From an uncultured Gammaproteobacteria bacterium (GTDB taxonomy: Bacteria > Pseudomonadota > Gammaproteobacteria > Steroidobacterales > JBCCMA01), in the NCBI GenBank assembly GCA_964639265.1, contig CAZXCL010000011.1, positions 9,362 to 73,361 of the forward strand: a stretch of 64,000 nt of DNA, given 5' to 3'. Shown one piece after another: positions 1 to 64,000 of this stretch. The notes below the pieces were generated by a model, which made no database searches, was not told where the DNA came from, and saw only the letters and a program-made list of their open reading frames with translations. Position numbers and translations under genes: made by a program. Positions within the stretch are counted from its first letter, which is position 1, and each line of letters opens with the position of its first letter.

Positions 1-1958
1 CCGCCTGTGATCTTCGTCCAACTATTGCCCCAGTCGGTGGTGCGATACAAAAGCGGCTGGAAATCGTCCGACTTGTACAGTGTGGCCGCCGCATAGGCGC
101 CACCGGCTTCGGTCGGATGGGCCTCGATACTGTTGACCTGCGCCCACTGCGGCAATCCCCTGGGCGTAACGTTGGTCCAGCTCTTGCCGCCGTCGCGGGT
201 CACGTGGATCAGGCCGTCGTCCGATCCTGCCCACAGCACGTTGGCATCCCCTCGCGCCTGAGCCAGCGCGAAGATGGTGCCGTAATACTCAACGCTCGTA
301 TTGTCCTTGGTGATAGGCCCGCCGGATGGACCCATACGCGAACGATCGTTGCGCGTCAGGTCCGTACTGATGGCTTGCCAGTTGCGCCCCATGTCGTCGC
401 TTCGAAACAGAACGTTTGCCGCGGCGTACAGCACCTCGGGATCGTGGATGGAAAACTCCAGTGGGTAATTCCACTGGAAGCGATACTTGAGATCGGCAGC
501 ACCCCAGCCCATCGGGTCTTCTGGCCAAACGTTCACGGCGCGTGTTTCGCCACTGCGATGATTGACCACGCCAAGATAGCCGCCGTAGGACCCGCCCACG
601 ACGATGTCGGGATCATTGGGCTTGGCACTGATGTGACCGCTCTCGCCGCCCGCGGTCGACTCCCAATCGCGCGTGCCGATTGTCCAGCCACGTGCCGAGC
701 GTGATCGAATACGCACGGATGTGTTGTCCTGCTGGCCGCCGAGCAGCCGATACGGAAACGCGTTATCGGTAGACACGCGATACATCTGTGCGGTGGGCTG
801 GTTCGACAAGGTGGACCACGTTGCGCCACCGTCAAACGATACGGTGGCGCCACCGTCGTTGCCTTCGATCATGCGCAGAGGATCGGCCGGGTCGATCCAC
901 AGGTCGTGGTTGTCGCCGTGAGGCGTATCCACTTCCTTGAAGCTAAGGCCTCCGTCTTTCGATCGATGAAAACGAACGTTGAGCACGTATACCGACTCTT
1001 CATCCACGGGATCAGCGTAGAGCCGCGTGTAGTACCAGGCACGCTGCCGCAGCTTGCGTTCTTCATTGACTTGCGCCCAGGTCTGGCCACCGTCGGTCGA
1101 GCGATACAGTCCGCCGTCCGTCGCTTCAATCATCGCGTAGAGATTTTTGTTGTTGCTCGGCGAGACGGTGATACCGACGGCACCCCAGATGCCGCGCGGC
1201 AAACCTTCATTGGCACTGATGTTCTGCCAGGTGTCTCCGCCGTCGGTGCTGCGGTACAGCCCCGAGCCCTCACCGCCGCTTTCAAGACTGTGGGGCGTGC
1301 GCCGTACCTGCCACGTACCGGCATAAAGGATACGCGGGTTGGTGGGATCCATGATCAGGTCAACGGCGCCGGTGTCTGAATCGACAAACAAGACCCGTTG
1401 CCAGGATTGACCGCCGTCGACGGTTCGAAACACACCGCGCTGATCGTTGGGACCAAACAAGTGCCCCATCGCCGCCACGTAGGCGATGTCCGAGTCTTTC
1501 GGATGAATGCGAATACGCGCAATGTGCTGCGTCTCTTCCAGGCCGCTGCGACTCCAGGTCTCCCCGGCATCCGTGGACTTCCACAAACCATTGCCCGGGG
1601 ACACATTACCGCGAACCGTCTTCTCACCCGTGCCCACATAAATGACGTTGGAATCCCACTCGGAGACCGCGACCGCCCCGATCGAGCCGCCGAAGTACCC
1701 ATCCGAGCTGTTGCTCCACGACTTGCCGCCATCGGTGGTTTTCCAGACGCCGCCGCCGGTGGCACCCATGTAATAGGTTTGCCGATCCGCGGGCAACCCC
1801 GCGACGGCCGCGACCCGGCCACCGCGATAGGGGCCTACTTCGCGCCACTCAAGCGCGCGAATCTCCGGCGGGAAAGTGTCGGGATCAGCGTCGGCCAGAA
1901 CCGCCTCAGCAGGCGCAAACAGACAGATGACCAGCAGGGTTTGCAAAAATTTGTTCAT
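1..1958 (-). CDS. BNR/Asp-box repeat (sortilin/Vps10-like) glycosyl hydrolase family protein, secreted; 3' end truncated by window edge
   Basis: Reverse-strand frame from ATG at 1958 reads MNKFLQTLLVICLFAPAEAVLA (signal peptide) followed by repeated Asp-box motifs (TDGGKSW, STDGGDTW, STDGGQTW, SKDGGLSF, SFDGGATW, TRDGGKSW, TDWGNSW). No in-frame stop before position 1. The ORF-track minus ORFs in this region are all in other frames. Confidence 0.7.
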   Translation of the reverse strand, partial: MNKFLQTLLVICLFAPAEAVLADADPDTFPPEIRALEWREVGPYRGGRVAAVAGLPADRQTYYMGATGGGVWKTTDGGKSWSNSSDGYFGGSIGAVAVSEWDSNVIYVGTGEKTVRGNVSPGNGLWKSTDAGETWSRSGLEETQHIARIRIHPKDSDIAYVAAMGHLFGPNDQRGVFRTVDGGQSWQRVLFVDSDTGAVDLIMDPTNPRILYAGTWQVRRTPHSLESGGEGSGLYRSTDGGDTWQNISANEGLPRGIWGAVGITVSPSNNKNLYAMIEATDGGLYRSTDGGQTWAQVNEERKLRQRAWYYTRLYADPVDEESVYVLNVRFHRSKDGGLSFKEVDTPHGDNHDLWIDPADPLRMIEGNDGGATVSFDGGATWSTLSNQPTAQMYRVSTDNAFPYRLLGGQQDNTSVRIRSRSARGWTIGTRDWESTAGGESGHISAKPNDPDIVVGGSYGGYLGVVNHRSGETRAVNVWPEDPMGWGAADLKYRFQWNYPLEFSIHDPEVLYAAANVLFRSDDMGRNWQAISTDLTRNDRSRMGPSGGPITKDNTSVEYYGTIFALAQARGDANVLWAGSDDGLIHVTRDGGKSWTNVTPRGLPQWAQVNSIEAHPTEAGGAYAAATLYKSDDFQPLLYRTTDWGNSWTKITG

Positions 1959-1979
1959 GAACATGACTCTCATTAAGGG

Positions 1980-2669
1980 CTATGACCTGTGCGCACCAAC
2001 CATGGGATTGATCTCGATCTCCGCGACGCGTGCATGCGGCGGACTCTCAACGGCATACAGGAAGGCACGAGAAATATCCTGCGGGCGCAGGGCGTCGGGC
2101 TTGGCGCTATCAAAAAACGGCGTCTCGACCATCCCCGGATCAATACTGGTGACACGAACACCGTGTTCATTGAGTTCGTTGGACAAATTCTTCGCATAGC
2201 CGCGGATAAACCACTTCGTGGCGCTGTAAACCGAGCCGGCCAGCGCAACGTGACCGGCCTGTGAGCCGGTCAGAACCAGATGCCCTTTCGACGCCTTAAG
2301 ATGAGGTATCGCAAACTTGCAGGTCAGGGTCACCGCAAAGTTGTTGACCATGATCATCTCGCGGAAATTGTCGACATCACCGTGCTCGGTACCCACCGCT
2401 GTGGCACCGAGTCCAGCATTCGCGAATGCCACATCGAGCCTTCCAAAGTGCTCAAGCACCTGGTCAAACATCGCTGCCTGCTGCGCTGCATCCGTCACAT
2501 CGCACGGCACCGCGAGGGCGTTTTCCGGTCCGAGGCTTGCAACCAGCTTGCTCAGCTTCTGTTCAGACCGCGCCGTCAGAGCGACTTTGTGCCCGGCCGC
2601 AACGCAAGCACGCGCGCACTCGGCACCGATACCGGACGACCCTCCGGTGATGAGGATGATTCTGGACAT
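1980..2669 (-). CDS. short-chain dehydrogenase/reductase (SDR) family oxidoreductase
   Basis: N-terminal TGGSSGIG Rossmann motif. Start chosen at internal MSRIILITGG with an AGGAG SD about 13 nt upstream. Length about 230 aa is typical for SDR. Confidence 0.85.
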   Translation of the reverse strand: MSRIILITGGSSGIGAECARACVAAGHKVALTARSEQKLSKLVASLGPENALAVPCDVTDAAQQAAMFDQVLEHFGRLDVAFANAGLGATAVGTEHGDVDNFREMIMVNNFAVTLTCKFAIPHLKASKGHLVLTGSQAGHVALAGSVYSATKWFIRGYAKNLSNELNEHGVRVTSIDPGMVETPFFDSAKPDALRPQDISRAFLYAVESPPHARVAEIEINPMVGAHRS

Positions 2670-2766
2670 GTGTTGTGTTGCTCCTGCAGGTACTTCGCAC
2701 GTCAAAAAGACAAGCGTGCAAAATACCACAGCGGGCGCAGACCTCTGGCGCAGCGCGCCAGAAACG

Positions 2767-3462
2767 TTACAACGGCAGCCAGACGGGTTTGGTGATCACG
2801 ACGTAGGCAATGGGCAGCAGCAATATTGAGCACACTGCAATCCACCGGAGCCAGCGCCGTTTTTTGCGCACGGGCGTCCGCGGCTCGGGTGCCGGCGAGG
2901 CTGCCCGTTGCGGCGCCGTCCTGGCGGAGTCGTTACTGATTGTGCCAACGTGCTCTCGACGGTCTGGTGCGTTTGCTTTGGTCGGCACCGCCCGCGCCTT
3001 GCGCGCACGCTCTGCGGCCCGCTCAACCATCGACGCGGCACGGCCACTTTTGCGCGGTGCAGGTGGTGCGCCATCGGCGGGTGCGAGTGAGACCACCATG
3101 CCCACGTCAGCCAGTACACTTTGCATGCGCCGGGCCGCGTCTCGAGTCACTTCGCGCTTCAGAATCGCACGCTTTTGACTAAAGATCTGACCGGCAGCCG
3201 AATCGCCGAATCTTTGCGCGAATGCCGCCTGTGCCGCCGCCTTGTCGCGACCGTTCACGTAGTGGCCTTCGAACACCACATCGAATGTAGTTTCTTGTTT
3301 TTGAATCACAATTGCGCTCTTTATATTGGTTTTTAACGCATGTTGGGCTGTGCTACCTGGCGCGCCCGAGATCAGTATGGATAGAGCAGCGAGTCGGGTC
3401 AAAGCATCTGTGCGAGTAAAACGTGAACGTTGGTGACGAGGCACTGCGTGCCGCTCCCTCAA
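2767..3462 (-). CDS. hypothetical protein with C-terminal transmembrane anchor; start uncertain (possible TTG start at 3402 giving signal-peptide-like MTRLAALSILISGAPGSTAQHA)
   Basis: ORF of 231 aa with no recognisable domain. The C-terminus RRWLRWIAVCSILLLPIAYVVI is a TM helix. The Arg-rich N-terminus of the track ORF looks non-coding. Confidence 0.4.
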   Translation of the reverse strand: MRERHAVPRHQRSRFTRTDALTRLAALSILISGAPGSTAQHALKTNIKSAIVIQKQETTFDVVFEGHYVNGRDKAAAQAAFAQRFGDSAAGQIFSQKRAILKREVTRDAARRMQSVLADVGMVVSLAPADGAPPAPRKSGRAASMVERAAERARKARAVPTKANAPDRREHVGTISNDSARTAPQRAASPAPEPRTPVRKKRRWLRWIAVCSILLLPIAYVVITKPVWLPL

Positions 3463-3556
3463 CCAGACAGTTGGAAAGCCCTAAGTGCCGGAAAACACTG
3501 TTTTCATGTACTAGTCTTGTAGACGGACAGGCAGCGAAACAGGGACGTTCAGAGAA

Positions 3557-5764
3557 ATGCCGGAAAACACGCCGATCGACCGCGAACAACTCGAAAGAAT
3601 CATTTTCGGGCCCACGCATAACCGCCGCTTTACCCAGGATACGCCGCTGCTGCCCGACGTCTGGCTTGCCTATGCGCGCAGACCACAGCGAGCCCTTGGC
3701 CTGATTCTCGAACCCGAACGTGATCGCCGGGCCGGTGAAGCGGCGCTCGCCATTCGCGATCGACTGCGCCTGTTTCGCAAAAAACACCCGTTTATTCCGG
3801 GCACCGATGCCAGTGCAAAACGCATGCGCAAGAGCGCCGACATTGCTCATCTTCCAGGGGTCATCGTTGTACGCGTCTATTTCGACGAACTGATCAACGT
3901 CGTCTTGCCCTACACGCTGTGGTGGCGCACAAGCCGAGACCGTTTTTTCGAAGCCCTGGACTACGGTGATGGCACCTGTGGCGATGGCGATGACGACGCA
4001 GCCGTCGAGTTGCGCCAGCGTCGCAGAAAAAAGCTAATCACCTCGTTCGACTATCTGAGCATGTCCGAGCGCAACAAAGAGCGCTTTCACCGGGCCAGCA
4101 CAAACGCCGGAGACCATCCCGACAGCCAGCTTTCCGGCGACGTGATCCGGCTGGCCTACGCGGCCGGCATGATCAATCTGCACATCAATTCGTCGGCCAA
4201 AGAGCTGGCCACCAGCGATGACAATCTCCCCGCACGCTGCGCGGACAGTTTTCTTGCATTGCTCGAGAAGTTCGAGCTGAAAATTGAAGACACAAGCCTC
4301 ATCGGATCAGTTTTTCGAATCTCGCGTAATCGCGATGCGCAATCGGCCGTCGACAAATCGACTCTGGCGTGCAAGGCCGACGCCGCGCGGCTTCTGTTTA
4401 ACGTGTCATGCAAGGACATCACGTGGGCGGTGGCCGACAGCGGCATCTCGCATCGCCATCCTGCCTTTCACAACTGGCGCGAAGACACCTGTGGATCACG
4501 GGTGATAGAGACCTACGACTTCACCCGCCTGCGCAGCGTTCTGAGTCTTGACCGCACGCGCACCGAACGCGCCAAGGACATGCTCGACATTCTGCTGCGC
4601 GGCAAAGGCGCGGGTCTGACTTCAGAGCAGGAAGCGCAAAACGAAGAGGCGTTCAACAAAAAGCTGCGCCAGCATATCGAAGAGTTACTCAATCGCATTG
4701 ACAAGGGATTTGACGTGGACTGGGCTTTGCTCGAACCGTTCATTCGCCTTGACCAGAAAGACCTCGAATCGCTGCCCAATTCAGACCACGGCACCCACGT
4801 AGCGGGCATCATTGGTGCTGACTGGCCGGACCCGGATGCGGCCGTGATGGTTGCTGCCGCGTCTGCGGACCACGCTGACGCGAGCGACTGTATGCAACGC
4901 CTCAACGAGCAGGAACTGCGCCAGGGCCGACGCTCCGAAGACAAGGGCACGGTCGGTGACACCGAAGAGCTGTCCTTGAGCGTCAGAATTGCCAACCGCT
5001 CTCATAGCCGGGTGCTTGAGGAGGCTCCACGCCACATGACGGGCATGTGCCCCGATATTCGGCTCATTGATCTGCGCGTATTGCGCGACCATCAGGATGT
5101 TGGCGATGGCGCGCGCTCGGACGAGTTTGAAGTTATGGCAGCGCTGCAGTTCGTGCGCTATCTCAACGCCAAGGCCGGGCACATGCGCGTGCACGGCGTA
5201 AACCTCAGCCTTTCAATCGAACACGATCTTGCCAACTACGCCTGCGGCCGCACACCCGTGTGCATGGAATGCGAGGAGCTGGTGTCGAGCGGCGTGGTCG
5301 TGGTCGCGGCGGCTGGCAACAAGGGCTATCGCAGCACCGGCTACACCTGCGAAAACGACCGCGGCAACTATCAGTCCGTTTCAATCAGCGATCCGGGCAA
5401 CGCCGAGAAAGTCATCACCGTCGGCTCGACGCATCGCTCGCGCCCGCACGATTTTGGTGTCAGCTACTTCTCGAGCCGCGGACCGACAGGCGACGGACGC
5501 CGCAAGCCCGACCTGGTTGCGCCCGGCGAGAAGATCAATGGTCCTGTGCGCCTCGTCGAAGATGCGGCCAAGGACGGCACGAGTATGGCTGCGCCCCATG
5601 TTAGCGGCGCGGCCGCCATGCTTATGGCCCGCCATCCGGAATTGATCGGCAAGCCAGAGAAGATCAAGGAAATTCTCTGCGCGACGGCCACCGATCTTGG
5701 GCGCGAGCACTACTTTCAGGGCAACGGCATGCTCGACGTGCTGCGCGCATTGCAATCGGTCTGA
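3557..5764 (+). CDS. S8 family subtilisin-like serine peptidase with about 280-aa N-terminal domain of unknown function; no signal peptide
   Basis: Catalytic triad motifs present and intact: D in VADSGISHRHPAF, H in HGTHVAGIIGA, S in GTSMAAPHVSGAAAMLMARHPEL, plus oxyanion N (HGVNLSLS). The N-terminus MPENTPIDREQLERIIFG is hydrophilic. Confidence 0.85.
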   Translation: MPENTPIDREQLERIIFGPTHNRRFTQDTPLLPDVWLAYARRPQRALGLILEPERDRRAGEAALAIRDRLRLFRKKHPFIPGTDASAKRMRKSADIAHLPGVIVVRVYFDELINVVLPYTLWWRTSRDRFFEALDYGDGTCGDGDDDAAVELRQRRRKKLITSFDYLSMSERNKERFHRASTNAGDHPDSQLSGDVIRLAYAAGMINLHINSSAKELATSDDNLPARCADSFLALLEKFELKIEDTSLIGSVFRISRNRDAQSAVDKSTLACKADAARLLFNVSCKDITWAVADSGISHRHPAFHNWREDTCGSRVIETYDFTRLRSVLSLDRTRTERAKDMLDILLRGKGAGLTSEQEAQNEEAFNKKLRQHIEELLNRIDKGFDVDWALLEPFIRLDQKDLESLPNSDHGTHVAGIIGADWPDPDAAVMVAAASADHADASDCMQRLNEQELRQGRRSEDKGTVGDTEELSLSVRIANRSHSRVLEEAPRHMTGMCPDIRLIDLRVLRDHQDVGDGARSDEFEVMAALQFVRYLNAKAGHMRVHGVNLSLSIEHDLANYACGRTPVCMECEELVSSGVVVVAAAGNKGYRSTGYTCENDRGNYQSVSISDPGNAEKVITVGSTHRSRPHDFGVSYFSSRGPTGDGRRKPDLVAPGEKINGPVRLVEDAAKDGTSMAAPHVSGAAAMLMARHPELIGKPEKIKEILCATATDLGREHYFQGNGMLDVLRALQSV

Positions 5765-5774
5765 GGCACACATC

Positions 5775-6944
5775 ATGTTAAAACTCGACGTTCTACGCGC
5801 ACGCCACGGCGACTGCTTGCTGCTGCACGCGGGCGACGACGCGCCAACGACACGCGTGCTGATTGATGGCGGCCCCAGCCGCACCTTCACAGAAGCACTG
5901 CGACCGCGTATGGACGCACTGTCACGCGAGTCCTTCGCTGGCCAGCCCCCCATCGTCGACCTGGCTGTCATCAGTCATATTGACAGTGACCACATCGGCG
6001 GCTTTCTCAAGCTGCTCAAGCACAATGCCAATCTGATGCCCAACCGGCCACTGCTGGAGCTGCGCCAGCTTTGGCACAACAGCTTTCATTCCCTGGGCGG
6101 CGCCGATATCCACGGGGCATCCAGCACGCCGGCAGCCGTTGTATCCGCAGCGTCGCTGGCCGATCAGCTCGTTGCGGACGCGCTGGCAGAGCAAATGTCT
6201 GATTTTGGCGTTGTCATGGCCGGCGTGCGTCAAGGCAACGAAGTGTCCGAGCTGGCCGCTCGTTTTCGTCTCGACAAAATGAACGACTTTCCCGGCGGAC
6301 TGGTTGTCTCTGGCGTGACGGTTGATGCGTTCGACCCGCTTCGCATTCATGTACTTGGGCCGAGGCCGGAAGAGATTGCCGATCTGCGCAAAACGTGGAA
6401 AAAGTTTATGGACGCGCTCAAACGCAAGGCCGCAAGAGTCGAGGAGACAGCACGCAGCCTCGACACCTCGGTCGCCAATCTCTCGAGTATTGTTCTGATG
6501 GTCGAGCATGGCGGCAAGCGGCTGCTATTAACAGGCGATGCCCGCGGTGACTACGTTGTTGAGACGTTGCGCGACGGCGGCTGGCTGACGCACAACCAAT
6601 GCCATGTCGACGTATTCAAATGGCCGCATCACGGCAGCATTCGAAATTTCCCGGACGGTGTTTTCGAATGCATCCGCGCTGATCATCACGTGGTCTCTGC
6701 GAACGGCAAGCACCACAATCCGGACCTGGAGACCATCGAGCGATTCATTGCGACCCACGATCCCGCCCAAACCACGACCGTGCATCTGACCTACTCCCCG
6801 TCTGAACCGCATCTGCCGCACTATCAAGAGCACATGCAGCAGGTATTCGCGTTGCTGGAAAACGCCGTTGCCGCTGGCCATCGCATCACCATCAACACAC
6901 CGACGTCCGATGCGAAATGGCTCACCGTGGATCTCGACGACTAG
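5775..6944 (+). CDS. MBL-fold metallo-hydrolase family protein
   Basis: SHIDSDHIGG metal-binding motif and later His-rich motifs (WPHHGS). Start MLKLDVL at 5775 with a GAGG SD, 11 nt after the S8 stop, so probably co-transcribed. Its stop overlaps the convergent giant gene by 4 nt. Confidence 0.75.
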   Translation: MLKLDVLRARHGDCLLLHAGDDAPTTRVLIDGGPSRTFTEALRPRMDALSRESFAGQPPIVDLAVISHIDSDHIGGFLKLLKHNANLMPNRPLLELRQLWHNSFHSLGGADIHGASSTPAAVVSAASLADQLVADALAEQMSDFGVVMAGVRQGNEVSELAARFRLDKMNDFPGGLVVSGVTVDAFDPLRIHVLGPRPEEIADLRKTWKKFMDALKRKAARVEETARSLDTSVANLSSIVLMVEHGGKRLLLTGDARGDYVVETLRDGGWLTHNQCHVDVFKWPHHGSIRNFPDGVFECIRADHHVVSANGKHHNPDLETIERFIATHDPAQTTTVHLTYSPSEPHLPHYQEHMQQVFALLENAVAAGHRITINTPTSDAKWLTVDLDD

Positions 6945-9900
6945 CGGGACGACGCCCCGCCCTTCAGGCTGTCCATAATCTTCAAAACACTAGTCATGCC
7001 GACCGCGATACCACCCAGATAGGTGATCCAGGTATCCACGACGTCGCGCTGCGTAAACCACAGAAACAGTAGCACCAGCAGAATCAGCCCCATCAGGACA
7101 CGCCGCATGTTGAAACCCGCGGTTTGCCCCGCCGATTCCAGCGCGTCAATTTCTTCTGCATCAAACACCGATGCCACATAGCGACCAAAGCTGTTGTTGA
7201 TCGGCTTGAGGACGGGATCCATACGCAGCAGTCCGCGGGCCAGAAGCGAACGTACAGCATTGACCTGCCGCGGGTTGACCACGCCTTCGCGGCTGAGCTG
7301 CGTCAAGACGATCTTTTCGTCAGTACTGCAGTTGTCCCACAGCGAACGGTAAAACCAATCGGCGCGCTTGCCGATTTCCTTGACCACCTCGCGCCGCGTA
7401 AGCGGCCGGGTCAGGGTAGTTTCATAGTCCGTGCCCATCAAACTGGACAGACCTGCGATGGCACCGAGCTCTTCGTTCAGCCAGTTTCTATCGGGCAACT
7501 GCGTGAGCGACGCCTTGGGCGCCAGCCGGCTCGAGAAGCCGCCGCGGATACTCACATCAACAGACTCGAACTCCGCCAAAATGCTGCGCCAACGCGCGCT
7601 CTCACCGTCATTCTCAAACGGGAACTCGATCAAGCGATGATCGTCTTCCTCGGTACGCTGGTCCTTGACCGCAGAGCGGGTCTTGGCGATCGGCACGCTG
7701 CTAAGAACAATGACGCGCCCGTGGGGCAGCTTTGAGAGTTTTTCGAGAACGCCCAGCACGCAACGACGCAGCGCGTCGTCGCGCAGCGCATCGCCCAGGT
7801 GGGTGCACAAAAGGGGCCTGTCGCCTTCAATTTTCTCCAGCTTTCGCAGCTGCCGCTTACTGGAGAGTCTGTAGACATCATGCGCTTCTGTGCTCTCGGT
7901 TATGAACGCGTATTGCGCGCGCGTGGCCAGTGTCGCAACGGTGTGTTTGCGTACATCATGTTCGACGATTTCCTCGACCGTCAACGAATCAGCATGCGCA
8001 TCAAGCTCGCCGTAAAACAGTCGTCGCGCGCCATAGGCAACCCAGGCCCACAGCAGACCAAGGCCCACGAACGCGCCAAGAACCAGAGCTCCACCAATCG
8101 GCAATAGAAACTCGGGCTCCAGACGAGTAATCGCAGGTCCACCTGCCTCATCGTCGAGTTGTTCCACTTCCTGATTTTCAGTCGACTTGGCGTCGTCGGG
8201 TATCTGCGTGTCAATGTAGCGCGCGTGCCGAGTCATCTCGTTGTATATAGGGAAGTGGCGATTCAAGCTATGCGTGAACCAGGTAAGCAGATTGTCGGCT
8301 TGTGCGTCTTTTGCAGGGCAAGACGCCTTTGAGCTCGCATCGTGTCCGCCGCGACGATACGACAGGTAGCACATGCGGCTTACACCCTCGACACTATAAA
8401 GATCCATCGCTCGATTTGTCAGGGCCTGAGCGCTCGTCGCGCCCTCAAACAACCCTTGCCCACCTTCGACCTTCTGAAACTGGTCTTGAAGTGCGTGCTG
8501 CCGAAAGTTGCGGGCACGTTCGGTGTAGCTTTTCTCAAGCGCCTGAAACACATTCAGCTCGCGCTCGTGAGCGATCTTGAAATAGCCAACCGCTGGGGGC
8601 ACTGCAATCACGAGCCATACCAGCATGGCGCGCAGCTGATAGCCACGAAGTCGATAGCGCCAGGATGACAGGGGCATCAACAAATAACAGACAAAGAACG
8701 CGATGAGGCACCACAGCGCCCAGGTTGGCGAATCAGCAAACCACACGACGCCAATAAAGATCGCCGCCGCGACAAGAATGGACCAGCGAACGGCACCGGC
8801 CACGACCACATCTCGCCGCCACGCCCACAACGTCACCAGAACAAGCAGCAGCAGAAACGCCATTGTCACGCGCGGAATGCCCTGCGCCCACATCTGCTGC
8901 GACTGTGCGCTGACGGCGAAGCAGCCGATGAGCGCGGCCATCAGAACCCAGCGCCCGAGCCGCTCCAGTGTTTTTGCATACTCACGCTTGAGCGCTTTGC
9001 CGGCACCTGCAAACAGCAGCACAACGACCGCAGCCTGCGGCAGAGCCAGCGACCACCACAGGCTTGGGCCCTCGAAAATGCTGACCGCTGTCAGTGATAC
9101 AAGCCCATACGCGACAAGCCACCAGCACCCGCCGCGAAAAAGCGCGATCCGGTCGCGATGTGGCCAGTGCGCGGCGGGCCATATCCAGCTCGGCGTCTCG
9201 CGCCCGTTGTTGGCCAGATAAAGACCGGTCAGCAATCCGAGTGCCAGAAGATGCAGCGCCACCATCAGCGTGGCTTGTGATAGAACCTCCACGCTGCTCG
9301 TGCGGCTGACGCTCGCGTTTTCGAACAGCACAATTGTCCAGGGAATATCGGCAAGCGGGCGAACATGAACGTAGTTGGCCTGGGTACGGTAGCGCCCGTC
9401 AAACGTCACCGTGGCCCTCGCGTGGATCGCCGCTTTGAGTCGATCAGCGATGCCTTCATCACGAAACAGGTTTTCGACCGTTGCGTGGCGCACATCGGAA
9501 TGGAACAAAGCCCTGCCGGTCGCGTTGTCGATAACGGCGTAGCTTACGCCGGGCGCCAGCACCTGATTGACCAGTGAAAGCGGCGTAAACGCCATTGCAA
9601 CACCCAGGCCCGCGTCATATTCTCGTGCCTCGACCTTAGGTATCTCGCCCGCGATGTCACGCCATTGATTGACCGAACGTGCTGATAGCGCCGCCGAAAA
9701 CTCACCGGTGGTGATCGACCGGAAAGACTGCACGAAAAAGTCACCACCCTGGTTTTCAACAGACCACAGCTCACGGTCGCGTACGGCCTGGTAATACTCG
9801 CGCTTGCCCACCGACACCATGGGTGTATTGGCATTGCGAGCGGAGGCTTTGAGCAACTGCATTCCGTTTTTCAGATTGATCAGAAAGACCTGAGAGAAAA

Positions 9901-11407
9901 ATGGATAGATGTCGGGACGTGCAAGGCCAGAGAGTCCATCACGCCTGGGCTCGACCAGAATGTCGGTCACGCGCCAGTTCGGCCCGGCATACGCGCTGCA
10001 GTTCTGATCATCCTCAGACGACGATTGTTCGTCGCAGATACATAGTCGTGATTGATCGACGGGTTGATCCGTGCCACTGCATGCTTCCAACCACGAATCA
10101 CCCAGACTCGCCAGAGACTCATCCAGTTTGCCGAGTTGCTCCCTCGCATCAGAAAACTCGTTGATCAGGTTGTGTTCAAGCGCCTGGGCAATATGCGCCA
10201 ACCGAGCCCGCGTTGCATCGTTACCCATCAAAGCGCGATCGGTACACAGCAAGAAAACCGTACCAACCATCAGAAACGCAATCGTGGCCAGCATGGACAC
10301 ATACACTTCGACAAAGTGCATCCGCTCGCGCGCGCGCAACGTCGTGAGCTTGACCACCGGCCAGGTGATAATGCCGATCAGAACAAAAGCCAGCATTGCC
10401 ATCACAAGCGGCGAGGCCACTTCAAGTGAATCGCGCAGCGAGCTGCCGCCGTTGATCAAACCGCACACCCGGAATGACCCTTGTGCACCGTCCATCGCGT
10501 TTGCGACAAGCAGCTGGCGGCTGGCCGCCTCCAGATCCAGCGGCTGACACATCAACGTATAGCGAGCACCCGCCAGTTCCACTTTGCTGACCAATGTGGT
10601 CGCACTATCAGCCGTTTGCGATGACTTGTCGTCTTTGTCATCGCTATCGCTCCCCATCAACTTTGTCAGGCTGCCGATCGAGACGCCGAGCGCCTGATGT
10701 TCAATGTGATGCCCCGGCGGCTGAAACAGCTCCAGAGCGCTGGGCGCATGCTGGACCATAACGTGAGAGCTTCGGTCGGCGACAAGGATAGACTCAAATG
10801 CCGTGCCAAACGTGGATGCATCCAGCACCTCATCAAGATTGACGTCAATATGCACTCGCCGCTTCCCGACCGATTCAGTACACGTCTGGGCAAGCTCGGA
10901 CTCTTTCGGTTCAGATATCTGGGATGTGGAGATCAGGCAGACATCGATGGTGAAACCACGGGCGTGCGAATCCAGCGTCCTGTCTGAGATCAGTCCGTAC
11001 CTGGGATCTTTTTGTGTGTGCTGTTTTCCGCGGCGGCTGCGAGTTCTCTCGTAGTGCGTTTTGGCCTCGAGCGTAAACTCGTCAACTTGTTCGCATGTAG
11101 CGTCATCGGCAAGCGTCAAATGAGACTGACGTTCAAAAAACTCGCATGCGAAGCCAGGCTTGGTCAGGCTGTCCACGACCTTCAGGGAGTTCGCCAGCAA
11201 ATCGTCGACCGATTCGGTGACCTGCACCAGAGCGTCGAGACCATGACGCTCCGTCTCCTGCAGGCGATTGGATACGCTGAGGGCGTAGACTGCTGCGAAC
11301 AGCACAATCACAACCGCTGCCGACGCCAGCTGTCGCAATCCCGCGCGACGCCGGGGCTGCGTTGTTGCGCCGGATTCGGCGGAACTCCTGTCCGTTTTGC
11401 GACTCAC
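6941..11407 (-). CDS. very large (1488 aa) multi-pass membrane protein with Cache-like extracytoplasmic sensor region and large cytoplasmic domain of unknown function
   Basis: N-terminal TM (AAVVIVLFAAVYALSV), further TM pairs, a central cluster of about 7 TM helices and two C-terminal TM helices. Region VSVGKREYYQAVRDRELWSVENQGGDFFVQSF...YAVIDNATGRALFHSDV resembles Cache/dCache ligand-binding domains. No kinase, P-loop or other catalytic motif was found. Confidence 0.6.
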   Translation of the reverse strand: MSRKTDRSSAESGATTQPRRRAGLRQLASAAVVIVLFAAVYALSVSNRLQETERHGLDALVQVTESVDDLLANSLKVVDSLTKPGFACEFFERQSHLTLADDATCEQVDEFTLEAKTHYERTRSRRGKQHTQKDPRYGLISDRTLDSHARGFTIDVCLISTSQISEPKESELAQTCTESVGKRRVHIDVNLDEVLDASTFGTAFESILVADRSSHVMVQHAPSALELFQPPGHHIEHQALGVSIGSLTKLMGSDSDDKDDKSSQTADSATTLVSKVELAGARYTLMCQPLDLEAASRQLLVANAMDGAQGSFRVCGLINGGSSLRDSLEVASPLVMAMLAFVLIGIITWPVVKLTTLRARERMHFVEVYVSMLATIAFLMVGTVFLLCTDRALMGNDATRARLAHIAQALEHNLINEFSDAREQLGKLDESLASLGDSWLEACSGTDQPVDQSRLCICDEQSSSEDDQNCSAYAGPNWRVTDILVEPRRDGLSGLARPDIYPFFSQVFLINLKNGMQLLKASARNANTPMVSVGKREYYQAVRDRELWSVENQGGDFFVQSFRSITTGEFSAALSARSVNQWRDIAGEIPKVEAREYDAGLGVAMAFTPLSLVNQVLAPGVSYAVIDNATGRALFHSDVRHATVENLFRDEGIADRLKAAIHARATVTFDGRYRTQANYVHVRPLADIPWTIVLFENASVSRTSSVEVLSQATLMVALHLLALGLLTGLYLANNGRETPSWIWPAAHWPHRDRIALFRGGCWWLVAYGLVSLTAVSIFEGPSLWWSLALPQAAVVVLLFAGAGKALKREYAKTLERLGRWVLMAALIGCFAVSAQSQQMWAQGIPRVTMAFLLLLVLVTLWAWRRDVVVAGAVRWSILVAAAIFIGVVWFADSPTWALWCLIAFFVCYLLMPLSSWRYRLRGYQLRAMLVWLVIAVPPAVGYFKIAHERELNVFQALEKSYTERARNFRQHALQDQFQKVEGGQGLFEGATSAQALTNRAMDLYSVEGVSRMCYLSYRRGGHDASSKASCPAKDAQADNLLTWFTHSLNRHFPIYNEMTRHARYIDTQIPDDAKSTENQEVEQLDDEAGGPAITRLEPEFLLPIGGALVLGAFVGLGLLWAWVAYGARRLFYGELDAHADSLTVEEIVEHDVRKHTVATLATRAQYAFITESTEAHDVYRLSSKRQLRKLEKIEGDRPLLCTHLGDALRDDALRRCVLGVLEKLSKLPHGRVIVLSSVPIAKTRSAVKDQRTEEDDHRLIEFPFENDGESARWRSILAEFESVDVSIRGGFSSRLAPKASLTQLPDRNWLNEELGAIAGLSSLMGTDYETTLTRPLTRREVVKEIGKRADWFYRSLWDNCSTDEKIVLTQLSREGVVNPRQVNAVRSLLARGLLRMDPVLKPINNSFGRYVASVFDAEEIDALESAGQTAGFNMRRVLMGLILLVLLFLWFTQRDVVDTWITYLGGIAVGMTSVLKIMDSLKGGASSR

Positions 11408-11428
11408 TGAACATCCCTGATCTATTTC

Positions 11429-11455
11429 ATTGTGGCGCCACCACGCCCGGGCGTG
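11429..11455. repeat. imperfect 12-bp-stem inverted repeat in the 113-bp gap between the S9 peptidase and the giant membrane-protein gene
   Basis: GCCACCACGCCCG/GGCGTGGGCGGC palindrome read directly. No adjacent U-run. Confidence 0.35.
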
Positions 11456-11520
11456 GGCGGCCCTATCCTAGAAATATAGTAGAAATTCGAGCGTTCGCTA
11501 TTGGCCGAGTGTCCGAGCGA

Positions 11521-13725
11521 CTATTTTTGCCCCGCGCTTCTCACTGTCACCGGACGATCCGGCTGAAGGTAGCGATCAAAATGGTCGAAGAGACGACCAA
11601 ACAGATAGCGATTGTAGCCAGGCTCACGACTCCACGCGTGGGTCGCGCCGGGCACAAACGCCGTGTCAAAGTTCTTTCCCTCACGAATCAGGGCTTCGGT
11701 CAGCACAGCAATCGTATTGAATGGCACGACCTGATCCTGCATGCCATGAATGAGCAACAGATGATCTTCCAGATTGGCGGCGTACCTGACCGCGGCCCGC
11801 TCAAAAATCTCCGGATGCGTGTCCGGCCGGCGAACGATCGCTACATCATCAGTACCAAAAAAGTGAGGATCAACAGCCGCTGCCGCTGCGACTCCGGCCT
11901 TGAACAGACCCGGCTTTTTGAGCAACGCATACACCGATAGCGTACCGCCGTAACTGCTTCCCCATATTCCAAGTCGCTCTCCGTCGACGTAGGGCAGCGC
12001 CTTGATGTAGTTGGCTGCACTGACCACATCGTCAAGATCTTGGCCGACAAAATCGGTCAGAAACGCCTCGCGAAACTCGCGGCCGTAGCCCGTGCTGCCG
12101 CGCATGTCCACCTGCACAACGATGTACCCGCGTTGCACCAGCATCTGCTGGACGAGGCTGTACACACCTCGCCAGCGGTTGCGCACAGTATTGGAATAGG
12201 CGGGACCAAAAATGACCGGATACTTGCGACTCGGATCGAGATTCGAGGGCTCGAGGATGCGCGCATGCAGGCGCAGGTCAGGATCGTTGCCGGGAAAACT
12301 CACGTAGCGCGCACGAACCCAATCGTGCTCTCCAAACGCTGGCAAGGGCGAATTGGTCACGCGACGCATCTGGCCATCCTCCACGTGCACGACATACAGG
12401 TCCGGCGGATTGACGTCATCACTGTGGACCACAGCAAGGTGTTTGCCATTTGGCGAGACAAATCCGGTGTGACGCCCGGGGCGGCGGGTAACACGCGTAG
12501 ACGCCTGACCCGTGGCGGACAGGCGATAAATGTGCTGATTGTGGACAGTCTCGCCGTTGCCGGCGAAAAACATCGTGCCGTCCGCGGCAGAGAACATCGG
12601 TGCGCCAAGCACATCAAAATCCGTGTCCGTCAATCGCGTTGGCGTCGCATCCGATGCCGACGTGTCGATTCGATAGAGTCCGTAGCGATCTTCAATGTCA
12701 CTCAAAAAGACAACGCGCTCACCCTGCCAGGCCGACGCGAACGCCGTGTAAATGCGACTGGCGCGTTGACTGTGCCAGATCCGTTTGAGCGGACCCCGCT
12801 CTTTCCCAAGCGTGTACAGCCACCGATCTTCATTCGTGTCGCTTGCCAGATCGAGCAGCAGTACGCCACGCGGCGACCATGCAAACCCGACCACCTGGTT
12901 GGCCGTTGGATCGGGAATGTCGAGCGCGGTCATCTCCCCGGTCGCGACATCCACCAACGCGACAGTTCGCGACTCGTTCGCATCACCCGGATAACCGCGG
13001 CGTACAAAATTTGGTTCGGTCTGAGCAGCCAGATAGTTGGGAAACGCGACTTTGCGCATGTGCCGTCGATCCACCAGATGAACCGCCATTGTGCGGCCGT
13101 CTGGCGACCACGCGTAGGTCGGGCCGCCCCATATGCCCGGACCGATTTCACGCTCCGCGCGCCGATAGCGGCCCGCTTGCAACGACGACAGACTCGGGAT
13201 ACCAACCTCCGTCAGCGCCGCGGGCTGGCCGCCGGCTGCCGTTACCGTCCACACGTCGCCGTCGGCAAGCCAGGCCAAACGGCTGCCATCGGGGGAGATC
13301 GACAGATTGCTGGCGCTCTCATGAATCTGGGCGATCAACACCCCCTCGCCACTCGTCACATTTGTTGCCCACAACCCGCCCGCACGCAGCGAGTAAATGG
13401 TCTCACCGGACGGATGCCAGACAAAATCCCGCGTCGACTCGCTCTGTGGCGCACCCAGCCTGCGCAGTCCGTCGCCGTGCGCATTCACGAGCATCAGATG
13501 GCGGGAGGCCTCTCCGTCCGGATTCCAGATAAACGCGACGTGCGAACTGTCCGCTGACCACTTGGGCGCGGACGGAGACGTGCCGAGCAAACCTGGCGTG
13601 GCAAACGCCGTCTCAAGCGTAAGCGGCGGAGAAGCATGAGCAGACACAAGACACCACCACACAGCCGCCCAAAGACTCAGCCGATTCAAACGCGGCGCGA
13701 GCCCGGTCAGTGAACTCAAACACAT
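11521..13725 (-). CDS. S9 family peptidase (TolB-like beta-propeller plus prolyl-oligopeptidase-type alpha/beta hydrolase), secreted
   Basis: Signal peptide MCLSSLTGLAPRLNRLSLWAAVWWCLVSAHA. WSPDG-type propeller repeats. Nucleophile elbow GIWGSSYGG followed by the D and H of the triad (GMQDQVVP...H). Start moved to the internal Met at 13725 to avoid overlapping DUF1428. Confidence 0.85.
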   Translation of the reverse strand: MCLSSLTGLAPRLNRLSLWAAVWWCLVSAHASPPLTLETAFATPGLLGTSPSAPKWSADSSHVAFIWNPDGEASRHLMLVNAHGDGLRRLGAPQSESTRDFVWHPSGETIYSLRAGGLWATNVTSGEGVLIAQIHESASNLSISPDGSRLAWLADGDVWTVTAAGGQPAALTEVGIPSLSSLQAGRYRRAEREIGPGIWGGPTYAWSPDGRTMAVHLVDRRHMRKVAFPNYLAAQTEPNFVRRGYPGDANESRTVALVDVATGEMTALDIPDPTANQVVGFAWSPRGVLLLDLASDTNEDRWLYTLGKERGPLKRIWHSQRASRIYTAFASAWQGERVVFLSDIEDRYGLYRIDTSASDATPTRLTDTDFDVLGAPMFSAADGTMFFAGNGETVHNQHIYRLSATGQASTRVTRRPGRHTGFVSPNGKHLAVVHSDDVNPPDLYVVHVEDGQMRRVTNSPLPAFGEHDWVRARYVSFPGNDPDLRLHARILEPSNLDPSRKYPVIFGPAYSNTVRNRWRGVYSLVQQMLVQRGYIVVQVDMRGSTGYGREFREAFLTDFVGQDLDDVVSAANYIKALPYVDGERLGIWGSSYGGTLSVYALLKKPGLFKAGVAAAAAVDPHFFGTDDVAIVRRPDTHPEIFERAAVRYAANLEDHLLLIHGMQDQVVPFNTIAVLTEALIREGKNFDTAFVPGATHAWSREPGYNRYLFGRLFDHFDRYLQPDRPVTVRSAGQK

Positions 13726-13812
13726 ATCATCATTTCCCGTCGTTATGCAGGCCGAGCATTCGCGCGCTATTGTATCTAAACTCGAACTAACGACACGATT
13801 GGGAGAAAACAG

Positions 13813-14166
13813 ATGGGTTATATCGATGGCTACGTGATACCGGTGAAAACGGCCAATGCCGACAAGTACAAGTCTTTTGCCGCCAAATACGCGCCGCTGT
13901 TCAAAAAACACGGAGCCACGCGCGTGGTTGAATCCTGGGGCGACGATGTCGACCACGGCAAGACCACGGACTTCTATCGTGCGGTCGCCGCGGGTGACGA
14001 TGAGACGGTCGTGTTTTCGTGGGTGGAATGGCCTGACAAAAAGGCGCGGGATGAGGGCATGGCGCAGGCGATGAAAGACCCTGCGTTTGCCGAGGAAGGC
14101 GTCGAGATGCCGTTCGATGGCAAGCGCATGATCATGGGCGGCTTCCAGGTCATCGTCGACGAATAG
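13813..14166 (+). CDS. DUF1428 family protein
   Basis: 117 aa. MGYIDGYVIPV...FSWVEWPDKKARDEGMAQAMKDP matches the conserved DUF1428 pattern from memory. Confidence 0.75.
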   Translation: MGYIDGYVIPVKTANADKYKSFAAKYAPLFKKHGATRVVESWGDDVDHGKTTDFYRAVAAGDDETVVFSWVEWPDKKARDEGMAQAMKDPAFAEEGVEMPFDGKRMIMGGFQVIVDE

Positions 14167-14236
14167 ACAGCGTCCACTGTCGCGCTGAAGTCCGGTACAC
14201 TATTCGACCATTTATTTGTAGCGACACAGTTCAGCC

Positions 14237-17200
14237 ATGGCCGACGCGGCAGCGACCAACGACGATAACGCCTTCTCCTTCGTGGAGATGGAGCTTGAAA
14301 TCCTGAAGTTCTGGGAATCCGAGCAGGTGTTCCAGAAGTCTCTGGATAACACTCGCCACAAGAAGCCCTACATCTTCTATGACGGGCCGCCGTTTGCGAC
14401 CGGTTTGCCGCACCACGGGCACATCGTCGCCAGCACCATCAAGGACATCGTCCCACGCTACTGGACCATGAAGGGCCGCTACGTGATGCGCCGCTTCGGC
14501 TGGGACTGCCATGGCCTTCCCATCGAGCACGAGATCGACAAACAGCTGAACATGTCGGCGGCGCAGGCCGTCGAAGAGCTCGGCGTTGCCGGCTATAACG
14601 ATCAGTGTCGCGCGATCGTGCAGCGCTACGTGTCACAGTGGCGTGAGACCATCACCCGTCTGGGTCGCTGGATCGATTTTGATAACGACTACAAAACCAT
14701 GGATCTGGATTTCATGGAGTCGGTCTGGTGGGTGCTCAAGCAGCTCTGGGACAAGGGATTTGTGTATGAGGGCGTGAAGGTCATGCCGTTGTCCACCGCG
14801 CTTGGCACACCGCTGTCCAATTTCGAAGCCAACAGCAACTACATGGATGTGCAGGACCCGGCCGTGACGGTTCTGTTTGCGCTCGAAGAGGAAGACGCCT
14901 ATCTCACGGCCTGGACCACGACGCCCTGGACATTGCCCTCAAACCTGGCGGTGTGCGTTGGACCAGACATCGAGTACGTAAAGGTCAAGGACCCGTCGCT
15001 GGACAAGCCGGTCTACCTGGCTGCCGAACGTCTCGGAGACTATCTCAAAGAAGACGAGATCGAAATCCTCGCGCGCATGCCGGGCAAGGATCTGGTCGGT
15101 AAACGTTACACGCCGCTGTTCCCCTACTTTGCCGAACAGGCGGACAACGGCGCGTTCGTTGTGATTTCCGGCGACTATGTTACCACCGACAGCGGCTCAG
15201 GCCTGGTACATCAGGCACCCGCATTTGGTGAAGACGACTATCAGGCGTTTCGCGCTGCCGGGCTTGAGGCATTCGTTTGCCCCGTCGACATGAACGGCGT
15301 GTTCACTGACGAGGTCACCGACTTCGCTGGCATGCAGGTCAAAGACGCTGACAAGCACATCATTCGTTATCTCAAGGAACACGGCACGCTGTATCGGCAA
15401 GACACCATTCAGCATAGCTATCCGTTCTGCTATCGCTCCGACACGCCGCTGATTTATCGCGCCATTCCGTCGTGGTACGTGCGCGTCAGCGAGATGCACG
15501 AAAAACTCATCAACGCGAACCAGCAGGTGCGCTGGGTGCCTGATCACATCAAGGAAGGACGTTTCGGCAACTGGATTGCTGGCGCCATGGATTGGAGCAT
15601 TTCGCGTAACCGGGTCTGGGGTACGCCGCTACCCATCTGGATCAACGATGAGACCGGCAATCAGATCTGCGTCGGCTCCGTCGCCGAACTGGCCGAACTC
15701 ACCGGCACCACCGTGACCGATTTGCATCGCGAGCACGTCGATCCGTTGACGTTTACCAAGGACGGCGAGCCGGGCACCTATCGGCGCATCAGCGAAGTGC
15801 TCGACTGCTGGTTTGAATCCGGCTCCATGCCCTACGCGCAGCTGCACTATCCGTTTGAGAATCAGGACGTGTTTGAAGCAGGCTTCCCGGCAGAGTTTAT
15901 CGCCGAAGGTCTGGACCAGACGCGTGGCTGGTTTTACACCCTCACGGTGCTGGCCGCGGCGCTCTACGACAAGCCAGCGTTTAAAAACGTGATCGTCAAC
16001 GGCATGGTGCTGGCCGAAGACGGCAAGAAGATGTCGAAGCGCCTGCGCAACTACACCCCGCCCGATGACCTTATGAAATCGTTTGGCGCCGACGCGCTGC
16101 GTCTGTACCTGATTAATTCTGGGCTGGTGAAGGCCGAGGAACAGCGCTTTACCGACAGCGGTGTGCGCGATATGACCCGACGCGCACTCCTGCCAACCTA
16201 CAACGCTTTTTCATTCCTGAAGACCTACGCCGAGATTGATCAGTGGTCACCGGACAAAGGTCGCAAACGTGGCGACAACGTACTGGATCGCTGGATTCTC
16301 TCGCGCCTGCAGACGCTCAAGGCCAACGTAGCGCGTGAGATGGAAGCCTACCGGCTCTATAACGTGGTGCCGGAGTTGTTCGCGTTTATCGAAGATCTGA
16401 CCAACTGGTACATCCGACTGAACCGCACGCGCTTCTGGGGCAGCGGCATGGACGACGACAAGCTGGCTGCCTACAGCACCCTGTACGACACACTCAGCGA
16501 ACTGGCGACGGTTATCGCACCGTTCACGCCGTTCTTATCGGAGCATTTGTATCGCGAGCTGGCGAGCTTCGGCGGCGCCCGGCCCGCCCCGATTTCTGTT
16601 CATTTGTGTGACTATCCCGTGTCGGATGACGCGCTTGTTGACGATGCGCTGGAAGACGCGGTCGATCGGGCCCGTCAGGTGATTTTGCTTGGGCGACAAA
16701 AGCGCGAAGAGGCGAAGATCAGCCTGCGCACACCCCTGGCCTGCCTGACTATCGTGCATCGCGACGCGACCACACTCGAACAAATCAAGGCGCTCGAAGA
16801 CACCATCAAGGGTGAGCTCAACGTGCAGCAGGTGCGCTACGACACCCGCGAATCCGACTACATCGAGTTGGTGGCCAAACCCAACTTCCCGGTGCTCGGC
16901 AAGCGTCTGGGCAAGCGCATGAAAACCTTTGCCGCGGCAATCAAGCAGCTGAGCGCCGAGCAGATCGGGCAACTACAGAGCGCCGGCCGCATTGAGCTGG
17001 AGGGCGAGTCATTCGACACCAGCGAAATTGAGGTGCTGCAGCGGGCACGGCCGGGTACCAACGTAGTGTCTAACCGTCTGATTGCCGCGGACCTGGACTG
17101 CACCCTCACGCCTGAGCTCATTCGCGGCGGCTATGCCCGCGAGGTGCAAAACCGCATTCAGCAAACGCGCAAAGAAATTGGCCTGCATGTGGCCGACCGT

Positions 17201-17383
17201 ATCGAGGTGAGTTACGCCACGGCGGGCGAACTGGCCACGGCGCTCGGCGAACACGGTGACTTTGTGGCCAGCCAGGTATTGGCAACGCGGTTTGAGTCCA
17301 ATGACGGCGAGCATGAACACGAGGCCACGATTGACGGCCAGACGTTTTCATTCAGCATCAAGAAGGTGCCGGGCGACAGCTAA
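14237..17383 (+). CDS. ileS: isoleucine--tRNA ligase, type 2 (eukaryote-like)
   Basis: 1048 aa. N-terminal YDGPPFATGLPHHGH (eukaryote-type HIGH region) and KMSKRL (KMSKS). The overall length and motif spacing are typical of type 2 IleRS rather than the bacterial type 1 enzyme (about 940 aa with a C-terminal zinc finger). Confidence 0.9.
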   Translation: MADAAATNDDNAFSFVEMELEILKFWESEQVFQKSLDNTRHKKPYIFYDGPPFATGLPHHGHIVASTIKDIVPRYWTMKGRYVMRRFGWDCHGLPIEHEIDKQLNMSAAQAVEELGVAGYNDQCRAIVQRYVSQWRETITRLGRWIDFDNDYKTMDLDFMESVWWVLKQLWDKGFVYEGVKVMPLSTALGTPLSNFEANSNYMDVQDPAVTVLFALEEEDAYLTAWTTTPWTLPSNLAVCVGPDIEYVKVKDPSLDKPVYLAAERLGDYLKEDEIEILARMPGKDLVGKRYTPLFPYFAEQADNGAFVVISGDYVTTDSGSGLVHQAPAFGEDDYQAFRAAGLEAFVCPVDMNGVFTDEVTDFAGMQVKDADKHIIRYLKEHGTLYRQDTIQHSYPFCYRSDTPLIYRAIPSWYVRVSEMHEKLINANQQVRWVPDHIKEGRFGNWIAGAMDWSISRNRVWGTPLPIWINDETGNQICVGSVAELAELTGTTVTDLHREHVDPLTFTKDGEPGTYRRISEVLDCWFESGSMPYAQLHYPFENQDVFEAGFPAEFIAEGLDQTRGWFYTLTVLAAALYDKPAFKNVIVNGMVLAEDGKKMSKRLRNYTPPDDLMKSFGADALRLYLINSGLVKAEEQRFTDSGVRDMTRRALLPTYNAFSFLKTYAEIDQWSPDKGRKRGDNVLDRWILSRLQTLKANVAREMEAYRLYNVVPELFAFIEDLTNWYIRLNRTRFWGSGMDDDKLAAYSTLYDTLSELATVIAPFTPFLSEHLYRELASFGGARPAPISVHLCDYPVSDDALVDDALEDAVDRARQVILLGRQKREEAKISLRTPLACLTIVHRDATTLEQIKALEDTIKGELNVQQVRYDTRESDYIELVAKPNFPVLGKRLGKRMKTFAAAIKQLSAEQIGQLQSAGRIELEGESFDTSEIEVLQRARPGTNVVSNRLIAADLDCTLTPELIRGGYAREVQNRIQQTRKEIGLHVADRIEVSYATAGELATALGEHGDFVASQVLATRFESNDGEHEHEATIDGQTFSFSIKKVPGDS

Positions 17384-17394
17384 CGTCGCCCGGC
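17368..17394. terminator. perfect 10-bp stem hairpin (GCCGGGCGAC-agctaac-GTCGCCCGGC) between convergent ileS and DUF885 genes; ileS stop codon lies in the loop
   Basis: Inverted repeat read directly. There is no strong U-tract on either side, so it is a candidate bidirectional terminator or RNA-stability hairpin. Confidence 0.45.
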
Positions 17395-17404
17395 ATTCGA
17401 TCGT

Positions 17405-19180
17405 CTATTTCGAGGCGGCGATCCAGCGATCAATTTTCGCTTCAAGCACGGGCAGCGGCAGCGAGCCGGTGCCGAGCACCTGAGCATGGAAGCCTTTGAG
17501 ATCAAATTTGCGACCCAGCGCTTTCTCCGCCTTTTGACGCAGCTCCTGTATTTTCAGCGCGCCCACCTTGTAGCCCAGCGCCTGTGACGGAATCGCAATG
17601 TAGCGCTCGACTTCTGCAACAACTTCCGTGCGCGTCATGCCACTGTTCTCTAGCATAAAATCGATGGCCTGCTCGCGCGTCCAGCCCTTGGCGTGGATAC
17701 CGGTATCGACCACCAATCGCATGGCGCGAAGCTGCTCATCCTGCAGCGTGCCGTAGCGGTTGTAGGGATCATCAAAAAACCCCATCTCATAGCCAAGCGT
17801 CTCGGAATACAGCGCCCAACCTTCAACAAACGCACCATTGCCGCCAAAGCGCATGAAGTTGGGTAAATCCGTGTTTTCCTGCGCCAGGCTGATCTGGAAG
17901 TGATGCCCGGGCGCACCTTCGTGCAGATACAGTGTCACGTTGCCAGTGGTCAGACGGCTCGGCAAATCGTAGGCGTTGAAGTAGAACGTGCCGGGACGTG
18001 AACCATCCGGCGTGCCGGACTGATACGAACCGCCCGCGTTGAATTGCTCCACCGACGGATCATAGGGTTCGATGCGCAGCTCCGATTTGGGCACCAGCGA
18101 AAAGTAGTCGTCGATTTTCTCATCGACCATTTTGCCGATGTCGTAATAGGCCTGCGTCAGGGCTTCGCGACTCTCCGGCTTGAACTCAGGTGCCGTTCGA
18201 ACGTAATCAAAAAACTCGTTCAGCGTGCCCTCGAAGCCAACCTCGGCCTTGACCTTCTCAAGATCCGACTTGACCCGCTCGACTTCTTTCAGTCCCAGCG
18301 TATGCAGATAGTCGGCGGTGAGCGGCAGCGTCGTGGTCTGCTCGATCAGTTGCTCATAGAGCTTCTCGCCGCCTTTCATCTGACTCAGACCGATGCTGTC
18401 ACGGGCGGAGGCCAGGTATTCATCACGAAGGAAGTCGCGCATACGCTCGTGCGCGGCATAAAGCTCACGACTCTTCTGCTCGTAGGCGGCGGTCAAGCGA
18501 TTCTTGTCCTCGTCGGAAAATGACTCCGGGAACATGCTCACCGGTCCCATGAATTGGGACTCTTCCACCGGTACCGCCAGCATCGTGTCGAACTGGTCAA
18601 TCACGTTGTTGATGGTGAGCTTGGTTTCAACCACACCGCTCTTCATGCCCTCGCGGAATTTACCAATGGCCCGATCAATGATCACGATGTAGTCGTTGTG
18701 ACGCGACAGATTGTCTTCATAGTTGGCCATCGTCTTGAACGGGGCGGCGCCTTTGCCACTGGCAAACGTGGGATAAAAAGTATGCAGCCCGCTGAAGTGG
18801 TTGACCGGCCGCACTTCGGTTAAAGCACGAATTTCATCCGTGCTGCCCTTTAGCGACTGCTCCTGATCGTATTTGAAGACGTCGTAGGCCAACTGATCGG
18901 TGACACTGAGCTTGTCCCGGTCGATCTGCGCCAGCAGCGCCAGATTGAGCTGCGTGTCGGTACGATTGGCCAGAAACTGCGCGTCGGTCAGAAAATCGCC
19001 CAGTCGACCGGCATTGCTGTCGTCGCCACGGAAAAGGCGGCTAATGGGATTGAGCGCAAGTTGACGCTCATCGGATTCGGCAAACAGCGCGAACATACGA
19101 TCTCGTTCGGACTTGTCACCGTGGTGATCCGCGAAGACCGGTGCGGCAAAGAGGGCCAGCGCAACGCTGGCGCATGACAT
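17405..19180 (-). CDS. DUF885 family (putative metallopeptidase-like) secreted protein
   Basis: HEGAPGHHFQ motif characteristic of DUF885. Signal peptide MSCASVALALFAAPVFA from the internal start at 19180. Confidence 0.8.
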   Translation of the reverse strand: MSCASVALALFAAPVFADHHGDKSERDRMFALFAESDERQLALNPISRLFRGDDSNAGRLGDFLTDAQFLANRTDTQLNLALLAQIDRDKLSVTDQLAYDVFKYDQEQSLKGSTDEIRALTEVRPVNHFSGLHTFYPTFASGKGAAPFKTMANYEDNLSRHNDYIVIIDRAIGKFREGMKSGVVETKLTINNVIDQFDTMLAVPVEESQFMGPVSMFPESFSDEDKNRLTAAYEQKSRELYAAHERMRDFLRDEYLASARDSIGLSQMKGGEKLYEQLIEQTTTLPLTADYLHTLGLKEVERVKSDLEKVKAEVGFEGTLNEFFDYVRTAPEFKPESREALTQAYYDIGKMVDEKIDDYFSLVPKSELRIEPYDPSVEQFNAGGSYQSGTPDGSRPGTFYFNAYDLPSRLTTGNVTLYLHEGAPGHHFQISLAQENTDLPNFMRFGGNGAFVEGWALYSETLGYEMGFFDDPYNRYGTLQDEQLRAMRLVVDTGIHAKGWTREQAIDFMLENSGMTRTEVVAEVERYIAIPSQALGYKVGALKIQELRQKAEKALGRKFDLKGFHAQVLGTGSLPLPVLEAKIDRWIAASK

Positions 19181-19391
19181 ACGACGAATGCTGTTCAAAG
19201 GATTCCCCTTGCTCTGGGAGCTAAAATTGTTGGCAGCAGGATAAACGCAGCGTTTAGCGGTGTCCAAAACCCACCGTGGTTATCGCGCGCCAGCGGCGCG
19301 CACGTTGTTTGTCCTTGGATGCATGAGCGATACTCAATGTTTACAGGACGGGGAATTTCCTGGGCGACGCCCACAACTACTGGAAAATCAC

Positions 19392-21218
19392 ATGATTAAA
19401 AAAATTCTAAAGTGGGCTGGCGCCGCACTCCTGATCGTAATTGCCGTGGGCGGCTCGTTCGCCGCACACGAGTGGTACGCCAAAAAGCCCCTCCTGTTTC
19501 GTGCCTATCTAGACCGGCAGATGGTCAAGATGGCGTTTGAGAACCCCGAGATGCTGACCTCATTGGGCTTTCTGGAGTCGATGGGAATCAAAGGCCACAA
19601 CGCCCACCTGGCCAACGCCCACCCCGACCAAACCGATGAGATGTTCGCCCGGATGAAGGTGTTTGGCGACGGGCTTGCACAATATGATGACAAGGACCTG
19701 GACGACAACCAGCGCCTGACCAAGGAGATCGCGCTTTACCTGACACAAATGCTCGGCGAGGCTGAGCGCTTTCGCTATCACACCTATCCGGCTAACCAGA
19801 TGGGCGGCATTCAAAGTTCGTTCGCAAGCTTTATGGACTCCAGTCATCAGGTCAAAACGCTCGAGGACGCCGAAAACTATCTGTCGCGCATGACCGAGGT
19901 ACCGCGCAAATACGAACAACAACTCCTGGGGCTGAAGCTGCGCGAGGAGCGCGACATTATTCCGCCGCGGTTTGTGATCCAGCGCGTGCTGGATGAAATT
20001 GCCGGCTTCGTCGAAACCCCGGCGCAGGAGAACATTCTCTATACATCGCTGGCCGAGAAAATGACTGAGGCCGACGAGATTGACGAGGCAAGCGCCGCGG
20101 ACATTCTCGCTCGCGCAGAAACCCTCATCAATGAAACCGTGTATCCAGCCTATGGTCTTTTCACGGACTATTTTACCGCGCTCAAGAGCAAGGCCGGCGA
20201 CGACCACGGCTACTGGCATCTGCCCGACGGCGCCGACGCCTACAAGCTCGCGTTGAAGCTCTTTACAACCACCGACTACACGGCCCAAGAAATCCATCAG
20301 ATCGGTGTGCGAGAAGTGGCACGCATCCAGGCCGAGATGATGGAGATTTTCGCGGCCGAAGGCATCGATGTTTCGAACGGCTACAAGGCGGCGATGGATG
20401 AATATTCCGCAAGACCCGAGTTTTACTACGAGGACAGCGACGAGGGGCGCGCGCAGATTCTTGCGGACTACCAGACCATACTCGATGAATTCGACGCCAA
20501 CCTCGCTGGCGCATTTAACATTCGCCCCGACGCGGGCATGGAGGTCAAGCGCATCCCCGAGTTTCGGGAGAAGACCGCCGCCGGCGCGTACTACGAGCAA
20601 CCTTCCATCGACGGCAGCCGACCCGGGCGCTTCTATGCCAATCTCTACGACATCAAGGCGACGCCCAAATTCGGCATGAAAACGCTGGCGGCGCATGAGG
20701 GCATTCCCGGCCATCATTTTCAGATCGCGATTGCGATGGAACTTGAAGGCATGCCGCTGATTCGCAGATTCTCGCCATTCATCGCCTACATTGAAGGCTG
20801 GGCGCTCTACGCCGAACGTGTCACCTGGGAACAAGGCCTGATGCCGACCGCCGCCGACAACATCGGACGACTGACGGCCGAGCTGTTCCGCGCTGTGCGC
20901 CTGGTGGTGGATACGGGCATTCATGAAAAGCGCTGGACACGTGAACAGGCCATCGACTACATGCTCGAAAACACTGGCATGGCTGAAAGTGATGTCACGG
21001 CGGAGATCGAACGCTACATCGTTATGCCGGGCCAGGCCACGGCCTACAAGGTCGGCATGATGAAGATCCTCGAGCTGCGCGAAAAATCGATGAACGCGCT
21101 GGGCGACAAATTCGACCTGCGCGATTTTCACGACGTGGTGCTGAAAAACGGCGCAGTACCGCTGGATATTCTCGAACGGCTTGTCGACGATTACATCGCG
21201 TCTGCGCAGTCGTCGTAA
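19392..21218 (+). CDS. DUF885 family protein (paralog of 17405-19180), membrane-anchored or secreted
   Basis: HEGIPGHHFQ motif. C-terminal half collinear with the neighbouring paralog (…VVDTGIH.KGWTREQAIDFML / …VVDTGIHEKRWTREQAIDYML). Start chosen at MIKKILKWAGAALLIVIAVGG. Confidence 0.8.
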   Translation: MIKKILKWAGAALLIVIAVGGSFAAHEWYAKKPLLFRAYLDRQMVKMAFENPEMLTSLGFLESMGIKGHNAHLANAHPDQTDEMFARMKVFGDGLAQYDDKDLDDNQRLTKEIALYLTQMLGEAERFRYHTYPANQMGGIQSSFASFMDSSHQVKTLEDAENYLSRMTEVPRKYEQQLLGLKLREERDIIPPRFVIQRVLDEIAGFVETPAQENILYTSLAEKMTEADEIDEASAADILARAETLINETVYPAYGLFTDYFTALKSKAGDDHGYWHLPDGADAYKLALKLFTTTDYTAQEIHQIGVREVARIQAEMMEIFAAEGIDVSNGYKAAMDEYSARPEFYYEDSDEGRAQILADYQTILDEFDANLAGAFNIRPDAGMEVKRIPEFREKTAAGAYYEQPSIDGSRPGRFYANLYDIKATPKFGMKTLAAHEGIPGHHFQIAIAMELEGMPLIRRFSPFIAYIEGWALYAERVTWEQGLMPTAADNIGRLTAELFRAVRLVVDTGIHEKRWTREQAIDYMLENTGMAESDVTAEIERYIVMPGQATAYKVGMMKILELREKSMNALGDKFDLRDFHDVVLKNGAVPLDILERLVDDYIASAQSS

Positions 21219-21221
21219 CGC

Positions 21222-22118
21222 TCAGCGAGCCGGGCGTACGGGCACGCCGACATTACACACGCTGATCTTGCCCGTTGGGTCAATGAACCACGGGTGTTTG
21301 CGGTGGGTGCGCGAACGCACGTAGCGCGCAAACGTCTCGGTGTCGGTACGCATGATCTCCAGATTGCTGCGTTGCTCTGGCGGCAGCTCGCTACCGAGGC
21401 GAATGGACACGATCGGCGTCGCCTCCTCCGGCGTTTCGTAAAAACCAAGCGCGCCGGTGCCTCTGGGCAAACTGCTCAGATGCTCGATGCCGGAAATGGC
21501 CCGCCCCAGTAGCGTGACATTGCGATCAAGGTGGCGCGGCGAGTGGCCGGTCACCACGTAGAGCTCCGCGCCGTTGCCGCTGTCTGCCTCCATACCGCGG
21601 CCGGCGCCCAGCGCGCCGTAGCAGTGAGTCAACCAGATTCGGTCCTCATCCGCCCCGGCGGCAAAGCCACCAGCAAACCCCACGACGTTGGCGTAGGCAT
21701 CGCAGCTGTCGATGGGATGAAAATCGATCGCATCGCGTGGTGAGAAGTATTCGCCGACAAGCCGGGACTCGGCATTGCCGAGAGACCTGGCCTTATCCGT
21801 GTTCGCATGGGGATCACCCCACTGGGCGACATAGTTGTCATGCGAACGGATCACCGCCAGCCCGTCAAAGTAGCGCTGTGCGACCAGAGTCTTGACGTTG
21901 GCAACGTGATCCGGAGCAAAATCCTGGGCCAGTTCAAAAATCACGACGCCACGATCGGTGGTCACATACAGCGTCATGTCGGGATCAAGTGCGCGCCAGT
22001 CCGAGGACGATGACTGCTCGATAACACCAGAGGGTGTCAGCGACAGCGACTCCGGGGCTTTGTGCGCCGCACAAGCACCGAGAAACAGGGTCAGGACGAC
22101 GGCAATCGTTGGTTTCAT
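21222..22118 (-). CDS. cyclophilin-like peptidyl-prolyl isomerase family lipoprotein (tentative)
   Basis: Lipobox MKPTIAVVLTLFLGAC. The segment DGLAVIRSHDNYVAQWGD resembles the cyclophilin FHRVIPGFMIQGGD core. The fold assignment is weak. Confidence 0.5.
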   Translation of the reverse strand: MKPTIAVVLTLFLGACAAHKAPESLSLTPSGVIEQSSSSDWRALDPDMTLYVTTDRGVVIFELAQDFAPDHVANVKTLVAQRYFDGLAVIRSHDNYVAQWGDPHANTDKARSLGNAESRLVGEYFSPRDAIDFHPIDSCDAYANVVGFAGGFAAGADEDRIWLTHCYGALGAGRGMEADSGNGAELYVVTGHSPRHLDRNVTLLGRAISGIEHLSSLPRGTGALGFYETPEEATPIVSIRLGSELPPEQRSNLEIMRTDTETFARYVRSRTHRKHPWFIDPTGKISVCNVGVPVRPAR

Positions 22119-22263
22119 ACTGGCACTTACATTCATAACGATCAGATAACAACAAAACATCCAAATGCGAGTATCGTCTCACGTACGCTTACTCGCATGT
22201 CTATCGTGCATGCATGTCAGGGACTGCTAAACTAGAAGTCTCCAGAAAAATACAGGAATAAAT

Positions 22264-22899
22264 ATGAACAACAAAATCCGATTGTTAGCAATTCTGGCGC
22301 TGTTTTGCGCACCCGCCGCTCAGGCCGGCATTCTGCAGTTCACCTTTTCAGGGTCCCTGACCCACGACCTTCTGACCGGCCAGGAGACGGCGACTGAATC
22401 GGCGTACTCCGGTACCATCTTTATTGATTCGACCGCGCCTGATACCGCTGCGGAAGCCAACCGCGGCCGCTATCAGGATGCGGTAACTGGCGGCTCTATG
22501 CAGTGGGACGGCGTCGAATACGAAGCGTTGCAGGCGTCAAGTTTTGTGTTCGTGGTGGACCAGTTTGCCGGCAGCCTTGAAGCAGACGTGTTTGCGATAT
22601 TGTTTGATATGCAGGCGGCCGACGGCAGCAGCTTTATTTTCAGCGTCCAGCTCACCGACTTTACGCAGAGCATTTTTTCGAGCGACGCCATGCCGAGCAG
22701 CTTCGACCTGACGCAATTCGCCGGTTTTGATCCCATGGATATCACCAGTTCGTTTGGATCGGTGATAGGGCCCAACATCATGGGCGCGTTCGACTCTGCG
22801 CAGCTCACTGCGGTTCCCAACGCCGCCACGATCTGGCTAGTGGCCATCGGCGGAGCCATGTTTGCTTACCGCCGACGTCGCGCGCGCGCAGGCTCATAA
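22264..22899 (+). CDS. secreted protein with PEP-CTERM-like C-terminal sorting signal (variant VPNA motif)
   Basis: Signal peptide MNNKIRLLAILALFCAPAAQA. C-terminus AVPNAATIWLVAIGGAMFAYRRRRARAGS has a Pro motif, a TM helix and an Arg cluster, matching the PEP-CTERM architecture. Confidence 0.55.
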   Translation: MNNKIRLLAILALFCAPAAQAGILQFTFSGSLTHDLLTGQETATESAYSGTIFIDSTAPDTAAEANRGRYQDAVTGGSMQWDGVEYEALQASSFVFVVDQFAGSLEADVFAILFDMQAADGSSFIFSVQLTDFTQSIFSSDAMPSSFDLTQFAGFDPMDITSSFGSVIGPNIMGAFDSAQLTAVPNAATIWLVAIGGAMFAYRRRRARAGS

Positions 22900-25218
22900 A
22901 GACTCTGGCCGTGCCAGATGCTCGATGAAGTAGTCTGTCATCATGGTGTGAAGGTGCAGTGATGTACCTTCACCCTTTCTGATCCCGTGCTGCCGATTCG
23001 GATAGGCAAAAAAATCGAACTGGCGGTTGTGTTTGACCAGCTCATTGATTAGCCGCTCGGCGCCCTGATAATGCACGTTGTCATCGCCGGTGCCGTGCAC
23101 CAGCAATAGCTTGCCCTTGAGCTGCGAGGCAAAAGTGATCGGCGAGCCCTGCTGGTAGCCCTCTTCGAATTCGCTGAGCAGTCCTGAATAGCGCTCCTGA
23201 TAGATAGAGTCATACAACTTCTGATCAGGCACCGGCGCGCGCGACACTCCCACGTGGTATTGATCCGGGTAGCGAAACAACATGTTTAGCGTCATCGAAC
23301 CGCCGCCGGAGTGACCCCAGATACCTACCCGATCGCAGTCGATAAATGTCCATCGCTCGCACATGGCACTAAGCGCGTCCGACTGATCACGAGAACTCAG
23401 GATACCGATGCCGCCATAGATCGAACGACGCCAGTCACGGCCACGTGGGGCCTTGGTTCCGCGATTGTCGACCGAAGCAATGACATACCCTTTTTGTGAC
23501 ATCAGCAGATGCCACATACCGCGATCGCCGTGCCAGTCGTCGGTAACGGTTTGCCCGGCCGGCTCGCCGTACACGAAATTGATGATCGGGTAGCGAGCGC
23601 TCTTGTCGAACTGCGGCGGACGCAGCAAAAAGCCGTCTAGCGGCAAGCCGTCACGCGCCTGAACCTGGAAAAACTCGACGCTGCTCTTGGCAAGCGCCTG
23701 CATTGCGCTGGCGAGCTCAGCGTTATCCTCGAGCACGTGCAGCGGCTCGTGATCCGGCAACGATATCAATCGATACACGGGCGGGGACAAAAACCGGGCG
23801 TGACGATGAATGGCCCAGCGCGAATCGGTCGAAACCTGATAGGTGTTGGTGCCTGGGTAACTGTCAGGGGTCAGGCGCTGCATTTGTCCGCTGCCGTCGA
23901 GCCGACTCCGATACAAGTAACGCTGCGTCACGTTGTCCGGCGAGGCCAGAAAATACAGCCACCCATCCGCCTGATCGATCGAGAGCATCTCCACGACGTC
24001 AAACTCGCCCGCCGTCAAATCGACGAAGTCTGTCCCATCGCGTGCAACGGAGTAGACGTGCCGCCAGCCGCTGCGCTCGCTGGTCCACAAAAACCGGTCG
24101 GTCGCCTCAATCCACTCCGGATCAAACACATCTTCGATGAAGGTGTCTTCACGCTCGACAAACACCTCGGTCGCAATGCCCGTTTCGACATCGGCATAAA
24201 ACACCCGGTTGGTGTCCTGCTTGCGATTCATCTGCTGAACCATCAGCTGCTCTGAGTTTTGCGCCCAGTCCATGCGCGGTACATACATGTCCTTTGCTAT
24301 ACCGGGCAGATCGATCCACACCGTCTCCTGATCACTGATCGTGGCAACGCCGATACGGGCCGCCGAATTTTCCTGCCCTACCTTCGGATAGGGAATCGCG
24401 GAGACCACCGGATAAAGCGTATCGGTATTGTTGATGATGAAAAAATCACGAGCCGCGTGGGTATCCAGCTGCCAGTATGCAATTCGCTTGCTGTCGGGAC
24501 TCCAACGGAAGCCATCGCGGATGCTGAATTCCTCTTCGTAGGCCCAATCGAAGTGACCGTTTATGACGGTGTCCGAGGCGTCGCTGGTAAGCGCAACAAC
24601 ACCAAGCGTCGACAGATCCTGAACGTAAATGTTGTCACGCCACACGTAGGCAAACTTCGATGCATCCGGCGACAGTTTGCCAAACATCATGCGTGACTCT
24701 TCGCGCTTGTCGCCGCCCAGTTGCTGCAGGGCTCCCGATTCAATATCGAGCAGCCAGTAGTCACCCCTGTCCCGTTTCCGCCAGACCTTTCGCGCATTGG
24801 CAAACAGCAGCAATTTTGATTTGTCTTCCGACCAGAAATAGTTGTCGACCGCGAGTGCCTGAGCGTCGCCTGCCGGCGTCAGTTGCGTCAGCGAAAACAA
24901 CACCTCCCGGCGGAGCGTCAGCGGGTCGTAGAAAACGATCTCGCGATAGGGATTGATGTCATTGCCCAGCTCGTCGAGCTCGAGCTCCACGTCCGCAAAC
25001 TCAGCTACCGTTTCAAGCGTCGTGTAGCCTGAACCATCCTCCAGCCAGCGCACTTTGCCGGGCTCCTCGGCCTTGTAGACACGTTCTTCGAAAATCGTCT
25101 CGTTGGTAAGCAACTCGCCGCTACTTGTGGACATGACACTTTCCTGGATGGGATGTTGGCTACAGGCGGCCAACGTCACTGTCGTTAGCGCGCCGAGACT
25201 GAAAAGACGATTTCGCAT
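22894..25218 (-). CDS. S9 family dipeptidyl-peptidase IV-like serine peptidase, lipoprotein
   Basis: Lipobox MRNRLFSLGALTTVTLAAC. DPP IV N-terminal propeller-like region. Nucleophile GIWGHSGGG, then DDNVHY and a C-terminal His. Confidence 0.85.
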   Translation of the reverse strand: MRNRLFSLGALTTVTLAACSQHPIQESVMSTSSGELLTNETIFEERVYKAEEPGKVRWLEDGSGYTTLETVAEFADVELELDELGNDINPYREIVFYDPLTLRREVLFSLTQLTPAGDAQALAVDNYFWSEDKSKLLLFANARKVWRKRDRGDYWLLDIESGALQQLGGDKREESRMMFGKLSPDASKFAYVWRDNIYVQDLSTLGVVALTSDASDTVINGHFDWAYEEEFSIRDGFRWSPDSKRIAYWQLDTHAARDFFIINNTDTLYPVVSAIPYPKVGQENSAARIGVATISDQETVWIDLPGIAKDMYVPRMDWAQNSEQLMVQQMNRKQDTNRVFYADVETGIATEVFVEREDTFIEDVFDPEWIEATDRFLWTSERSGWRHVYSVARDGTDFVDLTAGEFDVVEMLSIDQADGWLYFLASPDNVTQRYLYRSRLDGSGQMQRLTPDSYPGTNTYQVSTDSRWAIHRHARFLSPPVYRLISLPDHEPLHVLEDNAELASAMQALAKSSVEFFQVQARDGLPLDGFLLRPPQFDKSARYPIINFVYGEPAGQTVTDDWHGDRGMWHLLMSQKGYVIASVDNRGTKAPRGRDWRRSIYGGIGILSSRDQSDALSAMCERWTFIDCDRVGIWGHSGGGSMTLNMLFRYPDQYHVGVSRAPVPDQKLYDSIYQERYSGLLSEFEEGYQQGSPITFASQLKGKLLLVHGTGDDNVHYQGAERLINELVKHNRQFDFFAYPNRQHGIRKGEGTSLHLHTMMTDYFIEHLARPESL

Positions 25219-25258
25219 AGTTACGCTGCCGGAAAAAAGGAGGATCAGAGCATACTGC

Positions 25259-25726
25259 CTACAAACGGTAATTTGGTAGATCAACACTCTTGGCGTGTTC
25301 GAAGATCAGCCCGGTCTCTATCTGACCCACCTCATGCCGCGAGGTAAACGACCGCATCGCGAGCTCACGCAGGTGCTCAGAATCCCTGACCCACACGTGA
25401 ATCAAAAAATCGTTGGCGCCGGCCACATGATAAAGCTGCACCACTTCACGGAGCGCCAACGCGTGTTCGCGAAACGCCATGACGTCCTGTTCACTATGAC
25501 GTTGCAGCCTCACGGAGATCATGGCCTGCAGTCCAACCCCGAGACTCGCCGGCTCTATGTCGGCGTGGAAGCCGCGCAGAAGTCCGGCCGATTGCAATGT
25601 TCGGACTCTGACCAAGGTGCTGGATGCGGACAATCCGATGCGATCGGCCAGCTCCTTGTTGCTCAGCCGAGCATTGTTTCGCAACTCCCGCAGGATTTCG
25701 CAGTCGATTCGGTCGGGTTCGAACAT
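25259..25726 (-). CDS. Lrp/AsnC family transcriptional regulator
   Basis: N-terminal HTH DCEILRELRNNARLSNKELADRIGLSASSTLVRVRTL and a C-terminal RAM domain. Divergent from the PLP-enzyme gene. Confidence 0.85.
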   Translation of the reverse strand: MFEPDRIDCEILRELRNNARLSNKELADRIGLSASSTLVRVRTLQSAGLLRGFHADIEPASLGVGLQAMISVRLQRHSEQDVMAFREHALALREVVQLYHVAGANDFLIHVWVRDSEHLRELAMRSFTSRHEVGQIETGLIFEHAKSVDLPNYRL

Positions 25727-25877
25727 AACAGACCTTCTTCGCATATTCTTCGGTAATAGATTCTCATGCCAAGGATCGTGCTATCAATACGGCATTCAAA
25801 GTCAGATTACACGTATTTATCGTGAAATACCCGAATACCATGCTTTCCATCACCACTCAATCCACAGGTAATGCATC

Positions 25878-27104
25878 ATGAGCGCCACAGACCCAATCCG
25901 ACGCCTGGCTAAAACACGTCGAGAGTTTGGCGAGCACGGCGGCGTCAACATGTCCGTCGAGGCCAGCACCACCTTTACTGTCATGGAACCGGGCACCATG
26001 CCCGAGCTGTTTGAGGGGCGAAAATCCGCCCCGGAAGGCTGCTACCTGTACGGACGGCATTTCAATCCGACCGTCTATCATCTGAGTCGTCAGCTGGCCG
26101 CTCTTGAAGGCACACAAGCCGCCTACTGCACGGCAAGCGGCATGGCGGCTATATCTGCGGCGGTTCTACAATTGTGCAGTGCCGGCGATCACATCGTGGC
26201 GTCCAACACGATTTACGGCGGCAGCTATGCACTGTTTCACGATTTTCTGCCCGCCAAGAGCAACATCCAGACCTCGTTTGTGGACATCAGCGATCTTGCG
26301 GCCGTCGAGGCAGCGGCGAAGGGCAACACCAGGATCATCTACGCCGAGAGCATTTCGAACCCGACCCTACGCGTTTGCAACATCCCGGCACTGGCAAAAA
26401 TCGCCCGCGACAATGACGCACAACTGATCATCGACAACACCTTCAGTCCGTTGCTCATCAATCCAGCCGAACTTGGCGCCGACGTGGTCGTGCACAGCCT
26501 GACCAAATTTATCAATGGCGCCTCCGACATTATCGCCGGCGCCGTCTGTGGAAGCGTCGAATTTGTACAGGGACTGATGGATCTGCACACCGGCCCGCTG
26601 ATGGTGCTTGGCCCGACCATGGATCCGACCGTCGCCTCCAAAATCAGTCTGCGAATTCCGCACCTTGGCCTTCGCGTCGCCGAGCATGCCAAACGCGCGC
26701 AGGTCTTTGCCGAACGGTTGTCAGAACTCGGCGTCTCGGTGAGCTATCCGGGCCTGCCGAACCATCCGGACTTTGAACTGCTGCAGAAACTGCGCTGCGC
26801 CGACTACGGTTTTGGCGGCATCCTGACGCTGGATCTTGGCAGCGAGCAGCGCGCCAACAAGCTGATGGATCTGCTGCAAAACCGCTACGGCTTTGGTTAC
26901 ATGGCCGTGAGTCTCGGCTATTTCGATACCCTGATGTCGTCGCCCGGCAGCAGCACGTCGAGTGAAATGAGCGACGAGGACTTGTCGGTGGCGGGTATCG
27001 GTGAGGGGCTGATCCGCATGTCGGTAGGTTTCACCGGATCGCTGGAACAGCGCTGGCAGCAACTTGCAGGGGCATTGTCCGATCTGAACGTTGCTGCAGC
27101 CTAG
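25878..27104 (+). CDS. Cys/Met-metabolism PLP-dependent enzyme (methionine gamma-lyase / cystathionine gamma-synthase family)
   Basis: PLP lysine motif HSLTKFINGASDIIAGAV and overall 408-aa gamma-family fold signature. Confidence 0.8.
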   Translation: MSATDPIRRLAKTRREFGEHGGVNMSVEASTTFTVMEPGTMPELFEGRKSAPEGCYLYGRHFNPTVYHLSRQLAALEGTQAAYCTASGMAAISAAVLQLCSAGDHIVASNTIYGGSYALFHDFLPAKSNIQTSFVDISDLAAVEAAAKGNTRIIYAESISNPTLRVCNIPALAKIARDNDAQLIIDNTFSPLLINPAELGADVVVHSLTKFINGASDIIAGAVCGSVEFVQGLMDLHTGPLMVLGPTMDPTVASKISLRIPHLGLRVAEHAKRAQVFAERLSELGVSVSYPGLPNHPDFELLQKLRCADYGFGGILTLDLGSEQRANKLMDLLQNRYGFGYMAVSLGYFDTLMSSPGSSTSSEMSDEDLSVAGIGEGLIRMSVGFTGSLEQRWQQLAGALSDLNVAAA

Positions 27105-28279
27105 TTCGAAGGCGCGCCGTCGTCGCGCTGCTCGTTGCGATACGCCGACGGCGTCATGCCTGTGGCCTTACGAAACGCCTTGTAAAACGCACTGCGAGAA
27201 TTGAAGCCCACGTCATTGGCGATATCGACGACCGTACGCTCGCCGGCAAGAACCAGCGGCATAGCTTCACGCACACGCCACTGATTCACGTAGTCAAAGA
27301 AACTCGCCGACAGCGTTTCGTTCAGCGTCTGGGATACGTAGTTGGGCGTCACGCCGATGGCCGACGATAACTCGCCCAGCGACAAATTTGGCTCGCGATA
27401 GATTTTATCGTTCGACATTGCCTGCTCAATTTTCGCGGCAATGCGCTCAGCATCTGAACCCTGCAACGCCGAGCGTTCGTACTTGGGTCCGGGCGTTGCC
27501 GGCGCGGTTTGCGCCGCCTCGGCGTAGTAGCGGTCAAAACCCGGGCGTTGCCGCAAACCCCAGATCGCCAGAATATAGACCAGCAGAAGCGATACCAAAG
27601 CGTCTGTCACGTGTCCCGCCTTGGTCTCGGTTAACGCCTCGAAGAACGTATTCATCAGCAACCAAAGCCAGGAGAACACGAGCAATCCCAGCACCCAGAT
27701 AATCCAGCCAAGCTCTCGCTGGCGAGTACTTGCGAAGAAATCGCGCAGATGCGACCGGTAGCGGATCAGTCGGCGCACGATCAGCACAATGTAGATCGCG
27801 GTCTGCACAAACCACAGCAGCACCAGGACCATCGCCAGAATGGCCAGCGTGTTCAGAAAAACGGTATTGGGCCCGGGATAATCGTCCGACAAAAGACGCA
27901 GACGCCCCTCAGTTGGCAGCATCAGCAATACCCCTGCCAGCGCCACTGCGTAGGCGATCGGGGCCAGATGCTTCCAACCCGGCCAGCGCCATTGCCAGCG
28001 TTCTGTGGCTGTCAATGCCACCACATAGAGCCACAGCGTGGGGCCGAGCAGCATCATGTGCGGGAAATAGACAATGTCCGCAACGACCTCAGCGTGCGGA
28101 CCAATCAGACCCACCAAAGGACCCACCTCTGTTACTAGGTTGGCGCAAAAAAACGCCACGAGCGGCCACAGCCAGGGCTGCTGCTGCGCGCGCGTCACCA
28201 GCATCGTAATGACGAGCAGCGACATACCGAGCACGGCGCTCGAGGCCAGAACTTCGATTGAGGGGACAGGGTCAGGCAT
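27101..28279 (-). CDS. AraC-family transcriptional regulator with N-terminal multi-pass (about 7-8 TM) membrane domain
   Basis: C-terminal AraC HTH (SAIGVTPNYVSQTLN...FNSRSAFYKAFRKATGMTPSAYR) preceded by about 300 aa of TM helices. Start MPDPVPS at 28279 with an AGGTGA SD. Confidence 0.7.
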   Translation of the reverse strand: MPDPVPSIEVLASSAVLGMSLLVITMLVTRAQQQPWLWPLVAFFCANLVTEVGPLVGLIGPHAEVVADIVYFPHMMLLGPTLWLYVVALTATERWQWRWPGWKHLAPIAYAVALAGVLLMLPTEGRLRLLSDDYPGPNTVFLNTLAILAMVLVLLWFVQTAIYIVLIVRRLIRYRSHLRDFFASTRQRELGWIIWVLGLLVFSWLWLLMNTFFEALTETKAGHVTDALVSLLLVYILAIWGLRQRPGFDRYYAEAAQTAPATPGPKYERSALQGSDAERIAAKIEQAMSNDKIYREPNLSLGELSSAIGVTPNYVSQTLNETLSASFFDYVNQWRVREAMPLVLAGERTVVDIANDVGFNSRSAFYKAFRKATGMTPSAYRNEQRDDGAPSN

Positions 28280-28462
28280 GACCCGAATCACCTTGTTGCA
28301 GTGCGCCGATCGAGTCAACCCGCTCCAATCACGCATGGTCTTCTGAGTGTCCTTCCCGTCACGCGAGGTCAGATACAGCGTCCTTGCGTGCCGGAACAGG
28401 CGCGACTGGCCGCCATTGTGGCCAGCATGAACCTACGCGTCATCCACGACGCGCAAGGAGAG

Positions 28463-29239
28463 ATGATTATGTTTATGAAACGAAACGCACTGTCGGCGGT
28501 CTGTGGCCTGTGCATCGGCATCAGCGGTTTGAGCGCCTGCGCAGACGACTCGTCGGACGACGGGGGCAACTCACCACCCGGATGGATCGTCGGTCTTGCC
28601 TATATATCGGCACCGGACCCCTATGTCGGCAGCGTTGAGGATGCGAGCACCGTTGTACCGCTGGTGGGCTACATCGGCGAGCGGCTCACCTGGATTGGTC
28701 CCTCAATTGAATACAGGCTACTGGAGGTATCCGCGCTGCAGCTGGGTATCGAAGCACGCTATCGCTTTGAAGGGTTTAGTGACGACAACATGCTCAGCGG
28801 CGAGCTGGACCGCCGTGATGGTTCCTTCGATGTGGGCTTCACACTGGATTACGGCCCTTTTGCGCTTGATGTCGTGACCGATGCCTCCGGCACCCACAAC
28901 GGATCGGAGGCCCGGCTTGGCGCAGGTCTTGAGTTTGACCTCAGTGACCGACTGAGTGTAGCGCCAAGTGTGTCGGCTACCTACAAGAACGCCAAACTCA
29001 CCAACTACTACTACGGCGTCAATGCTACCGAGGCGACGGCCAACCGGCCTGCCTACGCTCCGGGCTCCGCTTTGAACTTCGCCGCGGGCGTTGAGCTGAA
29101 CTACACACTCAGCCAACGCTCCCTGATCACCATTGGCCTAGATCTGGAACACCTCGACAACTCGCTGCGCGCCAGTCCTCTCATCAATTCCAACCGCCAG
29201 TGGTCGGCTTTCGCCGGCGTGCTGTTTGACGTCTTCTAG
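28463..29239 (+). CDS. MipA/OmpV family outer-membrane protein
   Basis: Signal peptide MKRNALSAVCGLCIGISGLSACA (start ambiguous between 28463, 28469 and 28475). Alternating beta-strand pattern and C-terminal aromatic AFAGVLFDVF typical of an OM beta-barrel. Matches the MipA family pattern (…GLEARYRFEGF… YYYGV). Confidence 0.7.
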   Translation: MIMFMKRNALSAVCGLCIGISGLSACADDSSDDGGNSPPGWIVGLAYISAPDPYVGSVEDASTVVPLVGYIGERLTWIGPSIEYRLLEVSALQLGIEARYRFEGFSDDNMLSGELDRRDGSFDVGFTLDYGPFALDVVTDASGTHNGSEARLGAGLEFDLSDRLSVAPSVSATYKNAKLTNYYYGVNATEATANRPAYAPGSALNFAAGVELNYTLSQRSLITIGLDLEHLDNSLRASPLINSNRQWSAFAGVLFDVF

Positions 29240-29254
29240 CTCGGGAGTTTCAAC

Positions 29255-29950
29255 ATGATTAACAAAACCATTTTCGTTCTTGCCGCCCTTTTTGCCGGCT
29301 TGACCATCACATCCAGCGCGCACGCGGAACGCCCTGCACTACTGCAGACCGCACTGAACCCACCCGAACCGATGCCCACCTACCGTCACACCGTGTTCAT
29401 AAAGGAAGACGACTTCGAGGGCACGGCGCGCATCGATCCAACCCAGCCTGCCGGTCAGCGCGTGGCGCTGATCAACGCCACGCTGGCGGCAGACGACCCC
29501 GAGCTGGCAGTGCTTTTGGCTGAAGCCGATGCAGACCCCATGGACGGCTTTTGGTGCCACGAAATGGCCGAACTGGTTCCAGAGCAGGTGACCGAGGTTC
29601 GGCGCAGCGAGCAGACGATCACCTACGGTTTTGCGCCGACGCCAGGCCCGGATTCGGATGAGGACGATGTGAAGTTTATGAAAAATCTGACCGGCGAAAT
29701 TCGTATCGACGAAGCCACACAAACCATCGCCTCCGTTCGTTTGTTCGCAAAGCGTCCGTTCCGCGTTTCGATGGCCGTCAAGATTAAGGCCTTTGACATG
29801 CAGGCCACCTGCGACGCGCTGCCCACAGGAGGCAGCCGTCTGGTGGAATCCACCACTCGAATCCAGGCGCGCGCGCTGTTCCGACGCCTCGAACAGCTGG
29901 AGATCAAACGCGTCAGTGACGTCGAGTTGGCTAGCTTCGAAGGAGAATGA
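29255..29950 (+). CDS. hypothetical secreted protein
   Basis: Signal peptide MINKTIFVLAALFAGLTITSSAHA. No recognisable domain. Confidence 0.5.
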   Translation: MINKTIFVLAALFAGLTITSSAHAERPALLQTALNPPEPMPTYRHTVFIKEDDFEGTARIDPTQPAGQRVALINATLAADDPELAVLLAEADADPMDGFWCHEMAELVPEQVTEVRRSEQTITYGFAPTPGPDSDEDDVKFMKNLTGEIRIDEATQTIASVRLFAKRPFRVSMAVKIKAFDMQATCDALPTGGSRLVESTTRIQARALFRRLEQLEIKRVSDVELASFEGE

Positions 29951-30006
29951 TCGAGCTTTCAATACGCTCAATCCGTGCGATCTCCTACTCGTTGCGCGAT
30001 ACCGCA

Positions 30007-31200
30007 TTACGCGTGGCGCGATTGTGATCTCGACACCAGCATCTGACCAATTTCGCTTATGGAGGGTTCCTTGCCATACATCAACATGGCGACTTTCAGG
30101 ATGCGCTGTGCCACCCACCGCATCAACGCAATCGCCAGAACCATGATCGCGGCGCTGAGCAACACCTGCCATAACGGCACGCTGCCCAGCGCCAGGCGCA
30201 TCGGCATGAACGCCGTGCTGGTCACTGGCACGATGGACAAAGCAACGACACCTGGCGCATCGGGCACATCCGTGGCCGCGAACGGCAGCATCATGAATAC
30301 GGCCGGCAGCATCAAAAATCCGCTCCGCGTCGAGCTGTTTGGATCGCTGATGGTGGATGCCACAGCCGCCAGAAACGTGCTCCAGAACGTCATGGCCAAC
30401 GCACAAAAACCGAAGGCCATAATCATGGATCCGGCATTAACAGGCCCAAAGTCCGTCGGTGTGTCTGACAGCGCCTGCACTACCACCAAAATACCCGTCA
30501 GCAGCAAACCCGTCGTGACGATGGACTTGAGACTCAACGCCGTCAATCCGATCAGTTTGCCATCAAGCCACCGGGTCGCACCAACTGCCGAAAGCAGCTG
30601 TTCGCCAAGACGATTTTGCTTCTCCGCAGTAATGGATACGAAGAAATAACCAAACGCCGTGAACACGCCGATCAATGGCAGAAAAACCGCGGCGAGCCCC
30701 AACAGCTTCTGCAACTTGCCAGGCTCAGGAGAGGCGCTCTGGTGGCGCGTTATCTGCGTTGACGCAGGTGCGGTAATGGCCGAAAACTCCTCGGCGGTTA
30801 GCACGGATTGATCTAACCGGGCGGCCAGCGTCTGTCTCGACGCAGCGACTTCAAACTCTGCCTGCCAGGACGGGGCTTGCATAACTGTGAGCGCCATCGC
30901 CCCTGTCTCACGGTCCCAGACGGCGACGCCATCAATCTGCTCACTTGCCAAGGCGTCCATAGCATCGTCGATGCCAGCGTCGCGCGGCCACTGCACGACG
31001 CTAATGGGCAATGCATCAAACGCATCGGGAAGTGGCACGTCGCCGACAATAGCCAGCGTTTGGCTATGCGTGCCACGCACCCATTCCATCAGCGGCTTGC
31101 CAAGATAGCCCACTGTCAGTAACCCCACTGTAATCAACAGTGTGATGAGTTCAGAGCGCCATTTGAAAAAACGAAAAAACTCCCATCGAGCAATGGTCAT
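30007..31200 (-). CDS. ABC-2 type transporter permease
   Basis: N-terminal TM then large extracytoplasmic loop and 5 C-terminal TM helices. Start MTIARWEFF at 31200, 12 nt from the upstream ATPase stop. Confidence 0.7.
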   Translation of the reverse strand: MTIARWEFFRFFKWRSELITLLITVGLLTVGYLGKPLMEWVRGTHSQTLAIVGDVPLPDAFDALPISVVQWPRDAGIDDAMDALASEQIDGVAVWDRETGAMALTVMQAPSWQAEFEVAASRQTLAARLDQSVLTAEEFSAITAPASTQITRHQSASPEPGKLQKLLGLAAVFLPLIGVFTAFGYFFVSITAEKQNRLGEQLLSAVGATRWLDGKLIGLTALSLKSIVTTGLLLTGILVVVQALSDTPTDFGPVNAGSMIMAFGFCALAMTFWSTFLAAVASTISDPNSSTRSGFLMLPAVFMMLPFAATDVPDAPGVVALSIVPVTSTAFMPMRLALGSVPLWQVLLSAAIMVLAIALMRWVAQRILKVAMLMYGKEPSISEIGQMLVSRSQSRHA

Positions 31201-31211
31201 CGTGACGCTGC

Positions 31212-32120
31212 TCACTCTGATGTGCCTCCGGCCATTTTCAGATAAATCTCGTGCAGACTCGGCTGTCGGGCACTGATTGAGACAAGCTCGCCGACCCCGT
31301 TTAACCAACCAATCGCTTCATTCAGACTTAGATCCGTCGACGGGCTCAAGCTCATTTTTTCACCTTCGACCTCAACATGCCCGGGTGGCGGGCTCATGGC
31401 GGCCAGATCCACCGGCGTTGTGAATCGTGCCTCAATGTGCGCACCACAGCCGGACTGTGCGCTTATCTGGTCAAAGTCACCAGCGGCAACGCACTGGCCA
31501 TTGGCCATCAACACGATATGATCGGCAAGACGCTGCACCAGATCCATCTGATGCGCGCTGAAAACAATAGCCATGCCCTCGTCGCGAAGCTCGGTAAGAA
31601 ATCTGAGCATGCGTTCCTGGTTGAGTGGATCGAAACCCGAAAACGGTTCGTCGATAATCGCAATACGCGGCGTGTGTACAATAGCCGAGATGAACTGAAC
31701 CTTCTGCTGATTGCCCTTGGACAACGTTTGTACCAGGTCGTCGCGCCGATCCCAAAGCTCAAACCGCTCCAGCCAGCGCTGCGCCGACGCCGCGGCGGCG
31801 GACGCGCTCAGTCCGCGAATCTGGCCAAAGTACACCAGGCCGTCAAGCACCGTTCGATCAATGTATAGGCCCCGCTCTTCGGGCAAATACCCGACCTCGC
31901 GCGGTGGCAGCTCGCTCCGCCGCTGCCCCTTGGCATCGGTGTACTCAATCGTGCCGCCGTCGCTTGGCGTAAGCCCCACGAGCATTCTCAGGGTAGTGGT
32001 TTTCCCGGCGCCATTGGGTCCTAGAAGCGCCAGCATCTGACCGCTCCCGACGTTCAAGGAAAGAGATTTTACGGCCGCGATGTTGCCGAAGGATTTTTGC
32101 AGGTCTTGGGCCGAGAGCAT
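31212..32120 (-). CDS. ABC transporter ATP-binding protein
   Basis: Walker A GPNGAGKTT, ABC signature LSKGNQQKV, Walker B IAIIDEP. Confidence 0.9.
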   Translation of the reverse strand: MLSAQDLQKSFGNIAAVKSLSLNVGSGQMLALLGPNGAGKTTTLRMLVGLTPSDGGTIEYTDAKGQRRSELPPREVGYLPEERGLYIDRTVLDGLVYFGQIRGLSASAAAASAQRWLERFELWDRRDDLVQTLSKGNQQKVQFISAIVHTPRIAIIDEPFSGFDPLNQERMLRFLTELRDEGMAIVFSAHQMDLVQRLADHIVLMANGQCVAAGDFDQISAQSGCGAHIEARFTTPVDLAAMSPPPGHVEVEGEKMSLSPSTDLSLNEAIGWLNGVGELVSISARQPSLHEIYLKMAGGTSE

Positions 32121-32288
32121 GATCTGGTCATTCCGTGATGCACCGTGTCGCGCTAAGTTACCACACGCATATCGAGTCGACGCCCGATAGCGGATACTTC
32201 ATCCAAGGAAAATTGCCATGCACCTGCTCTTTATGATCTGATTGTCGCTTTATAACCGCACTCAATAATCAGAAAAAGCAGAGGAACC

Positions 32289-33671
32289 ATGGCAGCCCGG
32301 GGCAATTTTAATTCTCGTATGGGATTCATCCTGGCTGCGGCCGGGTCGGCCGTCGGTCTGGGCAACATCTGGAAGTTCCCGTTTGAAGTGGGCGGCGGCG
32401 GCGGCGCGGCCTTCGTGCTGGTCTACCTCGCGTTCTGTTTCATTCTTTGCTACCCGGTGCTGGTGACCGAAATCGCGATCGGGCGCAAGACGCAGCGCAA
32501 TCCGGTCGGCGCCTTCAAGGCGCTTGGCTTCAAGAAGTGGTCGATCATTGGCTACATGGGCATCGCCAGCGGCGTTCTGATTCTCTCCTTCTATAACGTG
32601 GTGGCCGCCTGGTCGTTTGGCTATGTGATTGAGATGCTGCAGGCCAACTTCGGCATTGGGGCACAGTTTGGTGACTATATTACCGACTGGATCAAGGTCG
32701 GCATGTACGGCGTCATCTTTATGTCCGCGACGGCCTTTATCGTCTCCAACGGCATCTCCGGTGGCATCGAGCGTGCGGCCAAGCTACTCATGCCCACATT
32801 GATCATCATTATTCTCGGGCTTCTGGCCTACGCGCTGACACTGCCAAACGCGATGGCCGGCGTGAAATTTTATCTGGTGCCCGATTTTTCCAAGCTCACG
32901 CCCAACGTTATCTATTCGGCACTCGGTCAGGCGTTCTTCAGCTTGTCGCTTGGCATGGGCGCACTGATAACTTACGGCAGCTACGTACCCAAGGATCAGA
33001 ACATCGTTAGCGCCGGCGCGATGATCACGCTCATGGATGTGGGTCTTGCGTTTATCGCTGGCTTCATGATGTTTCCGTTTGTGTTTAGCCAGGGCATTGA
33101 ACCGGCGGGTGGTGCCGGTCTGATCTTTGTGACCCTGCCCGGCATTTTTGAATCCCTCGGACCGCAAATTGGCGTCATCGTTGGCGTGCTGTTTTTCATG
33201 CTGCTGTCGTTTGCCGCGCTCACCTCAACGGTGTCGCTGCTCGAGGTACCAACATCATTTGTGGTCGACGAATATGGCGTCAAACGCAAAAAGGCCGTTT
33301 GGGGGATCGCCGCGCTTATTTTCCTGATCGGTATCCCTTCGATGCTCTCCAACGGTTCGGTATCGTGGCTGACCCAGTTTGTAACGCTGCCCGGGCACGA
33401 TGCGCCGATCAGCTTTATGGATCTGGTGGAAGATTTGGCGTCCGACTCGTTCCTGCCGGTCGGCGGCTTCCTGATTAGCGTGTTCGCCGCCTACGTCTGG
33501 CGCAAGGAAAACCTCAACGAGGAACTGGCCCACGGTGATGAAGATGTGCGCGGCTCATGGCTGCAGGCCTACATCAACTTTGCCATTAGCTACGTGTGCC
33601 CGCTGATTCTTGGCATCATCGCCACGGTCACCATCCTCGATCGCTTCTTCGGGGTTTCGCTGCTGGGCTAG
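32289..33671 (+). CDS. sodium-dependent transporter, neurotransmitter:sodium symporter (SNF/NSS) family
   Basis: N-terminal GFILAAAGSAVGLGNIWKFP NSS signature and 11-12 TM helices. Confidence 0.9.
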   Translation: MAARGNFNSRMGFILAAAGSAVGLGNIWKFPFEVGGGGGAAFVLVYLAFCFILCYPVLVTEIAIGRKTQRNPVGAFKALGFKKWSIIGYMGIASGVLILSFYNVVAAWSFGYVIEMLQANFGIGAQFGDYITDWIKVGMYGVIFMSATAFIVSNGISGGIERAAKLLMPTLIIIILGLLAYALTLPNAMAGVKFYLVPDFSKLTPNVIYSALGQAFFSLSLGMGALITYGSYVPKDQNIVSAGAMITLMDVGLAFIAGFMMFPFVFSQGIEPAGGAGLIFVTLPGIFESLGPQIGVIVGVLFFMLLSFAALTSTVSLLEVPTSFVVDEYGVKRKKAVWGIAALIFLIGIPSMLSNGSVSWLTQFVTLPGHDAPISFMDLVEDLASDSFLPVGGFLISVFAAYVWRKENLNEELAHGDEDVRGSWLQAYINFAISYVCPLILGIIATVTILDRFFGVSLLG

Positions 33672-33699
33672 CGCGTCCATGCACACACTGCGATTCGCC

Positions 33700-35442
33700 A
33701 TGAAAACGCTCCGGACCATTTTGCTTTGCGCGATGGGCGTGCTTGCTGGTTGCAGTCAGAAGCAAACGCCTTCTGTTCCAATCGTTGCCGATCTGCTCCT
33801 GATCAACGGCGACGTCGCCACGGTCGATCCGGCGCTCCCAAGCGCTCAGGCCATAGCCATCAAGGAAGACCGCATTCTGGCCGTCGGCGCGTCCGAGGCG
33901 ATGAGCGCGCACCGCGGCGACACGACCGTGGTGATCGATCTCGAGGGGCAAATGGTTATCCCCGGTTTTATCGAGGGCCACGGTCATTACACGAGCTTTG
34001 GCGAATCGCTGATGACGCTCGACTTTCGCTATGCCAGCAGCTTTGCCGATATCGTTGCGATGGTCGAAGCAGCAGCGACCGAGACGCCCAACGGCGAGTG
34101 GATCATCGGCAGGGGTTGGCATCAGGACAAATGGCAACGCAAGGAAAGCGTGCAGGTTCAGGGCCTGCCCGTGCACGACAGTTTAAGCGCTGTCACCCCC
34201 GATCACCCGGTCATGCTGATCCACACCAGCGGACACGGCGTGTTTGTGAACGAACGGGCCATGCAGCTGGTTGGACTTGACGACAGCACGGAGCCACCGC
34301 CGGGAGGTGAAATTGTTCGCGATAGCGAGGGCAGGGCCACGGGCATGATGCGCGAGGCCGCGCAAGATGTGTTTCGTATCGCCTACTCGGGGCATCAGGG
34401 GCGGCGGCCTGCGGGCGTGGCCGAAGCGGAGCTGCGACGCATGGTCAAGCTGGCTGGGGAAGAGTCTCTGCGCCACGGCATTACCTCGTTTCAGGATCTG
34501 GGAACGACATTTGCCGAAGTGGATCTGCTCAAGGTTATGGCGGACGAAGGCAATCTGCCGGTGCGTTTGTATATGGCCTTTGAGGAACAGGCTGCGGATA
34601 TGGCGGGCCGTCTGGACGACTACCGGATGATCGGCTATGCCAACCATTTCCTGACGGTACGCACCATCGGCGAGAAGGTACTCGACGGGGCGCTTGGCAC
34701 GCACGGGGGCTGGTTACTCGAGCCGTACTTTGACATGCCGGACAGCGTTGGACTGAACGTCGTCCCGGTGGCGGAAATCGAGGCCTCAGCCAAACTCGCT
34801 ATGAAGCACGACTATCAGATGGCCATACAGGGCATCGGCGATCGCGCCTATCGCGAACTGCTCGATATCTATGCGGCGGAGTTCGCGCTGCATCCCGACA
34901 AGACAGATTTGCGCTGGCGTATTGAGCACGCACAGGTCATTCATCCTGACGATGTTGCACGGACCGTCGAATTAGGTGTCATTCCAGCGGTGCAGGGTAT
35001 TTTTGCCTGTTCGGATGGACCCTGGGTCGAGGAGCGGTTGGGCGAGAAGCGCACCTTCGAGCGCGGCTACATTTTTAACACCCTGGCCGATGCGGGACTT
35101 GTGCCCACCAACGGTACCGATCCACCGGTCGATGAAATCAGCCCGATTGCCAGCTTTCACTGTTCGGTCACGCGTCAGTTGCCCGACGGCTCGCTGTTTC
35201 AACCCCAGGAGACCTACTCAAGGGAGCGAGCGCTTTACTCGTACACCATGGGCAACGCGATTGCCGCGTTTGAAGAAGACATCAAGGGCTCAATCACGCC
35301 GGGTAAGCTTGCGGATATTGCGGTGTTGTCGCAGAACCTGTTGACCGTCACCGACGACGCTCTGGCCGACACTGAGGTGGTGATGACAATACTTGGGGGC
35401 GAGATACGCTACCGAGACGGACAGATTGTAGAACAGCCGTAA
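33700..35442 (+). CDS. amidohydrolase family (Amidohydro_3-like) metal-dependent hydrolase, lipoprotein
   Basis: Lipobox MKTLRTILLCAMGVLAGCS. GFIEGHGH metal-binding His cluster near the N-terminus and HTSGHG. Length about 580 aa. Confidence 0.8.
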   Translation: MKTLRTILLCAMGVLAGCSQKQTPSVPIVADLLLINGDVATVDPALPSAQAIAIKEDRILAVGASEAMSAHRGDTTVVIDLEGQMVIPGFIEGHGHYTSFGESLMTLDFRYASSFADIVAMVEAAATETPNGEWIIGRGWHQDKWQRKESVQVQGLPVHDSLSAVTPDHPVMLIHTSGHGVFVNERAMQLVGLDDSTEPPPGGEIVRDSEGRATGMMREAAQDVFRIAYSGHQGRRPAGVAEAELRRMVKLAGEESLRHGITSFQDLGTTFAEVDLLKVMADEGNLPVRLYMAFEEQAADMAGRLDDYRMIGYANHFLTVRTIGEKVLDGALGTHGGWLLEPYFDMPDSVGLNVVPVAEIEASAKLAMKHDYQMAIQGIGDRAYRELLDIYAAEFALHPDKTDLRWRIEHAQVIHPDDVARTVELGVIPAVQGIFACSDGPWVEERLGEKRTFERGYIFNTLADAGLVPTNGTDPPVDEISPIASFHCSVTRQLPDGSLFQPQETYSRERALYSYTMGNAIAAFEEDIKGSITPGKLADIAVLSQNLLTVTDDALADTEVVMTILGGEIRYRDGQIVEQP

Positions 35443-35463
35443 GCGCGCAAGCTTTACTCTAAT

Positions 35464-36768
35464 TTATCTGAACAGGTCGAGACGCATGGCCCGTCCAATG
35501 CGTTGAACGTGCTCGTCCTGAACCTGTGCCGTGGCCGCAAAATCTTCCCAGTGCGTTACGACGCCCAAAATCTCCAGGACAATTGCTCGCAAACGGCGCT
35601 TCTTGAGTCCGCTGAGTTTGCCGAAAGCAACCAGGTCGTCGGTATCGAAGCCGTCGCGTTTGCCGTTGAGACTCATTTGATGCTCCGAGGTCCACGCGCC
35701 GTCAGGGTTATAGCTATAGGCGAGGTCAAATGCCGGTGACAGTCGCCATTCGCCCTCTTGATCCATGACAAAACCGATGTTTTTGACGTGATCGTCCTGG
35801 TTGCGCGCAACAACATTGAACAAGGCGCGACGTACCTGCTGCTCAACATCCTCAACGGGCAGTCCGAGGCGCCTGATCACCTGCACGGCCTGCTCGTAAG
35901 AATAGGCGCCAGCCATATTGAAGTCATAATGAGCCAGTGCACACAGCGATTGATAGTGAAGCTTGTGACCGGCATTCGTGCGATCAAAACGTTTGGTCAT
36001 GAAGTGCGCGCGCCCGCCCTCCTCATGCAGTCGACACGGCATCATGATGATGCCGGCCTTTTGTGCCATCAGAGAATAGGCGTACTCGATTCGACCAAAG
36101 CCCAGCGGGTCGGCAAGCTCCTTGTCCCGATTTTCGTCAACGCCGTCAAACTTGATGAGCCAGTGTTCAAACCCTTCACGCGTTTTGATCTGACCGGATC
36201 GAAACTCACCGGTTTGCGGATTCCACGCCAGGACCGCCTTGGCACGAGCGCCACCGGCGGACGTACCAACGCGCAGGATGTCTTCGATGTCACGTGCATC
36301 ATCGTCACCGGATAAATGGCCAACCAGAGCGTTGCGACTGTTCAGTATCCGATTGGACAAGCCCACAAGACGCTCTACCTTGACGTTGCGCGCAGTGGTC
36401 GGCGCGTCGTTGATGGCCGGCTGATACTCGAGCGCCCCCATACCGCGTGTGCCGGTGTAACACAGTCGCTCCACGGGATTGAAACTTTCCTGGGTTCGAC
36501 CCTCAGCGGCAAGCCAGACATCGATCAGTGCATTGCCAAATTTGTCCGGCAGACTATCGGCCAACATACCCGGAAGACCCTTGAACGTCTCTTTGTTCAG
36601 TGCTGAAAATGCGTAGGGCGAATCCCGTAAAGGCATTTTCAGAGGGGAGACTTCAATACCGCTCATGGCAAAATCAGGGGTGTACTGAAAGCTCCCGAGC
36701 TGGCGATCGGTATCCCACGACACCGCACCGATGCGTCTACCCCAAAGTTCGACGCTGGCCGTGGTCAT
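35464..36768 (-). CDS. hipA: type II toxin-antitoxin system HipA family toxin (Ser/Thr kinase)
   Basis: HipA N-terminal domain plus catalytic NQDDHVKNIGF (D-x-H-x-K-N) motif. Start overlaps the hipB stop (ATGA). Confidence 0.85.
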   Translation of the reverse strand: MTTASVELWGRRIGAVSWDTDRQLGSFQYTPDFAMSGIEVSPLKMPLRDSPYAFSALNKETFKGLPGMLADSLPDKFGNALIDVWLAAEGRTQESFNPVERLCYTGTRGMGALEYQPAINDAPTTARNVKVERLVGLSNRILNSRNALVGHLSGDDDARDIEDILRVGTSAGGARAKAVLAWNPQTGEFRSGQIKTREGFEHWLIKFDGVDENRDKELADPLGFGRIEYAYSLMAQKAGIIMMPCRLHEEGGRAHFMTKRFDRTNAGHKLHYQSLCALAHYDFNMAGAYSYEQAVQVIRRLGLPVEDVEQQVRRALFNVVARNQDDHVKNIGFVMDQEGEWRLSPAFDLAYSYNPDGAWTSEHQMSLNGKRDGFDTDDLVAFGKLSGLKKRRLRAIVLEILGVVTHWEDFAATAQVQDEHVQRIGRAMRLDLFR

Positions 36769-37130
36769 GATGAATCCTGGTCATCGTCCCATGTCCATTT
36801 TTTTCGATCTTTTTTGCGCGGACGCGCGCGTTGGCGTTTTGGCTGATCGCGGTTCTCAAGCTGCTGGAGCGGGGTCAATCCCGGATCAGGCAACAGCGCT
36901 GCCAGGTTGTCGCTTAACTGAAGAGCTTTCAGGATGCGAATGAAGCTGTCCAGAGAGATGCCTTTTTCGGGCTGGGCCAGCCGCGTGATGGTACTGCGCG
37001 AGACACCGGCCTCACGCGCCAGCTGATGTTGAGTGATATTGCGCTGAAGCCGAATCTCTTCAATGCGCTGGCCGATGGCTGCCTCGATCATTTCACTGGA
37101 GGCCAGGCCAAAATCAATGCTATGCGTCAT
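36765..37130 (-). CDS. hipB: HipB-like XRE-family HTH antitoxin/transcriptional regulator
   Basis: HTH QHQLAREAGVSRSTITRLAQ. Basic C-terminal tail. Positioned immediately upstream of and overlapping hipA. Confidence 0.8.
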   Translation of the reverse strand: MTHSIDFGLASSEMIEAAIGQRIEEIRLQRNITQHQLAREAGVSRSTITRLAQPEKGISLDSFIRILKALQLSDNLAALLPDPGLTPLQQLENRDQPKRQRARPRKKDRKKWTWDDDQDSS

Positions 37131-37349
37131 TATTCACGCTTTAAATGGATAAAGAGAACATAAAGGATTATATATGACGCGTTAAAAGTTTCCCAGCTTA
37201 CTAAATTTTTAATGCCGCATATTTCATACGTAAAGACGAATAAGCGCAAATAACGCATCAATTACGATATATTAAACATACAAGTGTCTTGAACAGTCCT
37301 GGTCATTTTGCGCCCACTGCGGGTCACCAGGCCGTCAAGGACAACAACC
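37131..37349. other. AT-rich intergenic region (about 35% GC versus about 60% elsewhere) upstream of hipBA, contains TATATAAT box
   Basis: Base composition read directly. Probable hipBA promoter region and a possible island boundary. Confidence 0.5.
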
Positions 37350-37890
37350 TCAAGAGGCTTCCGGCCATGGCACCATCGGCTTCATCAAGCTAATGACCAA
37401 TGCCTGGTACCACTTGAGGCTCCCCACGTAAGCGGTAGAGATCATGACGACCGTGGTCACGCACGATGCAATAATCATCGGATGGTGCAGCTTGCCAATG
37501 CGGTAGCCGACAAACAGGATCACCAGCACGAAGATCGGAATCGACACCATGATTGCAGATGTCGTGGACATCTCAATGCCGAAGGCAAATGCCGGGAACA
37601 TGCTGAGTCGAAGCCAGGCCGCGTGCTCATCGGGTTGCCTCGATCGCCTGATGGCCATGAACACAGACGCCGCAAAGCCAACCATTGCCAGCGTCTCTGT
37701 AAAGGTCAGACCGTAAAAGAACTCCGCCGGGAAGACGGGCGGAAATCCGCCGGTTAGTCAGAAAATACAGCGGCGTGAACGCAACCAGTATCACGAGCAT
37801 CGGGATCAGCAGCCACTTGTGCGCGCTGTAGTAGAGTTTGAGCGTTTCGTTGGTGGTGGGACTCCCTGCGCTTGCCCGCTGACTGTTCAT
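37350..37890 (-). pseudogene. small polytopic membrane protein gene interrupted by a single-base frameshift near 37747-37757 (genuine pseudogene or sequencing error)
   Basis: Two overlapping minus-strand ORFs in different frames (37627-37890 and 37350-37685). Removing one C or G in aaccggcgg restores one about 180-aa hydrophobic protein (…PLYFLTN|GGFPPVFPAEFFYGLTF…). Confidence 0.45.
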
Positions 37891-37941
37891 TCCGCTACAT
37901 CAGAGTCACTCCCTTAAGCGCAGCAGACCAAAGACAGTCTG

Positions 37942-39498
37942 CTACGGGCAACCAAGCCCTACCGCAGAAGGACCGGGTGCGGCAAAAAACGCAGCGCGCA
38001 TCGCCCCGAGATCCACGAAGTTCACGACACCGTCACCATTAAAGTCTGCCAAGGTATCCGGGGTGAAAAACACCGATCGCAGAATGCCAAGATCCACAAA
38101 ATTGACGACGCAGTCGTTATTCAGATCCGCATCGCAGGCATTACCAAAGCCGTCGCCGTCAACGTCGATCTGCGCCGGATTAGGAGCGAACGTGCAATTG
38201 TCGACGTCGTCCCCAATGGAGTCATCATCACTGTCGGTGATCGAACCCCCGCCCGGTCCGGCGTATACGTATACCGCACCGGCACCGTTGCCCGGTGCTC
38301 CCAGCGCTATGTGATCTTCGGTCGCCGCCACCGAGAAACCCAGGCTATCGGTGTCCTCGCCATCGCTGGCGGTATACGACTCGATCAGCCCCCAGTTAAA
38401 AAGACCACCGGTATCTTTTTCGAAGGCATGCGCCTCACCCTGTCGATTGAGCCGCCCTGCCGCACCGGCGACGACCGTGGTACCCACCAGCGCCAGCGAC
38501 TGACCGAAGAAGGCGGTACTTTCGAGCACGGGCGTGTCCACGGACGTTACCTCTGTCCAGTCGCCGGGCGTGCCGGTTGCGTTATCAAAAAGGTAAACGC
38601 GGCCGGTGCCCGAAAGCTGATCGGTGCCGTAGTTCCACGAGCCTACCGCAATCGTATTGCCCTCAATATCTATGCCGCGGCCAAAGCGCGCACTGCCACG
38701 CGTAGCCGTCGCGTAGATGCGATTGGTCTGTCCCCACTGATCCGCACCACCTTCGTCACGGTGATAGACGTAGAAGCCGCCTTCGTTATTGAACTGCTGC
38801 TGGTCGAGGAAACTCGCCCCGACCACTGCCGTGTCGCCATCAATGGCAACGGCCACACCAAAGTTGGCGTTGTTGTCGAACACATCATCAACAAGCAGCT
38901 TGACCTCCCCCCAATTGTCGGCGCCACCGGCGTCGCGATCGTAGATAAACGCAAGCCCGCCCGTGCTGCCCGTGCCACCTTTCTGCGACCCAACAATGAT
39001 GCTGTCTCCGCTGATATCGACGGCGGTGCCGTATTCAGCGATGTTGCCAATCTGCGTGGTAGCGGTGAGCTTCTTTACCAGCGACCAGCTAGTTGTGTCG
39101 CCGGGAGCATGACGAAACACATACGCCGCACCCTGTGATGAATTCGGCCCGACGGGCGAGCCCTTTGCGCCTATAACTGCTGTATCGCTTTCAAGCGCGA
39201 CAGCAAAACCAAACTGATCAAATTCGACGCCGTCTGGCGCCGTAATCTTGGCGACCTGAGCCCAGTCACCGTTCGGATCCACCTCAAACACGTAGGCCGC
39301 GCCTTCGGTCTCGTTCGCGCCGATATCGGCGAACGAGGCGCCCGCAATGAGCAGATCGCCTGACACCGCAACAGAATCTCCGAGCCCATCCCCCGCAATA
39401 CCGTCGTCAGCGCTCAGCATAACCAGCTCATCGACTGCGTGCGCCGACAGCGAAAGAAAAAGACAAACAGACACAAACGCGGAAGCAAAACTTCGCAT
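37942..39498 (-). CDS. secreted FG-GAP repeat protein with C-terminal calcium-binding (thrombospondin type 3 / dockerin-like) repeats
   Basis: Signal peptide MRSFASAFVSVCLFLSLSAHA. Repeated FG…GD…DG motifs (FGFAVAL, FGVAVAIDGD). C-terminal DVDGDGFGNACD and NGDGVVNFVDL repeats. Confidence 0.75.
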   Translation of the reverse strand: MRSFASAFVSVCLFLSLSAHAVDELVMLSADDGIAGDGLGDSVAVSGDLLIAGASFADIGANETEGAAYVFEVDPNGDWAQVAKITAPDGVEFDQFGFAVALESDTAVIGAKGSPVGPNSSQGAAYVFRHAPGDTTSWSLVKKLTATTQIGNIAEYGTAVDISGDSIIVGSQKGGTGSTGGLAFIYDRDAGGADNWGEVKLLVDDVFDNNANFGVAVAIDGDTAVVGASFLDQQQFNNEGGFYVYHRDEGGADQWGQTNRIYATATRGSARFGRGIDIEGNTIAVGSWNYGTDQLSGTGRVYLFDNATGTPGDWTEVTSVDTPVLESTAFFGQSLALVGTTVVAGAAGRLNRQGEAHAFEKDTGGLFNWGLIESYTASDGEDTDSLGFSVAATEDHIALGAPGNGAGAVYVYAGPGGGSITDSDDDSIGDDVDNCTFAPNPAQIDVDGDGFGNACDADLNNDCVVNFVDLGILRSVFFTPDTLADFNGDGVVNFVDLGAMRAAFFAAPGPSAVGLGCP

Positions 39499-39605
39499 GG
39501 CGGACCTCGGTTTTTGTTGTGTTATATCGGGGCGCAGTGACTGCGCTATGTTGTAGAGACTAGCACTATTGAGCCTTTGCCGTCATCGATCTTCGGCTCC
39601 GGGTT

Positions 39606-41576
39606 CTAGCGCAACGTACAAACAAACCTCAGCTCACTCGTCACATACGCGGCGCGCAGCACCGCGCGCACATCCATGCTTTCCGAGGCTTCGTGCAGCA
39701 CGCGTCGTAAAGCGGTCAATCCCGTTGCGTCCAGTCTGCGTTCGATTGAGGCCAATCCCTGCGCGACAGAACCGCTGGCGATAGCAACGATACAATCCGA
39801 TGTATCGGCAAGAATCTGGACCAGCTGATCACTTCCACGTTGGTCGATGACCAGCGGCTTTGCAACCGTTTCTCGCATCCGCGCGATAGCTTTGCTCCAA
39901 CCGCTTTCAACCGGCCAGCGGTCAAAATCAACATTGTGCACGGTTAGCTCATCGCGTCGCTTTTGCAGCACCGCCACCGGCCTGATCACAAGACGCCCGG
40001 CGTCAAGTCGCGCTTCTACGGTGAGTGCCGCGATGCTTCTGCCGAGCTTCCACAGGCGCAGCGCCGATTGATCATCGTCGCCCGGCATTTCAAGTACCAA
40101 TGTCGCCCCTTGTTCGTCCATCACCTCAAAGTGGTAACACTGGCTCATATCGTCGAAACCAAGCTGACCAAACCTGGTTGGCGCAATCAACGCAGGGATT
40201 GGCGTTGTCCGACGGCGAATGCCTACCCCAATGCGATGTTCCAAATCCTGCCTGAGACGCTGCCAGTTCTTGTGTGTCGTCGTCGACGCCAGGACCTCGC
40301 CCGGCTTCAGCGACACCTTCAGCAACTGACTTCCAGCCTGATCATTAGACGAGATCAGGTTGTCATGGGTGATCCGCGGTTCGCTCAGGCGCACGCGGCG
40401 CCCCATGAGACCGCTCAATGCAGCGGCGCCCCATACCGGCGCCTGATAGGCATTGGCAACATCAAACGAAAGATCCGTTCCCGAGCTGCGGCCTTCAAGG
40501 ACGGTGAGCCAACGGCTGTTGGCTGGATCGAGCACGTAGGCGGAAAGACCTCTCGCCCCGGTGTCACTTCGCCAGCGCGCCACCCCGAGCGGCCAGACCT
40601 CGATGGCCGCTTGCGGCTCGTAGCGACGTCGAACCGAACCACCGAGCTGCGCGTCGACCGGCTGCGAGCGCAGCGCCTCCAAAAGTGCGTAAGCGCGAGA
40701 TACATCAAGCAAGAACGAATCAGGCTCAAAATCGATACTGCGCTCGTGTGCGAGTTGCGCCTGCTTTGCCAGAGCGCGCAGTTCGGCAGACAGCCGTGGC
40801 AGGGCCTCGCAGCGAGTGGATATGGCAAGATCCAGCAGCAGATCACGACCGAGCAATGAACGACCTGGCAGCGCCGCCGATACGGCCCGCTCAAGGGTTT
40901 GCTGCGCCAGATCGATAAACCCATGATCAAGACTCTGCGAGACCGCAAGCCCAGATGCGCCCGCGGGCAGCTCTCGCCCTTCTCTTTTGCGCACGAGCAG
41001 TGCAGCCAGCGTAGACAAAAGTCGTTTTTTGGTTTTGAGCCCTTTGTACGCAGCGCCCTTTAATCCTCCGCCTGCGATAAAGGTGACAGAGGCATCCATA
41101 CTGACAAGACGAACGGTGATATTAACGCCTTCATTTTCAAACGCGACGCCCAGATCGTCATCGGCAAGCAAAATCGCTTTGTCCCAATCTGCGCCAGCAA
41201 ATTTCGCGACCTGCTCGTCGGTCAGCGCGCAGATATCGGTCACGGCACTTTGAACGTCCTCGCACTCATTAGCATCTTCCGCTTCATCGGGCTGCGCACG
41301 CAACAGCAGCACCGCGTGGAGAATATGCCGACAAACACCGTGCGCTTTACAAGTGCAGGACGACGCCTCAGGACCCTTTGCATTGAGCTCGACCGACAGA
41401 TCATCGATCGCAACCGTTGCCTTGGCATCGTCCATCGCCTCGATCTTGCCCGCTCCGCTTTCAAGATCGCGCCGCGCACGTCGCAGCAGGCCTTTTGAGC
41501 TCAGAGCCTCAAGCGCCGCCTCATCAAAACGGTGAATCATCGACGTCAGACTCACCGCATGATCCCCGCGAGCCAC
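39606..41576 (-). CDS. SWIM zinc-finger domain protein (YehQ-like)
   Basis: CTCKAHGVCRHILH, a CxC…CxH SWIM signature, near the N-terminus. 656 aa. The alternative start at MIHRF (41540) would remove the 25-nt overlap with the upstream VWA gene. Confidence 0.7.
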   Translation of the reverse strand: MARGDHAVSLTSMIHRFDEAALEALSSKGLLRRARRDLESGAGKIEAMDDAKATVAIDDLSVELNAKGPEASSCTCKAHGVCRHILHAVLLLRAQPDEAEDANECEDVQSAVTDICALTDEQVAKFAGADWDKAILLADDDLGVAFENEGVNITVRLVSMDASVTFIAGGGLKGAAYKGLKTKKRLLSTLAALLVRKREGRELPAGASGLAVSQSLDHGFIDLAQQTLERAVSAALPGRSLLGRDLLLDLAISTRCEALPRLSAELRALAKQAQLAHERSIDFEPDSFLLDVSRAYALLEALRSQPVDAQLGGSVRRRYEPQAAIEVWPLGVARWRSDTGARGLSAYVLDPANSRWLTVLEGRSSGTDLSFDVANAYQAPVWGAAALSGLMGRRVRLSEPRITHDNLISSNDQAGSQLLKVSLKPGEVLASTTTHKNWQRLRQDLEHRIGVGIRRRTTPIPALIAPTRFGQLGFDDMSQCYHFEVMDEQGATLVLEMPGDDDQSALRLWKLGRSIAALTVEARLDAGRLVIRPVAVLQKRRDELTVHNVDFDRWPVESGWSKAIARMRETVAKPLVIDQRGSDQLVQILADTSDCIVAIASGSVAQGLASIERRLDATGLTALRRVLHEASESMDVRAVLRAAYVTSELRFVCTLR

Positions 41577-42667
41577 TGTGCAAACTGATCGGGTGTCATG
41601 GCACCTATCTTCATACCAAGATCGGCAAGTCGGCCCGCAATCATCTCATCGAACACCGGCTCGCCGGAATCGTGCAGCGCGGCCAGACCAATTAGTTTGA
41701 CGCGCTGTTCTGCCAAGCGCGCCACCGAAGCATAGAGCGGTCGCGGCGGCGCCCCTTCGCCAAAATCGCTGATCAGCGCGAGCACCGTTCGATCGGCATC
41801 CTCAACCAGACCTTCGCAGTAGGTCATGGCGCGACCGATATCGGTACCCCCGCCCAACTGAACCGACAGCAACGTCTCAAGCGGATCAGCAAGCCGGTCT
41901 GACACATCCAGCACCGAGGTATCAAACAGCACCATGCTTACGCTAATCCCGGGCAAACCTGAAAGAATGGCCGCCATGACCGCCGCGTGGATCATGCTGT
42001 CGGTCATCGATCCGGATTGATCCACGCACAGGATGACACGCCACGGAAGATGGCGGCGTTCGCGCGCATTGAAAAACACTCTATCCGGGATGATCCGGTT
42101 TCTGTTCGGATCGTAGTTCTTGAGATTGGCGCGGATGGTGGTTCGCCAGTCGAAGTTTGCGGCCGAGGCAATGTTGGAGCGGCGAAATCGATTTCTGCGT
42201 CCTGAAAAGGCGCGCTGCACGTCGGTGCGCAGTCGCTCCATAATGTCCTTGATTACCCGATCGGCCACTTCGCGCAGTTTGTTCTTTACCTCCGGCTGAG
42301 CCCGTCCCTGGAAACCCAACAGTACTTTGAGCAGATTCTGATTGGGCTCCAGAGCCTCCAGCGTCTTCGGATCATTGAGCAGCTCCGATATGCCGTAACG
42401 ATCCAGAGCATGATCCTGCAGCACTTCGAAGACCGATTCGGGAAACAGGCTTCGTGCCTTACCCAGCCAGTTGACGGCGTTCATCTGCGTCGGATCGAGA
42501 CTCCCCGGACCTCGGCCGCTTTTGACACCACGCTTTTGATATTCACGCGAGTAAAGAAAATCCAGAGCGCGATCAATCTGCGCATCGCGGCCACCAGGCG
42601 AGCCAAGATTGGTGTTGGCGTATCGACCAAGCGCAAGCCGCCATCGTCGCTTCGGGATATCGCTCAC
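41552..42667 (-). CDS. VWA (von Willebrand factor A) domain protein (YehP-like)
   Basis: MIDAS motif ILCVDQSGSMTDS with downstream T and D residues. 371 aa. Start overlaps the upstream gene's stop. Confidence 0.8.
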   Translation of the reverse strand: MSDIPKRRWRLALGRYANTNLGSPGGRDAQIDRALDFLYSREYQKRGVKSGRGPGSLDPTQMNAVNWLGKARSLFPESVFEVLQDHALDRYGISELLNDPKTLEALEPNQNLLKVLLGFQGRAQPEVKNKLREVADRVIKDIMERLRTDVQRAFSGRRNRFRRSNIASAANFDWRTTIRANLKNYDPNRNRIIPDRVFFNARERRHLPWRVILCVDQSGSMTDSMIHAAVMAAILSGLPGISVSMVLFDTSVLDVSDRLADPLETLLSVQLGGGTDIGRAMTYCEGLVEDADRTVLALISDFGEGAPPRPLYASVARLAEQRVKLIGLAALHDSGEPVFDEMIAGRLADLGMKIGAMTPDQFAQWLAGIMR

Positions 42668-45060
42668 GGGCGCTCCTCAAGCCAGGCATCGAGGCCGTCT
42701 GACGACAGCGACTCGCCAAGCGCCTGCTCCATGGCAATGCCGCGTTCAAGGTCGTGCTCCGAAATAGCCGTGTGCCTGTCCATAAACTCAGCGGCCTGAC
42801 CGCCGTGAAGTCGCGCCAGCGATCCTGCCACCCGGTCCGCCTCGCGTGGATTTAATGAGGTAAACGCCAGTCGAATATGCGGCAGCAACGCCAGAAAGGC
42901 CTCGTCGCCAAGCTCACAAACAAGTCGGTCTGCCTCCTTCAATACCCTATCGCTGCGCCAGAGAATCTCGGGCATGGTAAAAAGCACGCCGCGCAGTACG
43001 CCAATACGATCTTTCTCATTGTCCACCGTGCCAAGGAAACTGCCTGACAATGCCCTGCAAATGTCTTCGTCGTTTTTCAGTTTGGCGTGTAAAGCGATGG
43101 CCAGAACACAACCGAGGATTTCAGGCGGCGGGCCACTGTCTGCTACGCGACTCACGGCCTCATGAAACACGGCGGCATCGAGCTGCTCTGACCCAGGCGA
43201 ACGCAGCAACTCCATCATCAATCGCAATGCTTCAATCCGGTCCTGAATCGCCTCTTCCGGCGTTTTCGGAAGATCGTCGCACAGATAGACAAGGCGCCGA
43301 TACGCCGCCTCGCGAACCTGATTCAAAGACAGTTCGGGCGAGATTTGCAGCGGCCCGGTGGCACCGGCGATGTTGTGCAGGCGTCGCAACGTATTTGCTA
43401 CAGCACTAAAGTCGCCGTGCGACTGAACATCAGTAGCGAGCTCGTCCAGAAACGGGACCAGAGCCGTGTCGAGCCCGGCCAAAACGCCGCGCACGAAAAG
43501 CTCTGCCATGGCGGCAATGTCCTGACTGTGTCCCGAAGTTTTAATCTGCTGTTTGCGCTCGCCAAGCACGCCCACGCACGCGCTGATCACACTGTCACCA
43601 TGGGTAGCAATCTCGATGAGCCGCCCCTCAACGGTCGGCGACCACGCGTAGCTCCACTCTTCAAACAATCTGTCGGTCGCAACGCCATCAATAAAGTCCG
43701 GACCCATTTGCCGCTCTGCGAACGTCGAATCCACCAATGTCATCGCATGGAAAAAACGGGAGGCCGACAAATGCGCGGGTTTTCTGCGAATGTCGAGCCG
43801 GCGCCGGCGCCTGGAGCCATCACTCACGTCAATCCGCAGGCTCTTGGCGCGCGCACGCGCATCTTCGACAATCGGCGGTGAGCCCGCAGACGCCGGCACA
43901 TCGCCAATTGCCGTGCCGCGCAAATAGTCGAGAAGTCTCTGGGTCCAAACCTCGCGGACTCCCACTTCGCCTTTCACCAGTGCCGTGCGCACCGCATCGA
44001 TCAGATCGTAGCGCGCCGCGCCGCGCCGTCCGCGCATGGCCGCCAACGCCTCGGCCACACGCAGCGCCTCGACCTGCGCCGGCACGCTAATGCCGTGACC
44101 GTCATCGCGAAGCCTGCGACCAAAATCGGACAAAAGCTCCAGCGCGGTCTCGCGCCACTGGGGCGCGCCGTCCGCGCCCACAGCTTTTGTCCACAGATAA
44201 TCGTAATATCCCGGCTGAGGCAGTCCGGCGCCATAGCCGCTGAGCGCATCGAGCGCCTCGAAGCCGTAGCGGATCAGATAGGAATGAGACGCGCCGACGG
44301 CGCCGGGCTTTTTCGGGCGGCTGCGCGTCTCCCGCGTATCCACCAACGCCGGCGTATGAAACCCGCCGGTCACCACGACCACAGGACCATCGCCGGCAAG
44401 CGCCTGCGAAATGGCAGCCGCCATATGAGCCTCGCGAGCCAGATCTCCATTGGTCTCGATCACGGACTGGGTGGTGGACTCACGTAGCGCGGCGCAGTAG
44501 ACCGCGACCTCACCAAGAAACGCCCGCCAGTCCGATGCACCGAGCTGCGATTCAAACAAGTGATCCCAAAGTTCAAATCCGTTTCTGCACCCGGTCTCGC
44601 GACACATGGCGGCAATGAAATCGCCTGAGTCAAAGTATTGCTCGTCGTCGATCACGACCATCTCGTCTTCATCGCGAGACGCCAGCATCGCCTTGTCGGC
44701 GGACGGCAGGTCAATGAACCGCAGCGTTGCTTTGATCGCCTGACCTTCGACAAGGGCAACGTATTCGGGTGAGTGGGAGCAAAACGGATAGTACGCCGCC
44801 AGTCTTGACTGTTTGTCGCGATCGACAAACACCGCAAGCGCAACGGGTGGCACGGTATCTTTGGCCAACAGCAGCTTAACGTGCTTGTGCAAATCCACCG
44901 GCGCCTCGATCAGTATCTGGCGCGGTTTCACCTCGCGGATAAGCTGACGCACGGCCCAGGCGCAGGCCGGCGAATGGTGGCGAATGGGCGCGAAGTAGAC
45001 ACCACGATCATCCTGATTCAGACGATCGCGAATCGATGTCAGGCGTGAGGCATCATCCAT
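42664..45060 (-). CDS. large uncharacterised protein, DUF5682/YehM-like (assignment by size and position, tentative)
   Basis: 798 aa with no catalytic motif recognised. Sandwiched with overlapping stops and starts between the MoxR ATPase and VWA genes, as in the E. coli yehLMPQ arrangement recalled from memory. Confidence 0.55.
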   Translation of the reverse strand: MDDASRLTSIRDRLNQDDRGVYFAPIRHHSPACAWAVRQLIREVKPRQILIEAPVDLHKHVKLLLAKDTVPPVALAVFVDRDKQSRLAAYYPFCSHSPEYVALVEGQAIKATLRFIDLPSADKAMLASRDEDEMVVIDDEQYFDSGDFIAAMCRETGCRNGFELWDHLFESQLGASDWRAFLGEVAVYCAALRESTTQSVIETNGDLAREAHMAAAISQALAGDGPVVVVTGGFHTPALVDTRETRSRPKKPGAVGASHSYLIRYGFEALDALSGYGAGLPQPGYYDYLWTKAVGADGAPQWRETALELLSDFGRRLRDDGHGISVPAQVEALRVAEALAAMRGRRGAARYDLIDAVRTALVKGEVGVREVWTQRLLDYLRGTAIGDVPASAGSPPIVEDARARAKSLRIDVSDGSRRRRRLDIRRKPAHLSASRFFHAMTLVDSTFAERQMGPDFIDGVATDRLFEEWSYAWSPTVEGRLIEIATHGDSVISACVGVLGERKQQIKTSGHSQDIAAMAELFVRGVLAGLDTALVPFLDELATDVQSHGDFSAVANTLRRLHNIAGATGPLQISPELSLNQVREAAYRRLVYLCDDLPKTPEEAIQDRIEALRLMMELLRSPGSEQLDAAVFHEAVSRVADSGPPPEILGCVLAIALHAKLKNDEDICRALSGSFLGTVDNEKDRIGVLRGVLFTMPEILWRSDRVLKEADRLVCELGDEAFLALLPHIRLAFTSLNPREADRVAGSLARLHGGQAAEFMDRHTAISEHDLERGIAMEQALGESLSSDGLDAWLEERP

Positions 45061-46147
45061 CGAGATCCTTTTTCGCCGCCTTGTAGAATTCCGACCAGGC
45101 CTTGTTTCGCTTACCTCGGACCTTGGCGATGTGATCTACATACGAGCGAAAGCGCCGCGCATCCTCCGGATCGTCCTTGAAAACAACGCCGCGAATCTGA
45201 CGTGCGATATGCGCCGCAGACACTTTGCTGCCGTCCAGATACTGTGCGTCCAGTGCTGCTGCATGCGCGACGTTCACCGCCTCGGCGGTAGACATCACGC
45301 TATTGGGGGTGGCCACGCTGGCCCCATCTTCGGTCGTCCCCGTACGCAGATCGCGAAACACGTTGACCAGCACCTCGATGACGTTGTCATCGAGACTCGC
45401 TGGCGCGTCGTGCTCGGCCATACGCTCTGCCACCTGCCGCGCCACCAAAGCTTTTTCAAATGCCGGATCGGCGATCGGTTGAACCGTCTCAAAGTTGAAG
45501 CGGCGCTTGAGTGCGCTCGACATATCGTGGACGCCGCGGTCGCGCAGGTTGGCCGTACCGATCACGTTGAACCCCGACGCGGCGCGAACCTCCTCGCCCG
45601 GACCAAGCTCCGGAATCGAGATGGTCTTCTCCGACAAAAGTGAAATCATCGCATCCTGAACTTCGGGCGCACACCGTGTGAGCTCCTCAAGCCGCGCGAC
45701 CTTGCCACCGCGCATGGCGGTCAGAACGGGGGACGGCACCAACGCTCTTTCACTCGGCCCTTCGGCCAGAAGCAAGGCATAGTTCCAGCCATAGCGAAGA
45801 TGATCTTCAAGGATGCCGGCCGAACCCTGTACCACCAGATTCGAATCGCCGCTGATCGCTGCGGCCAGAAGCTCCGACAACAGCGATTTTGCAGTGCCGG
45901 GTTCACCAACGAGCATCAATCCCTGCTGCCCCATAAGCGAGACGATGCATCGATCGACCAGCGGATCATCGCCAAAAAATTTCTGCGACACATCCAGCTT
46001 CTTGTCGCCGAGAATAAAGCTGCGCACGTGACGTGGCGACAGCTGCCAGCCGCGGGGTTTCGCGTCGTTGTCATCGTCGCGCAGCCGTGCCAGCTCCGCC
46101 GCAAACCTGGTTTCGGCAGGCTGACGCTGTACCTCACTTACATCCAT
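45053..46147 (-). CDS. MoxR-like AAA+ ATPase (AAA_5 family; YehL-like)
   Basis: Walker A LVGEPGTAKS, Walker B GKVARLEE, sensor SSALKRRF. 364 aa. Confidence 0.85.
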   Translation of the reverse strand: MDVSEVQRQPAETRFAAELARLRDDDNDAKPRGWQLSPRHVRSFILGDKKLDVSQKFFGDDPLVDRCIVSLMGQQGLMLVGEPGTAKSLLSELLAAAISGDSNLVVQGSAGILEDHLRYGWNYALLLAEGPSERALVPSPVLTAMRGGKVARLEELTRCAPEVQDAMISLLSEKTISIPELGPGEEVRAASGFNVIGTANLRDRGVHDMSSALKRRFNFETVQPIADPAFEKALVARQVAERMAEHDAPASLDDNVIEVLVNVFRDLRTGTTEDGASVATPNSVMSTAEAVNVAHAAALDAQYLDGSKVSAAHIARQIRGVVFKDDPEDARRFRSYVDHIAKVRGKRNKAWSEFYKAAKKDLDG

Positions 46148-49100
46148 GGCATTTTCTGTTCCCAGTCTTCATCAAAAGCCGCTTTGGCCACCATTGCTCG
46201 ATAATCGTTCCAGCACTCCGACAGCAACACCGGCGGGACGTCTGACAACTTCACCGAGCCGCCCGTTCGCCGGCCGCCAGAGTATCTCTCAAAACCCAAA
46301 GAAATCATTGCCGCGGGGACATTTTCTTCGGGCAGACAGTTGCCGGAAAACTCGATCACCGCGATCAGGCCTGCACTCTGAAAGCCCTTGATGTACTCAT
46401 TAAAGTAGCCCGCGTCCATCGCCTCTCCGCGCTCGTAGCCAAGCTTTGAGGCCGCTCCGCGGATCGTAAAGGTGTCGGTGACCCAGCCCTTGCGATCCTC
46501 AATTGAAACCAGCGATGCCTGCTTGTCATCGAGGGTCAGTAGCGTTCGACCAAACTGAGCAAACAGAGGTTTGACCTCGTAGTCTTTGAGGTGCGTCTGC
46601 CACAACCCGGCGTCGTCTTTACCGATCAGCGCGCCATGCGCCAGTCTGACCTGGGCGAACCTGTCGACCTCCACATCACCGTCATCGGCATCCGTGTAGT
46701 CGCCTTCGGCCGTGGGGCGAAACATGCCGCGGATCTCCCCGTCGTGATCAAGACCAAGCCACACCACCCGCTCGGCCAGCTTGCGCATGACCGGGTGCTC
46801 GCTGATATCGCGCGTCCAGTCGTCGATGGCCCACTGGCGCTCGCTGCATACCGATTCATACATGCGCGCGGACTGCATGGCGACCACCTGCTTGAGTTCG
46901 CGTCTTGACGCCGACAGCTGCTTCTTTGAGCTCTTTGTAATGTCGTCCTGTCCGGCGGGTAGCGACTTGATAACTTTGCCATCGGGATTGCGGATTTCAA
47001 GCGTCAGCGCATCGCCAATCGTGGCCGTGTAGAGCTTCTCATCGAGCCCGCACGGCAGGTGGAGCACACCGTCTTCGTCAAGTCCGGCACTTGGGACCGT
47101 GCGGTCGCCAAGCTCGTCCATGGTCCATGATTTGGCCTCGGCCACTTTCTCAACAAGTGCACCGGCAAACTTCTGCACGCCCTTTTGCTTGAGCCGCGTG
47201 GCTGCAGAGATCACCACCTGCAGCGTCACCGGATCGCCCATGGCAGCAAGCAGTTCGAGTAGCGAACTTGCCTGCGAGGTGCGTGAACCGTGACTTTTGA
47301 GGTACGTGCGCGCGCGATCGGCCGCAACGGCGGTGGGTGCATGTTTGCATAGCGCCAGCAACCCCTTGAACGCTGCGCCACTATTCAAGTAGTTGGCCAT
47401 GAACTCACGCTTCAGGTCGGCAAAAGCACGTTCCTGCGTGTAGTCCTTGTAGTACTTTTTCATGGTCTGGTAGCGTTGGGCCGCATTTTGATTTGCGTGC
47501 GCATTGCCATCTTCTTCAGTTGGCGCAGCCGTGTCGTAGTTGAACCAGGTGTCGAGGACCCACGCTGAGAACGTTTCGGCATCTTCGGGGTTCAGGCGAT
47601 GCATGTAGATGTCGAACAACGCGTTGCCGCCGGGCTGCTTGAGCTTTACCGCCAGGAAGATCCACCACCGCAGAACCTCATCGGGCACCTGACGATTTGA
47701 CCGATAGCGGACGTTGGGCAGATGCTCGAGCTGCATCCAGTGAAGCTTGTCGAATTTCGCTTTTTTGAGACCCGCCTCAGCCTCTTCAAGCAGAGCCTTG
47801 GGTCCGACAAATCCACTCAGGTCCTCGCCCAGAGCTTCCAGCGCGCTCAGAACAGCCGCTCTGGCCACGGGCGATTTTTCTTTTTTCAGGCGCGCCGTCA
47901 GAGTGGGAATTGCCTCCACGTCCTTACGCAGAGCAATCCACTCGGCGGCGCCGGCACGCACGGCCTGACGCGAGTCGCTCAGAAGCCCCAGTACGTGACG
48001 CTCAACGTCAGGCGCATCTGCAAGCATGGCGCGTGCTTCGGCGCGGCCGCTTTTGGTCTCGCCAGTCGCCGCCTCAAGCAACTGACCAAAATAGCGCGCA
48101 GGCGGTTTGGGCAATCGGCTCAGCACGCGCACGGCCCCAACGCGGCTGAGCTTGAAGTCCTTTTGCGGTTTCAGGCCGAAGGCTTCGTCGAGCACATCGA
48201 AGTTCTGAGCGAGGTAGGGCCATAGCGCCACCGTAGGCACGTTGTCCAGATGCGGCTCCATGTAGCTGTAGCCATCCTGGATGACATCGCGCAGGAAGTC
48301 GCCGCGCTGGACCTTGCGCCTGACGTGATTTGCACCGTAGCCAAACCAGGTCTCTGCGCCCATTTGAGTGTCAATCGCCTCAAGGTGACGCATGTCGCCG
48401 TTCGGGCCGCTGATAAACTCGCGCACCGCATCGGTAAACGGACCACCGGAATACGGTGACAGCGCGCTTCTTGCAGTTTGTGAAATAGCAGCCGCCATCT
48501 GCAACGCTCTTCGCTGTGGCAGCTTTGACAAAGCCGAACGCGCCCACACCTTGCCCGGGCCCCAGGTAAGAAACGCGTTGAGCTGTTGCTTGATCTCACG
48601 CTTGGGCGCCTCTGCCGCGTTGAAAAGACTCAAGGCTTGTGACGCAAGGCGATCCTTGACCGGATCGGCCCGATACGAATAGCCCTTCTTCTTGTTCTCT
48701 TCGTTTCTCTTTTCTATACGCTTGTTCTCTTCCTCGATGGCTTTGAGCAGTGCATCGCGATCGGCGCTGCCAAACTTCTCAACGTTCGCATCGGGTAGCG
48801 GGCGCAGCGCGGGAATCTCGACGATTGAGCCGTCGATCGCCTGATACTGGCTGTCACTGTCATTACTCGAGGTGTCGGACTGGGCATGACTCGATACCGT
48901 CAACGCTGTGTCGATCGCCGTTGCGATTCTAGCCGTCTTTTCGTTTTCCCGATGCGCGCGCAATGCCGCCAGCGCGCTGTCGGTGCCCAGTTTTGCAAGC
49001 AGCTCAACCATGCCAGCGCGCATTGTCACATTGCCTTTGGCCAACAGCTCAAGCGCCGTCGGTTCCAGGGTTTTTGTATCGAACGCACTGGTGATCGAGC

Positions 49101-49863
49101 CCGCCATCTCGCGTACGGCTTTCGAGCTGTCGCCGGCCAAGGCAATAACGAAATCCCGATAGGGCGGCGTATCAGCCAGCTTGAACTCGTGCAGCTCCTT
49201 GATGAGCTTGGCCCGTGATGCCGCTGCCAGTCTGCGTGCGGCCTCGATAAGCTCCGGCGCGTGGTCTTTGGCCAGCGGCTTGATGGGCACCGCCTTGCGA
49301 TACATCGATCCATTGATGGAGCCGTAGCGTGCTTGCTCGTTGTACAACACATCGAACAAATCGACGACGGTACCACCGAGTGCCTCATTGAGTTTTTTCG
49401 CGTTGTCCAGCGATAGTCCTCTGGCGGTAATCTTGGAGGGTTTCGGGGGCCAGGTGCTGGTGCGTTGTCTTAAACCCGAAAAGGCCTCGGAAAAGAACAC
49501 GCGCACAAGCTTCGGGGTTTTTGCGCTACCCGCTGCACTATCGGGCAGGTCTTTACAGGCGGCAGACAAGACCTCGCTGTAGCGCTTTGCAAATTCAAAG
49601 TTATACGGACTGTCCTCGGCCAGGAGCTGACGCCTCGCTAGCGCCGGCGACTGGTGATGCATATAGCGCGTGGCGACATCGAGCTCGGAGCCAGAGCATT
49701 TTGTGGAAATCGTAGACAGCACGATCTCGTTGTCACCCGACATAATGTAGGCAGTCGCTTTGTCGCCGAGTCCGCGCTCCAACTCATCGAGACGCTTCAT
49801 GTCCGCGGCCACCACGCGCGAGCGCGGGTCCGCCATCCGCTTGAATTTATCGAGAATGCCCAA
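46138..49863 (-). CDS. very large (1241 aa) DUF4132/MolR-like protein (tentative), TTG start
   Basis: No enzymatic motifs; helical-repeat-like composition. TTG start at 49863 with an AAGGAAGA SD. First gene of the five-gene operon. Size and position match the molR-type gene upstream of yehL, as recalled. Confidence 0.55.
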   Translation of the reverse strand: MGILDKFKRMADPRSRVVAADMKRLDELERGLGDKATAYIMSGDNEIVLSTISTKCSGSELDVATRYMHHQSPALARRQLLAEDSPYNFEFAKRYSEVLSAACKDLPDSAAGSAKTPKLVRVFFSEAFSGLRQRTSTWPPKPSKITARGLSLDNAKKLNEALGGTVVDLFDVLYNEQARYGSINGSMYRKAVPIKPLAKDHAPELIEAARRLAAASRAKLIKELHEFKLADTPPYRDFVIALAGDSSKAVREMAGSITSAFDTKTLEPTALELLAKGNVTMRAGMVELLAKLGTDSALAALRAHRENEKTARIATAIDTALTVSSHAQSDTSSNDSDSQYQAIDGSIVEIPALRPLPDANVEKFGSADRDALLKAIEEENKRIEKRNEENKKKGYSYRADPVKDRLASQALSLFNAAEAPKREIKQQLNAFLTWGPGKVWARSALSKLPQRRALQMAAAISQTARSALSPYSGGPFTDAVREFISGPNGDMRHLEAIDTQMGAETWFGYGANHVRRKVQRGDFLRDVIQDGYSYMEPHLDNVPTVALWPYLAQNFDVLDEAFGLKPQKDFKLSRVGAVRVLSRLPKPPARYFGQLLEAATGETKSGRAEARAMLADAPDVERHVLGLLSDSRQAVRAGAAEWIALRKDVEAIPTLTARLKKEKSPVARAAVLSALEALGEDLSGFVGPKALLEEAEAGLKKAKFDKLHWMQLEHLPNVRYRSNRQVPDEVLRWWIFLAVKLKQPGGNALFDIYMHRLNPEDAETFSAWVLDTWFNYDTAAPTEEDGNAHANQNAAQRYQTMKKYYKDYTQERAFADLKREFMANYLNSGAAFKGLLALCKHAPTAVAADRARTYLKSHGSRTSQASSLLELLAAMGDPVTLQVVISAATRLKQKGVQKFAGALVEKVAEAKSWTMDELGDRTVPSAGLDEDGVLHLPCGLDEKLYTATIGDALTLEIRNPDGKVIKSLPAGQDDITKSSKKQLSASRRELKQVVAMQSARMYESVCSERQWAIDDWTRDISEHPVMRKLAERVVWLGLDHDGEIRGMFRPTAEGDYTDADDGDVEVDRFAQVRLAHGALIGKDDAGLWQTHLKDYEVKPLFAQFGRTLLTLDDKQASLVSIEDRKGWVTDTFTIRGAASKLGYERGEAMDAGYFNEYIKGFQSAGLIAVIEFSGNCLPEENVPAAMISLGFERYSGGRRTGGSVKLSDVPPVLLSECWNDYRAMVAKAAFDEDWEQKMPWM

Positions 49864-49990
49864 CGGATTCTTCCTTTGTGCAATGTTGCAGGTTTCTCGG
49901 CCCAGTGTAATCGCTTGGGGCGCAGGAGTGGGTAACTATCGCGGTGTAACTATTGACACCGAGCTTTAGCGCCATGCTAGCGTTTGCGCC

Positions 49991-50548
49991 ATGGAACCAC
50001 GACAGGACTACAACGTCTCGATCACGGCCGAAGACCTGCCGGATCTGGACCTTGGCGACGCACCTTTCGATCTGGTGCGTGGAAACGTGGTTCGAGAGCC
50101 CATGTCTGGTGTGCGTCACGGTGTGATTGTGGCCAGACTCACTGCCCGGCTTGACGCCTGTCTGCACCTTAGTGGGGGCGGCCATCTTTTGGCGGGCGAT
50201 CCAGGCTTCATTCTGTCTCGCAACCCCGATACGGTGCGCGGACCAGATATTGCCTTTATCCGCCACGACCGGCTGACTCACGCTATGAGCGAGACAGGCC
50301 TGTTTGAGGGCGCACCCGATCTTGCCATTGAAGTGCTCTCACCGAGTGATCGACCGTCGCGGATTAAGGCCAAAGTCAGCGACTACCTCGAGGCAGGTGC
50401 ACTTGAGGTATGGCTGGTGGATCCTCAAGAGCAGCAGGTAACGGTGTGCACTCAAGGCTCTGGGCAGAGGCTCGATGCCGCCGATACGCTCACCTGCGAA
50501 TCTCTTCTACCCGGCTTTGCGCTGCTTGTGGGCCGCCTGTTTCGCTAA
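49991..50548 (+). CDS. Uma2 family (DUF820) putative restriction-endonuclease-like protein
   Basis: 185 aa. Conserved PD-(D/E)xK-like core …PDLAIEVLSPSD…K…DYLEAGALEVWLVDP typical of the Uma2 family. Confidence 0.8.
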   Translation: MEPRQDYNVSITAEDLPDLDLGDAPFDLVRGNVVREPMSGVRHGVIVARLTARLDACLHLSGGGHLLAGDPGFILSRNPDTVRGPDIAFIRHDRLTHAMSETGLFEGAPDLAIEVLSPSDRPSRIKAKVSDYLEAGALEVWLVDPQEQQVTVCTQGSGQRLDAADTLTCESLLPGFALLVGRLFR

Positions 50549-50910
50549 AGACTCGCGACCAAAACAAGCACCCCGATCAACGTGATCGGTGGCCACCCAA
50601 TGTGTTTGCCGCGCGTAAAAACTCCGTCGAGAATCCCGGCCACCAAATGCACTAGCCCAATGCCAATGACGAGCGGCGGATAAACGAAAGTACCCTGAGC
50701 CGATAGCGCGAGATAGGCGGCAATCAAAACCCACAAGGCGCTGGTCCAGTGCCAGGCAAATCGCATTACCTGTTTTGCCAATGGATGAACCATCACACCG
50801 TGACCAGCATTGATAACAGGCGCAATCAAGCGCTTCTCGCCGAAATAGGAATGGATAAGAGCGGTCACAACGCACAAGAAAGCGGCGGCATAGAGCAAGA
50901 GTGTTGCCAT
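50545..50910 (-). CDS. small hypothetical integral membrane protein (4 TM)
   Basis: Hydrophobic 121-aa ORF with no known motif. Confidence 0.45.
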   Translation of the reverse strand: MATLLLYAAAFLCVVTALIHSYFGEKRLIAPVINAGHGVMVHPLAKQVMRFAWHWTSALWVLIAAYLALSAQGTFVYPPLVIGIGLVHLVAGILDGVFTRGKHIGWPPITLIGVLVLVASL

Positions 50911-51030
50911 CTGGTACGGCTCCTTTGATTAGCTGACGCGCTAAATGGTACTCCATACAATGCGCACCTCGCATTGACTTCCATATAAGCACAGACTAAT
51001 ATAATTGCCCACTAATAATGTGAGGCAGTT

Positions 51031-51666
51031 ATGGACCTGCACTACGCGTTAGGCGCCGAATTTCGCAAACTATCGGAGCGTGAGTATCTGGGCAAACGCG
51101 TACGAGTCGTGGCCGCTTCTCGTATCTACCCGACTTCGCAGGCGGATCTTTGGAATGCCATCACTAACAAGGAGCGCCTGCCGCGCTGGTTCGCGTCCGT
51201 GGAGGGCAACTTCGAGCTGAATGGCCGATTCCAAATCGAGGGCAACGCAAACGGCAGAATAATCCGATGCGAAGCACCGAAGGTGCTCGAGCTGACCTGG
51301 GAGATATCCTCGAGTAAAAGCTGGGTGCACGTACGCTTGAACGAAGAAGCCAAAGGCACTCGTCTGTTGCTCGAGCACCTGATGGAAAAGGACGGCCTGG
51401 GCGAAGAACACTGGAACAAATACGGCCCTGGCGCCACCGGTGTCGGATGGGACTACGGATTCCTTGATCTGGGCCTGCATCTTGATTCGCCGGGCCAGGA
51501 TATCGATCGTTCAGACCATGACAGATGGCTTATTTCAGACGATGGTAAGGCCTGGGCACGGCAGTGCGCATCCGCGTGGGGCGATGCACACATCAAGGCT
51601 GGAAAAGATGAAGACACGGCGCGGACAATGGCCGAGAACACGGCGAATTTCTATGCGGGTGAATAG
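51031..51666 (+). CDS. SRPBCC superfamily (AHSA1/activator-of-Hsp90-ATPase-like) protein
   Basis: 211 aa. Classic pairing with a downstream overlapping ArsR gene. WNAITNKERLPRWF motif typical of the family. Confidence 0.7.
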   Translation: MDLHYALGAEFRKLSEREYLGKRVRVVAASRIYPTSQADLWNAITNKERLPRWFASVEGNFELNGRFQIEGNANGRIIRCEAPKVLELTWEISSSKSWVHVRLNEEAKGTRLLLEHLMEKDGLGEEHWNKYGPGATGVGWDYGFLDLGLHLDSPGQDIDRSDHDRWLISDDGKAWARQCASAWGDAHIKAGKDEDTARTMAENTANFYAGE

Positions 51667-52001
51667 TGCACGCATTTGACGTTCTCGGCGATCCGGTACG
51701 CCGGCGCATACTCGAAATTCTCGCGCGTAACGAGCATCTGGCTTCCGGCGAGATCGTCAAGATCATTGGCGCCGAATTTGGCATCACGCAGTCCGCCGTT
51801 TCACAGCATTTGAAAGTGATTCGGGACAGCGGGTTTGCGAACGTGACGATCGCCGGATCTCGCCGTTTGTATGAACTCGAAACCGAACCGCTGCAAGAGG
51901 TGGACGGTTGGCTATCACAATTCAGGGATTTCTGGGCACCGAAACTTGACGCACTGGCGACCGAAGTTGAGCGTGGCAAACGGCAGCGCAGAAAAAAGTG
52001 A
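51666..52001 (+). CDS. ArsR/SmtB family transcriptional regulator
   Basis: HTH VLGDPVRRRILEILARNEHLASGEIVKIIG…SQSAVSQHLKVIRDSGF. GTG start overlapping the SRPBCC stop. Confidence 0.8.
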   Translation: MHAFDVLGDPVRRRILEILARNEHLASGEIVKIIGAEFGITQSAVSQHLKVIRDSGFANVTIAGSRRLYELETEPLQEVDGWLSQFRDFWAPKLDALATEVERGKRQRRKK

Positions 52002-52066
52002 CCTACACTATGACAAAGCACTTGCACTAACGGCTGGCCGGCGCGAAAAGCGAACAAGAGGTTGTC

Positions 52067-52429
52067 ATGACAGACACAAGCCATCACGACAAAACCATCG
52101 CAAACATGACCTTTGCATCCATCTATCCTCACTATGTTGCGAAGGTGGAGAAAAAGGGCAAGACGAAAGATGAATTGCATCAGGTGATACGATGGCTCAC
52201 CGGTTTCACCGACAAACAGCTGGAAAAGCTGATCAAGGATGAAGTGACATTTGAGGGCTTGTTTCAAAAAGCAAAGCTCAATCCCAATGCCCATATGATC
52301 AAAGGCGTGATATGCGGCTACAGAGTTGAAGACATCACGAACCCGCTCACGCAAAAGGCCCGCTACCTGGACAAACTCGTGGACGAACTGGCCCGGGGCA
52401 AGAAGATGGAAAACATCCTGAGAAGTTAG
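52067..52429 (+). CDS. DUF2200 domain protein
   Basis: 120 aa. FASIYPHYVAKVEKKGKTKDELHQVIRWLTGF matches the DUF2200 pattern from memory. Confidence 0.7.
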   Translation: MTDTSHHDKTIANMTFASIYPHYVAKVEKKGKTKDELHQVIRWLTGFTDKQLEKLIKDEVTFEGLFQKAKLNPNAHMIKGVICGYRVEDITNPLTQKARYLDKLVDELARGKKMENILRS

Positions 52430-52501
52430 ACCCATGCGCATAAGAAATATCAAAGCGACGGGCACTGTTCAGTTTTTTGAAACTATTGTCTACTTTACCG
52501 G

Positions 52502-52529
52502 TTGACAGATTGTGTTTCCGGCGTATACT
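52502..52529 (+). promoter_or_regulatory. near-consensus sigma70 promoter TTGACA-N16-TATACT
   Basis: TTGACA at 52502-52507 and TATACT at 52524-52529, read directly. No annotated gene starts immediately downstream except the candidate small transcript. Confidence 0.55.
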
Positions 52530-52536
52530 GCCGCGC

Positions 52537-52817
52537 ACTATGAATCACTTCACGCAAACAAACGGGTCACATACCGCCGCTAAACGGCGCTGGCAGTCGT
52601 ATGCCAGTGTCAATACGAACGGCGTTGCGCACCTGCCCGGTATGAACCTCATACCGACGCATTTTGCGTTTGACCGTTGTGATTTGCTCGCCACGATCAG
52701 TGGGGAACCAGTGACTTAGCCTTTCAGGAATTTTTCCCGGAAGGCTCGACAATCGAACCTTCCAGGGAAGCTCCAGCAAGAGACCCCGGTCGGTTCACAC
52801 CCTCCGGGGTTTTTTTA
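52537..52817 (+). ncRNA. candidate about 280-nt small RNA (or leaderless small-ORF mRNA) bounded by consensus promoter and intrinsic terminator
   Basis: Promoter at 52502-52529 and rho-independent terminator at 52783-52817. Internal inverted repeats (CCCGGAAGG…CCTTCCAGGG). The only ORF is a 59-aa reading frame starting 3 nt after the predicted TSS with no SD and unremarkable sequence. Confidence 0.35.
52783..52817 (+). terminator. rho-independent terminator (ACCCCGG-loop-CCGGGGT followed by T7)
   Basis: GC-rich 7-bp stem at 52783-52810 followed by TTTTTTT at 52810-52816, read directly. Confidence 0.65.
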
Positions 52818-53248
52818 TGTACAGATTCATGGCCAACGGCGACAGCCGCGGGTCTTGTTTAGCGGCCTGGCGCTGCTAACCGTCGGTAACGGCGGTAAAG
52901 GGATGCAGCAGTGCGTCCCGCCGAGGCATCGTCCCCGGTCACTCCAGGCAAGTCCGACCTCCCGAGTTCTCGATACGTCGGGAATAGCGGCGAAGCGATG
53001 CGCTTAACCCGCGTCGTTAGTCGCAAGAGGCAACGGATAGTGCACGTGTGCGAGCTTCGCAACCAAGCGCGCGTGTGCAGAAAGACGGGGGGCGGTGTGC
53101 AGCCGATGTCCTGTCTTTCCGTTTAGTAGCCGGCGGGCGAACGACAATCGACGGGCGGCCACCTTGTGGCCGCTTGTCACTCCAATGCACTGACTGCATG
53201 GTTTTTGCGAGACAGGACAATAACAAAACGAATACCGAGGAGAAATCG

Positions 53249-54658
53249 ATGTCATTTTTGCATGAAGTACAAAAAGTTTCGGACGCACACTACGTGCTAC
53301 CAAAGATCGGCGACATGCGTACCGAGGTGCACGCTTTTCTTTCGGACACGCTGTTTGCGCAAACGGACGAAGCGCTCTGGCGGCAAGCGGCTCGCGCGGC
53401 GGCCTACCCCGGCATGATCGGCCTGTACCTGATGCCGGACACTCACCTGGGTTACGGCATTCCTGTCGGCGGCGTGGCGGTGACCGAGGATGTGATCATT
53501 CAGGCCGGCAGCGGTTACGACATTTCGTGCGGTGTTGTGTATCTGAAGGTACCGGACCTGACAGCCGCAGACGTGGCAGACTGGGACCGCCGTCGCCGCT
53601 GGATCGATGAAGTAGAGCTGCGCATCGCCACCGGGCTTGGCAGCAATCGTCCCAAGCACATGCCGCGCCTTGCCGATACGAAGATCGAGGACATCTTCCG
53701 CTACGGCGCCCAAGCCATCGGTGTGCGCGCCGATGTATGTGAGCGACAGTATATTGACGTTGACGAAGAGGCCTTCGACACGGAACGCATCCAGCGGGCG
53801 CGCAGCAAAGCGGGCCCGCAGATCGGATCGGTCGGCGGCGGCAACCACTTCGTTGAGATGCAGGTGGACGTCAACGACGGCTCGGTGTGGGTCATGATTC
53901 ACTGCGGCAGTCGTGGCTACGGCTGGCAAACGGCGAATCACTACTTCTATGAAGGCGCGGCTCTTCGTGGACTGGCCAAGAACCGTCGCGAGGAATCATG
54001 GCTGCGCGTCGACGAACGGTTGGGACGCGAGTACTGGGCGCATCACAACTCGGCAGCGAACTACGCCGTGGCCAACCGGCACATTATTGTTCGGGGCGTG
54101 TGCAAGGCACTGGAGAATGTCTTCGATGCCAGCGGAGAGGTTTTTTACGAGATCTCACACAACCTCGTGCAGGAGGAAACGCTGGTGCTGCCCGACGGCA
54201 CGACGAAGAAAGGATTTGTTCACCGCAAAGGCGCAACTCGTGCGTTCCCGGCCGGACATCCTGATCTCAAGGGCACCAAGTGGGAGACCACCGGTCACCC
54301 CTGCCTAGTTCCCGGTTCGATGCTCGACGGTGCCGCTATTTTGTACCCGCTCAAGGGCGCCTACCAGTCCGGCTGTTCGGTCAATCATGGCTCTGGTCGG
54401 GTCATGGCACGCGGTCAGGCCAAGCGCGAACTGGCCGAAGTGCATGACGAGATCGACGATGAAATGCGCTACATCAAGCGTACGCTCGGTGGGGTCGAGA
54501 TTGAGGGCATTGTCGGCAATACTCGGCGCACGCCTCTGGATGAGTGCGGCCACGTCTACAAGGATCTGGACGAGGTGCTGAGCGTGCTTGAGACCGAAGG
54601 CATTGCACGCGTGGCAAACCGAATGTATCCGGTCGCCAACATCAAGGGCACCGATTAG
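53249..54658 (+). CDS. rtcB: RNA-splicing ligase RtcB
   Basis: 469 aa. Conserved His-rich metal sites (PDTHLGYGIPVGG, GGNHFVE, HNL, NHGSGR). Strong SD GAGGAGA 5 nt upstream. No rtcA or rtcR adjacent. Confidence 0.9.
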   Translation: MSFLHEVQKVSDAHYVLPKIGDMRTEVHAFLSDTLFAQTDEALWRQAARAAAYPGMIGLYLMPDTHLGYGIPVGGVAVTEDVIIQAGSGYDISCGVVYLKVPDLTAADVADWDRRRRWIDEVELRIATGLGSNRPKHMPRLADTKIEDIFRYGAQAIGVRADVCERQYIDVDEEAFDTERIQRARSKAGPQIGSVGGGNHFVEMQVDVNDGSVWVMIHCGSRGYGWQTANHYFYEGAALRGLAKNRREESWLRVDERLGREYWAHHNSAANYAVANRHIIVRGVCKALENVFDASGEVFYEISHNLVQEETLVLPDGTTKKGFVHRKGATRAFPAGHPDLKGTKWETTGHPCLVPGSMLDGAAILYPLKGAYQSGCSVNHGSGRVMARGQAKRELAEVHDEIDDEMRYIKRTLGGVEIEGIVGNTRRTPLDECGHVYKDLDEVLSVLETEGIARVANRMYPVANIKGTD

Positions 54659-54671
54659 CAGGGCATCCATT

Positions 54672-54696
54672 GGGCCGGGGCATCAGGTCCCGGCCC
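54672..54696 (+). terminator. GC hairpin (GGGCCGGG-9 nt-CCCGGCCC) 14 nt after the rtcB stop, lacking a U-tract
   Basis: Perfect 8-bp stem read directly. Possible rtcB terminator or stabiliser. Confidence 0.4.
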
Positions 54697-54821
54697 ATCC
54701 CGGAAAACGACACATCTCTCGCAAAAAGATCACACCCAGATAACAACAAGACCGGCCGCAGAGCCTAGACTTGCTGCGTGGTTCGTGAGCCATGACTGCG
54801 GGGAACGATGTGTTCTGGATC

Positions 54822-54863
54822 CACTATCACATGTAATATCTTGTGTTATTACATGTGATAGTG
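54822..54863. promoter_or_regulatory. perfect 17-bp inverted repeat CACTATCACATGTAATA-N8-TATTACATGTGATAGTG (candidate operator) immediately upstream of the yjfI-pspA-like operon
   Basis: Read directly. AT-rich, 13 bp upstream of the first possible start codon (54876). Size and symmetry are typical of a dimeric transcription-factor operator. Confidence 0.55.
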
Positions 54864-54875
54864 TAAACTTCTGTC

Positions 54876-55505
54876 ATGGTTGTGAAAACATCTGCTCATT
54901 ATCAGCGCGAATATCGGCGCAGACTGCGTGAAAAAGGTCTGATCAAGAAGGAAATCTGGATTCGCCCGGAGAACACTGACAAGGCCCGGGAGCTGGAAAA
55001 AACCCTGCGCTGCAGCGCCGACGACTTTTCGGCCAAAGCGGCGAGCATGCAGCGGCCCAAGTGGCTCACCTCCAACCTGTTCGCCGAACTTTGCACATCC
55101 CCGCTGATTCAATCGCAAAGAGCGACGGCTGAGCTCATCGAGGGCGTCGATCCAACCATCCTGGTCGTGATGCACGAGTACGGCGATCTGCCGCTGTTCG
55201 TCACCGTGGCAGGCGATCAGATCATCGCAGAAGCGGTGCTGTGGCCGACCTCTCACGTACGCGACTTCGCTGCGTTCAACGAAACCGTTCTGCGAACGCA
55301 CAAGTTCTTTCCGTTGTCGACGGTTTGCCTGAGTAAACGTACCGACGACGACTACTACCTGATGTTCGGATCGCTGGGTGCAAGCTCAGACTTGTCCGAC
55401 ATCGTTTATGAAATCGAGATTCTGGCAAGCAATGTCATACACGCAACAGAAGCGTATGCAGACATGCTCGACGCCACACCTTCAGAGAAAGGAGAAGCAC
55501 TATGA
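54876..55505 (+). CDS. DUF2170 (YjfI-like) protein with about 57-aa N-terminal extension (alternative start at 55047)
   Basis: C-terminal about 150 aa match the YjfI/DUF2170 pattern (MHEYGDL…, DDYYLMFGSLGASSDLSDIVYEIEIL). The N-terminal extension KKEIWIRPENTDKARELEKTL is AT-richer and looks like a strand-helix DNA-binding motif. Stop overlaps the pspA-like start (ATGA). Confidence 0.6.
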   Translation: MVVKTSAHYQREYRRRLREKGLIKKEIWIRPENTDKARELEKTLRCSADDFSAKAASMQRPKWLTSNLFAELCTSPLIQSQRATAELIEGVDPTILVVMHEYGDLPLFVTVAGDQIIAEAVLWPTSHVRDFAAFNETVLRTHKFFPLSTVCLSKRTDDDYYLMFGSLGASSDLSDIVYEIEILASNVIHATEAYADMLDATPSEKGEAL

Positions 55506-56194
55506 ATATGTTGGCAAAGATGATCACCGCACTGCGCGGAGGCGTCAATGAGGCCGGGGAGGCTATTGTCGATAGCCAGGCCCTGCGCATCCTGGATCAG
55601 GAATTGCGCGACGCTGCCGATGAACTAAAGCAATCCAAGGACAGTCTCGCCGCAATCATCGCTCGGGAAAAAGTTTCCAATGAAAAGTCCGGTCGCCTCA
55701 AAGAGAAAATTGAGGAACACGAAGGCTACGCCGTCAAGGCCCTGGACAAAGGCGACGAGACGCTCGCGCATGATGTTGCAACGAAAATTGCAGAGCTCGA
55801 AGCGCAACTGAAAACCGAGGAACAAACCGGCGCCGGTTATACCGCCAGCGCCAATGATCTTCGCGCTGCTATTCAGGCCGCTGAGCGCGACATCACGCGC
55901 ATGAAGCAGCAGGTCGATACGGTTAAAGCCACCGAAAGCGTGCAGCGCGCCCAGGCCGCCGTGTCCGAGCGCCACAGCGGTTCGAATTCGAAGCTGCGCA
56001 CGGCTGTCGACTCGCTTGAGCGTATTAAGGAAAAGCAGGAGCTTCGTTCGGCAAAAATGAACGCCGCACGGGACCTTTCCAGCGATTTGGGGGCAGAGTC
56101 ACTGGACAATCGGCTGGAAAGCGCAGGCATCAAATCTCGCGGCGCCAATGCCGAAGACGTGCTCGCACGATTGAAGAAAAAGGCCAGCAGCTAA
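55502..56194 (+). CDS. PspA/IM30 (ESCRT-III-like) family protein, YjfJ-like
   Basis: 230-aa coiled-coil protein. Pattern …DTVKATESVQRAQAAV… and C-terminal AEDVLARLKKK match the YjfJ/PspA family from memory. Confidence 0.75.
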   Translation: MNMLAKMITALRGGVNEAGEAIVDSQALRILDQELRDAADELKQSKDSLAAIIAREKVSNEKSGRLKEKIEEHEGYAVKALDKGDETLAHDVATKIAELEAQLKTEEQTGAGYTASANDLRAAIQAAERDITRMKQQVDTVKATESVQRAQAAVSERHSGSNSKLRTAVDSLERIKEKQELRSAKMNAARDLSSDLGAESLDNRLESAGIKSRGANAEDVLARLKKKASS

Positions 56195-56208
56195 GGCAAA
56201 GGTAAGCA

Positions 56209-56910
56209 ATGTTTGCGATTTTCCTGACCGAGGGGATGAACCCCTTCTACCAGAACATCAGCTCATTCCCGACGCTGATCTATACGATCCTGCTTGTGGT
56301 CTGCGTGATCTACTGGGCGGGTGCCGTATTGGGACTGATCGACCTCGAGGTTCTGGATCTTGGCATTGAAGGATTTGATACGTCCGGCGATATCAGCGGA
56401 GACGTCGGTGGCGATTCACCGCACTCAACACCGGATGTATTGGCCGGTCTCCTCCTGCGCTTCGGCCTGGTCGGGGTCCCGCTGACTATATCGCTTTCCA
56501 TCATTGTCCTGATCGGCTGGTTGCTGTGCTACTACGTCGTGCACTTTGTCTTCCCCTACGTGCCCGGTAGCTTGCTGAAGCTTGCCGCCGGCGTACCGGT
56601 CTTGCTTGCGACGCTGTACATCGCCGCTCACATAACGGGCGTGGTGATACGACCGCTGCGCCCGCTGTTTGCAAAGGCGACTCAGGACACGATCAAACAC
56701 GTGCTGGGACAAACCGCCATCGTTCGAACCTCGCGCATCGACAACGATTTTGGCGAAGTGAATCTGGACGACGGTGGCGCGGGGCTGATTTTGAAAGCAC
56801 GCACCACCGGGGACGACCGCTTCGTAAAAGGCGACAAAGTCGTCATCCTCGAAATGCTCGAAGACCAAAATGTTTATCGAGTGATTTCGGAACAAGAATT
56901 TCTCGGGTAA
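56209..56910 (+). CDS. NfeD-like (YqiJ-like) inner-membrane protein with C-terminal OB-fold
   Basis: Several TM helices followed by GQTAIVRTSRIDNDFGEVNLDDGGAGLILKARTTGDDRFVKGDKVVILEMLEDQNVYRVIS, the characteristic NfeD beta-barrel. Immediately upstream of the flotillin gene. Confidence 0.65.
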   Translation: MFAIFLTEGMNPFYQNISSFPTLIYTILLVVCVIYWAGAVLGLIDLEVLDLGIEGFDTSGDISGDVGGDSPHSTPDVLAGLLLRFGLVGVPLTISLSIIVLIGWLLCYYVVHFVFPYVPGSLLKLAAGVPVLLATLYIAAHITGVVIRPLRPLFAKATQDTIKHVLGQTAIVRTSRIDNDFGEVNLDDGGAGLILKARTTGDDRFVKGDKVVILEMLEDQNVYRVISEQEFLG

Positions 56911-56948
56911 ACACCCCGTAAAAACGAATAACTGAGGGAGCAATAACT

Positions 56949-58787
56949 ATGGCCGATCTATCCGTACTAATGCCTGTGGTAACAGGCGCGGGAATATTCA
57001 TTCTCGTCTTGCTTGGGCTTGCCGGCCTGTTCAAGGCTTTCTATTACAAGGTTGAACAGGGCACAGCGCTTATCGTCAACGACATGAGCTCCCGTCCGAA
57101 GGTGCATTTCACTGGCGCGCTGGTGTATCCGATCATCTACAAGAAAGAGCTGATGAAAATCTCGCTCATCACGCTGGAGGTGGATCGCCGCGGAGCAGAC
57201 GGACTGATCTGCCAAGACAACATGCGCGCCGACATTTCCGTTGCTTTTTACCTGCGCGTCAACGAGACCGCGGAAGACGTATTGAAGGTCGCCAAGTCCA
57301 TCGGCGCGAGCCGTGCTTCGGACCAGGACGCCGTAGATCAGTTGTTCTCAGCCAAATTCTCAGAAGCACTGAAAACAGTGGGCAAGCAGGTTGAGTTCGT
57401 GTCCTTGTTTGAAAATCGTCAGGAGTTTCGCGAAAAGATCATCGAAGTCATCGGCGATGATCTGAATGGCTACGTCCTCGAAGACGTCGCGATTGACTAT
57501 CTGGAGCAAACACCCAAGTCGTCACTCGACCCAACCAACATTCTTGACGCCGAGGGCATCAAGAAGATTACCGAACTCACCGCCACTCAGAACGTTCGTA
57601 CCAACGAACTTGAGCGCGATGAAGAGCTCGCCATCAAGAAGAAGAACGTCACGACTGTAGAAGCCATGCTTGAGCTCGAACGCCAGCAGGCGGATGCCGA
57701 AGCGCGTCAACAGCGCGAGATTCTCTCGATCCAGGCCCGTGAAGAGGCCGAGACCAAGAAGGTGCAGGAAGAAGAACGTCGCAAAGCCGAGACGACGCAC
57801 ATCCAGGTGGAGCAGGATCTGCAGGTGCAGACTGAAAACCAGAAACGCGAAGTTGAGGTTGCCGAGCAAAACAGACAGCGCGCCGTCGCGATCGAGCAAG
57901 AGAAGGTGACTCGCGCACGGGACCTCGAGATAGTCAGTCGTGAGCGCGAGGTTTCCGTCGAGCAGGTGCTGGCTGAGAAAGCCGTCGAAGTTGAGAAGAA
58001 GGAGATTGCGAACGTGATTCGTGAGCGCGTTGCTGTCGACAAGACAGTGGCCGTTGAGGAAGAGCGCATCAAGGAGGTACGCGAGGTCTCTGAAGCCGAT
58101 CGCCAGAAACAGGTGCAGATACTGACCGCTGAGGCCGATGCCGAAGAAGAGAAAGTCAAAGAGACCACCGCTGCCAAAGCCCAGGAGATCGCTGCCAATC
58201 ACAAGGCATCCGAAATCACGACGCTGGCCGAGGCGCGACTGGCCGCTGCGGCGAAAGACTCCGACGCCAAGAAAGTACTGGCCGAAGGTATTCAGGCCGA
58301 AGATGCCGCGACCGGCCTTGCCGAAGCCGACGTTATTCGCGCCAAGGGCACGGCGGATGCCTCCGCCAAGACCGAGGTAGGTATGGCGACCGCAAGCATC
58401 ACCAAAGCACAGTTCCAGGCCGAAGCTGAGGGTCTGTCAGATAAATTTGCGGCGATGGCCAACATGACGGGCGAGACGCGCGAGCATGAGGAATTCCGCA
58501 TGTCGCTTGAAACAGCCTTCAAAGAAGCGCTGGCGTCAATTGATGCCGGTAAGGAAATCGCCAAGGAAAACGCCGAGATCCTGGCCATCGCACTGCAGAA
58601 GGCGCACATCGACATCGTGGGTGGCGAGGCGCAGTTCTTTGATAACTTCGCCAAGTCGCTGTCCATCGGCAAAGCCGTTGACGGTCTCGCCGAGAAAAGC
58701 GAAGTGGTGCAGACGCTGCTGGCGAAGTTCCTGCCGGCCAACGGTATCGACGTCGCACGTAGCAACGGTGACGGCGCGGCCAGCTAA
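56949..58787 (+). CDS. flotillin-like SPFH/band-7 family protein (YqiK-like)
   Basis: N-terminal TM. SPFH core (…KISLITLEVD…CQDNMRADISVAFYLRV…). Very long Glu/Ala/Lys/Arg-rich coiled-coil stretch (EA repeats). 612 aa. Confidence 0.85.
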   Translation: MADLSVLMPVVTGAGIFILVLLGLAGLFKAFYYKVEQGTALIVNDMSSRPKVHFTGALVYPIIYKKELMKISLITLEVDRRGADGLICQDNMRADISVAFYLRVNETAEDVLKVAKSIGASRASDQDAVDQLFSAKFSEALKTVGKQVEFVSLFENRQEFREKIIEVIGDDLNGYVLEDVAIDYLEQTPKSSLDPTNILDAEGIKKITELTATQNVRTNELERDEELAIKKKNVTTVEAMLELERQQADAEARQQREILSIQAREEAETKKVQEEERRKAETTHIQVEQDLQVQTENQKREVEVAEQNRQRAVAIEQEKVTRARDLEIVSREREVSVEQVLAEKAVEVEKKEIANVIRERVAVDKTVAVEEERIKEVREVSEADRQKQVQILTAEADAEEEKVKETTAAKAQEIAANHKASEITTLAEARLAAAAKDSDAKKVLAEGIQAEDAATGLAEADVIRAKGTADASAKTEVGMATASITKAQFQAEAEGLSDKFAAMANMTGETREHEEFRMSLETAFKEALASIDAGKEIAKENAEILAIALQKAHIDIVGGEAQFFDNFAKSLSIGKAVDGLAEKSEVVQTLLAKFLPANGIDVARSNGDGAAS

Positions 58788-58799
58788 GGACTCCCCTCT

Positions 58800-61700
58800 A
58801 TGGCAGCTGAAAAAACAGACAGCGCGATCGTTGATAGCGCCGTCGCCGAGGGCGGCGCGTACGAGATCATTCGCCAGCGCCTGGTCGAACAGGGCGAGCA
58901 GCTCAAGGAAAAGACGGCTGCTTTGAACGCGGCGCGCGCAGAGGAATTCGGATCCACGGACATGGAGGTCCTCGCCCGAACCCGCATCCGCACCGACAAC
59001 AACTGCCGCGGCCGCGCCATCGTGCAGGTTGGCGACATGCTCCTGTTCGGATACAACGTGTTCATCGGCTTGAAAAAAGCCACCCAGATCACGGACGTAT
59101 TCGCCCTGTACCGCCTGTCGCTCGATGGCGACGCCTATTCCATGGAACCGCAGTCGCTGGATGGTACGTTCCTTGCGGACAAGAAGTTTCAACACGACTT
59201 TGACGAACTCTACCGATACTACAAGGACACGCGTCTGACCCAGCTTGTAAAGCGCGATGGGCGACTGCTGGCCGGGTTTCAGATTGGTGAGCGTATCGAC
59301 GATATACGCGTGTTTCGCTGGGCCATCTCGGACGATGCGTCCGAGTTGACCTACATCGACAATCGAGGCGAGCGGGACATTGAGCTTCCCGAACCCTACG
59401 ATTTCGAGTGGCACGACGTTGGTCGTGACGACATCGTGCACGGCCGGTTCCCCCACATCAGCCTCGATGACGAAGTATTCATTGAGACCATCAACGGCGA
59501 TCTGACCGTCAAGATCGAGGACAACACTGAGAATGGCGAGGGCATTTATTCAGAGCACGTGGAAGACGCCACCCAGTCCCTGGATGATGCCGAAATTGCC
59601 TATGCCCGAGTAGGCGACCTTGTACTGATCAAGGTACTGCCTTACAAGGAAAAGCAGTGGCGCCATCTGGTATTCAACCGGCGCTCGCAGGACGTCGTAC
59701 GCATCGATGAGATCGGCAGTTCCTGCGTGCAGCTGCCCGAGGACCACGGCATTATTTTCCCCGGCGGATACTATCTTGAGTCCGGCGACTACAAGACTTT
59801 TCCGATCAGCACCGACGGGTTCAAATTCAAGCGCAAGATTCGCTCGCCCATTGGCGAAGACGTGCTGTTTGTGTTCTATGAGCCCGAAGACGGCCTGTTC
59901 ACCCTGCTCTCATACAATCTCATTGAGAAATCGCTGCAAAATCCGATCGTGACCAACGGCTACGCCCTGGCCGACGACGGACGCATCGCCGTGTTTAATG
60001 CGGAACCTGAACCGACGCGCATCCACCCAATGCAGGTGTGGAAGACGCCGTACGTGCACGAGGAGTTCACCGCCAAGGCGCCCACCACGCAGTCGTTTTA
60101 CTCCAATATTGGCAATGCGGAACTGGTGCGGGGCGTATCCGATCTGTACAGCGTGTGCCGCGATATCGGCGATGAAACCGTCTCGGTGCGAAGCTACGAA
60201 AAACTCAGAAGAACGGCCATGCGGTTGTTCGATGATCATTTCTGGATTGCCGATGAGGCCACCGAAGGCATCGGCGACACCGTCCGCACCATCAACGACA
60301 CCGTCGAACTGATTATCGATGAGTTTGAGAAGGTCGAGAGCATTCGTCGGCAATCTGCGGAGGCCATCAACGACGCACGCGGCGAGCATCAACAAATACT
60401 GGCCACCTCCGATCCATCGGGCTGGCGTCGCGTTGACGATTTTGTGTCGGCCCTGGATCGCATTCGCAAGCAACGTGGTCATCTGACAACGATCAGAGAC
60501 TACCGGTACATCGACATCGCCGCGATTAACGCCATGGACACCGAGCTCGTTGAGCTAAACGCTCGGATTGGCGAACAGACCGCCATTTTTCTCGCTGACG
60601 ACAAGGCACTGGCGACCTATGTCGATGACATAGACAACATCCGGGCTGAAATCAGTTCTCTGGAAACCGTGGCCGCGCTTGATCCGCAGCTCGAGCGACT
60701 CGAGTCAATCGCCGAGGGCCTCGATCTGCTTTCCGAGCTGGTAGCAACACTTAAAATCGACGACGCTACAGTACAAACGCGCATCGTCAGCTCGATCTCT
60801 GACGTTTACTCCAATATGAACCAGACGCGGGCGGTCTGCAGACGGCGTCGGGATCAGCTCGGATCGGCCGAGTCCATCGAGCAGTTTGCCGCGCAGCTCA
60901 AGCTGTTCTCGCAGAACATTATCAATTCGCTCGGTCTTGCCACAACACCCGAGCGTTGCGACGATCAACTGGCGAAACTCCTGATTCAGCTGGAGGAAAT
61001 GGAGGGCCAGTTTGGCGATCACGAGCAGTTTCTCGCCGACATCATGGCCAAGCGCGACGAGGTCAACGATACGCTCGAAGCGCACAAGCAAGAGCTGCTG
61101 GACGCTCGCAATTCCCGGGTTCAGGGTCTGGCCGATGCGATTAATCGCATGCTGCAAAACGTGGAGAAGCGTACACAACGCTTCAGAACCGAAGATGAGC
61201 TCAACACCTATCTTGCCTCCGATCCGCTGCTGCTAAAGATTCGGGATCTGGTCGCCCAGCTGCGTGAGCTCGACAGTGCGGTCAAGGCCGACGACGCCGA
61301 AGCGCGGCTGAAAATGATTCGCGATCAGGCCGTCCGCGCACTGCGCGACAAGATCGACCTGTACGACGAATCCGGCACCGTCATCCAGCTTGGGCCACGT
61401 CACAAATTCAATATCAGCAAGGAAGAGCTGGACCTGACCATCATTCCCAGGGACGAGGGACTGGCCCTGCACCTGGTCGGCACCAGGTACTTCGAGAAAA
61501 TTGACCATGAGGCGCTGACCGATCTCAAGCCCTACTGGAAACTGGCTACCGAATCTGAGTCGCCGGACGTATATCGGGCCGAGTATCTGGCGTATCGAAT
61601 AATAGAGGCGGCTCAGTCCGGCACGGACAGTTTGAGCTGGCCAACACTGTCATCGGCCATTGGCAAGCAAGACACTCTCGAGAAGCTGGTCAGAGACTTC

Positions 61701-64000
61701 GCTACGCCCCGATATCGGGACGGCTATGAACGCGGCGTCCACGATGCAGACGCCTGCACGCTTCTGCGCGCGATTGTGCCAACTATCGACAACGGCGATT
61801 TACTGCGCTTCAGCCCGCTTGATCGAGGTTTGGCTCAGGTGATCTGGCTCAACATGCAGGACGCGGATGATGCGCCGGCGCTATTGACGAGTCTTGCCGA
61901 AAGAGCGCAGTCGGCATGGCAGATGCACGCGCTGTTCGGCAAGCGCAGCGGCATTGCACTGGTGGAGGAAGAAGTGCTTGGCTATGCCAGCTCTATTGCC
62001 GAGGACCACGATCTGGAACTCGAACCGGCTACCCTGAGTCGAGCCATACGCTATCTGGTGGCCGAGCTTGGTCGTACGTCGCTGGCGTTTATCGGCTCGA
62101 AAAACGCCGCCGAGCTGTTGTCGATGCTGAAAACGGCATTGCGTCCTGAGGCCCTGAAAGAGCTTAACGAGTCCATAAACAAACTCGAAGGCGCGGCAGG
62201 CGAACAGTGGCGCCTTGCCAATGCCTGGCTGACCGCCATGCTCGAATCAGCCGACAAGCCCGATCTGATGCACTTCATTCCGGAGGCGGCCGCTCAGCTT
62301 ATCGCAGGCAAAAAACTGCCCCGCAGACCGTCGAAGTTTGATACGACAATTGAAGTCGATGAGCTGTTTGGCGAGCACGGGAACATTCTGGACGGTCGAA
62401 TGCGTTTCTCACTCGATCAGTTCCTGGATCGCCTGCAGGACCACACCGATCGTGTGGTCCCGGGTTACAGGCACTACCGCACTTTGCGCCGCAAGGTGGC
62501 GGACGATGCGCGCGCCGATCTCAAGCTGGATGAATTCAAGCCAAGGCCGTTGAGCTCGTTTGTTCGCAACCAGCTCATCAATGACGCGTATCTGCCGCTC
62601 ATCGGCGACAACCTGGCCAAACAGATCGGAACCGCAGGCGAGTCGAAACGATCAGATCTGAGCGGGCTGCTGATGATGATCTCACCACCTGGCTACGGCA
62701 AGACGACGCTCATGGAGTATGTGGCAAGCCGTCTCGGGCTGACGTTTATGAAAATCAACGGCCCCGCGCTTGGACACGACGTAACCTCGCTCGATCCCGC
62801 CATGGCGCCCAACGCGACGGCCAGGCGCGAGCTTGAAAAAGTTAACCTCGCGCTTGAGATGGGCGACAACGTCATGCTCTATCTCGATGACATACAACAT
62901 GCCAGTCCGGAGTTCCTGCAGCGCTTTATCTCGCTGTGCGACGCGACACGACGCATCGAAGGTGTCTGGAAAGGTCGTACACGAACCTACGATCTGCGCG
63001 GCCGCAAGTTCTGCGTCGTCATGGCCGGCAACCCGTACACAGAGTCCGGTGAGACGTTCCGCGTACCCGATATGCTTGCCAACCGGGCCGACATCTACAA
63101 CCTTGGCGATGTTCTGTCCGGGAAGGAACGTCAGTTCGAACTGAGCTACATCGAGAACTGCCTGACCTCCAACCCGGTGCTCGCACCGCTGGCCACCAGA
63201 GACATGGCGGATGTATACAAGTTCGTGGACGGGGCCAAAGGGCAGGAGGTGGTCGCTACGGATCTCTCACACACCTACAGCGGTGCCGAGATCGCGGAAA
63301 TCACACGTCTGCTCGAGCGACTGCTTCAGGTCCAGGACGTCGTACTCAAGGTCAATCGCCAGTACATCGCATCGGCCGCGCAGGAAGACCAGTACCGCAC
63401 CGAACCTCGCTTCCTGCTGCAGGGCAGTTATCGCAACATGAACAAGCTGGCTGAGAAAGTGTCGGCCGTGATGACCGATGACGAACTCAACGACGTGATC
63501 GATGATCACTACCGCGGCGAGGCACAGCTCCTCACCCAAGGCACCGAAGCCAACTTGCTCAAACTTGCGGAGCTTCGCGATACGCTGGACGTGGACAGCC
63601 AGAAACGATGGGAAAGCATCAAAAGAGACTTCCTGCGCAACAAGGCCTTTGGCGGCGATGACGCTGACACTGGCCAACGGATCGTCGCACAACTGTCTGA
63701 CCTGGTTGAGAACATCAGCAGACTAGGCGTCGATCATGGCGCTCACAATGCATCGGCGCAGTTGATCAGCAGCTCGCTTGAAAAGCTGGGCGACGCGGTT
63801 GCGCAGCAAAAAACCACGGTCTCGGTCACCAGCAAGCCGTCGGAAGAATTTCAGCAGGTACTGACCGTGCTCAACGACACGATTGAAAACACACTTTTCC
63901 CGCTGGTGCGCAGCATGGACAAACGCATTGCGCTGGATTTGGCAGCACGAGATCAACTGCAGAAACTATCGCAGGAGGTTGAGGCGCTCAAACGGATGGA
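58800..64000 (+). CDS. giant (more than 1730 aa, 3' end beyond window) protein with central/C-terminal dynein/MoxR-type AAA_5 ATPase domain, downstream of the flotillin gene
   Basis: Single uninterrupted frame from ATG 58800 (SD AAGGA) to the window end. Walker A ISPPGYGKTT, Walker B VMLYLDD, sensor-2 FRVPDMLANRADI (about aa 1290-1440). Long coiled-coil segments in between. N-terminal about 450 aa has no recognisable motifs. Confidence 0.7.
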   Translation, partial: MAAEKTDSAIVDSAVAEGGAYEIIRQRLVEQGEQLKEKTAALNAARAEEFGSTDMEVLARTRIRTDNNCRGRAIVQVGDMLLFGYNVFIGLKKATQITDVFALYRLSLDGDAYSMEPQSLDGTFLADKKFQHDFDELYRYYKDTRLTQLVKRDGRLLAGFQIGERIDDIRVFRWAISDDASELTYIDNRGERDIELPEPYDFEWHDVGRDDIVHGRFPHISLDDEVFIETINGDLTVKIEDNTENGEGIYSEHVEDATQSLDDAEIAYARVGDLVLIKVLPYKEKQWRHLVFNRRSQDVVRIDEIGSSCVQLPEDHGIIFPGGYYLESGDYKTFPISTDGFKFKRKIRSPIGEDVLFVFYEPEDGLFTLLSYNLIEKSLQNPIVTNGYALADDGRIAVFNAEPEPTRIHPMQVWKTPYVHEEFTAKAPTTQSFYSNIGNAELVRGVSDLYSVCRDIGDETVSVRSYEKLRRTAMRLFDDHFWIADEATEGIGDTVRTINDTVELIIDEFEKVESIRRQSAEAINDARGEHQQILATSDPSGWRRVDDFVSALDRIRKQRGHLTTIRDYRYIDIAAINAMDTELVELNARIGEQTAIFLADDKALATYVDDIDNIRAEISSLETVAALDPQLERLESIAEGLDLLSELVATLKIDDATVQTRIVSSISDVYSNMNQTRAVCRRRRDQLGSAESIEQFAAQLKLFSQNIINSLGLATTPERCDDQLAKLLIQLEEMEGQFGDHEQFLADIMAKRDEVNDTLEAHKQELLDARNSRVQGLADAINRMLQNVEKRTQRFRTEDELNTYLASDPLLLKIRDLVAQLRELDSAVKADDAEARLKMIRDQAVRALRDKIDLYDESGTVIQLGPRHKFNISKEELDLTIIPRDEGLALHLVGTRYFEKIDHEALTDLKPYWKLATESESPDVYRAEYLAYRIIEAAQSGTDSLSWPTLSSAIGKQDTLEKLVRDFATPRYRDGYERGVHDADACTLLRAIVPTIDNGDLLRFSPLDRGLAQVIWLNMQDADDAPALLTSLAERAQSAWQMHALFGKRSGIALVEEEVLGYASSIAEDHDLELEPATLSRAIRYLVAELGRTSLAFIGSKNAAELLSMLKTALRPEALKELNESINKLEGAAGEQWRLANAWLTAMLESADKPDLMHFIPEAAAQLIAGKKLPRRPSKFDTTIEVDELFGEHGNILDGRMRFSLDQFLDRLQDHTDRVVPGYRHYRTLRRKVADDARADLKLDEFKPRPLSSFVRNQLINDAYLPLIGDNLAKQIGTAGESKRSDLSGLLMMISPPGYGKTTLMEYVASRLGLTFMKINGPALGHDVTSLDPAMAPNATARRELEKVNLALEMGDNVMLYLDDIQHASPEFLQRFISLCDATRRIEGVWKGRTRTYDLRGRKFCVVMAGNPYTESGETFRVPDMLANRADIYNLGDVLSGKERQFELSYIENCLTSNPVLAPLATRDMADVYKFVDGAKGQEVVATDLSHTYSGAEIAEITRLLERLLQVQDVVLKVNRQYIASAAQEDQYRTEPRFLLQGSYRNMNKLAEKVSAVMTDDELNDVIDDHYRGEAQLLTQGTEANLLKLAELRDTLDVDSQKRWESIKRDFLRNKAFGGDDADTGQRIVAQLSDLVENISRLGVDHGAHNASAQLISSSLEKLGDAVAQQKTTVSVTSKPSEEFQQVLTVLNDTIENTLFPLVRSMDKRIALDLAARDQLQKLSQEVEALKRM

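Follow-up and report, generated by a model that had tools for sequence, protein, structure and literature searches.

A terminated transcription unit in a large intergenic gap

The window analysed here is a 64,000-nt stretch of DNA from an uncultured gammaproteobacterium (contig CAZXCL010000011.1), and all features described below lie on its forward (+) strand. At positions 52502-52817, an initial annotation proposed an independent small RNA (sRNA) or, at most, the mRNA of a leaderless micro-protein. The question raised by this locus is whether so short a transcription unit acts elsewhere, encodes a functional peptide or controls the genes that follow it.

The unit starts with a sigma-70 promoter, TTGACA-16-TATACT (52502-52529), in which the -35 (52502-52507) and -10 (52524-52529) hexamers are separated by a 16-nt spacer and followed by a GC-rich discriminator, GCCGCGCACT. 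The near-perfect promoter originally described is present, matches the consensus at 11 of 12 positions, and is the sole site with at least 11/12 matches on either strand of the 64-kb window; Markov-1 random windows contain a mean of 0.18 such sites. The intrinsic terminator (52783-52816) is formed by two sequence elements, referred to below as segment 4 and segment 5 (CCGGGG, 52804-52809), followed by a T7 run (52810-52816). Its stem, ACCCCGG/CCGGGGT, consists of 7 bp plus two inner G-C pairs (52783-52810), and was missed by a simple scanner because of the internal loop. The 7-bp GC stem and T7 tract noted initially were found, the T-tract ending at 52816. We also noticed that the terminator loop may mimic the 3' end of 16S rRNA.

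The 282-nt RNA delimited by these signals is predicted to fold at -114.9 kcal/mol (z = -7.2 relative to 200 shuffles), and a transcript of about 280 nt running from promoter to terminator is very likely made. Rfam 15 yielded no match at or above a gathering threshold anywhere in the 64-kb window, the leader region included. A permissive search of positions 52300-53400 returned only sub-threshold, chance-level matches (E ≥ 0.11), the best being NsiR1 (22 bits, E = 0.11, gathering score 39); His_leader scored 23.4 bits (gathering score 49). Membership of either family was rejected, the matches reflecting a generic hairpin-plus-terminator shape. T-box and riboswitch models did not match 52300-53400 even at E up to 10, and ARAGORN found no tRNA or tmRNA in the window. 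The earlier failure to match tmRNA, RNase P, 6S or SRP RNA is consistent with these equally empty Rfam and ARAGORN results. The gap in which the unit had been placed (52430-53248) does exist, but it is not empty, as a second structured RNA (52862-53185) lies inside it.

A degenerate operator-like remnant, GTTCAG-N6-GAAACTATTGTC (52467-52490), precedes the promoter. The site found at the same position in relatives reads GTTCAC-N7-GGAAC-N4-GTTC, from which the window copy differs by 2 mismatches. The GAAC-N4-GTTC core, with a background frequency of 0.026 per kb, is located 21-24 nt upstream of the -35 hexamer in loci L019, L020, L091, L149, L151 and L169-L171 and, by reading, also upstream of that of L172 (GAACGACTGTTC); L159 (GAACATTCGTTC) and L173 each depart from the pattern by one base. 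In several relatives a DicA-like helix-turn-helix (HTH) gene maps upstream of the leader. No HTH gene was found beside the window copy, whose operator-like site is degenerate.

Homologues and genomic setting

We identified 19 homologues, giving 20 instances with the window; 15 instances were found from RtcB and 5 independently from the peptide encoded by the unit. All 20 are on the coding strand, 5' of an RtcB gene, of a tRNA array, or of both. The 12 complete RtcB-anchored copies share the same anatomy. In each of them the promoter hexamers are kept and separated by 16 nt (17 in one copy), while the sequence of the spacer varies; an ATG occurs 9-10 nt past the -10 hexamer; the upstream ORF (uORF) that it opens is 31-59 codons long, its stop codon touching the first segment of the switch described below; and 86-102 nt separate this stop codon from the end of the T-tract. 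A GC stem followed by a run of T5-T9 is present in all leader copies. Three of the five peptide-anchored copies (L169-L171), parsed alike, match the RtcB-anchored anatomy, and L172 and L173 do so by reading. The leader is not universal in this RtcB clade, since RtcB homologues without it exist (L160-L168).

In relatives, the DNA downstream of the leader can carry a boxA and a tRNA array as well as SPFH, HNH and rtcB genes; the tRNA array and rtcB are physically linked in relatives of the window. The boxA (GCTCTTTAACAA), an exact rrn-type sequence, lies about 10-60 nt past the T-tract in at least 11 loci, and at most about 15 nt past it in roughly half. The window copy lacks a boxA and has a degenerate operator, and could therefore be decaying; against decay, a compact architecture like that of the window recurs in L097 and L103-L105. 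A phage origin of the element was rejected, as three exact-pattern scans of IMG/VR (for the switch, for boxA plus flank and for the terminator) gave 0 matches.

A conserved leaderless upstream ORF

The uORF of the window (MNHFTQTNGSHTAAKRRWQSYASVNTNGVAHLPGMNLIPTHFAFDRCDLLATISGEPVT) spans 52540-52719 and comprises 59 codons and a TAG stop. It is the 59-residue frame that had been described as lacking a ribosome-binding site; its ATG at 52540 is located 10 nt past the -10 box, too close for a Shine-Dalgarno sequence to fit, and the start is predicted to be leaderless. The uORF looks translated, as judged from its pattern of substitution: its position is conserved, synonymous changes exceed nonsynonymous ones (pS > pN; dN/dS 0.28-0.66) in its own frame only, and the indels that distinguish peptide relatives are multiples of three.

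A word-indexed protein search with the peptide found nothing, but to conclude that the peptide has no homologue would have been wrong: an exhaustive HMMER search of a 1.84-billion-protein library later revealed 11 further relatives, all small. The peptides of the Woeseiaceae-type group conform to the consensus ...RRWQSYA..GG.RL...IPAH.AFDR.DSLATNSGEPMT and show 64% mean column identity, which is more conservation than a plain sensor needs. The peptide matches no Pfam family. At 59 codons, the uORF is also long for a leader peptide, a point against an attenuator. In six distant loci (L020, L034, L083, L091, L097 and L103), the peptides are unrelated to that of the window in sequence and length, yet these loci retain the start position, the placement of the stop relative to segment 1 and the RNA switch.

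The body of the uORF shows no RNA covariation (alifold covariation term +1.37), and an RNA structure such as an aptamer or a pause hairpin was rejected for this region on the basis of the positive covariation term of the consensus fold. The 5' part of the leader ranges from 93 to 177 nt among homologues and is unrelated in sequence; what is conserved there is the position of the start codon, the open frame, and a stop codon abutting segment 1. None of the leader peptides contains a regulatory codon run, so that no single amino acid is sensed, and amino-acid-specific attenuation of the trp/his type was rejected.

A five-segment RNA switch

The 3' part of the leader consists of five segments. 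Segment 1 (GCCTTTCAGGAA, 52719-52730), the first base of which is the last base of the uORF stop codon, falls by geometry within the footprint of a ribosome positioned at that codon. It pairs with segment 2 (TTCCCGGAAGGC, 52734-52745), which may alternatively pair with segment 3 (GAACCTTCCAGGGAA, 52755-52769). Segment 3 forms an anti-antiterminator with segment 2 or an antiterminator with segment 4 (CCCCGGTCGGTTC, 52784-52796), and segment 4 pairs either with segment 3 or with segment 5. The resulting helices 1:2, 2:3, 3:4 (antiterminator) and 4:5 (terminator), also termed P1 to P4, are mutually exclusive, and their predicted energies in the window are -13.9, -21.7, -17.1 and -21.3 kcal/mol, respectively. 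Comparable stabilities are predicted in every homologue, ranging from -10 to -16 (P1), -14 to -24 (P2), -16 to -25 (P3) and -18 to -27 kcal/mol (P4). The inverted repeat CCCGGAAGG/CCTTCCAGGG of the initial annotation is real and corresponds to helix 2:3. For the antiterminator, a pairing that overlaps only the C-run was rejected as weak. RNAfold and covariation revealed that the pairing includes GAACC (52755-52759), in segment 3, with GGTTC (52792-52796), in the "loop" of the terminator.

Compensatory changes occur in all four helices. In P1, 94.8% of cells are paired and 6 pairs are changed on both sides; these values refer to 8-nt arms registered by hand, as MAFFT alone gave a structurally inconsistent 1:2 region. 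In P3, 94% of cells are paired and 3 pairs (7 cells) are compensatory, while slid controls pair at 12-49%. P2 and P4 together, in an alignment fitted to the model, are 97.4% paired with 6 compensatory pairs, and in the 14-sequence model-fitted alignment of the terminator 98% of cells pair and 3 pairs are compensatory. The scores of P1, of P3 and of P2 plus P4 were each reached by 0 of 500 shuffles, counts that overstate significance because the homologues are related. The segment 4 arm, CCCCGGTYGG, is near-invariant, as expected for a strand that has two alternative partners; variants are found in L083, L169, L173 and L014/L172 (GGCTGG). For instance, segment 4 changes from CCCCGG to CCCTG in L083, and both pairing partners change accordingly.

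These alternative helices bear on another reading of the locus, in which the transcript is an ordinary mRNA and its product a functional micro-protein of 56-59 residues, for instance a regulator partnering the HTH protein or RtcB. The role of the terminator would then be limited to setting the ratio of peptide mRNA to downstream RNA, and the position of the ribosome would not be sensed. Selection on the peptide in the Woeseiaceae-type group, with its 11 relatives, fits such an mRNA, as does a uORF body free of RNA covariation. We nevertheless consider this reading unlikely: a constitutive terminator has no need of two further covarying alternative helices, and it is the start, the stop relative to segment 1 and the switch, not the peptide, that persist in distant lineages, the peptide itself having no Pfam match. 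A functional micro-protein is also compatible with an attenuator, for example as an arrest peptide or a product with a dual function. Of the leaderless micro-protein mRNA first suggested, the conserved ORF under selection in its own frame stands, but it is set in the anatomy of a cis-acting attenuator.

Folding at the decision point and effect of a ribosome mask

When nascent RNA was folded from the 5' end to just before segment 5, the 1:2 plus 3:4 state was obtained in 10 of 11 homologues, including the window, the 3:4 antiterminator being part of the minimum-free-energy state at this decision point. The full-length RNA adopts the 4:5 terminator in 11 of 11 homologues, along with 2:3 in 9 of them. 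The terminating state is thermodynamically favoured in the full-length RNA, and read-through would therefore rest on kinetic trapping. Masking 9-12 nt past the stop codon, to mimic a ribosome, freed segment 4 in 14 of 18 homologues, the exceptions being L149, L020, L097 and L103; with no mask, 14 of 18 homologues formed the antiterminator. The balance is close, since in the window RNA cut at the stop codon 2:3 wins even when unmasked.

The alternative helices do not reveal what flips them, and the switch might respond, in the manner of a riboswitch or a T-box, to a factor other than the ribosome, be it a tRNA (damaged or uncharged) that binds the leader, an RNA-binding protein or a small-molecule ligand. 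In principle, a sensor domain could be provided by the 5' part of the window leader, which is long and structured, and an RNA-damage signal is plausible in light of E. coli RtcR, which senses tRNA fragments (PMC7790460). A trigger of this kind is improbable nonetheless, as the 5' part shows no conservation at the RNA level, whether in covariation or in length; the features that are conserved there are those of a reading frame, namely the start position, the open frame and the stop abutting segment 1; and T-box and riboswitch models remain unmatched at the most permissive cut-off.

The RtcB gene and a GOLLD-5'-like RNA downstream of the leader

The proposed target of the leader is an RtcB RNA ligase gene (53249-54658; Pfam RtcB, 294 bits) preceded by a GAGGAG Shine-Dalgarno sequence. 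The encoded protein reaches the cut-off of neither the E. coli-type RtcB model nor the PrfH-coupled one (for the latter, TIGR03073 release_rtcB, 92.6 bits with a cut-off of 271.8). There is no PrfH gene near the window RtcB and no mexZ link, and RtcR, a sigma-54 promoter, RtcA and a Ro gene are all absent from the window. No promoter-like site was found between 52530 and 53249 on the + strand. In L020 and L034, RtcB starts 25 and 39 nt past the T-tract, respectively, which leaves no room for another promoter. With RtcB or boxA so near the T-tract, downstream expression would require read-through of the terminator.

This arrangement makes an independent trans-acting sRNA, that is, a 280-nt RNA that base-pairs with distant mRNAs and is only incidentally or loosely adjacent to rtcB, very improbable: its own strong promoter, strong terminator and high degree of structure would suit such an RNA, and the conserved blocks GGAAGG and CCTTCC could provide a seed, but the element is never found away from the RtcB/tRNA cluster, being 5' of it and on the same strand in 20 of 20 instances, the gap that follows the T-tract is too short for another promoter, the blocks complement each other and covary in alternative helices instead of staying single-stranded, and the start and stop of the ORF hold their positions even in lineages with unrelated ORF sequences. 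As read from its sequence, the anatomy of the element, with a covarying terminator/antiterminator switch as its 3' part and segment 1 touching the uORF stop, is that of a cis-acting leader-peptide attenuator rather than of a trans-acting sRNA. The terminated RNA would accumulate under attenuation too and could be co-opted, and either this RNA or the peptide may have a role in trans. The small RNA initially proposed is real and conserved, but the reading we favour is that of a switch placed at the start of an RNA-repair operon.

The second structured RNA of the gap, called X (52862-53185), which would be co-transcribed, is homologous to the 5' part of GOLLD RNAs in relatives. Its fold has a z-score of -4.3, and its consensus structure, derived with 9 homologues, contains 93 pairs, 36 of which are compensatory. 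The X region matches positions 271-653 of L014 (E = 6.7e-16 and 7.3e-12), a stretch contiguous with a full GOLLD match at 654-1143 (147 bits, E = 4.5e-41). The L014 GOLLD carries a tRNA in its linker and resides inside a tRNA array that also has an HNH gene. GOLLD itself (RF02032) has no match in the window, from which the universally conserved 3' region is absent; X therefore does not qualify as GOLLD under the Rfam model. An nhmmer search with the 3' region of the L014 GOLLD matched L001, L012, L018 and L060 and did not match the window, and several relatives, like the window, lack this region. The X RNA of the window appears to represent only what has been called the "less conserved 5' region" of GOLLD (PMC12286853). 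A by-eye likeness of X to RNase P (GGCAAGUCCG...AUAG) was rejected (RNaseP-T, 15 bits, E = 0.53).

Proposed mechanism

The element is probably the leader of an RtcB operon, working as a ribosome-dependent transcription attenuator with a leaderless uORF that turns the operon on when translation fails. This reading draws on features established computationally here: every part is conserved, the four alternative helices covary, the stop codon has a fixed geometry relative to segment 1, and a second promoter would not fit. The promoter is strong and probably constitutive, and transcription would start so that the RNA 5' end practically coincides with the AUG of the 59-codon uORF. A ribosome that translates the uORF and trails the RNA polymerase would reach the stop codon and place its footprint over segment 1. 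With segment 1 covered, segment 2 would pair with segment 3, segment 4 would be free to form the 4:5 terminator, and transcription would end at 52816, producing the RNA of about 280 nt predicted at the outset. If the ribosome were missing, late or stalled in the uORF, possibly owing to damaged tRNAs or rRNA, ribosome-targeting antibiotics or poor initiation, segment 1 would pair with segment 2. Formation of 1:2 would permit the 3:4 antiterminator, and the polymerase would continue into the GOLLD-5'-like X RNA and rtcB or, in relatives, into boxA, the tRNA array, the SPFH gene, the HNH gene and rtcB. We infer this direction of the switch in vivo, with translational stress as the presumed signal.

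We further suggest, tentatively, and as a possibility that falls a little short of an even chance, that the leader is dedicated to sensing translational capacity, by means of a leaderless uORF and a five-segment switch, and gates a mobile "translation emergency kit". The uORF would possibly sense by an arrest-type C-terminus (...SGEPMT-stop) or as a start-stop mini-ORF; an in-frame AUG/GUG is present two codons ahead of the stop. The horizontally mobile kit would comprise RtcB, an SPFH protein and an HNH nuclease along with a GOLLD-type RNA and a near-complete spare set of tRNAs preceded by an rrn-type boxA.

Significance

RtcB ligases, long tRNA arrays and GOLLD RNAs all occur widely, and little is understood about the occasions and reasons for their use. 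For GOLLD, a cryo-EM structure has revealed a 14-mer cage (PMC12286853), and neither function nor regulator is known. A switch upstream of all three makes it testable whether they are deployed together under translational stress, candidate stresses being tRNA- or rRNA-cleaving toxins and ribosome-targeting antibiotics. If the sensor hypothesis is true, it would provide the first regulatory logic for GOLLD RNAs, which would be made when ribosomes falter, and define a second, independently evolved case of leader-peptide control of an RtcB ligase. The switch would carry the principle of PA5471.1-armZ, described below, over to another subfamily of RtcB and to uncultured bacteria of marine sediment and soil, and would be an instance of a leaderless regulatory uORF in a gammaproteobacterium. 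It would also offer a compact part, about 280 nt long, that could be tested in E. coli reporters. For annotation purposes, it would account for a family of orphan "sRNA-like" transcripts and for a family of unannotated 56-59-residue ORFs.

Comparison with known systems

The closest precedent is PA5471.1-armZ (PA5471, RtcB-like; PA5470) of Pseudomonas aeruginosa, in which the leader peptide has 13 codons and a Shine-Dalgarno sequence. Full translation of the PA5471.1 leader leads to termination, while stalling or an early amber codon results in transcription of armZ; stalling is caused by aminoglycosides, chloramphenicol, or suhB or cca mutations (PMC12057347, PMC13041342). The likeness, judged from published descriptions, is one of arrangement and logic: both loci feature a constitutive promoter, a short leader ORF, an intrinsic terminator and an RtcB-family gene, and in both, by inference in the present case, the operon is on when translation fails. 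They differ in that the PA5471.1 leader is reported to be short, whereas the uORFs described here are leaderless and have 31-59 codons. Published models of PA5471.1 comprise four segments; ours comprises five, the first of which abuts the stop codon. The PA5471.1 target is a PrfH-coupled (ArmZ-type) RtcB, in contrast to the window RtcB, which belongs to a different subfamily without a PrfH or mexZ link.

In the trpL and hisL attenuators, a translated leader ORF, overlapping hairpins and a terminator are combined so that ribosome position picks the fold (Yanofsky 1981, per PMC4007540). The same parts occur here, and the multi-segment chain resembles that of the his leader, which explains the weak His_leader match. 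However, trpL and hisL sense amino acids by codon runs, which are missing here, and control biosynthetic genes instead of stable RNAs and an RNA ligase; only here is the start leaderless. Moreover, an untranslated trp leader terminates, whereas an untranslated leader of the present type is predicted to read through, the extra segment inverting the outcome.

The leader ORF of Bacillus subtilis bmrB-bmrCD senses a general slowing of ribosomes and controls an intrinsic terminator (PMC4191407). Leaders of this type resemble ours in responding to general slowing rather than to one amino acid, with no relation in sequence or structure; unlike ours, they are found in Firmicutes, have Shine-Dalgarno-dependent leader ORFs and control resistance transporters. 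Transcripts that start at or beside the AUG are known from the polycysteine uORFs of mycobacteria and the leaderless leader peptides of Deinococcus (bioRxiv 10.1101/834739, PMC4007540). These short start-adjacent ORFs likewise regulate downstream operon genes, but they sense cysteine or other amino acids via codon runs, and belong to another phylum with other cargo. To our knowledge, a leaderless regulatory ORF is unusual in a gammaproteobacterium.

In Salmonella, the transcript that carries rtcB, from the rsr-yrlBA-rtcBA operon, also includes structured non-coding RNAs. In E. coli and Salmonella, rtcBA is controlled by RtcR and sigma-54, RtcR being a protein activator whose CARF domain senses tRNA fragments (PMC7790460). 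That system and the one proposed here would both tie RtcB expression to RNA damage or translation trouble, but its parts (RtcR, the sigma-54 promoter, RtcA and the Ro gene) are absent here.

The cargo also has counterparts. Mycobacterium arrays are reported to show the same GOLLD/tRNA/HNH arrangement as L014 (PMC6582537), and in Anabaena translational stress switches on rtcB together with a long tRNA array that is normally silent (PMC8421152, PMC10272220). Relatives of the window link these two components physically. Control in Anabaena is exerted by TrcR, a ribbon-helix-helix repressor acting on direct repeats over the -10 hexamer and start site, whereas here it would be exerted by an RNA switch; the separate operator and HTH gene of some relatives may add a repressor layer, but the conserved part is the RNA switch.

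A conserved element upstream of rtcB

The initial annotation proposed an independently transcribed small RNA of about 280 nt in this region, and what it described is real and not attributable to chance. The near-consensus sigma70 promoter (TTGACA, 52502-52507; 16-nt spacer; TATACT, 52524-52529) is the sole site with at least 11 of 12 consensus matches on either strand of all 64 kb scanned, against a chance expectation of 0.18 in Markov-1 random windows. The intrinsic terminator (ACCCCGG...CCGGGGT, 52783-52810, followed by seven T residues at 52810-52816) and the 59-codon frame (ATG at 52540 to TAG at 52717-52719) are present as reported. The frame lacks a ribosome-binding site, as also stated: its ATG lies only 10 nt from the -10 box, which leaves no room for a Shine-Dalgarno sequence. 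The leader RNA folds far more strongly than shuffled sequences (z = -7.2). The Rfam check of the region returned no family for the element, in keeping with the earlier failure to match a known RNA, and ARAGORN found no tRNA or tmRNA there.

The element is preceded by an ArsR-type gene followed by a DUF2200 gene that ends at 52429. Downstream is the RtcB RNA-ligase gene, which starts at 53249 and has a good Shine-Dalgarno sequence. The 430 nt from the terminator to rtcB are strongly structured (z = -4.3), and a scan of this interval in the window found no promoter-like site. A large cluster unrelated to the leader occupies 39606-49863 on the minus strand; assigned by eye from translations, its products are SWIM-zinc-finger-like, VWA, a 798-aa protein, a MoxR-type AAA ATPase and a 1241-aa protein.

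Proposed five-segment switch

Five segments, all located 3' of the stop codon of the upstream ORF (uORF), follow one another in the window: segment 1 (52719-52730, GCCTTTCAGGAA), segment 2 (52734-52745, TTCCCGGAAGGC), segment 3 (52755-52769, GAACCTTCCAGGGAA), segment 4 (52784-52796, CCCCGGTCGGTTC) and segment 5 (52804-52809, CCGGGG, then T7). Adjacent segments are complementary, and helices 1:2, 2:3, 3:4 (antiterminator) and 4:5 (terminator) are therefore mutually exclusive in turn. Each helix is predicted to be stable in all 12 homologues folded; in the window, the predicted energies are -13.9, -21.7, -17.1 and -21.3 kcal/mol, respectively. In the antiterminator, GAACC pairs with GGTTC, which is located in the apparent terminator loop, CC with GG, and GGG with CCC.

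Covariation among homologues, a check that the initial annotation had suggested, revealed compensatory changes in all four helices. The GAACC/GGTTC pairing of helix 3:4 is replaced by GGACC/GGTCC, CATGTC/GGCATG, GATCAGTC/GGATTGATC and TGACC/GGTCA in the related loci L149, L034, L019 and L083, respectively, and RNAalifold recovered this helix from sequence alone. In the helix 3:4 alignment, 94% of cells are paired, compared with 12-49% in slid-register controls, and three pairs (seven cells) have changed on both sides. Helix 1:2, the arms of which were registered by hand, is 94.8% paired with six compensatory pairs; helices 2:3 and 4:5, aligned to the model in 14 sequences, are 97.4% paired, also with six. 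The score was reached by none of 500 shuffles in each of these three tests, a control that is generous because the homologues are related. Segment 4 is altered from CCCCGG to CCCTG in L083, and both partner segments are altered accordingly. CCCCGGTYGG hardly varies among copies that have otherwise diverged, as expected for the segment 4 strand with its two partners.

The terminator loop region resembles the 3' end of 16S rRNA (CGGUUGGAUCACCUCC), both in the window (52790-52803, GGUCGGUUCACACCCUCC) and in L019 (688-700, CGGUUGGAUUGAUCC). RtcB has been linked to the repair of this 3' end. The likeness may be coincidental.

Distribution of the element

Two collection scans with RtcB, together with contig look-ups, yielded 168 loci, mostly from Woeseiaceae-like and other uncultured Gammaproteobacteria, with some from other phyla. 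Searches by BLASTN, by nhmmer and with R1, a covariance model built on the 3' part, detected the element in 14 further loci. Because this set was ascertained through RtcB, a search with the peptide alone was added. A word-indexed protein search with the peptide found no relative; exhaustive HMMER retrieved 11 small ORFs of 45-79 aa and one 136-aa ORF call, in which the match is confined to the last 30 residues. The RNA switch directly follows the ORF in all five peptide-anchored contigs examined (86-110 bits), and same-strand tRNA genes lie downstream in four of them.

On this comparative evidence the element is real, conserved and unannotated. All 20 instances form the 5' end of a same-strand cluster that ends in RtcB and/or contains a tRNA array. 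This placement favours an attenuator over the independent small RNA first proposed, of which the conserved element itself stands; nonetheless, the peptide and the terminated RNA of 280 nt may each act in their own right.

Two peptide relatives are unusual. Four FAIDN-like repeats are inserted in frame in the 79-aa P0129. In the 136-aa P0136, an ABC-ATPase-like N-terminus precedes the leader-peptide C-terminus (last 30 residues), a fusion that probably arose artificially in gene calling or assembly. The source contigs of L020 and L151, one recorded under a MAG and the other under a JGI metagenome, are 23,374 nt each, and the two loci cover non-overlapping parts; they are probably one contig carrying two leader-RtcB modules, a compact one with the leader directly before RtcB (L020) and one with the structured RNA termed X, a tRNA array, SPFH and HNH (L151).

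Leader anatomy and uORF

Complete copies, including L169-L171, which were parsed likewise, and L172-L173, which were assessed by reading, share a -35 box TTGAC[ATG], a spacer of 16 nt (17 in one copy), a -10 box TA[TG]A[CGT]T, a GC-rich discriminator of 9-10 nt and a uORF of 31-59 codons starting with ATG. The stop codon overlaps or touches segment 1, and 86-102 nt separate it from the end of the T-tract. Stable-RNA promoters resemble this one in their 16-nt spacer and GC-rich discriminator, and this suits a leader whose cargo is tRNAs and other stable RNAs.

The Woeseiaceae-type peptide has the consensus MxxxxQQLGLxTAAxRRWQSYAxVxxxGGxRLxGMxxIPAHxAFDRxDSLATNSGEPMT. Across four close copies, only the ORF frame, and neither of the other two, shows pS above pN (dN/dS 0.28-0.66), and no RNA covariation was found within the ORF body. 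Together with the peptide pattern across copies, these features suggest that the frame is translated. A leaderless micro-protein mRNA, the other reading initially offered, agrees with this purifying signal and with ORF conservation in the close group, but distant copies keep the switch with unrelated peptides (L020, L034, L083, L091, L097 and L103). The start and stop positions are universally kept, as would be translation itself if the frame is translated as suggested.

Of 12 leaders, 11 have an in-frame AUG one or two codons ahead of the uORF stop, and a G-run often precedes it; in the window (52711-52719) the codon is GUG. This AUG is also present in distant leaders with unrelated peptides, with endings before the stop such as PMT, LMT, EMT, AMG, VME and AM, and could represent a start-stop mini-ORF or a slow-termination context. 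Peptide conservation in the close group exceeds the need of a passive sensor. This and the near-stop AUG hint that the peptide causes arrest, that termination is slow or that initiation occurs at a second site.

In many relatives the -35 box is preceded, at a distance of 21-24 nt, by an operator-like GAAC-N4-GTTC that has a further GTTCAC half-site (L019 387, L020 345, L091 524, L149 1244, L151 5622 and others). A small DicA-like/XRE HTH gene lies just upstream in L019, L149, L151 and L171, and in L170, L172 and L173 this place is taken by small unclassified ORFs. In the window, the operator copy (52467-52490) is degenerate and there is no HTH gene. Site and gene may constitute a second, transcriptional control layer.

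Predicted direction of the switch

The nascent RNA of 11 homologues was folded without a ribosome, from the 5' end to successive lengths. Helix 1:2 is the first to form. At the decision point, when segment 4 has emerged and segment 5 is still inside, the minimum-energy state combines 1:2 with 3:4 in 10 of 11 homologues, the window included. At full length, all 11 RNAs form the 4:5 terminator, nine of them with 2:3 alongside.

When the stop codon occupies the A site, the ribosome covers roughly 9-12 nt on its 3' side. With 9-12 nt downstream of the stop codon barred from pairing, segment 4 becomes free in 14 of 18 homologues, and the antiterminator forms in 14 of 18 when unmasked. In the window the competing folds are close in energy, and four homologues do not flip under the mask. 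In this model, a ribosome sitting at the stop codon would lead to termination, and an absent or late one to read-through. From this wholly computational analysis we infer the transcription start site, uORF translation, the direction in vivo and the inducing signal.

Read-through and downstream RNAs

The RtcB start codon lies 25 and 39 nt past the T-tract in L020 and L034, respectively. At least 11 loci (L019 728, L151 6026, L149 1584, L006 252, L014 151, L091 879, L159 ~4156, L169 501, L170 1243, L171 1807 and L173 ~881) have an exact rrn-type antitermination boxA (GCTCTTTAACAA) that begins ~10-60 nt past the T-tract, within ~15 nt in roughly half of them, compared with a chance expectation of ~0.2 matches across all sequence examined. 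A conserved hairpin follows boxA; L083 and L097 have variants with one or two mismatches, and the window has no boxA. A boxA is of use only when transcription arrives from upstream. As boxA lies close after the terminator and the RtcB start so near the T-tract, read-through is, judging from this layout, the sole route into the operon.

The order in relatives is leader, boxA, X (~350-470 nt), tRNA array, SPFH/Band_7 gene, more tRNAs, HNH endonuclease gene and RtcB, with the interleaved genes all on the RtcB strand. Long arrays upstream of RtcB, with up to 20 genes and most anticodon families, were found in L001-L020, L041, L085, L090, L151, L159 and L170-L172; the whole window has no tRNA genes.

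For X (window 52862-53185, plus strand), compensatory changes affect 36 of the 93 pairs in a consensus fold over nine homologues. The window X is homologous to a stretch of L014 that runs directly into a full-length GOLLD (RF02032) match at 654-1143 (147 bits, E = 4.5e-41), which lies inside the tRNA array upstream of RtcB and has a tRNA-Asn within its linker. A scan at the default gathering threshold (150) missed this match, which falls just short of it. Since the 3' end of X in L014 runs into this match, X is most likely the "less conserved 5' region" described for GOLLD (PMC12286853). The GOLLD 3' region also occurs in L001, L012, L018 and L060; a 5'-only GOLLD-like form is found in the window, L151, L006, L019, L097 and L103-L105. 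The compact form of the window (leader, X and RtcB, with no boxA, tRNAs, GOLLD 3' region, SPFH gene or HNH gene) is shared by L097 and L103-L105 from soil metagenomes (RtcB identity 77-79%), and is thus a recurrent architecture, not a one-off decay product.

Comparison with known systems

We consider it likely that the element is a ribosome-sensing transcription attenuator with a leaderless uORF, heading an operon of RtcB, GOLLD-like RNA and, in some loci, a tRNA array. The leader would tie three poorly understood components to one testable signal. Full-text searches on RtcB with tRNA arrays, with GOLLD or tRNA, and with leader peptides or attenuation yielded no description of it.

The proposed mechanism is of the leader-peptide attenuation type, and not of the amino-acid-specific kind, because the leader peptide has no codon runs. 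Whereas an untranslated trp leader terminates, an untranslated leader of the window type, with its extra segment, is predicted to read through. The nearest precedent is P. aeruginosa PA5471.1, full translation of which lets a terminator form ahead of the RtcB-like armZ; armZ is turned on when ribosomes stall or when position 3 carries an amber codon (PMC12057347, PMC13041342). However, the window RtcB belongs to another subfamily, and the leader studied here is leaderless and much longer; given these differences, we treat the two as analogous.

Mycobacteria and Deinococcus are known to have leaderless regulatory uORFs (10.1101/834739, PMC4007540), and mycobacteria also have tRNA arrays with GOLLD and HNH (PMC6582537). 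In Anabaena, translational stress acts through a protein repressor to induce rtcB together with a long tRNA array that is otherwise silent (PMC8421152, PMC10272220), a biological logic that matches the one proposed for this leader.

Follow-up and report, generated by a model that had tools for sequence, protein, structure and literature searches.

A flotillin-linked giant ATPase and a PspA-family protein in a five-gene envelope-stress operon of an uncultured gammaproteobacterium

Introduction

The question raised by this locus is whether a PspA-family protein, a flotillin and a giant ATPase encoded side by side belong to one membrane system and, if so, which of its neighbors the ATPase serves. 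The genes lie at the end of a 64,000-nucleotide stretch of an uncultured gammaproteobacterium with affinity to Woeseiaceae; the whole of this stretch is called the window here. A first-pass annotation, made from the letters of the DNA, had seen in them a novel bacterial machine. We find that the region is close to certain to be a real five-gene membrane- or envelope-stress operon, but operons of this kind are in the literature already, the class having been described by Ravi et al. in 2024 and the cotranscription of bacABCDEF by Wallart et al. in the same year, and the locus is a further member of a mechanistically unsolved system. What appears to be new here is an N-terminal domain in the first protein together with a conserved pair of palindromes in a sigma-70-type promoter.

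Results

Five codirectional open reading frames, here named A to E, follow one another on the plus strand with gaps of -4, 14, 38 and 12 nt. Gene A (54876-55505, 209 aa) encodes a BacA/YjfI-like protein with a DUF2170 domain and shares a 4-nt ATGA overlap with gene B (55502-56194, 230 aa), which encodes a PspA/IM30 family protein of the YjfJ type. They are followed by gene C (56209-56910, 233 aa) for a YqiJ-type (NfeD-like) membrane protein, gene D (56949-58787, 612 aa) for a YqiK-type flotillin (SPFH) and gene E (58800 to the window end at 64000) for a giant BacE-like ATPase. The cluster of four E. coli-like genes and a giant AAA_5-type ATPase is thus as the first-pass annotation described it. 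The good Shine-Dalgarno sequence that had been claimed for the giant gene is also present, as an AAGGA that overlaps the stop codon of D, but the gap is 12 nt and not 13. On the plus strand, the interior of the cluster showed no terminator or promoter candidates beyond chance expectation, which together with the spacing of the genes argues for a single operon unit. The giant frame does run off the window, yet 1,733 of its 1,735 codons lie inside, and only the last two codons and the stop are missing. The complete copy, which it had been advised to look for, was found on a 99.9%-identical metagenome contig, where E is 1,735 aa long and a gene of opposite orientation comes next.

The assignments of B, C and D were reached by different routes. 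B is a YjfJ-type PspA/IM30 protein, ESCRT-III-like in the bacterial sense to judge from its match to Pfam PspA_IM30 (1.1e-43) and its full-length identity of 36% to E. coli YjfJ (E value of 1e-37), and the earlier PspA label is confirmed. C and D gave zero Pfam matches even at an E value of up to 10; E. coli YqiK matches Flot and Band_7, and YqiJ matches YqiJ_N and YqiJ_OB. Despite this silence, direct comparison supports the NfeD/YqiJ-like and flotillin/YqiK-like labels that the two had been given. For C, BLASTP against YqiJ gave an E value of 2e-4 over 96 aa, and a family profile of 28 sequences aligned to YqiJ by hhalign with a probability of 92% and an E value of 5.7e-7 over 150 columns; the protein spans the membrane several times and ends in a soluble OB-like domain. 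D is 30% identical to E. coli YqiK over 439 aa (BLASTP E value of 4e-47); it is anchored in the membrane at its N terminus and carries an extended helical region rich in E, A and K, with no direct sequence match in the PDB.

The label DUF2170/YjfI-like for A is borne out by Pfam (DUF2170, 1.5e-45) and by an identity of 35% to E. coli YjfI that covers the DUF2170 part only. A consists of a conserved basic N-terminal domain of 46 aa, a variable linker and the CesT/Tir-chaperone-like DUF2170 domain. Among 17 sequences, 15 positions of the N-terminal domain are invariant and 5 nearly so, and 11 of the sequences match PF11455 (MazE-like) weakly; A also matches the UrfF plasmid repression protein of NCBIfam (0.0044), and no PDB relative of the domain was detectable by sequence. 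Neither E. coli YjfI nor a Hymenobacter chaperone has the 46-aa stretch, and the palindrome described below is missing upstream of both. We regard these 46 aa as a candidate DNA-binding domain, a role that rests on subthreshold family matches and co-occurrence.

Directly upstream of A lies a perfect 17-bp inverted repeat (CACTATCACATGTAATA-N8-TATTACATGTGATAGTG, 54822-54863, unstranded), a candidate operator that contains two copies of the palindrome TYACATGTRA (54827-54836 and 54849-54858). At up to one mismatch these are the only two matches in the 64-kb window. Among related loci, the palindrome is found within -200 to +30 of the gene A start in 39 of 46, with only 4 other copies in 1.12 Mb of sequence from these loci, and upstream of gene C in none of the 19 loci without A and B. 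A putative sigma-70-type promoter on the plus strand (54841-54869) is made up of a -35 box TTGTGT (54841-54846) and a -10 box TAAACT (54864-54869), with the second operator site inside the 17-nt spacer. The ATG comes only 6 nt beyond the -10 box, from which a leaderless mRNA is predicted. The same layout of promoter, operator and ATG recurs in all 27 start-anchored homologous loci; there the distance from the -10 box to the ATG is 6 to 7 nt, and the palindromes are centered at -21 to -25 (proximal) and, in most loci, at -44 to -47 (distal). No sigma-54 consensus with up to two mismatches occurs upstream of A, and a stricter automated promoter scan did not call the putative sigma-70 site. Taken together, the pattern points to an A promoter that is probably autorepressed and leaderless, rather than to the published sigma-54 model.

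E had been taken to belong to no named family, but it matches Pfam DUF3686 (1e-196), DUF7902 (2.2e-26) and AAA_5/AAA (about 2e-6, above the gathering score), and the databases carry it as a "DNA repair ATPase." The motifs PPGYGKTT, LYLDD and FRVPDMLANRADI are all present, and AAA_5 scores 28.5 bits against a cutoff of 22 at residues 1291 to 1414. The idea of an AAA_5 domain embedded in long coiled coils holds for the ATPase motifs but not for the N-terminal 480 aa, which form a predicted β-propeller. From the N terminus, the protein consists of a helix, the propeller (DUF3686, residues 35 to 481, 58902-60242), a helical or coiled-coil-like middle that includes DUF7902 (residues 602 to 685, 60603-60854) and in which the PADLOC LmuB profile matches weakly (residues 540 to 887, E value of 7.7e-6), a MoxR-like AAA+ module (residues about 1245 to 1625, 62532-63674) and C-terminal helices, all on the plus strand. 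E lacks a protease domain and transmembrane segments. Homologues are numerous (more than 4,210 scored, with 766 clusters of the N-terminal domain at 50% identity), and the full-length ones are consistently 1,590 to 2,036 aa long.

Walker A (GYGKTT, 1298 to 1303), Walker B (LYLDD, 1360 to 1364), sensor 1 (N1411) and the candidate arginine finger (R1429) are invariant in alignments of 18 and 47 sequences. Walker B reads DD and not DE in all 47 aligned members, for which reason hydrolysis may be slow and a nucleotide-gated scaffold is conceivable. In an AlphaFold2 model of the AAA+ module (core pLDDT of 70 to 90, mean of 67), the top Foldseek matches were MCM, NorQ (of the MoxR family) and CbbQ, followed by ClpB and Cdc48. 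On these weak scores (E values of 3e-5 and weaker, low TM-scores) the modeled domain matches best a MoxR/NorQ-like ATPase and not a Vps4-like one of the classical clade.

Gene linkage was counted in a sample of the 80 closest relatives (at least 47% identity), mostly from Proteobacteria, 66 of which had enough flanking sequence; the counts are thus not a full census. The proposed link of the giant gene to PspA and flotillin is strict on one side of the operon only. C- and D-type genes are directly upstream of the giant gene in 66 of 66 loci, while DUF2170 and PspA genes occur together in 44, singly in 3 and not at all in 19. The flotillin-giant core extends to Actinomycetota, Deinococcota and Bacteroidota, and in Streptomyces and Deinococcus the neighbors of the giant gene are flotillin-like only. 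So the fixed partner of E would be the flotillin scaffold, and PspA an add-on. A sixth gene varies between related loci (PLD-like, rhomboid and others), with a rhomboid protease in 15 of them.

Discussion

The gene content is best read as pointing to a role in membrane stress or remodeling, and published data from Pseudomonas aeruginosa fit it. There, RT-PCR showed bacABCDEF, including the giant bacE, to be one transcript (Wallart et al. 2024, PMC10948618); osmotic shock (PMC2587700) and staphylococcal toxins that act on membranes (bioRxiv 2023.01.29.526047) both induce the PA3731 protein, and phage infection raises PA3728-PA3732 transcripts (PMC12041424). In line with repression by A, a bacA transposon mutant overproduces BacB-F 6- to 13-fold (PMC10948618). 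Overexpression in this bacA::Tn strain may instead stem from transposon read-out. Deletion of the flotillin PaFlo3 lowered biofilm by only ~20%, with no other clear phenotype (PMC13086221). As a whole, an envelope-stress operon of the published class, with the regulation proposed here and a giant ATPase centered on flotillin, is in our judgment the probable explanation of the locus, held with some reserve.

The operon might work as follows. Transcription from the sigma-70-type promoter, with its -10 box ending 6 nt before the ATG, would yield the leaderless mRNA, and A would repress its own promoter by binding the two palindromes through its basic N-terminal domain, one just upstream of the -35 box and the other inside the spacer. 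The CesT-like DUF2170 domain of A may bind B, for which an AlphaFold2 model of the BacA-BacB complex (predicted probability of 0.98, PMC13092808) offers a parallel, and repression could in turn respond to whether B is free or engaged with the membrane, in the manner of a partner switch. By homology, B would form ESCRT-III-like polymers on the stressed inner membrane, and D with the NfeD-like C a membrane-anchored SPFH/flotillin cage. The strict gene linkage and the domain content suggest that cytoplasmic E oligomerizes through its MoxR-like AAA+ module, while its β-propeller and long helical arms might make contact with the C-D flotillin assembly and, in operons that have a PspA, secondarily with that. 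Use of ATP by E could then serve for assembly, disassembly or the loading of clients.

The first-pass annotation had instead cast E as a dedicated Vps4-like remodeler of PspA polymers, with flotillin and NfeD only as a platform. PspA and the ATPase do share an operon here and in 44 of 66 related loci, the part of Ravi et al. that treats PspA-AAA+ associations raises the ESCRT-III/Vps4 analogy (PMC11237479), and bacteria are without a known Vps4 equivalent according to reviews (PMC7619361). However, flotillin is never missing, whereas 19 of 66 loci, along with Streptomyces and Deinococcus, have no adjacent PspA or DUF2170 gene; an MIT domain is not found in E by Pfam, no aromatic pore-loop motif is seen by eye in the translation between Walker A and B, and in fold and motifs the AAA+ module is of the MoxR/NorQ type, with MCM also among the best matches, and not of the classical clade. 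We consider this reading unlikely. A role in DNA repair, with the membrane genes as incidental neighbors, is far less probable still. It comes from the Pfam description of DUF3686 ("ATPase involved in DNA repair"), the NCBI family name and weak matches to the RuvB P-loop and the LmuB profile, but the RuvB matches are confined to ~45 residues about the P-loop, LmuB is matched by the helical middle, and no nuclease or DNA-binding domain was detected. The linkage to flotillin and YqiJ in all 66 loci and several phyla, and the cotranscription and coregulation of the P. aeruginosa giant with PspA and flotillin, also speak against it, and our literature search found no paper with experimental evidence for DNA repair.

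Abortive-infection-type defense against phages, in which the giant would be sensor or motor and the membrane proteins with the swappable sixth gene (PLD, rhomboid) the effectors, would fit the upregulation of PA3728-PA3732 in all phage-infected P. aeruginosa samples (PMC12041424), and the varying sixth gene resembles effector swapping in a field where giant ATPases are common. Against this, PADLOC gave only weak LmuB (E) and weak JetC/LmuB/PbeC (B) matches, homologues were found in zero of 50,697 phage records and in 13 of 72,556 plasmid records, mostly megaplasmids or chromids, the gene order is stable over many genera, unlike that of typical defense islands, and osmotic and toxin stress also induce the genes; we think it quite improbable. 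Much the same holds for E as mainly a structural tether or scaffold that links flotillin cages to other cytoplasmic partners, with a regulatory nucleotide site. The DD in Walker B, which leaves all 47 aligned members without the usual catalytic glutamate, and the single AAA+ module in 1,735 residues of very long helical regions and a protein-binding β-propeller would suit such a scaffold, but the invariant Walker A, sensor-1 and arginine-finger positions are unexpected if turnover is irrelevant.

Flotillin-centered action of E, as we prefer to read it, has partial counterparts in several known systems. In E. coli, the homologues of A, B, C and D (YjfI, YjfJ, YqiJ and YqiK) are encoded as two pairs 1.2 Mb apart and without a giant ATPase, at separate loci as the first-pass annotation had stated (yqiJK at 3.19 Mb and yjfIJ at 4.41 Mb in K-12); YjfI has no N-terminal domain, no operator motif lies upstream, and yjfIJ adjoins polyamine-related genes. 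MoxR family proteins (NorQ, CbbQ, RavA) share the above-threshold AAA_5 domain with E, NorQ and CbbQ being among the best Foldseek matches, and the sequence after Walker B, NPYTESGETFRVPDMLANR, resembles the MoxR pattern. MoxR proteins are, however, about 300 aa long and act with a VWA-domain partner, whereas E has 1,735 aa, a β-propeller and a Walker B DD, and Pfam finds no VWA-domain partner in the window operon. The pairing of an SPFH scaffold with an AAA+ enzyme is known from HflK/C-FtsH and from mitochondrial SLP2-PARL-YME1L, and the rhomboid protease as a sixth gene in 15 related loci echoes SLP2-PARL. Unlike FtsH, E has a MoxR-like AAA+ module and neither a protease domain nor a transmembrane segment, and its pairing with the scaffold is a putative one.

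In the B. subtilis pspA-ydjGHI operon, likewise, genes for an SPFH protein and for membrane partners accompany pspA (Scholz et al. 2021, PMC8581546), and the flotillin-like scaffold is functionally tied to membrane recruitment of PspA (PMC8581546; PMC11237479), but the membrane partners are different ones, and no AAA+ ATPase or DUF2170 protein is known from that operon. The class of Ravi et al. (2024, PMC11237479), as set out in its operon descriptions, joins CesT/Tir-PspA, band-7/flotillin, YqiJ/YuaF and AAA+ genes, which is the gene set of the window, and abbreviated flotillin-YqiJ-ATPase operons are described there as more widespread, in agreement with our 66-locus counts; the work is purely comparative, and those descriptions mention neither an N-terminal domain on the DUF2170 protein nor an operator or promoter. 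Closest is bacABCDEF of P. aeruginosa (PA3732-PA3727; Mace 2008, Wallart 2024), with the same order and families of A to E. In locus L024 of the sister species P. paraeruginosa, identities to the window are 47% for A, 54% for B, 38% for C, 60% for D and 54% for E, the order A-B-C-D-giant is followed by a PLD-like sixth gene, and the palindromes and promoter layout are shared. The operon of the window differs in lacking the sixth gene of the bac operon, the next gene being on the opposite strand, and in the score of A against NCBIfam BacA, which at 265 bits is below the equivalog cutoff of 300. The published model of bac regulation is sigma-54 dependent, whereas the sequences of both the window and L024 fit a sigma-70, operator-controlled, leaderless promoter. 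For the P. aeruginosa bac system, cotranscription, stress induction and negative control by BacA have been shown experimentally.

Results

The five genes lie head to tail on the forward strand of the window, with A at 54876-55505, B at 55502-56194 (overlapping A by 4 nt), C at 56209-56910, D at 56949-58787 and E from 58800 to the window end. The gaps A-B, B-C, C-D and D-E are -4, 14, 38 and 12 nt, and in a scan of 54500-59000 nothing within the cluster on this strand resembled a promoter or terminator beyond the level of shuffled sequence. The first-pass annotation had described E as a giant AAA_5 ORF of more than 5.2 kb running off the window. The AAA_5 domain is indeed present, but E falls short of its full length in the window by just two codons and the stop, since its translation continues for 1,733 codons without a stop within the window and the gene encodes 1,734-1,735 aa on both of two metagenome contigs that carry the exact D protein and are 99.6-99.9% identical to the window. 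The next gene on the matching contig is on the opposite strand, and the window operon therefore consists of five genes, without the sixth gene (a bacF-type PLD/HKD hydrolase) that is optional and found in only some members of the operon class. The named relatives closest to E, at 82% identity, come from Woeseiaceae and further uncultured Gammaproteobacteria.

The gene for an RtcB RNA ligase (53243-54658, Pfam 2.8e-87) precedes the operon by 217 nt on the same + strand; it is itself preceded by ArsR-type HTH, AHSA1, DUF2200 and Uma2 genes and was not counted as part of the operon. In a second assembly from the same population (locus L001, 99.9% identical), a 1-nt deletion in gene A at about position 6539, corresponding to about 55278 in the window, frameshifts the DUF2170 domain, and gene A is called there as 151 aa. 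The deletion reflects either an error of assembly or a natural variant in which the putative repressor has lost its function.

The labels first given to genes A to D (DUF2170/YjfI, PspA, YqiJ-like and YqiK-like) were correct. Protein A matches Pfam DUF2170 (1.5e-45), a part that is 35% identical to Escherichia coli YjfI, and its gene is directly followed by gene B, the product of which matches PspA_IM30 (1.1e-43) and is 36% identical to E. coli YjfJ. Against the NCBIfam model NF050185 (BacA), A scores 265 bits over its full length, below the equivalog cutoff of 300, and is thus a homologue of BacA that we do not call an equivalog. C and D gave no match in Pfam (even at an E value of ≤10), in NCBIfam or among PDB sequences, the last searched with both single sequences and family profiles, and we therefore relied on direct comparison with YqiJ and YqiK of E. 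coli K-12. D is 30% identical to YqiK over 439 residues (BLASTP E value of 4e-47), in an alignment that covers Band_7 and the beginning of Flot, both of which YqiK carries. The family profile of C aligns with YqiJ with an hhalign probability of 92% (E value of 5.7e-7), which fits C as a predicted YqiJ/YuaF-type multipass membrane protein. The Pfam models Band_7, Flot, NfeD and YqiJ all miss the D/C subfamily even at E values of ≤10, so domain-based censuses of SPFH proteins will undercount this group. The K-12 loci confirm that E. coli keeps the yjfI-yjfJ and yqiJ-yqiK pairs at separate places.

The giant protein E had not been recognized as a member of any named family, but it has clear Pfam matches: DUF3686 covers residues 35-481 (654 bits), DUF7902 covers residues 602-685, and a single AAA module spans residues 1291-1414, where AAA_5 (28.5 bits; cutoff, 22) and AAA both score above their gathering thresholds. 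Full-length family members are uniformly 1,590-2,036 aa long, and at 50% identity the N-terminal domain falls into 766 clusters; no paper turned up in a literature search for DUF3686. AF2 structure models covered the two end domains, on either side of residues 540-1180. At the N terminus they place a helix (residues 20-50) followed by a beta-propeller-like domain, and the model of residues 1180-1733 has an overall pLDDT of 67, with values of 70-90 in the ATPase core. The best Foldseek matches of the ATPase are MCM subunits and the MoxR-family proteins NorQ and CbbQ, with ClpB, Cdc48 and others behind them; the scores are modest throughout. In a PDB profile search the P-loop was the only part of the giant to give a match.

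Walker A (GYGKTT), sensor-1 (N1411) and a candidate arginine finger (R1429) are invariant in the aligned members. Walker B reads LYLDD in 47/47 of them, with D1363 and D1364 invariant, and the usual catalytic glutamate is thus replaced by aspartate. The Walker B stretch LYLDD-IQH was assigned to window positions 62886-62900, residues 1363-1367 of E. The sequence following Walker B is NPYTESGETFRVPDMLANR, which resembles the MoxR pattern. With the AAA_5 profile, Walker A, sensor-1 and arginine finger, E has the features of the MoxR/AAA_5 group, but it carries LYLDD instead of the MoxR Walker B hhhhDE with its catalytic glutamate, and Pfam found no cognate VWA-domain partner of the MoxR type among the five operon proteins and no MIT, VWA, nuclease or transmembrane elements in E. 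The giant is a MoxR-like ATPase with a beta-propeller and an unusual DD Walker B.

Gene neighborhoods were compared by searching conserved peptides of E against one genome per species, which gave at least 577 loci; 80 were kept and searched with the five window proteins, and counts were taken from the 66 loci in which the sequence preceding the giant extends for at least 6 kb. Homologues of C and D are directly upstream of the giant in all 66; the A-B pair is complete in 44, represented by a single gene in 3 and missing in 19. A recurrent linkage to PspA and flotillin, which the first-pass annotation had put forward as a point to check, holds throughout for the flotillin and YqiJ-like genes (66/66) but for the PspA and DUF2170 pair in only 44/66. 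More distantly related members from a plasmid collection agree with this, with a flotillin followed by the giant in Streptomyces, a YqiJ-like gene, a flotillin-like gene and the giant in Deinococcus, and all five genes in Hymenobacter. By sequence and comparison, A-B is a modular dyad and the C-D-E linkage is strict, which points to an ATPase coupled to flotillin/NfeD and not to PspA. What follows the giant differs between loci: 15 have a gene for a rhomboid protease, 7 have one for a PLD-like protein (among them P. paraeruginosa, where it is bacF) and 8 have one for a coiled-coil protein, and nothing codirectional follows in the case of the window operon. Loci with such a sixth gene include L007, L008 (L008:15250-15822), L010, L013, L024 (P. 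paraeruginosa; L024:15207-15911) and L054 (L054:15367-16074), and those with the coiled-coil gene are of the Xanthomonadales type. The sixth operon gene is swappable. The set of flotillin, AAA+ protein and rhomboid protease bears a likeness to the mitochondrial SLP2-PARL-YME1L complex.

These counts bear directly on the earlier reading of the giant as a Vps4-like remodeller of PspA, which is weakened by the linkage, by the AAA+ clade and by the lack of an MIT domain. In its favor are the 44 loci with the PspA pair. The resemblance of E to Cdc48 or katanin is confined to the P-loop stretch and has E values of about 0.02-0.3. An obligate coupling to PspA is at odds with 19/66 loci, and with those of Streptomyces and Deinococcus, in which the giant has no PspA gene next to it. 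Pfam found no N-terminal MIT domain, with which Vps4 binds ESCRT-III tails, and the N terminus is instead a beta-propeller; inspection by eye revealed no aromatic-hydrophobic-Gly motif between Walker A and B, and Foldseek ranks MCM and NorQ above Cdc48 and Vps4, although by small margins. The classical Psp system is not represented either, with no PspB, PspC or PspF domains found by Pfam in the operon proteins. An origin in a mobile element or a defense system was rejected, since no homologue of the giant turned up in phage records and few did on plasmids, and PADLOC matched no defense-system model, giving only weak hits to the LmuB, JetC and PbeC profiles.

Upstream of gene A, a perfect 17-bp inverted repeat starting at 54822, where the region of the first-pass annotation also begins, holds two copies of the palindrome TYACATGTRA, the only ones in the 64-kb window. 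Of 46 loci, 39 carry the palindrome in the 200 nt that precede the A homologue, and 28 have at least two copies there, while only four other copies are found in 1.12 Mb of flanking DNA. In the 19 loci that have neither A nor B, it is missing upstream of C. An ATG-anchored layout is common to 27/27 loci examined, including the equivalent upstream regions within L005-L083: a palindrome at about -45, a -35-like box (often TTGACA), a spacer of 16-18 nt holding the second palindrome at about -22, and a -10-like box that ends 6-7 nt before the ATG of gene A, from which a leaderless mRNA is predicted. The region has the appearance of a sigma-70-type repressible promoter. A strict promoter scan did not call it, and the proposal thus rests on conservation across species. 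A sigma-54 promoter for the operon was rejected, as the consensus TGGCAC-N5-TTGCW with up to two mismatches has no match in 52208-55777, and so none upstream of A. Far from the operon, at 9231-9246 on the minus strand, is a perfect match to this consensus (TGGCACTCGGATTGCT), the sole zero-mismatch match in the window.

Protein A begins with a strongly conserved basic domain (residues 1-46; window 54876-55013) that in a comparison of 17 sequences follows the pattern M..KSSAHYQR..R.RLREQGLVKKEVWILPE...E..LR, with 15 invariant positions and a variable linker after it. E. coli YjfI and the Hymenobacter chaperone both lack this domain, and both lack TYACATGTRA upstream. The domain weakly matches a MazE-like antitoxin family (11/17 members) and the UrfF plasmid repressor family, and a PDB profile search gave chance-level matches only. 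This previously overlooked domain is the likely operon repressor. The published BacA crystal comprises 139 residues (Wallart et al. 2024, PMC10948618), and a mass of 16 kDa was given for PA3732 (Mace et al. 2008, PMC2587700); a short annotated form was probably used for the crystal, which appears to lack the A-type N-terminal domain, and the shorter annotated starts probably go back to an internal Met directly ahead of the DUF2170 domain.

Discussion

Sequence analysis and comparison show which genes are present and that they are spaced as in an operon, that promoter and operator are conserved, and how the domains of E are arranged. How the parts would work together can be proposed from these and from published work. 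A bacA transposon mutant overproduces BacB-F 6- to 13-fold, in line with negative control by bacA, and the BacA crystal structure has a CesT-like fold (Wallart et al. 2024, PMC10948618); a BacA-BacB complex has been predicted by AlphaFold2 (PMC13092808). Together with our evidence on the A domain and the operator, the overexpression and the predicted complex make autorepression with coupling to PspA the simplest model. Protein A would bind DNA through its N-terminal domain and repress its own operon, and its chaperone domain would couple repression to the state of PspA in a partner switch through B. D and C may form a membrane cage like other SPFH/NfeD pairs, and E would oligomerize through its AAA+ module and act mainly on this cage, and also on PspA where present.

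We tentatively suggest a joint reading, which we consider possible but rather doubtful, that the DUF3686 giant is an ATP-driven remodeller dedicated to a bacterial flotillin (SPFH/NfeD) cage, the first of its kind, and PspA polymers its second, optional client, and that the BacA-like protein, in which a DNA-binding domain is fused to a CesT-like chaperone, represents a regulator of a new type and represses a leaderless sigma-70 promoter. Repression would end once PspA enters or leaves the chaperone domain. Neither part is at odds with any of the evidence here.

This operon class is the most obvious place to study the assembly and recycling of PspA/ESCRT-III-like polymers and flotillin cages without a Vps4 equivalent, and it has been linked to biofilm formation and virulence in P. 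aeruginosa. What is added here is the quantified, flotillin-centered linkage and the model of operator, leaderless promoter and N-terminal domain for BacA, the elements of which appear to be unreported. The flotillin linkage, the MoxR-like DD ATPase and the operator-pair control are three results that could sharpen experiments.

The NCBIfam model matched by A, "biofilm formation regulator BacA", pointed to the bac cluster of P. aeruginosa (bacABCDEF, PA3732-PA3727). PA3732-PA3729 were described by Mace et al. (2008, PMC2587700), and the six genes bacA to bacF form one transcript by RT-PCR (Wallart et al. 2024, PMC10948618); bacE (PA14_16190) is annotated as a predicted DNA-repair ATPase. The P. 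aeruginosa PspA homologue is induced by osmotic shock (PMC2587700) and by membrane-active staphylococcal toxins (bioRxiv 2023.01.29.526047), the whole bac operon is induced on phage infection (PMC12041424), and deletion of the flotillin gave mild phenotypes only (PMC13086221). The sigma-54 promoter proposed for the bac operon conflicts with the sigma-70 leaderless layout described here.

The first-pass observation itself is confirmed, and its interpretation holds in part. The proposal of a novel bacterial membrane machine does not survive this comparison, nor does that of an unnamed ATPase family, because the operon class and the named families are already published. Ravi et al. (2024, PMC11237479; preprint 2020) explicitly describe the class and report that shorter flotillin-YqiJ(-ATPase) operons are more widespread, and the bac operon itself is in PMC10948618. 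With its DUF2170-PspA pair, YqiJ-type protein, flotillin and DUF3686-DUF7902-AAA_5 ATPase, the window operon has the features of the CesT/Tir-PspA-YqiJ-flotillin-AAA+ class and is one more member of it.
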